A stretch of 32,000 bases of DNA from Opitutales bacterium (GCA_965219535.1 CBDCNV010000002.1:900001-932000), one strand, 5' to 3'. Shown: positions 1-32,000, counted from the stretch's first letter. Notes: a model not told the origin generated them from the letters alone. Made by a program: numbers and translations.

Positions 1-331
1 CTACTGTCTGCTGCGCATCGGGTGGAACGTGGACATTCTTATGGTAAGGCCAGATGTCAAACATGCCATAGTCGGCACACGGGTTTTCACGCTGAAAGGT
101 GAAGAAATCCGGGTAGGCAAAGAACTCCGATTCTCGTTCTCGATAGCGATCATAGAATGCCGTCACATATGACATGATGAGAGTGATGGCGCCAATGCCT
201 TCGAGCCGATGGGGGGTCACGATGCCGACACGATCCGTATCCTGAACGGACGAAAAAAACTCAGCATGCTGGACGGCCTTTCCACGCCACGTGATCTTGA
301 AATCGGTGCCACGGATGCTGCTGCTGTGCAT
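1..331 (-). CDS. Hypothetical protein, partial (3' end runs off the left edge of the window)
   Basis: Absent from the ORF track because it has no stop in the window. ATG at 331-329 (minus), in-frame stop just upstream at 370-368, then open to position 1 (about 110 codons: MHSSSIRGTDFKITWRGKAVQHAEFF...DIWPYHKNVHVPPDAQQTV). Same strand as the HEAT-repeat gene and 66 nt downstream of it. No family recognised. Confidence 0.45.
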   Translation of the reverse strand, partial: MHSSSIRGTDFKITWRGKAVQHAEFFSSVQDTDRVGIVTPHRLEGIGAITLIMSYVTAFYDRYRERESEFFAYPDFFTFQRENPCADYGMFDIWPYHKNVHVPPDAQQTV

Positions 332-397
332 GAAAGGTCGAACAAGTGAACCTGAAGTTCTACATACTCACGAATCTGATCTCCACTCTCGCTCTAT

Positions 398-1522
398 TCA
401 GGTTCCTGACTTACGGGCGAAGCGGACGACACAGGGATTCGGATCGTGGAGTGCTATCTCGAAAAGGGACCGGTTGGCATTGCGATCAAGGCGCCCCATG
501 AGGGCTGCCGTCTCAAGGCGGACGGCCGCGCTTGGATCCTTCAGCCCCTGCTCAAACCATCGCACTGCTCCCTGACTGTCGTGCCTGGCGAGTGCTGCCG
601 TGGCCGCAGCACGGATTCGGTCGTCGTCTGACTCGACGAGCGGCATCAAGATACTGCAATCTATTTCATCGCAGTGAACCATCCCTTGGAGCGCGGCGAC
701 GCGGACATCTCTCGACTCATCATCCATGAAGAGCAGACACCAGTCGAATAAATCAGGGACCTTCATCTCGGTCAGGCGCTTCAACCCGCGGACGCGACGT
801 TTTGTATTGGTAGACTCCAAACAATCAATTGCTTCCTCCTGAGGTTTAACCTTTGGATGTTCCTGCACCGGCGGCTCTTTTTTTACCTTTAGCCGCGGGC
901 GACTCAATTCCAGTTTCACGAGATCGACATTAGCATCGCGGAAGAATTCCGGAAGCCATTGCCGCGCCTTTTTCAAAAACTCGTTGGGGTCCGTTCCGCG
1001 TTCGGGTTGAAAGGTAATGCGATGATGATGCCAGCGCCACAGGCGTACGAGACCAGGATGACGTGGATTGACGCCTTCTGAAAGTCGGAGACCAAGCAAC
1101 TCGTTCACCCAGTCTGCCAGCTCATGGGGTGTGTTCAGTTCGACGATACGCTTCAGCTTCTTACAATGGGCCGCTGGAGTAAGACCATCAGGTGATTTCG
1201 CGTCATGTTGAATCTGTTGGCGCAATAATCTGCATGCCTCGGGATCGGAAAAAACGTCGTCGAGTTCAGCCGATAGCTCCTTAAGTATCGCGCGCCACCG
1301 CCGACTTTTTTTAGCGAGTCGAAGAAGTGTGGCAATAGCATGAATAGCTGGAACCTTGACACGTGTCCTTGGCTCATGGGCAGCCTGGAACACCTTTCGC
1401 CATAGAGGCATATCCAGGACATGACTCCGGCAAGGGCAGATATTCCGCATCACCTTTGACTGCTCTTCGCATGAACCCTCCTCGAGGGCTCGGTTAAGTT
1501 GCGCTATATTGTATGAGGGCAT
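398..1522 (-). CDS. HEAT-repeat protein of unknown function
   Basis: 374-aa ORF with ATG at 1522. The C-terminal third has degenerate HEAT/PBS-lyase-like repeats (DESRDVRVAALQGM, DDDRIRAAATAAL, DPSAAVRLETAAL, DPNPCVVRFA). The N-terminus has an ICPCRSH motif. Confidence 0.6.
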   Translation of the reverse strand: MPSYNIAQLNRALEEGSCEEQSKVMRNICPCRSHVLDMPLWRKVFQAAHEPRTRVKVPAIHAIATLLRLAKKSRRWRAILKELSAELDDVFSDPEACRLLRQQIQHDAKSPDGLTPAAHCKKLKRIVELNTPHELADWVNELLGLRLSEGVNPRHPGLVRLWRWHHHRITFQPERGTDPNEFLKKARQWLPEFFRDANVDLVKLELSRPRLKVKKEPPVQEHPKVKPQEEAIDCLESTNTKRRVRGLKRLTEMKVPDLFDWCLLFMDDESRDVRVAALQGMVHCDEIDCSILMPLVESDDDRIRAAATAALARHDSQGAVRWFEQGLKDPSAAVRLETAALMGRLDRNANRSLFEIALHDPNPCVVRFARKSGT

Positions 1523-1626
1523 CAGAGATAACCAACTAGAAAGGGGTAGGGTTGATTTATACGATAAATTTAGCTCTGAAGTCTCGACAGGTCAATATCT
1601 GATTAGCAGTGTCTCTGGCTGGTCAT

Positions 1627-2139
1627 TTATTCCGCTAATGGATCTAACTCGAACACATCAAGTATGGTACGAGTTGCACCGAGCAATCGAACTATCTTAC
1701 CATCGATGGTTATAAGTTCTGAACCCTTGGGTGACGGCGGAAGCATTTTTCTAAGCTCGTCGGGTAGTGGTTGAGCTGCATTATAAACATCAGCAGACAT
1801 TACCTCGCCACGAGCTATTTTCATTTGCCATCCTGGAGGTAAATCTCCGCCTCTGTTCACTTTTTTTGCTAAACCGGGAGGTAAAGTTTTCTTCTTATTT
1901 ATTTTATTCCCCTTTGATCCCTTAGGCCTGCTTTGCTCGATGTACTTTTCAATAATTTCCTTTTCTCCAATATTTATTTCAAATTTTATCCAGGGATCAG
2001 ATTTCTTGTCATTTGATGAGTTTAATGCCGGAGCTTGCTCGGAAACTTCTAATTTCTTCTGACTACCTTTTCCCTTTTTTGCATGAGCTGACCCTAACAA
2101 AAGCAAAGAAATTACAAAAATAATGAGCACGTATTTCAT
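1627..2139 (-). CDS. Small secreted protein with LPPG motifs (RcnB/CigR-like)
   Basis: I trimmed the ORF track entry (1627..2247) to the internal ATG at 2139. That start gives a classic signal peptide (MKYVLIIFVISLLLLGSAHA). The rest has a Lys/Gly-rich region, then LPPGLAKK and LPPGW motifs and a C-terminal beta-like segment, as I recall for CigR/RcnB-type periplasmic proteins. Confidence 0.55.
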   Translation of the reverse strand: MKYVLIIFVISLLLLGSAHAKKGKGSQKKLEVSEQAPALNSSNDKKSDPWIKFEINIGEKEIIEKYIEQSRPKGSKGNKINKKKTLPPGLAKKVNRGGDLPPGWQMKIARGEVMSADVYNAAQPLPDELRKMLPPSPKGSELITIDGKIVRLLGATRTILDVFELDPLAE

Positions 2140-2819
2140 ATACCTGTTAGACAGAATTATTAATAGGGGAGAAAGACTGTATTTTTTGCCAGGGAGTATT
2201 AATATCTTCGAATGCTGATAGCTTAGAGTCTTCAGTCTGATAGGCAACTACAATAGACGGGGGTTACTGCAGCGAAATTCTAGAAGTAGAATACAAAGTG
2301 GTCATGATAAACAGTGAACAAATGCTGATACGCGTCAATAGGTTACCCGCCGTCACTCTATCGAGTTATGGTGTGGCATGAAAAAGTCAAAAAGGGAATA
2401 GCGATTAGTGCATAGTGCATTTTGGGTTTTAAATATCATTGATTCAACTGCACCTGTATTAGAAACGATATGAATTAAGTATTGGCGCCGCGTGATCCTT
2501 GATTGCCTCTCTCAAAATAAAATTTCTGCAAGAATATCTAAGGCAAATTACATAGTTATCCCTATAACTTTACAGGGTTTTATGGATAAAGATGGGCGGC
2601 TTTTTGTTCGTTATTTAATTTAGATTTTAAACGGAGGATTAAAATAACTTTAAAACATAATATAAGTAATATTACCCATGAAAATGCGGTGTTTACCCGA
2701 TTCCTTTTTATTAGAAATTATGATATTATCTAATCATAGCATTAGTAAAATTAATGTAAAAAATTCACCACTACCTGTATATCGTAAACTAACCGAAGAA
2801 AAAATCACTTTTAAAGCAC

Positions 2820-3320
2820 ATGAAAAATTCAGCAATAGATCGCTTAACCCTTACGGGTCAAGAAGATAAATCATCTATAACGGCCATAGAAAAACCTGTG
2901 AACAAAAGGGAATCAGGATTTACCCTCGTTGAGATGATCGTCGCCACGATGGTAATGGCTTTTGTTTTTGCCGGGTCTTTTAACTGTTTGGGACATGGTT
3001 TTTCGATTATCGAAAAAGCAAGAGACACCCGCAGGTTATCTCAAATCTTGCAGAGCGAACTAGAGGATATAAGAAGCCTCAATTGGACGGCAATTAGTGC
3101 TATGGCGACACCGGCGACTTTTGCCATTCAGTCAAACTTCAGTGCGCAGTACGGGGAACGCTATACATGCACCCGCACAATCGAGGATCTCAAGGCCGAT
3201 CAGAAAAAAATTACCGTCAGTGCCGCCTGGACAGATTACACCGGCGCGAGTCACGACCTCAGCTATTTCACTTACATAACGAAAGAAGGGCTATATGACT
3301 ACTACTACAAATCATTCTAA
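2820..3320 (+). CDS. Prepilin-type N-terminal cleavage/methylation domain protein (T2SS/T4P-like minor pseudopilin)
   Basis: Carries the ESG|FTLVEMIVATMVMAFVFAG motif: G-F-T-L-x-E followed by a hydrophobic helix. From the ATG at 2820 the leader is unusually long (33 aa). An in-frame GTG at 2898 would give a typical short leader (VNKRESG|FTLVE). Confidence 0.8.
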   Translation: MKNSAIDRLTLTGQEDKSSITAIEKPVNKRESGFTLVEMIVATMVMAFVFAGSFNCLGHGFSIIEKARDTRRLSQILQSELEDIRSLNWTAISAMATPATFAIQSNFSAQYGERYTCTRTIEDLKADQKKITVSAAWTDYTGASHDLSYFTYITKEGLYDYYYKSF

Positions 3321-3846
3321 AAACAAACGTTCGAACAAACGCGGTTATACGCTCGTAGAAATCATGGTTTCTATGAGTATCATGTCGCTCGTTTTATCAG
3401 GTGTAACTTCGAGTTTCACCTTTCTAACGAAAAGCGCCTTAGGGCTGGGTAATTATGTAGTAATGAACCAGGACAGCCGGAAGGGTCTGGAGTTACTCTC
3501 ACGTGATATTCGCATGGCGAGCGATATCCTTATTATGACCGATGACAATTTAGTGATCAGTGTACCCACCGGCGGCGGTGGCACCAAGGTTATCGACGAT
3601 GCATATGAAGCTGAGCAGGGTCGGGTCTTTCGTGAAGAGGGGGGAACCAATACATCGATCTTAAAGGATATCGAAGATTTTGATTTTAATTATTACACTT
3701 TTCTCGGAGCAGTGACCACGAACGAACTGGAAGTAAAAGAGGTACAGGTTGAAGCTCAAATGATGAAGGAAGTTTATAACGTTGAAAATACCAGCCATCT
3801 GATTTCAGCCAGATATATGATGCGCAATAAATCAGTTAACAACTGA
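3295..3846 (+). CDS. Prepilin-type N-terminal cleavage/methylation domain protein (GspJ/PulJ-like minor pseudopilin)
   Basis: Carries the KRG|YTLVEIMVSMSIMSLVLSG motif. AAGGG lies upstream of the ATG at 3295. Overlaps the preceding gene by 26 nt, which suggests an operon. Confidence 0.8.
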   Translation: MTTTTNHSKNKRSNKRGYTLVEIMVSMSIMSLVLSGVTSSFTFLTKSALGLGNYVVMNQDSRKGLELLSRDIRMASDILIMTDDNLVISVPTGGGGTKVIDDAYEAEQGRVFREEGGTNTSILKDIEDFDFNYYTFLGAVTTNELEVKEVQVEAQMMKEVYNVENTSHLISARYMMRNKSVNN

Positions 3847-3850
3847 TCAA

Positions 3851-5206
3851 ATGATGAATATGAAAAACAAATCTTTTCCTATAGACAAAAACCGAGGTTC
3901 AGCTCTTGTCGCGGCTGTAATATTCGCATTACTTGCCGGAGCATTGGTAGGCAGTTTCCTCAAGCTTTCAACGAACGAATACCGGAGCGCAAGCTCAGCC
4001 TTCTATTACAATTCCCTTCTCAACCTCGCCGAGGCGGGAGCGGAAGAAGCTGCATGGCGTCTTAATAATGATGACTGGGATACATGGGATGAAAAAAATG
4101 CATTACACCAGGTCAAACAATATACAGATTTGAATATTGGGCCCTATGTGGCAGGTGATATTAGTGTCCTTGCGATCAACTACGACTCCGATACACCGAC
4201 GCTCATTGTCGAGGGGAAAACACAGTTGCCTTCAAGCAGATCCATTTTAAAACAAATAGAAATAGAACTGTCGAAACGGTCGCTTTTTGCGAATGGGCTG
4301 ACCGCCAAGGATACCCTTACCTTTTCCGGTGGGGTTGCTAAAGTGGACAGTTATGATTCAGGAGACGGCGATTACGACAGTTTTTTTAACCGCAACGACA
4401 ACGGCAGTATCGCCAGCATGTCAGTGATAATTGATGCCGTTGATGTCGCTAACGCGGAGATTTATGGCTATGTCGCCACGGGTGGTGCCGATCCCAGCGT
4501 AGGACCTAATGGGAAAATTTACGGTGCGGACACCCCTGAGGAAACGGACGTCGATTTGAATCGAATATCAACTGATTTTTACGCGGAGTTTAAAGATGTC
4601 GATGCCCCCACCCTGGTATCACCGGACACCGCAATGGAAATCAGTGGCACCCTGACAATCGGTGACCCGAGTGGTTTTAACGAAGAACATTTTCATCTCG
4701 ATTCTCTCGACATTGCATCCAATGAGACGCTGATCATCGACGGACCGGTCATTATTGTTGTCGATGATTTTGTCGATATAAACGGCGACATACAAGTAAC
4801 AGCAAATGGATCTGTAACTTTTTACGTGGAAGGCGATTTTGATATCGATGGCAACGGTACGGTGAATAATACAAATTCACCCTCGAGTTTTGTTCTCTAC
4901 GGAACGAATGATACGCCCGGGGATCAGGAATTTAACTTACATGGTAACGGTGCATTGCGTGGTGCGGTCTACGCGCCCAATGCCGATCTCTCTTTAAGTG
5001 GTGGTGGTAGCTCGGGTGAATTTCTCGGGGCGGCGGTTTCTTACCAGATATCGATCAATGGTAATTATGATTTCCATTATGATGAGCAGCTGGAAGACTT
5101 TTTCGGGTCGGATCCCTCCTATAAAATGACCGCGTGGCGCGAGCTTACGGACAATGCTGATCGTATTCCATTTGATGATATTGACAATTACCTTGATACA
5201 CTGTGA
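3851..5206 (+). CDS. Large minor-pseudopilin-like protein (GspK/PilX-N-like N-terminus, long beta-rich C-terminal domain)
   Basis: Starts 4 nt after the previous stop. The N-terminus (NRGSALVAAVIFALLAGALVGSFL) resembles GspK/PilX N-termini, which lack the G-F-T-L-x-E motif. The C-terminal region has repetitive G/D/N-rich beta-like segments ending in GAVYAPNADLSLSGGGS...GAAVSYQISINGN, as I recall from TadG/PilX-like pilus tip proteins. Confidence 0.6.
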   Translation: MMNMKNKSFPIDKNRGSALVAAVIFALLAGALVGSFLKLSTNEYRSASSAFYYNSLLNLAEAGAEEAAWRLNNDDWDTWDEKNALHQVKQYTDLNIGPYVAGDISVLAINYDSDTPTLIVEGKTQLPSSRSILKQIEIELSKRSLFANGLTAKDTLTFSGGVAKVDSYDSGDGDYDSFFNRNDNGSIASMSVIIDAVDVANAEIYGYVATGGADPSVGPNGKIYGADTPEETDVDLNRISTDFYAEFKDVDAPTLVSPDTAMEISGTLTIGDPSGFNEEHFHLDSLDIASNETLIIDGPVIIVVDDFVDINGDIQVTANGSVTFYVEGDFDIDGNGTVNNTNSPSSFVLYGTNDTPGDQEFNLHGNGALRGAVYAPNADLSLSGGGSSGEFLGAAVSYQISINGNYDFHYDEQLEDFFGSDPSYKMTAWRELTDNADRIPFDDIDNYLDTL

Positions 5207-5308
5207 TCACTATTGCTAGTGCGCTTAGCTTCCGGGTGATTAGCTGGAAGCAAGGCGCGCTGGCCATGAAAAGGATGTTCTTAATTTTGTTATTTCCCAT
5301 CTTTGCCA

Positions 5309-6391
5309 TCACATAACGAGTTCCCAGGATGATTTCTTTAAATGGAGAAATTCCGCCAACCGCGCAACCTCTGCCTCTACTTCCGAGCGAAAGTCACGAC
5401 CCTTTGGACGTTGTTTAACATAGCCAAGTTCTACGCTCAACTTTCCATCCACCACATCGGCATTTGCCCACCCTATAACCGAGTCGACCCAGAGAAGGGG
5501 CATGGCATAGTAACCGCGGAGGCGATATGCTTTTGGTGTATAAGCTTCAAAGCGATAAGTCCACTGCCATAGATGCTCAAAGCGATCGCGATCCCTGACC
5601 AGGGGATCGAATGGGGCTAAAAAACGGACCTGCCGCGGTGGATCATTGTGAATTTTTCTAGGTCTTGGCCATACATAAGTTAGACCGTCAATAGTTTGTT
5701 TTTCAAACTCTCCCGTCTGAATCATACTGTGTAATATCGCCTTACGCTCAGCGGTAGAAGGAATTAAATACCTGAAGTAAACGGTAATAGAGAGCAGAAA
5801 TTTTTCATTCACGGGAGCGAGAATATTCGCCACCACACGGACGATTTCTCGAAAGCGATCTTCCGGTGAGTGTGAATGCTTGGGAAGCGTAGCCGCTTCA
5901 TAGACGCGAATCCCATTTTCACGTTTCGCTACGCGAAGAAGGCCGCGGTGGTGCAGACCCTCGAGTGCGCGCTTCGTTGCCTTGGAGTAACCACCCCAGC
6001 CATTGACGACGCGTTCATCTCCGAAATATTCTTTTAAATCTCGCGGGTGTACCGGCCCGGATTTTCGTACTACCTTAAGTACCTTCCGCTGCAGATCGTC
6101 CATAGCTTTAGTAATCTTTCTTGGGTGCAATAGATTTGAAATGTTCCGCGGGAGATAGCCGTAAGCAAAGAGTCCATCTTCCTCGACATTCATTTTTGGG
6201 TATCGCCGATCAAGATCTCCAGCGCGATAACCTTTAACCCGATGACGCAGGATTAAATCCTGAGCGCGCGCCGGTGAGCGAATCGGGTCAGCCTGAACAA
6301 ACCCAAGACGATTTATTGCAGTCTTCAAAGTTGTCGGTCGGAACAAGGAATGAGAAATCGCATGATTTCTTAATTGATCGATTCGAGTCAT
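5309..6391 (-). CDS. YcaQ-family winged-helix protein (AlkZ-like DNA glycosylase family)
   Basis: 360 aa. The N-terminal motifs RLGFVQADPIRSPARAQDLILRHRV..YRAGDLD and the overall length match my memory of the YcaQ/DUF1006 family. Confidence 0.8.
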   Translation of the reverse strand: MTRIDQLRNHAISHSLFRPTTLKTAINRLGFVQADPIRSPARAQDLILRHRVKGYRAGDLDRRYPKMNVEEDGLFAYGYLPRNISNLLHPRKITKAMDDLQRKVLKVVRKSGPVHPRDLKEYFGDERVVNGWGGYSKATKRALEGLHHRGLLRVAKRENGIRVYEAATLPKHSHSPEDRFREIVRVVANILAPVNEKFLLSITVYFRYLIPSTAERKAILHSMIQTGEFEKQTIDGLTYVWPRPRKIHNDPPRQVRFLAPFDPLVRDRDRFEHLWQWTYRFEAYTPKAYRLRGYYAMPLLWVDSVIGWANADVVDGKLSVELGYVKQRPKGRDFRSEVEAEVARLAEFLHLKKSSWELVM

Positions 6392-6611
6392 TTTTCCTTA
6401 GAGCTGTAACAAAGGGGTTGTGTCGATTTATTTGTAATAAAGTATTCGAGCAAGCAATAAGAGTGTAATGTCGACGATTATCGTATAGTCACTTCATAAA
6501 ATGTGCTTTCGGTCATACGGTATTACTCACCTTCTATCATTCCAAGCATCATTGCTTCCGGAACCTCCCAACCTTTGACTTTCGACTAGCCTTTCCATAA
6601 AAACGAAATAA

Positions 6612-7835
6612 ATGGGAATCAGTATTGGATTAGTCGGCCTTGGATCGTTCGGACAAGTGTTCGCCGATCTTTTTCGAAGTCATCCCGGGGTGGACCGTAT
6701 CGCCCTCTGCGACCGAGAGCCGGAAAGAATGGACGCGATCGCCTCGCGACCTCAATGGGACAGGAAATTCAATACACGCGACAAGTACAATACCCTGGAA
6801 GAAATGCTTAAGACTGATGTCGATGCGGTAGCCATCATTACCCAGCATTGGCTCCATGCACCCCAATGTATCCAGGCGATGGAGGCGGGCAAACACGTCT
6901 ACAGTGCCGTGCCGGTCATCACTGTGCCCGACGCCGACGAAATTCTCGATTGGTGTGAACGGATTGTCGAAACATGCCGGCGCACAGGCCAATTCTACAT
7001 GTTGGGAGAGACAACGTATTATCATGCCGACACTATGTTCTGCCGGCGCAAGGCTGCTGAAAATGCATTTGGTCACTTCGTCTACGCTGAAGGGGAGTAT
7101 TTCCATGATGTTGACGCCAGCTGCAACTTGCGTGAGGTCATCTACATGCGAACAGCGAGCACCTCGGGTAAGGAATGGCTCGAAAACAAGCGCCGCTACC
7201 AGGCTGCTGGAATTTTGGATGGTCCGATGCATTATCCCACGCACTCAACCAGCGGCCCGGTTTCGGTGATGAATGCACATGCGGAGAAGGTCACAGCCTA
7301 CGGGTACAAAAACAAGAATGATGATCCTTATTTTGCCGACGATGCGTTCAGCAATGAAGTTGCCCTCTTTCAGATGTCAAACGGGGCGTCAGTTCGCATC
7401 TGCGAGTTCCGAGAACTGGCCGGCTCTTTCCACAGGGGAGAGACGTTCCGTATTGTTGGCACACGCGGAACTTATGCGGAAAACACATGGAAAGAAAACT
7501 TTCGCACCGATTCCTCACCGGCGAGACCTTTGGCGACAACGCCGTTGACCGACGAAGAGATGCGGGATCCATTGCCGTCGGAGGTGGCGCACGCCTTTAA
7601 GCAGATTGAGGACCCGAAAGCAGAGGATGATTCCGATTTCACACCCAAGGGGCACGGCGGCTCACATCCCTATCTCGTAAATGAGTTTGTCGATGCGATT
7701 ACCCATCAACGCCAACCGGCGACTAATGCCTGGGAAGCCACGCGTTACACGGTCATGGGAGCGATGGCGCATAAGTCAGCGCTTCGCAATGGGGAGACCC
7801 TGGACGTACCCGATTTTGGAGACGCGCCGCAATAA
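6612..7835 (+). CDS. Gfo/Idh/MocA-family NAD(P)-dependent oxidoreductase
   Basis: N-terminal Rossmann motif IGLVGLGSFGQVF, followed by ...AVAIITQHWLHAPQCIQAMEAGKHVYSAVP, the typical family core. 407 aa. Confidence 0.85.
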   Translation: MGISIGLVGLGSFGQVFADLFRSHPGVDRIALCDREPERMDAIASRPQWDRKFNTRDKYNTLEEMLKTDVDAVAIITQHWLHAPQCIQAMEAGKHVYSAVPVITVPDADEILDWCERIVETCRRTGQFYMLGETTYYHADTMFCRRKAAENAFGHFVYAEGEYFHDVDASCNLREVIYMRTASTSGKEWLENKRRYQAAGILDGPMHYPTHSTSGPVSVMNAHAEKVTAYGYKNKNDDPYFADDAFSNEVALFQMSNGASVRICEFRELAGSFHRGETFRIVGTRGTYAENTWKENFRTDSSPARPLATTPLTDEEMRDPLPSEVAHAFKQIEDPKAEDDSDFTPKGHGGSHPYLVNEFVDAITHQRQPATNAWEATRYTVMGAMAHKSALRNGETLDVPDFGDAPQ

Positions 7836-7874
7836 TTAGTAATTAAAAATCGACGTAACCTCTTAAGACCCGCT

Positions 7875-8261
7875 CTACGGTTGCCGCTGACCGAGACAAT
7901 AACACAGTCCATCTGGGGCAATGACAAAAAAGACCCGAAAGGATGTCTCTCCGTGTTGGTCAATACGGTATCCCGCGTCGTCTCGATCAAGGCCATTTGA
8001 CTGCAATTCATTAAAGGCAGCTTCAATATCATCGACTTCAAAGAAACAGCCCTCCTGGGTGGGATCACCACCATTCTCCGCGAGACCAATCTGTATACTA
8101 TCTCTTCCCAGGACCGCTGATTTGCACGGCGCGTCCGTTCGTGACAGTACCTGGAACCCCATCACGGTTTGGTAAAAAGGTAGCGCAGTGTCGACACTTT
8201 CGACTGGCAGGTTCATCGCGTCATCTGCATACGGTGAGGCTTTATTGAATATTGCTGCCAT
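7875..8261 (-). CDS. VOC-family (glyoxalase/bleomycin-resistance fold) protein
   Basis: I trimmed the track ORF (7875..8450) to the ATG at 8261, which is preceded by AGGAGA. The upstream extension runs into repeat DNA. The 128-aa product (MAAIFNK...ALPFYQTVMGFQV...) has the VOC beta-alpha-beta pattern. Confidence 0.7.
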   Translation of the reverse strand: MAAIFNKASPYADDAMNLPVESVDTALPFYQTVMGFQVLSRTDAPCKSAVLGRDSIQIGLAENGGDPTQEGCFFEVDDIEAAFNELQSNGLDRDDAGYRIDQHGETSFRVFFVIAPDGLCYCLGQRQP

Positions 8262-8430
8262 GATTTCTCCTCTACTGAAATAACATAAAATTAGCTGACA
8301 AACTCTATATAAATTTTCGGTTATTGTTGGGATAAAGGCAACATTCAAAAATTTATCAAATCGGCTGACCTCTTCCAACTTCTTGCATGACAGGCCATTC
8401 GTTGTCACTTGCTCTATGAACAGGGTTACC

Positions 8431-8598
8431 TGCACCCCTTCAGGGTGCATATTTAATTATCCCTTTACCAGGGGTTAGCACCCCTGGCTAAATACCTTCA
8501 CCCCTCCGGGGTGATAGATTGACTAAAAGTTCACTGCACAGATCACCTACACTTTTCTATTCAATCGACAATCGCATATCCGCAATCCGCCATCGACA
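8431..8598. repeat. Copy 1 of a ~168-bp hairpin-rich direct repeat
   Basis: Aligns by eye with 8951..9116 at roughly nine-tenths identity. Contains three GC-rich hairpins (8431-8449 tgcaccc/gggtgca; 8468-8487 ccagggg/cccctgg; 8499-8513 cacccc/ggggtg) and a caatcg-rich tail. Confidence 0.9.
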
Positions 8599-8694
8599 CC
8601 TGCCTCATCGTCTTCGTCCATTTGTCAGTTATGACGCCCTGTATAATATTACCAGATACCTAACACGCTTCTTCAGTTACAACTCACTCAAACG

Positions 8695-8723
8695 CGCTAG
8701 GGACAGCGCGTTCCACCTTAATA
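8695..8723. repeat. Dispersed repeat motif X (cgctagggacagcgcgttccaccttaata)
   Basis: 27 of 29 nt identical to 14416..14444. Confidence 0.85.
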
Positions 8724-8806
8724 TTGTTTGTTCAAACTAACTTAGACGAAGACGTAGACACTGACGAAGACGAAGATTGGGAATCTATCACTGCACCAAT
8801 CATCAC

Positions 8807-8835
8807 TCACTGCACCCAACGGGTGCAAAGGTTAG
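8807..8835. repeat. Dispersed repeat motif Y (hairpin tgcaccc-aac-gggtgca followed by aaggttag)
   Basis: Near-identical to 14228..14256. The stem is kept in both copies (see findings). Confidence 0.85.
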
Positions 8836-8950
8836 TAGCCAGAGGTGTAGCGATGCGAAACCTCTGGACATAAGAATATAAAATCCCCCGCCCTGAAGGG
8901 GCGGCGGTAAATACATATCGTTTTAGGATAAATTTGTAATTGATACCCCG

Positions 8951-9116
8951 GCGCCCCTTCAGGGCGCGTTATTTAAATCCCTTTACCAGGGGTTAGCACC
9001 CCTGGCTAAATACCTTCACCCCTCCGGGGTGATAGATTGACTAAAAGCTTCATGCACAGATCACCTACACTTTTCTATTCAATCGACAATCGGATATCCG
9101 CAATCGGCAATCGACA
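8951..9116. repeat. Copy 2 of the ~168-bp hairpin-rich direct repeat
   Basis: Same three hairpins (8951-8967, 8986-9005, 9017-9031) and the same caatcg-rich tail, including a perfect cggatatccg palindrome. Ends 8 nt before the tauD-like stop codon. Confidence 0.9.
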
Positions 9117-9124
9117 GGGTCCCA

Positions 9125-9964
9125 TTAGCATGGTTTATCGCCGGCGAGGGTGACGCGATGCATGACGCGCCTGAACCCCTGGTAATCATTTACCGGGTTG
9201 TGCTGGGCACAGCGATTGTCCCAGAAGGCGAGGGAGCCTTGTTCCCAGCGAAAGCGGGAAGTGAACTCCGGTTTGACCTGGTGCGCGAAGAGTTGGTCGA
9301 GCAACGACCGACTCTCCTCTTCCGTCCAGCTCTCGATATGCGTCGTGTGGGCATTGTTGATGTAAAGCGCCCTGCGACCCGTCTCCGGGTGCGTGCGTAC
9401 TACCGGGTGCATTGCGCTCAACACTTTTACTTCCACCCCATCGTCGCGTAAGCGGTCCTCCCGTGTTTTTGCGACTTCAGGTTTTGTCGAGTTGCTGACG
9501 CCGACTAAGCCGTTGAGCTGAGTCTTAAGTTCTGCAGAGAGTGTCTCGTAAGCAAGGTACTGGTTGGCGAAAAGCGTGTCGCCGCCCTTGGGGGGAACTT
9601 CGACCGCGTAGAGCAGACTCGCCATCGGTGGATGCTCTAGGTAAGTAGTATCCGAATGCCAGACGCCCCCGAAGTTCACATGCTCGTGCTCCAGCTTGAT
9701 CACCGCGGTGACCAAGGGACATTCGGGCAGGCCCTTCAACTGGGGGTATTCCATCGGTTCGCCGAACTGCCGGGCGAAGTCGAGCTGCTGTTGTGGAGTA
9801 AGTTCCTGGTTGCGGAAGAAAATCACAAGGTGGTCGAGGAATGCCTGGCGGATTTCCGAAATAACATCACCTGCTAAAGGCCCCGAAATATTCACGCCTT
9901 CGATTTCTGCACCGAGTGCACCGTCGATCGGGTGTACCTTGATATGGTTATAATTACGGTGCAC
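9125..9964 (-). CDS. TauD/TfdA-family Fe(II)/2-oxoglutarate dioxygenase
   Basis: 279 aa with family hallmarks: WHSDTTY (His-x-Asp iron ligands), GGDTLFAN and a distal His in RRVMHRVT. GTG start at 9964, with no nearby ATG upstream of the conserved N-terminus. Confidence 0.9.
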   Translation of the reverse strand: MHRNYNHIKVHPIDGALGAEIEGVNISGPLAGDVISEIRQAFLDHLVIFFRNQELTPQQQLDFARQFGEPMEYPQLKGLPECPLVTAVIKLEHEHVNFGGVWHSDTTYLEHPPMASLLYAVEVPPKGGDTLFANQYLAYETLSAELKTQLNGLVGVSNSTKPEVAKTREDRLRDDGVEVKVLSAMHPVVRTHPETGRRALYINNAHTTHIESWTEEESRSLLDQLFAHQVKPEFTSRFRWEQGSLAFWDNRCAQHNPVNDYQGFRRVMHRVTLAGDKPC

Positions 9965-10033
9965 GGCGTTACTTTTTTATTTGATCGCAGTAGGTTAGAC
10001 TAACATCAAGAGCAGGTATAGTTTGTGGTGCAG

Positions 10034-10489
10034 CTATTCGAGATAGTCTCTCTTCATAGGCTCAGCTTTCTTCCATCGATATCTTTTTGAATTCTCTGGC
10101 GAAGCGTAAACTACTTCCAGTTTAGTTCCATCGGAATCATAGAAAAACGTGGCATAAAATTCCTTATAGTGATACTCGGGACAATCCACAGGAGGATCTT
10201 GAATTTTCACACCGGGCAGCTTTTTTATAACTTTGTTATATATTTTATCTACGTATTCACGTGAGGGCGCGGAAAACGCAAAGTGATGAAGCCCTGCCAT
10301 GCCTGTGTGTACTGGCCCCTGCCAGGCACCTTTAGTTTTCGCTTTTACAAGAATCAATAGAAGTTCATCTTTAACATATACGTGACTCGCTTGATTGCGG
10401 AGTCCAAGGGCTTTCATCAGCGGCATGTAGAATTCAGCCGATCGATTAAGATTCGAGCAGCAGATCTCAATGTTATGGATTACATTCAT
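10034..10489 (-). CDS. VOC-family (glyoxalase/dioxygenase fold) protein
   Basis: 151 aa with ATG at 10489. The pattern HNIEICCSNLNRSAEFY...LHHFAFSA...YATFFYDSDGTKLEVVY is typical of the VOC fold. Confidence 0.8.
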   Translation of the reverse strand: MNVIHNIEICCSNLNRSAEFYMPLMKALGLRNQASHVYVKDELLLILVKAKTKGAWQGPVHTGMAGLHHFAFSAPSREYVDKIYNKVIKKLPGVKIQDPPVDCPEYHYKEFYATFFYDSDGTKLEVVYASPENSKRYRWKKAEPMKRDYLE

Positions 10490-10539
10490 AATTTTGTACT
10501 AGGTAGAGTAAGTTGCGTTTAGGTATCTACAGATTCACT

Positions 10540-11373
10540 TTAAGACTTAAAATAAATTCCCTCTGCCGTTCCTCCCAGAATCCACCGCTTGTCCTCATCG
10601 GAAAAAAACGGGATCAAATCCTTCATGATCAGAAACTCGACGAAATTCGCATAGAGCAGATGTTCCGCTCCGTAGGCATCGTAAAGGCGTTTCAGAAACG
10701 GCCACACATCGTGATAGGGTAGAGCTTCATGTGAAGGATTGTGAAGCGTTGTGCGTATATAAACGTTCGGCAATCGGTGCATCGCGAGCAGGGGACCGAA
10801 GCCGGCTTCATCGGGCGCGGTGATGTCGATCATCGCGATGTGATCGATCACAACCTTTACGCCAGGGAACCGTTCGGCCATATCCGCGACCTGGTCCACC
10901 TGTTCCGGCGCGAGAAAAATGTTGAAGACCGCTCCGAGTTCCTGCGCTCTTTTCCAAAAAGGATACATGCAGGTGTCGTTGAACCAGACGCGGTCCTCGT
11001 CATAGATCGGACTTAATCTCAGGCCTACGAGGTTCTGTTCTTTAATCAAGTTTTCCAGACGATCGGGATTCGCCGGGTCCCCAGGGTTGAACAGGTTGTA
11101 GCCCACGAGGAGACCGATGCCCGCAAATCGATCGGGCCACTTTTGAGCAGCGTAAATTGTGTAGTCATTGTTTCGGCCGTAATAACAAACGTGACTGATC
11201 ACGGTCTTGTCGATACCATAGATCAGCATCTCGGCGATCAGGTGCTCGGCCGAATATTCACTCTCGGGTGCAAGAAAGGTCCCGCAGCTCGCTTCCTCAG
11301 GAATAATCGGAAACCTGGGATCGTGCATGACCCACGCATGTTCAGCTGCATTGATAATCGGCATTGGCTCCAT
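10540..11373 (-). CDS. Amidohydrolase-2-like TIM-barrel metal-dependent hydrolase
   Basis: The track ORF starts at a TTG (11409). I prefer the ATG at 11373 (MEPMPIINAAEHAW) or the one at 11364. The N-terminal I-N-A-x-E-H-x-W, internal VVIDHIAM and C-terminal ILGGTAEGIY segments resemble Amidohydro_2 lactonase/decarboxylase-type enzymes. The start is uncertain by about 12 codons. Confidence 0.7.
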   Translation of the reverse strand: MEPMPIINAAEHAWVMHDPRFPIIPEEASCGTFLAPESEYSAEHLIAEMLIYGIDKTVISHVCYYGRNNDYTIYAAQKWPDRFAGIGLLVGYNLFNPGDPANPDRLENLIKEQNLVGLRLSPIYDEDRVWFNDTCMYPFWKRAQELGAVFNIFLAPEQVDQVADMAERFPGVKVVIDHIAMIDITAPDEAGFGPLLAMHRLPNVYIRTTLHNPSHEALPYHDVWPFLKRLYDAYGAEHLLYANFVEFLIMKDLIPFFSDEDKRWILGGTAEGIYFKS

Positions 11374-11443
11374 CTTAGGAATGCGAAATGGGTAAGCAGC
11401 AAGGGTCAACCGTTTAATGTAACTATTAACGCCTGCGTGATTT

Positions 11444-12343
11444 TTAAACGATATTCAAATGCGTTACCAGGGTTTGAGCTGCTTCTTCTCTCTGTTCAAA
11501 ATGGATATCTGAATACAGTGTCCACGTCTCTCGGTGGGTGACGGTTTCACCGGGAGCGATCACGGATTTTGGAGCCACAGTTTCCAGTTCAATGAGGCGG
11601 GGATCGCAATAAACCTGACTGGAACTGCCACGGTCAAAATAGGGGACATCGGGATGATAAACGGCGTGTTTCACAAACAGTGTATCGTCGCGATGATACG
11701 CCAGCCAACTATCGGAATTTAGAAAACCGAATTTAAGCATCCCCTCCTGCATATTCGCTTCAACAAAAATAAATCGGTTACCCCAGTGTATATGTGGACT
11801 GGCAATGTCCGTAAAGGGCCACAATGCAATACTGCGATTAGGCCAGACCCCGGTAGCGTCAACATGTTCAGTTAGCTGCGGCATGAGAGCCACGCCACCC
11901 TCGGGCAGTTGTGTGATCGCCCAGGGAGCCGTCTCGATCGGCCAGATTCCCTCGTTTTTTAAACTGTGATCAACAACAACGGTTGGCCCATTGTCCGGTA
12001 GCGTGATCTGCATTGATTTTTGAATACCGGTTTCAGGTTCGATCGACTGAATGACTACCAGACCATTTTCAATTGCCTCAACTTCAACCGGTTGATTATC
12101 GGGCAGGTAAGTACGCTCTTCCACTTGAGGGGCATGCCACAAGCGATGTCCCCCATAAAGTTTCAACTTTTCATCCTTACCTGGACAGTCGAGTTCTAAA
12201 TCCGGTAATTCGGCGAGCAGGTTTTTGCCCTCCAAAAAGCTCAAACGAATAATGCGCGGTCCGACTGATTGCGTAACGAGCAATTCAATGGATTCATTCA
12301 TTAAACGGACACAGTCCAGATTGAGAAAGTGTGTAGTCTCCAT
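11444..12343 (-). CDS. Conserved protein, possibly galactose-mutarotase-like fold (aldose-1-epimerase/DUF-type)
   Basis: 299-aa ORF with ATG at 12343, in an operon-like run with downstream hydrolase genes. The GGHRLWHAPQ...YLPDNQPV motif resembles mutarotase-like domain proteins as I remember them. The gene is solid; the function assignment is weak. Confidence 0.45.
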   Translation of the reverse strand: METTHFLNLDCVRLMNESIELLVTQSVGPRIIRLSFLEGKNLLAELPDLELDCPGKDEKLKLYGGHRLWHAPQVEERTYLPDNQPVEVEAIENGLVVIQSIEPETGIQKSMQITLPDNGPTVVVDHSLKNEGIWPIETAPWAITQLPEGGVALMPQLTEHVDATGVWPNRSIALWPFTDIASPHIHWGNRFIFVEANMQEGMLKFGFLNSDSWLAYHRDDTLFVKHAVYHPDVPYFDRGSSSQVYCDPRLIELETVAPKSVIAPGETVTHRETWTLYSDIHFEQREEAAQTLVTHLNIV

Positions 12344-12533
12344 AGGTACGTCCCTATATTAATACGGTTCGCCAATGCTTATGGATTGATTGTCCGTTTG
12401 CAAGGCTCCCAAACAGGTTACTGATGCGGGTTGAGGATATGAATTTTGAAATATATAAACCCATGGGTAGATGTTTTCTTGAAAAATTTAGGAGGGAGAT
12501 CATGATAGGAAGACACTGAAAAACAGAAAAAGC

Positions 12534-13322
12534 ATGCTCGATAAGGAAAAGATAGATTATTTTAACGAGAACGGATTTTTACACATTCCGCAGGTGTTTA
12601 CTGCGGAGGAAACGGATGAACTCGCGGATACGCTCGACCAACTGGTGGATGATTGGGCCAATACGACGCCCGGCTGGAGCGGTCCCTGGCGACGTGCCTA
12701 TATGGATGAGGAAACGGAGAAAAAGGCGAAGCTCACGGCCATGCATGACCTCCATCTCTATTCAGAGGCTTGGTGCCGGGCGGTGACGAACAGAAACCTT
12801 ATCCGTGCGATTTCACAGTTGATTGGTCCGAACGTTGAACTGCACCATACTACGATGCATATCAAGCCACCGGAGACCGGCCATCTCTTTCCCATGCACC
12901 AGGATCACCCTTTTTATGAGCATGATGATGGACGTTATGTCGATGTCCTTGTACACCTCGATGACACTAACGCGGAGAATGGAGAAATTCGATTTCTTGT
13001 CGGTTCTCACAAACAGGGCGCGCTAGTCCACATCCGTGAAACTGAAACCGGCGCATGCACACCACACCTGCCGACCGATGTATATAAACTTGAAGACTCT
13101 GTTCCAGTTCCAGCGAAACGCGGTGATGTCGTCTGTTTCAGCATTCACACTATTCATGGATCCTATCTCAATCGGACCGATAAGCCGCGGCGTTTAGTTC
13201 GCTTCGGTTATCGTGATCCTCACAATGTTCAAACCGCGGGCCAAAGCGTCGGTCGGCCTGGTCTTCTTGTCGCCGGCTACCGGCAACGTCGCGAGGGGGA
13301 AGAGTTGTTGAAGATGGTTTAG
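12534..13322 (+). CDS. Phytanoyl-CoA dioxygenase (PhyH)-family Fe(II)/2OG oxygenase
   Basis: 262 aa. N-terminal FNENGFLHIPQVF, iron ligands in MHQDHPFY (His-x-Asp) and a distal His in IHTIHGS. Confidence 0.85.
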   Translation: MLDKEKIDYFNENGFLHIPQVFTAEETDELADTLDQLVDDWANTTPGWSGPWRRAYMDEETEKKAKLTAMHDLHLYSEAWCRAVTNRNLIRAISQLIGPNVELHHTTMHIKPPETGHLFPMHQDHPFYEHDDGRYVDVLVHLDDTNAENGEIRFLVGSHKQGALVHIRETETGACTPHLPTDVYKLEDSVPVPAKRGDVVCFSIHTIHGSYLNRTDKPRRLVRFGYRDPHNVQTAGQSVGRPGLLVAGYRQRREGEELLKMV

Positions 13323-13408
13323 AGTTTAACCAAAATGCGGATCTTCATTACAGATTATGATTGTTAATTACATTCAGCATCTTATTTAAAAGTATAAAGA
13401 AGAATAAA

Positions 13409-14200
13409 ATGACACCAGAAGAGGCCAGTGAAAAGCGGGAACAAGTAATTCGGGATGGGTACTGCGTAGTCGACGATATTTTAACGGAAGATTTTCTCGA
13501 TGAACTGCGCGTAGAATCTGAGCGATTAATTGAAAATCATGAGCCGCCAGCCGATCACATCTACCAGGGTCAGCACGTGGGAGTACAAGGCAAAAATAAT
13601 GCGATTATTCAAAAGTTGCTAACCTGGGGCCCATCAGGTCTAGCGCTCGAAAAACTTGGGTTTGGCGATTTTACAAGCGTCGGTTCGATCATCATCCTGA
13701 CTAAAGACCCGAAAGCGCCGGCGCTCTATTGGCACCAGGATTGGATGAAATGGGAAGATCCGCTCAGTTGTTCACCCTGGCCGCAGATCATGTTTCTGAA
13801 TTATTATCTAAGTGATACTTCTCCTGAAAATGGCTGTTTAAAAGTGATCCCCGGCAGTCACCATCGGCGATTTGCATTGCATGATCAATTGGTACCAGCT
13901 CATGAACAGGGGGCTCGATTCATAGATGAAGATCATCCGGTAATGTTCAGTGATCATCCCGATGAGGTAAACGTGTGTGTTTCTGCGGGCTCCCTGGTAT
14001 TGGCGGATGCCCGCTTATTGCATTCGGCCGGAAAAAATTTTACCGACCAGCGTCGAACATTGATTCTAGCCTGGCACAGACGGGAGGCCATCACCGCGCC
14101 GGACTATTGGGATCGCGATATCCCCGAACCCCTTGCCAATCGGGATCCGGACAAGGAGTACCCCTCCTGCCGCATTCCCGGCGAGTATCTTAAATATTAA
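13409..14200 (+). CDS. Phytanoyl-CoA dioxygenase (PhyH)-family Fe(II)/2OG oxygenase, second divergent copy
   Basis: I trimmed the track ORF from its TTG at 13361 to the ATG at 13409 (MTPEEASEKREQVIRDGYCVVDD). WHQDW (His-x-Asp), IPGSHH and LLHSAGKN motifs are present. Confidence 0.8.
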   Translation: MTPEEASEKREQVIRDGYCVVDDILTEDFLDELRVESERLIENHEPPADHIYQGQHVGVQGKNNAIIQKLLTWGPSGLALEKLGFGDFTSVGSIIILTKDPKAPALYWHQDWMKWEDPLSCSPWPQIMFLNYYLSDTSPENGCLKVIPGSHHRRFALHDQLVPAHEQGARFIDEDHPVMFSDHPDEVNVCVSAGSLVLADARLLHSAGKNFTDQRRTLILAWHRREAITAPDYWDRDIPEPLANRDPDKEYPSCRIPGEYLKY

Positions 14201-14227
14201 GGAGGCCCCGGTAGGGTGCTAACGATA

Positions 14228-14256
14228 TCACTGCATCCAAGGGGTGCAAAGGTTAG
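14228..14256. repeat. Dispersed repeat motif Y, second copy
   Basis: tcactgcatccaaggggtgcaaaggttag matches 8807..8835. A C-to-T change in the stem turns a G-C pair into a G-U-compatible pair on the plus strand. Confidence 0.85.
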
Positions 14257-14415
14257 GTATTCTTCAGAAAAAAGCTTCGTCTTTGCTTGCCACGTCGTAG
14301 CCTATTGGTGAAGACGGGTCTGGCTCTACGTCATCGTCCCTTGTTATTACTGAGATATTAATGTGTTGTGAGCTGAAATTAGCGCTTTTATAATTTTCTT
14401 GATTTTGAAGAAGCA

Positions 14416-14444
14416 CGCTAGGGACAGCCCGCTCCACCTTAATA
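14416..14444. repeat. Dispersed repeat motif X, second copy
   Basis: cgctagggacagcccgctccaccttaata matches 8695..8723. Confidence 0.85.
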
Positions 14445-14464
14445 ATACCCTAAAATAAATGGAG

Positions 14465-14514
14465 GGCCACGCGGAGCCTGTCGGCCAAAGCCTCGGCGAC
14501 GGTTGGTCGTGGCC
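14465..14514. repeat. GC-rich imperfect long hairpin (REP-like), contains repeat motif W
   Basis: The outer 7-bp stem ggccacg/cgtggcc encloses further pairings (gtcg/cgac, cc/gg). The inner segment 14477..14506 is about 26 of 31 nt identical to 18393..18423. Confidence 0.7.
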
Positions 14515-14643
14515 GCTGTAACCTACAAGACGAAGTTTGAGTAACAATTAATGATCCGATAACTTCTCAATGAACTAGTTACTAACACCCTGGGAGGGGT
14601 GAGATAATCGTAGCCCCTCGATGCGACATAATAATAGTTCTAT

Positions 14644-14663
14644 ATGTGAAGCTATTGTCACAT
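14644..14663. promoter_or_regulatory. Inverted repeat ATGTGA-N8-TCACAT upstream of the blaI-like operon
   Basis: Perfect 6-bp arms read directly from the sequence, in an AT-rich intergenic region. No binding factor is known. Confidence 0.25.
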
Positions 14664-14673
14664 GGATGTTAGA

Positions 14674-14692
14674 ATAAGCTCATAGAGCTTAT
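14674..14692. promoter_or_regulatory. 19-bp palindrome ataagctc-ata-gagcttat
   Basis: Perfect 8-bp arms with a 3-nt centre, about 145 nt upstream of the blaI-like start. Function unknown. Confidence 0.25.
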
Positions 14693-14781
14693 ATTTAATT
14701 AATATTATATTTATTTCCTGTTGTTAAACAATAGCTTAAAAATAAATACAGATAAAAAGTAACAAAGCGACTTGCAGTAAT

Positions 14782-14814
14782 CTACAAACGTAGTTTAGTT
14801 ACCTACTATTGTAG
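14782..14814. promoter_or_regulatory. Two candidate BlaI/MecI-type operator dyads (CTAC-N4-GTAG x2)
   Basis: ctacaaacgtag (14782-14793) and ctactattgtag (14803-14814) have centres 21 bp apart and lie 23-55 nt upstream of the blaI-like ATG. The TAC-N4-GTA geometry equals the TACA/TGTA dyad known for BlaI/MecI/CopY repressors. Each site has one perfect TACA or TGTA half. Confidence 0.5.
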
Positions 14815-14836
14815 TCTTTTAGATATACAAACAGCT

Positions 14837-15217
14837 ATGAAAGAAAAAAAGAAAATCAAATTATCCCGCCTGGAAATGGAGGTCATGGAACCTTTATGGA
14901 AAATGGGTAACGCATCGATTCGCCAGATTCATGAAAGTTTGCCCGAAGAGAAACGCCCCGAGTTCACGACCGTGCAGACAATCATCTATCGTCTAGAAGA
15001 AAAAGGTGCAGTGACGCGGCTCCATAAAATTGGCAATGCCTACATTTTTAAAACCCAAATAACCCGCAAGTCAGCGATTGGAAACCTGGTCGATGATTTG
15101 CTCAGTCTTTTAGGTGGATCACCTAATCCGATGATGGCCCATCTCCTGGAGACGGGAAAAATTACATTAAAGGAATTAAAGCAGATGGAAACTTTCGTAA
15201 ATAATACCCAAAAATAG
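14837..15217 (+). CDS. blaI: BlaI/MecI/CopY-family winged-helix transcriptional repressor
   Basis: 126 aa. The N-terminal LSRLEMEVMEPLWKMGNASIRQIHESL...FTTVQTIIYRLEEKGAV is the typical Penicillinase_R domain. It sits 9 nt upstream of an M56 gene, the canonical pairing. Confidence 0.9.
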   Translation: MKEKKKIKLSRLEMEVMEPLWKMGNASIRQIHESLPEEKRPEFTTVQTIIYRLEEKGAVTRLHKIGNAYIFKTQITRKSAIGNLVDDLLSLLGGSPNPMMAHLLETGKITLKELKQMETFVNNTQK

Positions 15218-15226
15218 GACAAAACA

Positions 15227-17401
15227 ATGAAGCTATTCTCACTCATCGATGGACCGTCACTCACCTTCTGGGTTGATATGGGCAATCACCTTTGGCAATC
15301 CACACTGTTTGGTGTCTTCATTGTATTAATTATATTGTTATTAAAAAAGGCATCGGCAAACACACGCTATATCGTCGGATGGATTGGGCTTATAAAGTTT
15401 ATTCTTCCCTCTGCTTTTCTGTATCAGGCGGTTCAAAGTCTTCAGCTCTCATTTCTTTCTAAAGGGTTTTGGAATATGGAGGCGTTAATGCCGCTTAACC
15501 GACACCTTGCGGAGCCCCTGTTTCTCTTTAATAAGTCGGGTGCTTTATCTTTAGAACCCGTTTCTGTTGTCGGTGGATCTTCATCCTCGGGAATATTTCT
15601 TTTAAACATTCTAGGCTTTATTTGGCTGTCAGGAACCTTATTTCAATTTTTCAGGTGGCAATATCGGCTTATCAATTTGAAGAGAGAATTACTCAACCAT
15701 TCTCAAGCAGCGCCTGAATCACTGCATATTACACTGGATCAATTGAGAAAAAAATTTGGTCTCAGGAAAGAGGTAAACGCACTTCTCGTAGACAAAAAAG
15801 TTGAACCGGGTGTTCTTGGTATATTCAGCCCGCGAATTATTTTACCCACCTATCTTTTTAAAAATTTATCGGCAAGTGAGCTAGAGCCGATTCTTATCCA
15901 TGAACTGGCCCACGTTAAGCGCCGGGATAATTTATGGGGCTTTTTGCAGATGGTCTTATTCTGCTTCCTCTGGTTTAACCCCCTGATCTGGTGGTTGAAT
16001 CGTCGTTTGACCTGGGAGAGTGAAAGATCCTGTGACGAGGCAGTTCTCATGCAATCAAAAGATAAAAATAACTACGCGAAAGGTATAATTATGGTTTCAC
16101 ATTATTGTATCGGGTTAAAAATACCGGGCTTTTCAGGAATCAATGATGTCGGCCTGGAAAACAGGTTGGAGTCTATTATCAGTTTCAACGGAAAGAAATT
16201 GTCCAATCGTTTCACACATTGCGTTATCATCTTTACGGTATCCTTTTTCTTATTGCTCACGACTTCCGCGAGTGGGTTCTTGGCCCATATGGAAGCGGTA
16301 AGCACGCAAGGTGAAGAGCAATATGAAACCGAAATTACTTCTGTAGATAGTGATTCGAGTACGGAAGCTATTTACAATTATACTGGTGTGATTATCCCCG
16401 AGGACGCTGCGATTAAAGAAAGTATGGATGCCGGAGATGATTACAAAATAATATTAATGTCGGACGCAAAAGAAGAGCGTTTAAATACATTCGTTAATTA
16501 CGAAGAAGCATCCAAAGTTAAAGGCTATCCCGCGGAAGAATCGGTTTATCAGGAAAGAATAGAGAAAGGTGCACATCACACGGTTTCTAAAACAGAAACG
16601 AATCCCTTTCGCGCACAATCAGCGGTCTCTACGCTCAATAAGTTTTTCAGTCCGTTGCAAGTACCTCAAACCGTTGCCAATAAAGAAAATAGTCAATCCT
16701 ATCAAACTGTTGTCCGGTCAAACCGGGAGAACCAGAGTGAAAACGATAAAGAGTACTATTCGCAATTAGAGGTCCTTAACCAGGTAAAACCTGTATTTCC
16801 CGAGTCTGTTCTCCATTTAGGTATCACCGAGGGCTTTGCGGAAGTTGTTCTCATTGTCGATGAGAGGGGCGAGCAGCGAGACATGATTGTATCGGTTGCT
16901 TCCCATAAGCAATTTGGTTTAGCCTCAGTCGCAGCGATACAAAAATGGAATTTTATTCCTCTGCAGGTGGATGGAAAAGCGCAAACGAGTCGGGTTAAAG
17001 TTAACGTAGACTTTAAATATATCGGTGTCGGTCAAGCAAAGTATCCTAGTATTATAGAAGAAGCGGCACTGAGATTTGAAAGGAACGGTTTATTCGATAA
17101 TATCAGTAATCTTGGTCAATTAGACCATGAACCGCGATTGATTAAAAATGTAAGGCCCGTTTATCCTGAGAATTTGAAAAAATCTGAGAAGAGTGGCATG
17201 GTGGTGGTAGAATTTTTCATTGATCCCGCAGGTAACGTGAAAGCACCGGGAATTAAAATGGCAACTGATGATGAATTTGCTATTTCCGCCTTGGCAGCGA
17301 TTAAAGAATGGAAATTCGAACCCCCACTCAAACGGGGCAAGCCAACCTACGCCCGTGTCTATCAGCGGTTTGCTTATAACCATATTCCGGTGAACTTTTA
17401 A
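15227..17401 (+). CDS. BlaR1-like M56 zinc metalloprotease fused to two TonB C-terminal-like domains
   Basis: 724 aa. N-terminal TM helices with the HLWQSTLF motif. HEXXH motif HELAH at 15899-15913, followed by a further TM segment. Low-complexity linker, then two TonB_C-like units (about 16750-17020 with KPVFPES...IQKWNFIPL, and about 17120-17398 with RPVYPEN...GMVVVEFFIDPAGNV...IKEWKFEPP). No penicillin-binding (SxxK) sensor domain is evident. Confidence 0.85.
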   Translation: MKLFSLIDGPSLTFWVDMGNHLWQSTLFGVFIVLIILLLKKASANTRYIVGWIGLIKFILPSAFLYQAVQSLQLSFLSKGFWNMEALMPLNRHLAEPLFLFNKSGALSLEPVSVVGGSSSSGIFLLNILGFIWLSGTLFQFFRWQYRLINLKRELLNHSQAAPESLHITLDQLRKKFGLRKEVNALLVDKKVEPGVLGIFSPRIILPTYLFKNLSASELEPILIHELAHVKRRDNLWGFLQMVLFCFLWFNPLIWWLNRRLTWESERSCDEAVLMQSKDKNNYAKGIIMVSHYCIGLKIPGFSGINDVGLENRLESIISFNGKKLSNRFTHCVIIFTVSFFLLLTTSASGFLAHMEAVSTQGEEQYETEITSVDSDSSTEAIYNYTGVIIPEDAAIKESMDAGDDYKIILMSDAKEERLNTFVNYEEASKVKGYPAEESVYQERIEKGAHHTVSKTETNPFRAQSAVSTLNKFFSPLQVPQTVANKENSQSYQTVVRSNRENQSENDKEYYSQLEVLNQVKPVFPESVLHLGITEGFAEVVLIVDERGEQRDMIVSVASHKQFGLASVAAIQKWNFIPLQVDGKAQTSRVKVNVDFKYIGVGQAKYPSIIEEAALRFERNGLFDNISNLGQLDHEPRLIKNVRPVYPENLKKSEKSGMVVVEFFIDPAGNVKAPGIKMATDDEFAISALAAIKEWKFEPPLKRGKPTYARVYQRFAYNHIPVNF

Positions 17402-17527
17402 AAACGATCGGTAGCTTAAAGCTTAATTGAGGGATTTGGTGGTGAGAATGACCATGTTGTTTAAAATCTTGACCAATGAGAGCAACTTCAAATCCGACAA
17501 CACCCGCAGCTCACCCAAACTGTCAAT

Positions 17528-17553
17528 GCGATCTTCTTTAACGAGGATGGAGA
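17528..17553. repeat. Conserved 26-nt intergenic block, copy A (gcgatcttctttaacgaggatggaga)
   Basis: 24 of 26 nt identical to 18455..18480. Ends 56 nt upstream of the next start codon. Confidence 0.85.
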
Positions 17554-17609
17554 TAAAATAAATGTCTCAGTAGAAAATAAAACCATAAAGTGATAATATA
17601 CATATACAG

Positions 17610-18368
17610 ATGATGAAGTGTTTCACATTTATTTTTGCCGTTTTTCTGTTTACACCTGCATTCGGAGTAGAAGCTGATCAATTAGCAGATTTGGAAACAA
17701 AAGCAAAAAATAGAGATGCCGATGCACGATTTAAACTGGGAAAAAAATACTATCATGGCCTGGGAGTAGAGCAAAATTATAAGAAAGCCGCGAGATGGAT
17801 TCGCAAGGCAGCCAGGCGAGGGCACCCCGGCGCTCAACGCTACCTTGGGGAGATCCATGAAAAGGGCCTGGTATATAGAGTAAGTTATAGAAGAGCCGAA
17901 AAATGGTATCTCAAAGCGGCTGAGCAGGGAAATACTCAAGCCCAATTTCTCCTTGGTAACATTTATGAAAGGGGAGTTAATGAAGAGGATGTTGTTAATT
18001 ATGTTCATTATTCTGACTATGAACAGGGTCGTTCTCGAAGAGTCTTAGATTCTGGATACATGAACTCCAATCTTAGGAAAGGGTTCTATCTTGATAAAGA
18101 CTATGCCGAAGCGGTGAAATGGTATCAAAAAGCTGCGCTACAAGGACACACTCAAGCTCAAATTAAGCTTGGAGTATTGTGTGCTAATGGCAAGGGCACG
18201 GCGCAAAATTTACATATGGCCTATACATGGTTTAAAATCGCTAGTTCAGAGAGCGAAGGTGATTTGACAACTCAATTAATCGAAACTCTCGAGGGTACCA
18301 TGACCCCAGAGCAAATTAAAGAAGCCGATCATAAAGCTAAATATTGGCTGGCTAACTATAAAAAATAG
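17610..18368 (+). CDS. Secreted Sel1-like repeat (SLR/TPR-like) protein, paralog A
   Basis: Signal peptide MMKCFTFIFAVFLFTPAFG. Repeated A..WY.KAA.QG...AQ..LG..Y..G.GV motifs. Clear paralog of 19439..20311. Confidence 0.9.
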   Translation: MMKCFTFIFAVFLFTPAFGVEADQLADLETKAKNRDADARFKLGKKYYHGLGVEQNYKKAARWIRKAARRGHPGAQRYLGEIHEKGLVYRVSYRRAEKWYLKAAEQGNTQAQFLLGNIYERGVNEEDVVNYVHYSDYEQGRSRRVLDSGYMNSNLRKGFYLDKDYAEAVKWYQKAALQGHTQAQIKLGVLCANGKGTAQNLHMAYTWFKIASSESEGDLTTQLIETLEGTMTPEQIKEADHKAKYWLANYKK

Positions 18369-18392
18369 TAAACGTACCAAGGGTATAGCCCA

Positions 18393-18423
18393 CCTGCCGT
18401 CCATAGCCTCGTGCGACGGATGG
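18393..18423. repeat. Dispersed repeat motif W, second copy
   Basis: cctgccgtccatagcctcgtgcgacggatgg matches 14477..14506. It contains ccgtc/gacgg and gtccat/atggac pairings. Confidence 0.75.
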
Positions 18424-18454
18424 ACATCTACCAAATCAAAAATTACATATCACC

Positions 18455-18480
18455 GCGATCTTCGTCAACGAGGATGGAGA
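18455..18480. repeat. Conserved 26-nt intergenic block, copy B (gcgatcttcgtcaacgaggatggaga)
   Basis: 24 of 26 nt identical to 17528..17553. Ends 52 nt upstream of the next start codon. Confidence 0.85.
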
Positions 18481-18532
18481 GTTGATCACCATTACGACTG
18501 AGAAAATAACAAAAAGGTAGCAAAGTTATTTA

Positions 18533-19381
18533 ATGGTAAATGATTTTTTAAAAATAGAATTATTGGTCATATGGGTGTTAGCATCATTACCGGCGCTACT
18601 CACAGCTGAACCTCAGGATCAACAGGAATTTACCAATTGGGAGGGCGATTCTAATAATGAAGAATTACCCCAAACAGATGTCGTGCCACGGACCTATAGG
18701 GAGAGACAGATAGAGAGTGAAAAAGAGTACTATTCTAATTTAGAGGTCCTTAATAAGGTAAAACCGGTTTTTCCCGAGACGGTTCTCAATTTGGGTATCA
18801 CTAAAGGATTTGCGAATGTTGTTCTCATTGTCGATGAGACCGGCCAGCAGCGAGATTTGGTAGTAGCTTCCGCTACCCATTCGGCATTTGGTGTCGCAGC
18901 AATCAAGGCAGTACAAAAATGGGATTTTATTCCACTTGAAGTGGATGGTAAGCCGCAAACGTGTCGGGTAAAAGTAGAAGTGGACTATGAACATAGGGGG
19001 GGTGGGTCATCCTTTCATCCTATCAGCATTAATAAAGCACGACAGAGTTTTGAAAGAGAAATTCCCCTTTTTGATCATTATACCGTTATCCTCGGACAGT
19101 TAGACCGTAAGCCAAAATTAATTAATGATGTAAGTCCCGTTTATCCCGAAAGTCTGAGAAAAGCAAAGAAGAGTGGCCTTGTAGTAATAGATTTCTTCAT
19201 TGATCCAACGGGAAACGTTAGAGCACCGGGGATAAAAATGGCAACGAACAAGGAATTTGCCATTACCGCCTTAGTTGCAGTCAAGGAATGGAAATTCGAA
19301 CCACCAATGAAAGAGGGCAAACCGACACACGCTCGTGTGAATCAACGATTTTCATTTAGCAATATATCCGTGGACTATTAA
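18533..19381 (+). CDS. Secreted protein with two TonB_C-like domains (free paralog of the BlaR1-like C-terminus)
   Basis: Signal-peptide-like N-terminus (LLVIWVLASLPALLTAEP). From about aa 50 it aligns colinearly with BlaR1-like residues about 495-724 (for example KEYYSNLEVLNKVKPVFPETVLNLGITKGFANVVLIVDE versus KEYYSQLEVLNQVKPVFPESVLHLGITEGFAEVVLIVDE). Confidence 0.85.
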   Translation: MVNDFLKIELLVIWVLASLPALLTAEPQDQQEFTNWEGDSNNEELPQTDVVPRTYRERQIESEKEYYSNLEVLNKVKPVFPETVLNLGITKGFANVVLIVDETGQQRDLVVASATHSAFGVAAIKAVQKWDFIPLEVDGKPQTCRVKVEVDYEHRGGGSSFHPISINKARQSFEREIPLFDHYTVILGQLDRKPKLINDVSPVYPESLRKAKKSGLVVIDFFIDPTGNVRAPGIKMATNKEFAITALVAVKEWKFEPPMKEGKPTHARVNQRFSFSNISVDY

Positions 19382-19438
19382 TTCCATCTAATCAACTGAT
19401 AGGGTTTATAACGAAATTGAAAGAGAGGAAATTTAAAG

Positions 19439-20311
19439 ATGAAAAATACAAGACATATACAAATAAATAGGTTTTCACTTTTTATTGTATTCTTATGTCT
19501 AGCTAATTTGGTCTTCGGTGAAGATATTGTAGAGCTAGCAGAATTAGAAGTAGTAGCTGACAAGGGAGACCTTATTGCACAATTGAAATTGGGAGAAATG
19601 TATTATTACGGGCAAGGTGTAGAGCAGGATTATGAAAAGGCAATGAAATGGTTACGCCAAGCAGCCAAGCAGGGGAACCCTCGTGCTCAATATTACCTGG
19701 GGGAGAACCATTTAAAAGGTTTGGTATACGGAAAAAATTTTAGAAGAGCAGTAAAATGGTATCGCAAGGCAGTTAATCAGGGAGAAGCAGATGCCCAATT
19801 TGCCCTTGGCACCTTATATGAAACGGGAATAGTTGAAGAGAAGGATAGTCTTGCTACTAATCAAGGGATACCTGTCAGAGTGCCAAGAGAATTTCTGGAC
19901 CCCGAATACTCATATGAAGCGGAAAAGCGAATTAATACTGGCTACAATTATGTAAAGACACCTTTAGCAGATCCTTATGGTGATCAGGGAACGATTAAAA
20001 CAAATTACAGGAAAGGGTTCCACGTTGATCAGGACTATGCCGAAGCGGTGAAATTGTATCAGAAAGCGGCCCTTCAAGGTCACACCCAAGCACAAATCAA
20101 TCTGGGAGTACTGTGTGCTAAAGGTCTGGGCACTGAGAAAAATTTAACTATGGCCTATATGTGGTTTACGGTCGCTAATTCAGACCCAGAAAAAGCAAAT
20201 TATATTACAACTCAATTAATCAATAATCTCAAAGCAGGCATGACCACAGAGCAGATAAATGAAGGTGATGGCAAGGCTGAGTATTGGCTGGCTAATTATA
20301 AAAAAGAGTAA
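19439..20311 (+). CDS. Secreted Sel1-like repeat protein, paralog B
   Basis: Hydrophobic N-terminus; a GAGAGG/AGGAA Shine-Dalgarno-like sequence upstream. SLR motifs throughout. The C-terminus (AEYWLANYKKE) mirrors paralog A (AKYWLANYKK). Confidence 0.9.
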   Translation: MKNTRHIQINRFSLFIVFLCLANLVFGEDIVELAELEVVADKGDLIAQLKLGEMYYYGQGVEQDYEKAMKWLRQAAKQGNPRAQYYLGENHLKGLVYGKNFRRAVKWYRKAVNQGEADAQFALGTLYETGIVEEKDSLATNQGIPVRVPREFLDPEYSYEAEKRINTGYNYVKTPLADPYGDQGTIKTNYRKGFHVDQDYAEAVKLYQKAALQGHTQAQINLGVLCAKGLGTEKNLTMAYMWFTVANSDPEKANYITTQLINNLKAGMTTEQINEGDGKAEYWLANYKKE

Positions 20312-20334
20312 GCTCAATAAATAAGTTCAAAGCA

Positions 20335-21780
20335 ATGTATGGCATGCATATATCATTTTTGAAGAGGATAGTAATAGCATCCTTAGTGGTGACCTTTAAT
20401 TCCTTTTTATCGGCTGAGGATGGGACATTTGAAGAAATGGTCAGAAAAGCTGGAGCCGGGCATACGCAGTCCCAATACCGCTTAGGTGTTGCCTTTAAAG
20501 AGGGTGAAGAAATCGGACAAGACAACTATCTAGCGATTAAATGGTTTAGAAAAGCCGCGGAGAAAAGTCATCCGGACGCACAATACGAATTGGCAATTAT
20601 GCAATTGAGCGGCCAGGCAGCACACGTAAGTTTGAAGGAGGCATTAACAGGGTTACTGGCCGCGGCCAATAAGGGACATGTCGGGTCCCAATACCGACTG
20701 GGTTTCACTTATGCAAATGATCCCAAAGTTGAAAGAAATGAAATTGAAGCCGCGAAGTGGTATGAGCTTGCCGCAAGGCAAGGCCATGCAAAGGCCCAAT
20801 ATGAATTGGGCCAGGCCTACCAAAGAGGTAAAGGGGTGCGACGAAGTAATGACCTTGCGGCAAAATACTATCTTATGGCGGCGGAGCAGGGCCATTTAGA
20901 TTCTCACTGTGAACTGGGAAAATTATATACTTATGGTATAAATTTTAAACAGGATTATGAAGAAGCATTAAAATGTTATCAGCTAGCGGCGATTAAAGGG
21001 CATACCGAGTCCATGTATCGTTTAGCTTGGGCCTATGGCAATGGGTGGGGAATTGAAAAGGACCACAAAGAAGCGTTGGTGTGGTATCATCGGGCTGCAG
21101 ATAATGGTCATGCGATGTCACAATATAATATCGGGTGGGCATACGAGACGGGACAGGGGGTAGCTAAAGATTACGCGAAAGCAGTTACCTGGTATGAACG
21201 TTCGGTCAATTTGGATTTAGACCTGGCGCAAACTAAATTGGGATCGATTTACTATTACGGGCGCGGTGAAGTGGAGAAAGATTATGGAAAAGCCGGGAAA
21301 TGGTATTTACAGGCCGCGGAGCAGGGGGATGTGGAAGCACAATATTATTTGGGATTCATGTATTATCAAGGTCAGGGTTTTGCAAAGGATTACCAGCATG
21401 CGCATAAGTGGTTTGAATTAGCAGCCAATCAAAACCATGCGGGCGCCCAATATAACCTGGGTTACATGTATGAAATAGGATTGGTCTTTAAGTATAGAAA
21501 TTACGCGGAGGCGCTTAAGTGGTATAATAAAGCAGCGATGCAGGGTAATGTCGACGCGCAAGTAAAATTGGGCTACATGTATTTCGAAGGGCACGGTGTA
21601 AGCAAAGATTACGTGCAAGCTTATGCCTGGGCATATTTAGCCAATGCTCAATCCGAAAATACTTATCTTATTAAACGTCTTTCCAGGCGGATGGACGCCA
21701 AAGAAATAAACGCGGGGATAGTTAGGGCAGATCTATTGCAGAAACATTTAGCTGGATTGAAAAATTCAAATGCCAACTGA
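20335..21780 (+). CDS. Secreted Sel1-like repeat protein, long form (about 11 SLR units)
   Basis: 481 aa with a signal-like N-terminus (IVIASLVVTFNSFLSAEDG). Regular ~36-aa repeats of the form A.KWY.LAA.QGH..AQY.LG..Y..G.GV.KD. Confidence 0.9.
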   Translation: MYGMHISFLKRIVIASLVVTFNSFLSAEDGTFEEMVRKAGAGHTQSQYRLGVAFKEGEEIGQDNYLAIKWFRKAAEKSHPDAQYELAIMQLSGQAAHVSLKEALTGLLAAANKGHVGSQYRLGFTYANDPKVERNEIEAAKWYELAARQGHAKAQYELGQAYQRGKGVRRSNDLAAKYYLMAAEQGHLDSHCELGKLYTYGINFKQDYEEALKCYQLAAIKGHTESMYRLAWAYGNGWGIEKDHKEALVWYHRAADNGHAMSQYNIGWAYETGQGVAKDYAKAVTWYERSVNLDLDLAQTKLGSIYYYGRGEVEKDYGKAGKWYLQAAEQGDVEAQYYLGFMYYQGQGFAKDYQHAHKWFELAANQNHAGAQYNLGYMYEIGLVFKYRNYAEALKWYNKAAMQGNVDAQVKLGYMYFEGHGVSKDYVQAYAWAYLANAQSENTYLIKRLSRRMDAKEINAGIVRADLLQKHLAGLKNSNAN

Positions 21781-21815
21781 AAATAATAGAGAGGTGTTGT
21801 TAAACCAATTAACTG

Positions 21816-22169
21816 ATGAATCGCACTAAGACTAAGAATTCAAAAAGAAGCATCTGCTTTATATGTACGATTATCTTCGCGCTTCTCTTGTCCACTTTAA
21901 GTGAGGGGAAAAACGTTAACAGAAAAACTAATCTTTCAAAGGATGATAACGTCAATCCAGAGAAGGTTGGTCATGATGTAGAATGTGGTTCGGTTACCAA
22001 ATTATATGAGAACGACAGCGCAGCCGACGTTAAATTGAGAATCTATGTTACAGACAGATGTCAGGATCGAGAATCAATCGTTAAAATATTCGACGATAGT
22101 AATGAACTGTGGAGTGACCCCCAAAAATCGTATCATTTACAGAGAGAGGTTATCGGGATAAACAGATAA
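21816..22169 (+). CDS. Small secreted hypothetical protein, 3' end replaced by IS-derived sequence
   Basis: N-terminal signal/anchor (ICFICTIIFALLLSTLSEG). From 22103 onward the reading frame lies inside the IS left inverted repeat, so the last 22 codons (NELWSD...GINR) are not native. Confidence 0.5.
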   Translation: MNRTKTKNSKRSICFICTIIFALLLSTLSEGKNVNRKTNLSKDDNVNPEKVGHDVECGSVTKLYENDSAADVKLRIYVTDRCQDRESIVKIFDDSNELWSDPQKSYHLQREVIGINR

Positions 22170-22174
22170 CCTCA

Positions 22175-22468
22175 ATGAAAAGAAAAAGATACACAACAGA
22201 ACAGATTATAACAATATTGCGGCAAGCCGATACCGGTAAAACGGTACAGGAAATCTGCCGTGGAAACAACCTGAGCGAACAGACTTTCTATCGCTGGCGT
22301 AAAAAATATGGCAATTTAGAACTTGCCGATGCGAAGCGATTTAAAGAGCTGGAAAAAGAATTCACGAGCGCAAGCGAGAAGGCCTGACATACCGAGCTGA
22401 AGAAGCTGCTCGCAGATCAAATGCTCAAGAATCAGGTAATGGAGGAAACGCTGTCAAAAAAATGGTGA
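22175..22468 (+). pseudogene. IS3 orfA (HTH protein) interrupted by an in-frame TGA
   Basis: MKRKRYTTEQIITILRQADTGKTVQEICRGNNLSEQTFYRWRKKYG is a typical IS3 OrfA helix-turn-helix. An in-frame TGA at 22385-22387 is followed in the same frame by the expected leucine-zipper tail HTELKKLLADQMLKNQVMEETLSKKW, ending at 22466-22468. Confidence 0.75.
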
Positions 22469-23413
22469 GCCCAAAGCAGAAGAAACGAGTAGTAAAAGCT
22501 GCGGCTGAGAAAGGGTTGTGCTCGTTGCGGAGGGCTTGTGCTTATCTCAGCCTGAGTTGGTCAACGTTCAGTTACCGGCCCAAACAGGCCAGTGAGAAAG
22601 CTCAGCGGTTGGTCGAGCGGATTGTGAGCTTGTCCTGGAAACATCCCCGCTACGGTTACCGGCGCATCCGTGCCTTGCTGGTAAAGGAAGGCTGGACAAC
22701 AAGCAGGAAGTTTGTCCAGGCGGTACGACGTTCAGAAGGGCTGCAGGTAAAGCCCCCGAAAAAGGGCAGACACCGTCAAGGAGTCTCTACGGGGTCACCT
22801 ACTAAAGCAAAGGGTCGCAATCACGTTTGGTCCTGGGACTTTGTCCATGATCGTACAGACAACGGCGGTCCATTAAAGATGATGACTCTAATCGATGTAC
22901 CGAGGAGCTGAAAGCGACGACACTGAATATACGCGTAAATGCCTGGATATCCGGGTCGCTCGTCAACTCACCTCAACCGATGTCCTCTCTGTGCTTAGCG
23001 AGGCCATTGAAGAGGAGGGACCTCCCAGCTATATCCGTAGTGACAACGGCAGTGAGTTCATTGCTCATCAAGTGCAGCAGTGGTTGTCCGGTAATAACAT
23101 AAAGGCGATCTATATCGATCCGGGCAGTCCCTGGCAAAACGGTTTCATCGAGTCGTTTCACAACCGCTTACGCGATGAGTGTTTGAACCGTGAAGTGTTG
23201 CTCAGCGTGGCTGAAGCGCAAGTGGTAATCGAACAATGGCGTCAGACCTATAACCATGAACATCCCCACAGTCGTTTAGGCTTCAAAAGCCCACAAGAGT
23301 TTGTCAGATTCCTTTCCGATCTTGGCCGCGTTCGGGCTACGCCCTCACTTCGCCAAGATCTCTCATATACATCAATCCTAAAACCATTAACACCCGGTAA
23401 CTCTCTCACTTAA
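22462..23413 (+). pseudogene. IS3 orfB (DDE transposase) with a frame disruption
   Basis: It is in the -1 frame relative to orfA. The reading frame breaks between ...GGPLKMMTLID (ends 22896) and EYTRKCLDIRVARQL (from 22925). In intact relatives, as I remember them, these are contiguous (LIDEYTRECL), so a 28-nt segment (22897-22924) intervenes. The downstream part has SDNGSEF and the C-terminal HPHSRLG motifs. Confidence 0.75.
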
Positions 23414-23594
23414 ATTGGTACGAAAAACGGGGTCCGATCATAAATCATTCATAACATAAAAAAAAATTGAATGGATGAAAATGCATACAGTGATAAATTA
23501 CCAAGGACTAAATAGACTGCGGTAAATTTAATGGCCGCATCCCTTGCAGACAATACCCCCAATTCATAATGGGGTTGTCGTTACTTCTTAATAC

Positions 23595-23613
23595 ACAGCT
23601 GAGATTCAGCTGT
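23595..23613 (-). terminator. Perfect 8-bp hairpin (acagctga-gat-tcagctgt) downstream of the minus-strand gene array
   Basis: Read directly from the sequence. It lies about 40 nt past the stop of the last gene of the array (23650). There is no U-tract, so intrinsic-terminator function is uncertain. Confidence 0.3.
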
Positions 23614-23649
23614 ATCCTGTATTAGCTGTAGATTCTCATTTCGAATTCA

Positions 23650-24252
23650 TCATGTTTGCGTAAGCGGTGAAGTCAAATTGAAAGAAATTTTATTAGCGAT
23701 AGAGTAAAGAGCATACAAAGAGATGTGCTTATGGGGGGGAAGAACGTATAATTGCAGATCATAAAAGACGCCATTTTTCTGCCGAGCATTCTGAATAACT
23801 TTTTCAAATTTCATACCCAGCTTTTCCAGGACACGGGATGAGGCCAGATTCTCCAGCATGCAGGTTCCTTCGATGCGCCTGAGTTGTCCCTTATCAAAGC
23901 CGTAGCTAAGCACTTCCCTCACCGCTTCCGTGGCATAACCCTGGCTCCAGAAATCCCTCGAAATACCAAATGCAATTTCAGCTTTCCTGTGGTCTTGGTT
24001 TAAGGAATGGAAAAAACAATAACCGATAACTTGTTCAGATTCTTTTAATACGATTGCCCAGGCGACAATATCTGGAGATTTTAAAAATGAAATAAACTTC
24101 CCGGTGTCTTCAATCGATCGGTGTGTATTCCAAAAGGTGAATTTTGTTACCTGTCGATCAGATGCAAATTCAAAAATATCGACTGCGTCGTTGCTCTTTA
24201 CTTCCCGCAATAACAGTCGAGACGTTTGAAGTGAGGGAATGTCGGTTAGCAT
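23650..24252 (-). CDS. GNAT-family N-acetyltransferase (RimJ/RimL-like)
   Basis: I trimmed the track ORF's TTG start (24264) to the ATG at 24252 (MLTDIPSLQTSRLLLREV, the typical RimJ-type N-terminus). WSQGYATEAVREVLSYGF is the acetyl-CoA-binding motif region. Confidence 0.85.
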   Translation of the reverse strand: MLTDIPSLQTSRLLLREVKSNDAVDIFEFASDRQVTKFTFWNTHRSIEDTGKFISFLKSPDIVAWAIVLKESEQVIGYCFFHSLNQDHRKAEIAFGISRDFWSQGYATEAVREVLSYGFDKGQLRRIEGTCMLENLASSRVLEKLGMKFEKVIQNARQKNGVFYDLQLYVLPPHKHISLYALYSIANKISFNLTSPLTQT

Positions 24253-24291
24253 GTTAAAACTCAATGGGACAAAACAAATGGCAGGATAACA

Positions 24292-24819
24292 CTAATGTGT
24301 TGATTGCTCTAATTCTGATTTCGTGAACAGTGCCACAAGATTTAGTCCTTCTTTTTCTAGATTTTCCCTGCCTCCAGATTCGCGATCTATAACACAAAGG
24401 ACAGTCTCGATGACTGCGCCTTTCTTACGTAGCTCTGTTGCGGATAGTATAATTTGGCCACCTGATGTAACGACATCTTCAACGATAACAATATATTTCC
24501 CGTCTACCTCACCACCTTCGGCTAAATTACAGGTCCCATAATCCTTTGCCTCTTTTCTGACAAACAATGTAGGAATCTTTGAAATTTGCGAAAGCATTGT
24601 AGAGATGGGTATTCCACCCATTTCCAGCCCCGCGAGCACTTCAGTCCCCTCTGGAATCATCGGTGACAGTGATTTGGCAATTGCTTTTAGAATTTCGGGC
24701 TGAGCTTCAAATAAATATTTATCAAAATATTCATTGCTGATCGCGCCGGAGCGCAAACGGAATTCTCCTTTAATATGAGAGATTTCATAGATTGCTTTAG
24801 CTAACTCACTTTTATTCAT
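24292..24819 (-). CDS. pyrE: Orotate phosphoribosyltransferase-like type I PRTase (short PyrE type)
   Basis: 175 aa. FRLRSGAISNEYFDKY (the PyrE N-terminal motif), GGIPIST, FVRKEAKDYG and the PRPP-binding motif IVIVEDVVTSGG. Whether this is the housekeeping copy is not known from this window. Confidence 0.7.
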   Translation of the reverse strand: MNKSELAKAIYEISHIKGEFRLRSGAISNEYFDKYLFEAQPEILKAIAKSLSPMIPEGTEVLAGLEMGGIPISTMLSQISKIPTLFVRKEAKDYGTCNLAEGGEVDGKYIVIVEDVVTSGGQIILSATELRKKGAVIETVLCVIDRESGGRENLEKEGLNLVALFTKSELEQSTH

Positions 24820-24893
24820 TTAAAACTGAAAGATTATATTAGTTCGAGTTGATGTCAGCTTGCATTTTAATGAACACCATCGTGCGACGCCAT

Positions 24894-25412
24894 TCAGGTT
24901 TCAAAAGTCTGTGTTATCAACTCATCTATTAGGCTCTCATTAAAGTTCCCGTTCGTAAATTCGCCGATAACTTTTCTCCAGAAATTAACGGCGGGTATGT
25001 TTTCAGGGATTTGCCGTATTCGCCACGAACCTTGAAACTTTTTAAAGAGCTTGTGCACTATCCGTCTCCCGACTCCTAATCTTTGGAATTTTCCCAGCAC
25101 AAAGAATTCACCTACATCGTATAGCGGATTACCCTCTTCACTTAGCTCCTGAAGGAGGACAAAGCCCGCGATCTTGTCGTCAACCGTAATCATAAAGGGG
25201 TGACCTTTTCGATTATCCGACCATCTGAAATCAGCGCGCGTGTCGGGATGATTGGACTGCCAGTACTCTCGCGAGTCGTCGCATCCACCGTAGATTCCCT
25301 GAGGGTTACAGTCCCAACCGGTCATTTTTGACATATCATAAACATAATAACTTATGAGATTCAAAACGACCGGCAGATCTTTATCTGTAGCTTTAATTAA
25401 TTCTACTTTCAT
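24894..25412 (-). CDS. GNAT-family acetyltransferase
   Basis: 172 aa. Motif A FQRLGVGRRIVHKLF, followed by the ...PAVNFWRKV tail typical of a small GNAT subfamily. Confidence 0.8.
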   Translation of the reverse strand: MKVELIKATDKDLPVVLNLISYYVYDMSKMTGWDCNPQGIYGGCDDSREYWQSNHPDTRADFRWSDNRKGHPFMITVDDKIAGFVLLQELSEEGNPLYDVGEFFVLGKFQRLGVGRRIVHKLFKKFQGSWRIRQIPENIPAVNFWRKVIGEFTNGNFNESLIDELITQTFET

Positions 25413-25446
25413 TTTAAATTATTATGACATTGTGGTAGCGTGTGCA

Positions 25447-25956
25447 TCAACACCCATTGATAATATTCCTGATAGTATTGACAGCCTTATCTTCATAAGT
25501 GTTGTCATTCGTGCAAAGTTTAAGAACGAAAGAACGATTCATGGCTTCAGTAGTTGCTTTCTCGTGGATCTCTTTTGCTTCAGCTTCTGTTACAGGAAAT
25601 CTCTTTTCGCGTCTGGATCTCAATCGTTCAATAAGGATCTCCTCTGGTGCGTTCAACCATACCCGGAGTACTTTTATCCCAGTCGATTCCAGGTTGTCAG
25701 CTAATTGCCAATCACTTTTCCACGCGCCAGTTGCTTCGACAGACACCGTATCAGATGTTTCCAATTGTAAGATAACTCTGTCTAGAACAGGTTCGAGCCA
25801 ACCCAATTCGGGATCAGTTTTTATACCCTTAGCAGTCCACATGAGAACGAGCTCATCTGGATCAATATGATCTATACTTAATTCTTCTTTCAGTCTGCGA
25901 GCTAACTTGGTCTTACCAACTGCCTTTGGTCCATATAGAACGACGACGGTTTGCAT
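25447..25956 (-). CDS. P-loop NTPase, small-molecule/nucleotide kinase-like
   Basis: 169 aa. Walker A motif GPKAVGKT near the N-terminus, in a short kinase-sized fold. A GAGGT Shine-Dalgarno-like sequence lies about 10 nt upstream of the ATG at 25956. Confidence 0.7.
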   Translation of the reverse strand: MQTVVVLYGPKAVGKTKLARRLKEELSIDHIDPDELVLMWTAKGIKTDPELGWLEPVLDRVILQLETSDTVSVEATGAWKSDWQLADNLESTGIKVLRVWLNAPEEILIERLRSRREKRFPVTEAEAKEIHEKATTEAMNRSFVLKLCTNDNTYEDKAVNTIRNIINGC

Positions 25957-25996
25957 TATTGTATGTACCTCATGATTTAAAGCGATAAAGCTTAAC

Positions 25997-26602
25997 CTAT
26001 TTAGGATCTCCTATTGGAGGGAGTTTTTGTGTAAGTGTTACGATCGAGTTCCATAAGTCAGGTGTAAAGGGCAATTCCAATTGTTTACATATCTCCCGCC
26101 ATCGATCAATCTGGTCCATGATATGCAGAGGTACATATCCAAGCTTGAGGTAGGTCTTGATTGCGGCTAACCGAAAATCCTCGGTATATAAATGGATGAA
26201 ACGAAAACCTTCATCGATAAACCGTGCGGTAACAGCAGCACTAAGTGCTAACCCTAATCTCTTTCCGGAATGTGCAGGATCACTAGCGAGCCAACCCAGT
26301 TCACCGCCAGAAGAATAAGCTTCAGAACGCAAAGCCATACAACTCGCTACCATACGACCGCTCGCCTGATGGCAGACCAAAAACCAGCCTTCTGACAAAA
26401 TCCGTGGTATCCATGGTTTGAGCCGTTGTTCATCCCAATCATTCCACCCTGCCATATCCATCAATTCAAAAAAATTGTTACTGTCATCCGGATGGTATGT
26501 TCGCAATAAATAGCCGGGAGTAAAATGAACAGAAGGCGGAGTGAGCAATAGTTGCTCCGGCCATGCCATCTGAAGTTGATCAGCATAAAACTGTGTGCTC
26601 AT
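25997..26602 (-). CDS. GNAT-family acetyltransferase
   Basis: 201 aa. Motif A region HSGKRLGLALSAAV and the C-terminal AIKTYLKLGY. Confidence 0.8.
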   Translation of the reverse strand: MSTQFYADQLQMAWPEQLLLTPPSVHFTPGYLLRTYHPDDSNNFFELMDMAGWNDWDEQRLKPWIPRILSEGWFLVCHQASGRMVASCMALRSEAYSSGGELGWLASDPAHSGKRLGLALSAAVTARFIDEGFRFIHLYTEDFRLAAIKTYLKLGYVPLHIMDQIDRWREICKQLELPFTPDLWNSIVTLTQKLPPIGDPK

Positions 26603-26608
26603 TTATCA

Positions 26609-27181
26609 TTAACTTTTAGGCGTTGGATCTATTAATCTCCCCAATATATTATCTCTCAATTCTTCGAGCGATTTAGTACCATCCAGAATAAGATCGCTGG
26701 GCTCCTTATGGCGAAAGTGGTTCAAGTATGGAATTCTGGCTTTATTCAAATAATGAACCAGATCTTTCTTCAAGCTAACCATTATTTCATCGGCAGGGGA
26801 TTCGTTTTCTCCCAGGTAATTTCGCAGAATTCTTCTTGCCATCGCGACGTCCAATGGAGTGTCAACGTAGATTGAAAGATCTATCAGGTCTTTCAGGCGA
26901 TGGTGTGCACGCCCCCAAGGGTAATCTAAAATGATATATTTTACTTTCCTCTTCTCGATCTCTTCTGCAATGGCACTGCTCATCCCTGGAATATCAAACT
27001 CTGAGAGATCGGCACCCCTTATCGTCCATTCATAATAGTCATCCGGATAAATATTGGTCTCATCGAAATCATCGAAACGGAACAGGACTGAGGATGGTAA
27101 CGATTCGTGCAGGAGTTCAGCGAGGGCAGTTTTCCCTCCACCTGATACTGCATTGATAGCGATGACGTACGGAGATTGCAT
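26609..27181 (-). CDS. Uridine-kinase-like P-loop kinase
   Basis: 190 aa. Walker A motif AVSGGGKT after an N-terminal beta strand (VIAINA). ILDYPWG and YVDTPLDVAMARR resemble uridine/nucleoside kinase family segments. The stop is 6 nt before the next gene's start. Confidence 0.65.
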   Translation of the reverse strand: MQSPYVIAINAVSGGGKTALAELLHESLPSSVLFRFDDFDETNIYPDDYYEWTIRGADLSEFDIPGMSSAIAEEIEKRKVKYIILDYPWGRAHHRLKDLIDLSIYVDTPLDVAMARRILRNYLGENESPADEIMVSLKKDLVHYLNKARIPYLNHFRHKEPSDLILDGTKSLEELRDNILGRLIDPTPKS

Positions 27182-27186
27182 TTTTC

Positions 27187-27675
27187 TCAGGTCTTTTGAA
27201 TTTCCATATAGTCCTCATCGTCGCCAAGAGGCTGAAATCGATCTCTCAATACATGAAATGTCTCTTTAATGATAAGAAAATCTCCCCGCAAGCGCTGATT
27301 CCTCTTCTCGCAGCGCTCCCGAGCTATATCTTCTGGAATGGAAAACGATAACAACTTTGGGATTCCACCACATTCTTTAACTTTCTTCCGAGTATCATCA
27401 CGATAGCTCCGATTCCAGAAACCAAAGTCCAGGATCACATCAATATTCATGCGAATGAGTTGAGACCAATAGCTTTCCATGATCCCCAGGATTGTATCGT
27501 AGTGTTCTGAGAATTTATCTGCGGGAGGATCAACACCGAATAATTTAACCATCCATTCGTCCGGTGAAAACCTGGCGGCTCCTTCATCCCTCTCAAGTTT
27601 TATTGCATAGGTCGTCTTACCCGAACATACGAATCCATACAGCAGGTACGCGATTGGTTTTTCGGTTTTTGACAC
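27187..27675 (-). CDS. AAA_33/zeta-toxin-like P-loop kinase
   Basis: 162 aa. GTG start at 27675, preceded by AGGAG 6 nt upstream. Walker A motif GFVCSGKTT, then VILDFGFW (Walker-B-like). The stop is 5 nt before the next gene's start. Confidence 0.7.
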   Translation of the reverse strand: MSKTEKPIAYLLYGFVCSGKTTYAIKLERDEGAARFSPDEWMVKLFGVDPPADKFSEHYDTILGIMESYWSQLIRMNIDVILDFGFWNRSYRDDTRKKVKECGGIPKLLSFSIPEDIARERCEKRNQRLRGDFLIIKETFHVLRDRFQPLGDDEDYMEIQKT

Positions 27676-27699
27676 TTATACTCCTGATTAATTGTCGCC

Positions 27700-28467
27700 T
27701 CACTTCTTGTTTGGCTTCCAGATCATTGGATAGGAGGTGCTTATTCGCGTGAATCCGAGATTTGTTAATATTGGTTCGCTGGTCGGTAAAGCGTCCACAT
27801 ACGCATAGCGATAGTTGCGTTTACAGGCTTCCTGTAATCGTGTGATGACGAGCGATGTATAGAATCCCTTTCGTCGATGTTCCGGTAAGGTAGCGCCACC
27901 AAAAATGCCCGCAAAGACACCAGTTGGGGATTCAAAGTCAACTCTGCCAATGCTAACGGGCATATCTCCGTTGTAAGCCACAAATACAGCCAGGGTGTCC
28001 GGATACTTTTCCAATTGGGTCCGCGTCCAATCATCAGATCCTGAAAGAGGAACGGTAATCGAAACTTTCTCGTAATCCTCAAATTCATGCAAGGTATTGA
28101 GTTTTCGAATGTCATGTTTGGGCATTTCTTTTAAACGGGATGGTAGATTTTTTAAATCAACGATCATGAACGCCTCGGGTGGCCCTTGATTGAACCCAAA
28201 ATTCACCAATCTTTCTCTGAGGTTTCGCGGCTTATCGTGTTCAAAAACCTTCCATTCAAATTCCAGATTTAATTTTGAAAAGAATTCTATCTGCTCTTGA
28301 ATTCCCTTATCGAGCTTGTCGGGTGGAAAGCAGGAGTAACTGACGAAACCGAAATCGAGTGCCGGATCGGCATTGCGCGTAACAAATTCGAGTTCGAGTC
28401 CCTGCCAGGTTTTTCCCGGATTTCTTCGCTCACGATCAAATTCAGTCAGGATATGATTCGTCTTCAT
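27700..28467 (-). CDS. GNAT-family acetyltransferase with an N-terminal extra domain
   Basis: 255 aa. The C-terminal half has GNAT motif A (PEHRRKGFYTSLV) and the LTNLGF tail. Confidence 0.8.
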   Translation of the reverse strand: MKTNHILTEFDRERRNPGKTWQGLELEFVTRNADPALDFGFVSYSCFPPDKLDKGIQEQIEFFSKLNLEFEWKVFEHDKPRNLRERLVNFGFNQGPPEAFMIVDLKNLPSRLKEMPKHDIRKLNTLHEFEDYEKVSITVPLSGSDDWTRTQLEKYPDTLAVFVAYNGDMPVSIGRVDFESPTGVFAGIFGGATLPEHRRKGFYTSLVITRLQEACKRNYRYAYVDALPTSEPILTNLGFTRISTSYPMIWKPNKK

Positions 28468-28566
28468 TGAGTTGATGGCATAATTTTCTGCTCACGGATT
28501 CATTTACACAACACAAAATGGAAAGTAGCACTGAAGCTAACAGGTCACAAGATATTATATATTTAC

Positions 28567-29523
28567 CTACCAAACAAATTCTTCAGAGAGCGATTTGCGT
28601 GTTTGTTCAATCCATTGCGATTGGTTGGGATGCTTGATTTTGTCCCATTCTCCATTGGTAAAGTGTATGAAAAGGTAAACTGTCCGTAACCGAATGAACC
28701 AGGAAAATTCATTTAACCACTTGTCGTCCATAGAACATTCCTGGCGGTAGCCATCCATAAACCAGATTAAAACTTCATGACGTTTATCTTTTGGGAGATG
28801 TCTCGTAGCCCATAGCGAACAAGCAACATCTGCTATATACCAATGATAACACGAGTCTCCAAAATCTATGGTGTGAATTGTAGAGAGGTTTTCTTCGATG
28901 AGAAAATTTCGAAAGGCGAAATCACAGTGGATTAATCCATAGCACTCAGTATCCCTGGGTAGCTGATTCAAGTGATCGATTACTTTTTTTAATTCTTCTA
29001 CCGCTATTGATTCGCTATTCGGTTCGCCTTTTTTTGCATACTGAATAATTTTATCTTCATCCCAATTCTCACGCTTATTACCAGATGGTTTAAATAGCTT
29101 AGAATGTTTGTGGATGCTTCCGAGAGTCTGTCCCCAATTACGATGTAAATTCTCATCAAGATTATCGACCCGGTAGTTTATGTGTCGACCCTGCATCTTC
29201 TTGAATGCAGTGACATAGAAGGTGGCCGATTCGTGTTCGATTTCTTCAATTCGATTTCCCGCAGTTGATTGAATCGGGTAGGTGACAGAAACTCCACTTT
29301 CTTTTAAATGTTCGAGAAAATCCAACTCAGCTTCTATATGGGATCTGGGTTGTAATTCACCCCTAATGAAGCGAAGAAACACTGCATCTTCTCCAAGTTG
29401 GGCTTTATAGACGAGACTTTCGCTATCTCCCACATGTGTGGCACCATTTTCTGGTCCACCCCACCGCGACAGAGCAGTGTCAAGGAATCCTTGGCCTTCG
29501 ATTAATGCGAGAGTCTTATTCAT
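28567..29523 (-). CDS. APH/choline-kinase-family phosphotransferase
   Basis: 318 aa. Brenner motif HCDFAFRN (H-x-D-x4-N) and the metal-binding IDFGDS motif. Confidence 0.85.
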   Translation of the reverse strand: MNKTLALIEGQGFLDTALSRWGGPENGATHVGDSESLVYKAQLGEDAVFLRFIRGELQPRSHIEAELDFLEHLKESGVSVTYPIQSTAGNRIEEIEHESATFYVTAFKKMQGRHINYRVDNLDENLHRNWGQTLGSIHKHSKLFKPSGNKRENWDEDKIIQYAKKGEPNSESIAVEELKKVIDHLNQLPRDTECYGLIHCDFAFRNFLIEENLSTIHTIDFGDSCYHWYIADVACSLWATRHLPKDKRHEVLIWFMDGYRQECSMDDKWLNEFSWFIRLRTVYLFIHFTNGEWDKIKHPNQSQWIEQTRKSLSEEFVW

Positions 29524-29608
29524 TTTCAGGATAATATTTAGATCATCATCGCGGTATAATTGATGTAGGTGAGTATAAAACTGAAATTATAGAACAAGCT
29601 TAAAATTA

Positions 29609-30580
29609 TTAGTCATTAAGGAGAACTTCATCTTCCGCTTTGTATTCCTCTTCAATATCCAACTCTGGTAGATTGTGTCTTTCCCATTCAATCGTCCTCT
29701 CCAATGCTTCTTCTAAACCGATCCTGTCGATGTAGCCAAGTTGCTTTCTGATTTTATTCGTATTCAAATCCATATTCTGAGCAGAATTAATATTATTTAT
29801 CAGGTGCGAAGGTAACTGGTCTCCTTCCATCATTTTTATTTCACCCTTCCAGCCAACAATGGTAGCGATCTTTTCTAACCACTCTTTTTCTGTAAGCGCA
29901 TAGGAGTCGGCAACATTGTAAATCTGTCCACGCGAATTATCATTAGTGGCTGCCAAAGCTATGGCGTGGGCTATGTTCTCAACATAACCGCGACAAGCTT
30001 TCCATTCAGCTATCTCCTTTTCCAAAATTATAACCGGTCTTTCATCATCCATTCTTCTCAGACATGCATTTAGTCGATGTTGACTATCCTGTGGTCCAAA
30101 GACCATGGGCATTCTGAGGATGGTTCCCGAAATTGTAGGGTGCGACATGACTCTTTTTTCCACCGCATTTTTATTATCACCCTCGAGCGGAGATAGGCGC
30201 AGTGGTGATTCTTCTGTAAGGGGAGTATCAAGAATTTCAGAAGGGCCAGGTGCAGTTGCAATTTCAAAAGCCCGGTAAATATTTCCGCTGCTTATGACGA
30301 CAACTCTATCTACAAAACCCTCTGCGATTTCCATCAGCACAGAAGCGTGCTCATCAGAATGGGCAATCATATGAATGATTACCTCTGGAGCAAAAGCAGC
30401 AAATTCACTTTTGTATGATTTTAAGTTATCACGATCGCCGATAATTCTCATTGCTGCACACCCGTCTAAATTATCGTGCTCCCCTCGATGAAAAACACAG
30501 ACATCATGCCCCTGGCTGATCAGGATCTTAACAGCACAGGCTCCCATGAAGTTGGTCCCACCGATAAACAGAATTTTCAT
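29609..30580 (-). CDS. NAD-dependent epimerase/dehydratase (extended SDR)
   Basis: 323 aa. The N-terminal MKILFIGGTNFMG contains the GxxGxxG motif. AGGAGG lies upstream of the ATG at 30580. Confidence 0.8.
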   Translation of the reverse strand: MKILFIGGTNFMGACAVKILISQGHDVCVFHRGEHDNLDGCAAMRIIGDRDNLKSYKSEFAAFAPEVIIHMIAHSDEHASVLMEIAEGFVDRVVVISSGNIYRAFEIATAPGPSEILDTPLTEESPLRLSPLEGDNKNAVEKRVMSHPTISGTILRMPMVFGPQDSQHRLNACLRRMDDERPVIILEKEIAEWKACRGYVENIAHAIALAATNDNSRGQIYNVADSYALTEKEWLEKIATIVGWKGEIKMMEGDQLPSHLINNINSAQNMDLNTNKIRKQLGYIDRIGLEEALERTIEWERHNLPELDIEEEYKAEDEVLLND

Positions 30581-30719
30581 TACTTTGACCTCCTGTATCG
30601 CTAAACAATTTAGGCTTAATTAAAATTCTGTTTTAAATATTCCAGAATGTCATCATCCAATTCATCCAGTGATTCACCCATCCGGATTAACTTCGGTCTA
30701 AAAGCGAACTGAGATGAGC

Positions 30720-31751
30720 CTAATAGGTAAGAAGTGCTTTTACCACTTTGAGCTGACTGACGGCTTCTAAGGCATCATTAATTCCATCGATGGGAAAGCG
30801 ATGGGTGATGAAATCATTTCCAGAGATCCTGCCCTCGCGCACCCAGTTGGAGAGTGTCTCCTGTGCTTCTTTCTCAAACAACCGCGTGGGCCACTGGTGG
30901 ACGAAGATGTTGTAGTTAAAGTCACCTAGTGCATTCGGAACGATGAATTCCTTGGCTCCAGCATAAAACCCGTAAACACACATGGAGCCACCGCGCTTCA
31001 AGAGTGGCAACCCCGCACTAACAAGCTCAGGCACACCAACCGCATCGACCACGGCATCGAGTTGACGTTCTTTGCTTGCTATCTCCGGGGAATCGCGATC
31101 GAAAACATCATCAGCGCCGAAACGTTTCGCACGTTCGCGTTTTTCGGGATGTCGATCAACCAGGCCGATCCAACCGAGCCCAAATAACCGGCCTATTTTG
31201 ACAAAACTTTGTCCCACGGGTCCACCTCCGTAGATCAAAACGTCATCACCCGGTTTTAGATGGAAATCGCGAAAGGCGCCCAACACTTCGCGCCAGGTGC
31301 AAAATAAGACAGCATCTTCGGAGGCAATGTCACTGGCGACAGGGGTCTGAATCTCATAAACCTCAACCCAGCCGTGTTCTTCATCCGCCACTCCATCCTG
31401 CACCATGGCTTCGTGATCATTTGCCAACACGTATTCACAAAACCCACCCCACCCAGATTCTATGCCGTCCACGCCAAGATCAAAGACCAATCCACTGACT
31501 GCACGTTCATTTACTTTGAAATGGCGAACTTTCGCACCGACTTCTTGAACCAGGCCGACGCTCTCATGCCCCAAGGCAAAGGGAAACGCTTTCTCCATAC
31601 CCGGAAAATGACCATTGACGAGTTCGCCGTCCGTTTTGTTGCAAAGGCATGCTACTTCTGTTTTCACCAGTGCCTGGTAGGGGCCCGGTCTGGGAATCGG
31701 CGTGTCGGTAATCTCAACTTGGTTGGGTGCGGTGACAATGACGGTTTTCAC
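30720..31751 (-). CDS. Zinc-type medium-chain alcohol dehydrogenase/reductase (MDR)
   Basis: 343 aa. Catalytic zinc region C..C...GHESVG; NAD-binding IYGGGPVGQ. GTG start at 31751. Confidence 0.85.
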   Translation of the reverse strand: MKTVIVTAPNQVEITDTPIPRPGPYQALVKTEVACLCNKTDGELVNGHFPGMEKAFPFALGHESVGLVQEVGAKVRHFKVNERAVSGLVFDLGVDGIESGWGGFCEYVLANDHEAMVQDGVADEEHGWVEVYEIQTPVASDIASEDAVLFCTWREVLGAFRDFHLKPGDDVLIYGGGPVGQSFVKIGRLFGLGWIGLVDRHPEKRERAKRFGADDVFDRDSPEIASKERQLDAVVDAVGVPELVSAGLPLLKRGGSMCVYGFYAGAKEFIVPNALGDFNYNIFVHQWPTRLFEKEAQETLSNWVREGRISGNDFITHRFPIDGINDALEAVSQLKVVKALLTY

Positions 31752-31836
31752 GCCGTTAATTCAAATTACAATCGATATTATTACAAGCTTTGATCCTGGA
31801 GCGAACGGGCATGGCATCTAAGAAGGATAAAGACTT

Positions 31837-32000
31837 TTACAGGTCACATACCATGATGTAATTCAGAAACTCTACGCCATTACGCTCTACTTTATTGTCG
31901 CGACTATAGACGAATCCATGGCGTTCGAAAAACGTCCTGGCGGTAATTGACACCTCAGAATAGAGTTGGTTTACACCAGTCTCTTTCGCTATTGATTTTA
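31837..32000 (-). CDS. GNAT-family acetyltransferase, partial (5' end beyond the right edge of the window)
   Basis: Absent from the ORF track because it has no start in the window. The minus-strand frame reads ...KSIAKETGVNQLYSEVSITARTFFERHGFVYSRDNKVERNGVEFLNYIMVCDL and ends at a TAA stop (31839-31837). The ARTFFERHGF segment is the typical GNAT C-terminal motif. Confidence 0.7.
   Translation of the reverse strand, partial: KSIAKETGVNQLYSEVSITARTFFERHGFVYSRDNKVERNGVEFLNYIMVCDL

Follow-up and report, generated by a model that had tools for sequence, protein, structure and literature searches.

Organization of the locus

The window, i.e. the entire 32,000-nucleotide stretch of Opitutales DNA analyzed here (GCA_965219535.1 CBDCNV010000002.1:900001-932000), harbors a cassette of seven co-directional open reading frames, g1 to g7 (Table 1), separated by spacers of 9, 208, 164, 57, 23 and 35 nt. 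ORF calling and Pfam searches agree with the original prediction on the seven genes, their domains, coordinates and spacers; the four profiles proposed for the search, Penicillinase_R, Peptidase_M56, TonB_C and Sel1, were all matched, and g7 falls into no family. Behind the repressor gene g1 (blaI) and the sensor gene g2 (blaR1-like) follow a 4-repeat Sel1 protein (SLR4, g3), a double TonB_C protein (g4), a second SLR4 (g5), SLR11 (g6) and a small protein (g7). No terminator-like site on the + strand was found in any intergenic spacer of g1 to g7. Comparison with the orthologous locus L001, which is 94% identical to the window, gave dN/dS values of 0.14-0.57, which indicates that the cassette genes are real and under purifying selection. 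The N-termini of g3, g4, g5 and g7 carry a hydrophobic stretch that exceeds the hydropathy threshold and would fit a signal peptide, whereas that of g6 (MYGMHISFLKRIVIASLVVTFNSFLSA) stays below it and resembles a signal peptide by eye only; among the three predicted signal-peptide Sel1 proteins, all have Sel1 repeats, and the threshold was passed by g3 and g5. Genes with ankyrin, WD40, SET and TIR domains lie near the cassette.

Table 1. Features of the cassette and its downstream border
Feature	Position (nt)	Strand	Basis
-35-like hexamer TTGCAG	14772-14777	+	Direct reading; immediately 5' of dyad 1
Candidate BlaI operator dyad 1, CTACAAACGTAG	14782-14793	.	TAC-N4-GTA core, bla/mec/cop-box geometry
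Candidate BlaI operator dyad 2, CTACTATTGTAG	14803-14814	.	Same dyad search
g1, BlaI/MecI/CopY-family winged-helix repressor, 126 aa, no cysteines	14837-15217	+	Pfam Penicillinase_R 7.8e-24
g2, BlaR1-like M56 membrane zinc protease with two TonB_C	15227-17401	+	Pfam, topology, structure comparison
Accessory block (X646 scar, g3, X646 scar, g4, g5)	17402-20329	+	Homology comparison, gene tables
Pseudogene scar 1, last ~44 codons of X646 family	17460-17590	+	tblastn, repeat D9
g3, secreted 4-repeat Sel1 protein, 252 aa	17610-18368	+	Pfam Sel1 8e-33, 112 bits
Pseudogene scar 2, last ~27 codons of X646 family, no start codon	18431-18511	+	tblastn E 4e-4, repeat D9
g4, secreted double-TonB_C protein, 282 aa	18533-19381	+	Pfam 2 x TonB_C 1.7e-24
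g5, secreted 4-repeat Sel1 protein, 290 aa, g3 paralog	19439-20311	+	Pfam Sel1 x4, 123 bits
g6 (SLR11), 10-11 Sel1 repeats, 481 aa	20335-21780	+	Pfam Sel1 3.1e-92, 300 bits, 10 repeats
g7, truncated copy of lineage-restricted 148-aa protein	21816-22169	+	Ortholog comparison
IS3-family insertion (approximate boundaries)	22110-23717	+	HTH_Tnp_1, HTH_21, rve, rve_3
IS3 orfA	22175-22387	+	
IS3 orfB, broken	22462-22911 and 22895-23413	+	

The repressor and its candidate operators

The match of g1 to PF03965 reaches 84.7 bits (cutoff 22.6) and covers model positions 1-113 of 115, in line with the predicted BlaI-like repressor. Against NCBIfam, g1 scores 58 bits with CopY_TcrY (TIGR02698, cutoff 122) and likewise stays under the cutoffs of the BlaI models. 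An assignment as CopY-type copper repressor was rejected, as the CxCxxxxCxC motif is absent from this cysteine-free protein and the TIGR02698 score is below cutoff. In a by-eye alignment with S. aureus BlaI, the Asn-Phe cleavage dipeptide is not conserved in g1.

The two candidate operator dyads upstream of blaI fit the consensus of known bla/mec/cop boxes (TACA..TGTA, with a TAC-N4-GTA core). Dyad 2 lies 21 nt, or two helical turns, past dyad 1 and 23 nt ahead of the blaI ATG. The pattern CTAC-N4-GTAG has two sites in 32 kb, both upstream of blaI, compared to 0.14 expected, and none of 100 shuffles reached two. The position of the -35-like hexamer is kept in sister loci (TTGCAG/TTGCAA/TTGAAA/TTGCGA); a simple sigma-70 scan did not call it, and no convincing -10 was found. 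The dyads are also kept at the equivalent position in L001 (CTACAAATGTAG), L009 (CTACATATGTAG) and L092, and each paralogous cassette bears its own dyad variant there, as expected for autoregulated, insulated circuits.

No operator-like dyad was found before g3, g4, g5, g6 or g7. Because BlaI-type dyads are restricted to the blaI promoter, BlaI could control the Sel1 genes only by way of read-through. In the sister cassette L008, this dyad is found ahead of cargo genes as well (positions 12197, 12220 and 13909), which suggests that BlaI control of cargo is real somewhere in the cassette family.

The membrane protease with a TonB_C sensor

The g2 protein consists of a Peptidase_M56 domain (residues 25-290; 1.6e-34, 119.9 bits) and two TonB_C domains (8.2e-23). 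Its N-terminus adopts the four-segment M56 topology, with the last transmembrane helix at residues ~333-351, and the HELAH motif at residues 225-229 is intact, with H225, E226 and H229 invariant. On the C-terminal side, a disordered acidic linker of ~150 residues (355-512) leads to the TonB_C domains at residues ~515-598 and 630-720, which are well conserved and contain PxYP and W(K/N)F.P motifs. Structure comparison revealed that g2 resembles S. aureus BlaR1 (8exq, E 2.4e-8; 8exr_A, TMt 0.64), and that its TonB_C resembles the C-terminal domain of TonB in the FoxA complex (6i97_D), with a TMt of 0.90 and an rmsd of 1.3; the TonB_C also scores 60 bits with TIGR01352 (cutoff 27). The original prediction of an M56 BlaR1-type protease devoid of a penicillin-binding domain is thereby upheld: neither PF00905 nor a β-lactamase domain matches the C-terminus, where the two TonB_C domains reside, so a penicillin sensor was rejected, and the Pfam search found no transpeptidase or penicillin-binding domain in g1 to g7. 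A canonical BlaR1/MecR1 was likewise rejected, with an NCBIfam blaR1_generic score of 94.5 against a cutoff of 400 and a match that stops at residue 346. With TonB_C (PF03544) behind its M56 domain and a BlaI homolog that ends 9 nt upstream, g2 belongs to the atypical BlaR-like M56+TonB_C class, which is defined in PMC13492132 by this domain order and a BlaI homolog at most five genes away, usually upstream.

The same domains could mean that g2 and g4 are TonB paralogs that energize or plug outer-membrane transport, with M56 as a mere anchor and the annotation "TonB family protein" apt. [quoted passage not shown] However, the N-terminus of g2 is an M56 protease of four helices whose HEXXH is intact, and not a single ExbBD-coupled TonB helix, g2 is translationally close-coupled to a repressor with candidate operators, and no exbB/exbD (MotA_ExbB/ExbD) match was found among the window ORFs scanned; we hold this explanation to be almost certainly wrong.

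Core cargo, accessory block and truncated end

SLR11 (g6) shares 80-85% amino acid identity with its counterparts in other cassettes, although the BlaR1 proteins there are only 41-53% identical, and its dN/dS is 0.14. Its relatives in the PDB are 6ok3 (4e-85), EsiB (4bwr, 1e-79), 8sxq and HcpC (1ouv, 9.4e-23). The smaller g3 and g5 share 49.8% identity. Membership of g3, g5 and g6 in the Hcp subfamily was rejected: g6 has two cysteines only, the g3 and g5 repeats have no paired cysteines, and HcpC is a distant match.

The Helicobacter cysteine-rich proteins HcpA/B/C, which are built of Sel1 repeats, have reported weak β-lactamase or penicillin-binding activity. In a genuine β-lactam response, the Sel1 proteins would be Hcp-like and functionally fill the blaZ position, a reading for which the HcpC match of g6 and the location of these proteins in the bla-type effector slot would speak. 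But that match is far weaker than those to 6ok3 and EsiB, the regular Hcp-defining cysteine pairs are missing from all three proteins, and the sensor bears no transpeptidase-like domain. Moreover, the atypical BlaIR systems tested to date do not control β-lactam resistance (bioRxiv 10.64898/2026.08.03.742534; PMC13492132), and a β-lactam response is extremely improbable here.

The block between g2 and g6 occurs in the window as well as in L001/L002, whereas the orthologous loci L092-L094 have an unrelated 144-nt spacer instead; homology between the window and L092-type loci is restricted to 14730-17401 and 20330-22109. Since orthologous loci lack g3-g4-g5, this block is accessory: g3-g4-g5 are an optional, strain-variable insert, and g6 with g7 the core cargo. 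Of the predicted "battery" of Sel1 proteins in the effector slot, g6 belongs to the conserved part and g3 and g5 to the variable one. The 208- and 164-nt spacers are filled by degraded 3' ends of X646-family genes rather than by regulatory regions. Using tblastn with X646 proteins from L003/L005/L007/L008, scar 1 was detected with E values of 1.7e-6 to 3e-3; it has a frameshift at ~17504 and no start codon. Both scars are remains of a lost cargo gene, X646.

The g4 protein is composed of an X646-derived part (residues 1-~39, the signal peptide plus PQDQQ) and a part (residues 40-282) paralogous to BlaR1 484-724. Residues 3-34 of the L007 X646 protein match the g4 start (window 18548-18643) at 56% (E 2e-6), and g4 is 60.5% identical to g2 484-724 and 58-61% identical to the C-terminal parts of BlaR1 from cassette types A, B and C; it is indeed the free secreted copy of the sensor module that had been predicted. 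Intact 282-aa copies occur on contigs of at least four sizes, and the dN/dS is 0.20. Judging from these comparisons, g4 is an old, selected chimera of an X646 signal peptide and the BlaR1 sensor half. In addition, a unit of ~1.95 kb in which the TonB_C pair is joined by a 4-repeat Sel1 gene has been duplicated as a whole (repeats D2/D3 and D5/D7, the latter with an offset of ~1937).

The g7 family combines an N-terminal hydrophobic helix with a 4-Cys β-sandwich and comprises 11 clusters among 5.8e9 proteins. The predicted small secreted protein is present with its hydrophobic N-terminus but truncated: g7 is authentic up to codon 98 (22109), where ortholog homology ends and the IS3 element begins, and has lost 50 codons, including two conserved cysteines. 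The element, for which no terminal inverted repeats were found, terminates the cassette, and compared with L092 its presence goes along with the loss of ~4.7 kb; synteny returns at window position 23718 (L092 14001).

Linkage of sensor and cargo

SLR11 (with g7) is located behind BlaI-BlaR1(TonB_C) in each of the four paralogous cassette types encountered (window/L001/L092, L003, L005 and L007/L096), and g7 homologs sit directly after SLR11 and downstream of BlaI-BlaR1 wherever the upstream region is visible. The suggested gene-neighborhood survey therefore gave a divided answer: the association recurs within the Opitutales lineage, whereas Sel1/g7 cargo was found behind none of seven M56+TonB_C loci of other phyla and an adjacent SLR array at none of ~160 other M56 loci. 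Altogether, the conserved unit comprises BlaI, the BlaR1-like M56 protein with two TonB_C, g6 and g7, and the cassettes form a multi-copy family confined, as far as found, to one uncultured Opitutales (Verrucomicrobiota) lineage. In L096 alone, a TonB-dependent receptor gene lies directly upstream of blaI.

Between the same cassettes, the cargo dS is 0.37-0.65 whereas the regulator dS is saturated. The cassettes are thus recombination mosaics with cargo far younger than the regulators, re-coupled or homogenized repeatedly behind divergent sensors. Selection for coupling need not be the reason why the cargo is so similar: in a region rich in IS elements, neutral gene conversion could have the same effect.

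Adjacency might also imply no regulation at all. The g6-g7 genes (and g3-g5) might have their own promoters, the 144-208-nt gaps after blaR1 being a possible site, and their position might be a by-product of segment duplication and IS-mediated recombination. No operator precedes the Sel1 genes, IS3/IS1595 elements border or interrupt the cassettes in nearly all loci, the gene scars, the chimeric gene and a 2.9 kb indel attest to heavy rearrangement, and the M56-SLR association is confined to this lineage. Against this, order and linkage are held across cassette types whose regulators are saturated in dS, g7 is not seen in other contexts, the 23- and 35-nt spacers tie g5-g6-g7 together, and the L008 dyads lie ahead of cargo genes. 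We consider an absence of any regulatory link improbable.

The side of the circuit on which the helical-repeat proteins act is a separate matter. They may belong to the sensing apparatus and bind the TonB_C sensor in the periplasm, as co-receptors or inhibitors, with the output being mainly autoregulation plus, for example, X646 or g7. In close paralogs (P0007, P0008, P0009, L008 and L091), TPR is fused to M56 as the extracytoplasmic domain; in L089 and L090, M56 paralogs with no recognizable sensor domain are immediately followed by a free TPR protein; L089 also encodes a diverged natural Sel1x3-TonB_C fusion (7009-7707), and the co-duplication of the TonB_C pair with a 4-repeat Sel1 gene fits as well. 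The fusions make the sensing side as likely as the effector side for these proteins, and the prediction that they are effectors needs revision accordingly. However, orthologous loci do without g3-g5, and the similarity to the sensor inhibitor ExoR is that of generic Sel1 proteins (44-72 bits, cutoff 450). As a complete account, a purely sensing role is possible but somewhat unlikely; it is compatible with an output role, as the same proteins could serve as both output and feedback.

Proposed mechanism

We propose, at about an even chance, that the locus is a regulated-proteolysis cassette in which BlaI/BlaR1(TonB_C) would control the Sel1/g7 output by read-through from the blaI promoter. BlaI would repress this promoter, and the tethered TonB_C pair would read an outer-envelope cue, most likely a TonB-box-like β-strand captured through strand addition in the manner of TonB and its receptors. 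The cue would activate the cytoplasmic protease and lead to the inactivation of BlaI, giving one long read-through transcript, blaI-blaR1-(g3-g4-g5)-g6-g7. The exported Sel1 proteins would then be the output and/or adaptors feeding back on the sensor, and free g4 might act as a decoy or buffer that competes with BlaR1 for the ligand. The missing dyads ahead of g3 to g7, the non-conserved Asn-Phe dipeptide of g1 and the lack of a TonB-dependent receptor or exbBD gene within the window count against this proposal.

A more far-reaching version, which we regard as quite doubtful, makes the TonB_C pair a trans-envelope reader of a TonB-box-like strand that triggers BlaI proteolysis, with Sel1/TPR proteins as adaptors or co-sensors and g4 as soluble decoy, the cassettes together forming a multi-input array. 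The strand donor might be a ligand-loaded TonB-dependent receptor or the cassette's own exported protein. The paralogous cassettes, of which a genome has several, differ in their operator variant and have a recently exchanged Sel1-g7 output in common; on this view, they would channel distinct signals from the envelope into a single secreted response. In light of the neighboring ankyrin, WD40, SET and TIR genes, this response might relate to how the bacterium interacts with a eukaryotic host. Should trans-envelope reading prove true, the second-largest class of BlaR-like sensors would have a mechanism for the first time.

Comparison with known systems

Similar to BlaI-BlaR1/MecI-MecR1 of S. aureus and B. 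licheniformis, the cassette has a Penicillinase_R repressor, TAC-N4-GTA dyads in a putatively autoregulated promoter, and an M56 protease with HEXXH between transmembrane helices and an extracytoplasmic C-terminal sensor. By contrast, its sensor is made up of a disordered linker carrying two TonB_C domains instead of a class-D β-lactamase-like/transpeptidase domain, its order is blaI-blaR1, and Sel1-repeat and orphan cargo, with no cargo operator in the window, takes the place of a β-lactamase or PBP gene, none of which occurs within the window.

In Sinorhizobium and Agrobacterium, the periplasmic Sel1 protein ExoR keeps the ExoS sensor of the ExoR-ExoS/ChvI system off until it is degraded. 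This pairing of a secreted Sel1 protein with a membrane sensor may serve as a model for modulation of the sensor by g3, g5 and g6, although ExoS is a histidine kinase and g2 a protease, and their likeness to ExoR is generic. In FecA-FecR-FecI, an inner-membrane protein reads an outer-membrane TonB-dependent receptor across the periplasm, and proteolysis frees a transcription factor. The cassette would resemble it in concept; the families are wholly different (M56/BlaI versus anti-sigma/sigma), and no TonB-dependent receptor gene is found within the window.

The closest domain arrangement, M56 followed by TonB_C, is that of B. thetaiotaomicron TonB1 and TonB10 (PMC10350073; PMC13492132), compared to which the cassette has a duplicated TonB_C, the free g4 and the Sel1/g7 cargo that is absent from the seven loci of other phyla. 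M56+TonB_C ranks second in frequency among the architectures of ~15,000 M56 proteins and is functionally uncharacterized (PMC13492132; PMC10350073), and 96% of the ~15,000 have a BlaI homolog within five genes, mostly upstream (PMC13492132). The literature searched contains no mention of Sel1 together with BlaR1. A BlaI-like repressor paired with an M56 protein devoid of a penicillin sensor is also shared with BlaIR of M. tuberculosis and M. abscessus, PvmSR of P. aeruginosa, CenIR of C. difficile and PetR/PetP of Synechocystis. These differ from the cassette in having little or no extracytoplasmic domain, no TonB_C and no adjacent Sel1 cargo, and their regulons cover metabolism, virulence, envelope or copper-switch genes. 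Such atypical BlaIR systems sense signals other than β-lactams, most of them unknown (PMC13492132; bioRxiv 10.64898/2026.08.03.742534; bioRxiv 10.1101/2020.07.31.226407), and the Opitutales cassette is a real, lineage-restricted variant of them.

Gene content and regulator pair of the cassette

Recomputation of the seven co-directional genes g1-g7 reproduced their predicted coordinates, with spacers of 9, 208, 164, 57, 23 and 35 nt. Pfam profile search bore out the domain calls for all seven proteins, including the claim that the sensor g2 has no penicillin-binding domain. The predicted signal peptides fit g3, g4, g5 and g7, whose N-terminal hydrophobic stretches pass the hydropathy threshold, but not g6, whose N-terminus falls below the threshold and is signal-peptide-like by eye only. 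The dN/dS values of g2-g7 against the orthologous locus L001 (94% identical) range from 0.14 to 0.57, and by this measure they are maintained genes. Rfam, tRNA and PADLOC defence-model scans returned nothing relevant.

Features of the window
Feature	Position	Strand	Description
Prepilin-type genes	2820-5206		two proteins with prepilin-type N-terminal methylation motif, then DUF7305 protein (pseudopilin-like cluster)
Low-GC segment	2001-3000		GC 0.35, unusually low; just 5' of pseudopilin-like cluster
PhyH pair	12534-14200		two tandem phytanoyl-CoA dioxygenase family paralogs, just 5' of cassette
Dyad 1	14782		CTACAAACGTAG; 5' of blaI ATG, after conserved TTGCAG
Dyad 2	14803		CTACTATTGTAG; 21 nt from dyad 1, just 5' of blaI ATG
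g1	14837-15217	+	Penicillinase_R, 7.8e-24 (Pfam)
g2	15227-17401	+	Peptidase_M56, 1.6e-34, plus two TonB_C (Pfam)
X646 scar 1	17460-17590		degraded last ~44 codons, frameshift
g3	17610-18368	+	Sel1 repeats x4 (Pfam)
X646 scar 2	18431-18511		degraded last ~27 codons
g4	18533-19381	+	TonB_C x2 (Pfam)
g5	19439-20311	+	Sel1 repeats x4 (Pfam)
g6	20335-21780	+	Sel1 repeats x10, 3.1e-92 (Pfam)
g7	21816-22169	+	no Pfam family
IS3-family element	22110-23717		inserted into g7; orfA 22175-22387 (HTH_Tnp_1); orfB split, 22462-22911 and 22895-23413
Small-enzyme gene run	23650-29523	-	small GNAT acetyltransferase, AAA_33/kinase, phosphoribosyltransferase, APH-type phosphotransferase

g2 is an intact BlaR1-type protease whose two extracytoplasmic TonB_C domains are tethered by a long flexible linker. 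In its AlphaFold model, the membrane/protease part and the two C-terminal TonB_C domains are predicted with confidence, and residues 355-512 are disordered (pLDDT about 26). Alignment of 14 M56+TonB_C proteins showed that H225, E226 and H229 of the HELAH motif, together with acidic residues further on, are invariant. Structural similarity search using Foldseek revealed that the N-terminal half resembles S. aureus BlaR1 (8exq, E 2.4e-8; 8exr_A, TMt 0.64), and that the C-terminal domain resembles the TonB CTD (6i97_D, TMt 0.90, rmsd 1.3); that the system acts as a TonB-like energy transducer is nevertheless very improbable. The NCBIfam BlaR1 model aligns to residues 31-346 only and scores 94.5 bits, where the cutoff is 400. 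g1 and g2 belong to the BlaI and M56 families, but the sensor domain that defines canonical BlaR1/MecR1 was not found, and the pair falls in the M56+TonB_C class. A true β-lactam response by this pair is extremely unlikely.

Candidate operators and model of regulation

g1 is a BlaI-type repressor with canonical dyads, its candidate operators, in its own promoter. The sequence CTAC-N4-GTAG occurs at only two sites in the whole 32 kb (0.14 expected), both being the dyads of the blaI promoter, and their TAC-N4-GTA core is laid out like that of the known bla/mec/cop boxes. The dyads are kept in the orthologs and in L009, a locus of an Opitutales MAG; from paralog to paralog within the lineage, the candidate operators read from the sequence differ.

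The intergenic spacers hold no terminator-like hairpin, and no CTAC-N4-GTAG-type site precedes g3-g7. In the comparison locus L008, of which the M56 protease has a TPR sensor, the same dyads (L008 positions 12197-12231 and 13909-13920) lie ~100 nt 5' of two genes (202 aa and 428 aa) of the cargo, namely the genes 3' of the BlaI-BlaR1 pair. This placement indicates putative direct BlaI control of the cargo in that cassette. That the cargo merely adjoins BlaI-BlaR1 and is unregulated is unlikely.

We give about even chances to a model in which the window cassette is an operon controlled by derepression. BlaI would autorepress the cassette, until the TonB_C pair of g2 captures a ligand at the outer envelope and BlaI proteolysis is activated. 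TonB_C domains capture β-strands, as established for TonB with the TonB boxes of its receptors. Derepression would yield one long transcript reaching through g7, with g4 acting as a putative soluble competitor, and the Sel1 proteins may serve as output, as adaptors or in both roles.

Core and accessory genes

The loci L092-L094 are orthologous to the window, with the same upstream PhyH-PhyH genes, 126-aa BlaI and 724-aa BlaR1; 144 nt after BlaR1, they continue directly with SLR11 (the 11-repeat Sel1 protein, g6 in the window) and g7. BLASTN homology between the window and L092 is confined to 14730-17401 and 20330-22109, which defines 17402-20329 (g3, g4 and g5) as a strain-variable block, naturally present or absent between strains.

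Both long spacers contain 3' scars of X646, a lineage-specific family of secreted proteins of 481-744 aa, some with an Ig_7 domain. The scars explain a 31-nt repeat found in both spacers; its interpretation as a regulatory element common to the two, or as a small ORF, was rejected, the repeat being the X646 3' end, intact in sister loci. The C-terminal ~278 residues of X646 share ~85% identity between cassettes, and the C-terminus is a TonB-box-like alternating tail (…EEITVTMEEITVE). g4 is a chimera of an X646 N-terminus and a BlaR1 C-terminal half: its first ~39 residues match the former, and residues 40-282 share 58-61% identity with BlaR1 C-terminal halves from three cassette types. The BlaR1 C-terminal half and the Sel1x4 gene were duplicated as one unit, the copies being offset by about 1975 and 1937 nt. 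g4 is an old gene, with intact copies in several genomes and under purifying selection (dN/dS 0.20).

At the distal end, the window g7 is truncated: homology to 148-aa proteins stops at 22109, with the loss of 50 codons and two of the four conserved cysteines. At the IS3-family element, ~4.7 kb is missing compared to L092, including S9 peptidase, HAD hydrolase and 2-phosphosulfolactate phosphatase-like genes; as no terminal inverted repeats of the element were found, its boundaries are approximate. Fold search with g7 returned only generic β-sandwich matches, to a GOLD domain and a CPE C-terminal domain (TM 0.35-0.64), which permit no functional inference.

Paralogous cassettes and the Sel1 link

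Among species representatives, an Opitutales MAG is the nearest (BlaR1 57% identical), and long-read ENA contigs of 2.3-5.05 Mb carry exact or near-exact copies. The lineage has many BlaI-M56 cassettes, with several paralogs per genome and sensors that are TonB_C x2, TPR or absent. One 5.05-Mb contig harbors five regulator-bearing cassettes, L003, L005, L089, L090 and one with an identical copy of the window BlaI. The last is another, orthologous cassette, and the notion that BlaI is identical across divergent cassettes was rejected; BlaI identity among these is 60-64%. In L009, an IS3 transposase lies directly 3' of BlaR1, followed by an Ig_7 fragment.

Types of BlaI-M56 cassette at comparison loci
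Loci	Identity to g2	Gene order
L003, L005	BlaR1 53%	BlaI, BlaR1(TonB_C x2), X646 (646 aa, no Pfam match), SLR11, g7 homolog
L007, L096	BlaR1 41%	BlaI, BlaR1, X646-like (481-482 aa), SLR12, SLR11, (g7)
L008, L091	about 50% over M56 half	BlaI, M56-TPR fusion, then Ig_7/X646-like and TPR proteins
L089, L090	38-41% over M56 half	BlaI, M56 without recognisable sensor, free TPR protein directly after

The prediction that M56+TonB_C genes adjoin SLR (Sel1-like repeat) genes held for the clade, but not for the architecture at large. Within the lineage, SLR11 lies 3' of BlaI-BlaR1(TonB_C) in 4/4 paralogous cassette types, and g7 directly follows SLR11 wherever the upstream region is visible. The reverse-context test was built on the non-repetitive g7 family, because generic multi-repeat Sel1 proteins crowded the homolog search with g6, which missed even the 80-96% relatives; among 5.8 billion proteins, the g7 family has 11 clusters, every one from this lineage. 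Outside the lineage, about 160 further M56 loci were surveyed in GTDB genomes and JGI metagenomes, Acidobacteriota for the most part; 7 of them encode M56+TonB_C, and a Sel1 array adjoins none. The JGI scan, from which the lineage is absent (best match 32% identity), served only to supply negative controls, namely 80 unrelated M56 loci. The Sel1 link thus exceeds chance within the lineage but not outside it.

Between cassette types, synonymous divergence is saturated for BlaI/BlaR1 (dS 2.1 to infinite), compared to dS of 0.59-0.65 for SLR11 and 0.37 for g7, indicating that the cargo half is much younger than the regulator half. Protein identities are 80-85% for SLR11 versus 41-53% for BlaR1. 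By these divergences, the cassettes are mosaics: one Sel1-g7 module was exchanged or homogenised behind sensors that had diverged long ago.

L089 contains a 232-aa ORF (7009-7707) with three Sel1 repeats and one TonB_C. Sharing only 30-43% identity with the window genes, it was rejected as a recent product of deletion between g3 and g4. The ORF lacks a signal peptide and neighbors an IS, and may be truncated at the N-terminus. This diverged fusion, the M56 paralogs with fused TPR repeats, the free TPR genes directly after sensor-less M56 genes, and the duplication of Sel1x4 together with TonB_C x2 all favor a co-sensor role, in which Sel1/TPR helical-repeat proteins act at least partly on the sensing side. 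Such a role, compatible with the operon model, is possible but doubtful.

Genomic surroundings

The flanks of L005, L007, L089 and L090 are IS-rich, with ThsB-TIR, SocA_Panacea, ankyrin, NHL and restriction-enzyme genes, which suggests variable genomic islands. In L096, a TonB-dependent receptor gene (Plug and barrel; 1-1227) lies directly 5' of blaI on the same strand, and is absent from L007. L001 has a 988-aa WD40 gene, absent from the window, between its two PhyH paralogs. Intergenic segments of 8429-9008 and 14440-14519 recur between loci, perhaps as a small dispersed repeat: 8807-9008 shares 85% identity with L001 9209-9419, 5' of the L001 blaI, and 14440-14519 matches L001 3556-3635, inverted, at 81%. 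The small-enzyme gene run on the minus strand resembles a detoxification or antibiotic-modification cluster.

Comparison with known systems

In a 2026 survey of ~15,000 M56 proteins with 254 architectures, M56+TonB_C ranks second; only ~6% of BlaR-like M56 proteins have a transpeptidase domain/penicillin sensor, and for 96% of M56 proteins a BlaI homolog is encoded no more than five genes away (PMC13492132). Two M56-TonB_C proteins were termed uncharacterised in a study of B. thetaiotaomicron TonB (PMC10350073). No report joining Sel1 with BlaR1, or Opitutales with Sel1, occurs in the literature searched. The BlaI/BlaR1(TonB_C)-Sel1 cassette of the original prediction stands as an observation, and its interpretation is borne out in part only.

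The weight of the finding is limited by an uncultured organism and an association confined to the clade. The lineage nevertheless presents an unusually informative natural experiment on the M56+TonB_C class, combining paralog-specific operators, mosaic ages, a free sensor copy, varied sensors and presence/absence of g3-g5 with a conserved, recently exchanged cargo module of Sel1 x11 and a four-cysteine β-sandwich. It offers concrete hypotheses on operator binding, read-through, and binding of TonB_C to Sel1 or to a TonB box. Overall, the cassette adds a new clade-restricted variant to a known, functionally dark class, and differs in its TonB_C domains and Sel1 cargo from mycobacterial BlaIR, P. 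aeruginosa PvmSR, C. difficile CenIR and Synechocystis PetRP, which have neither.
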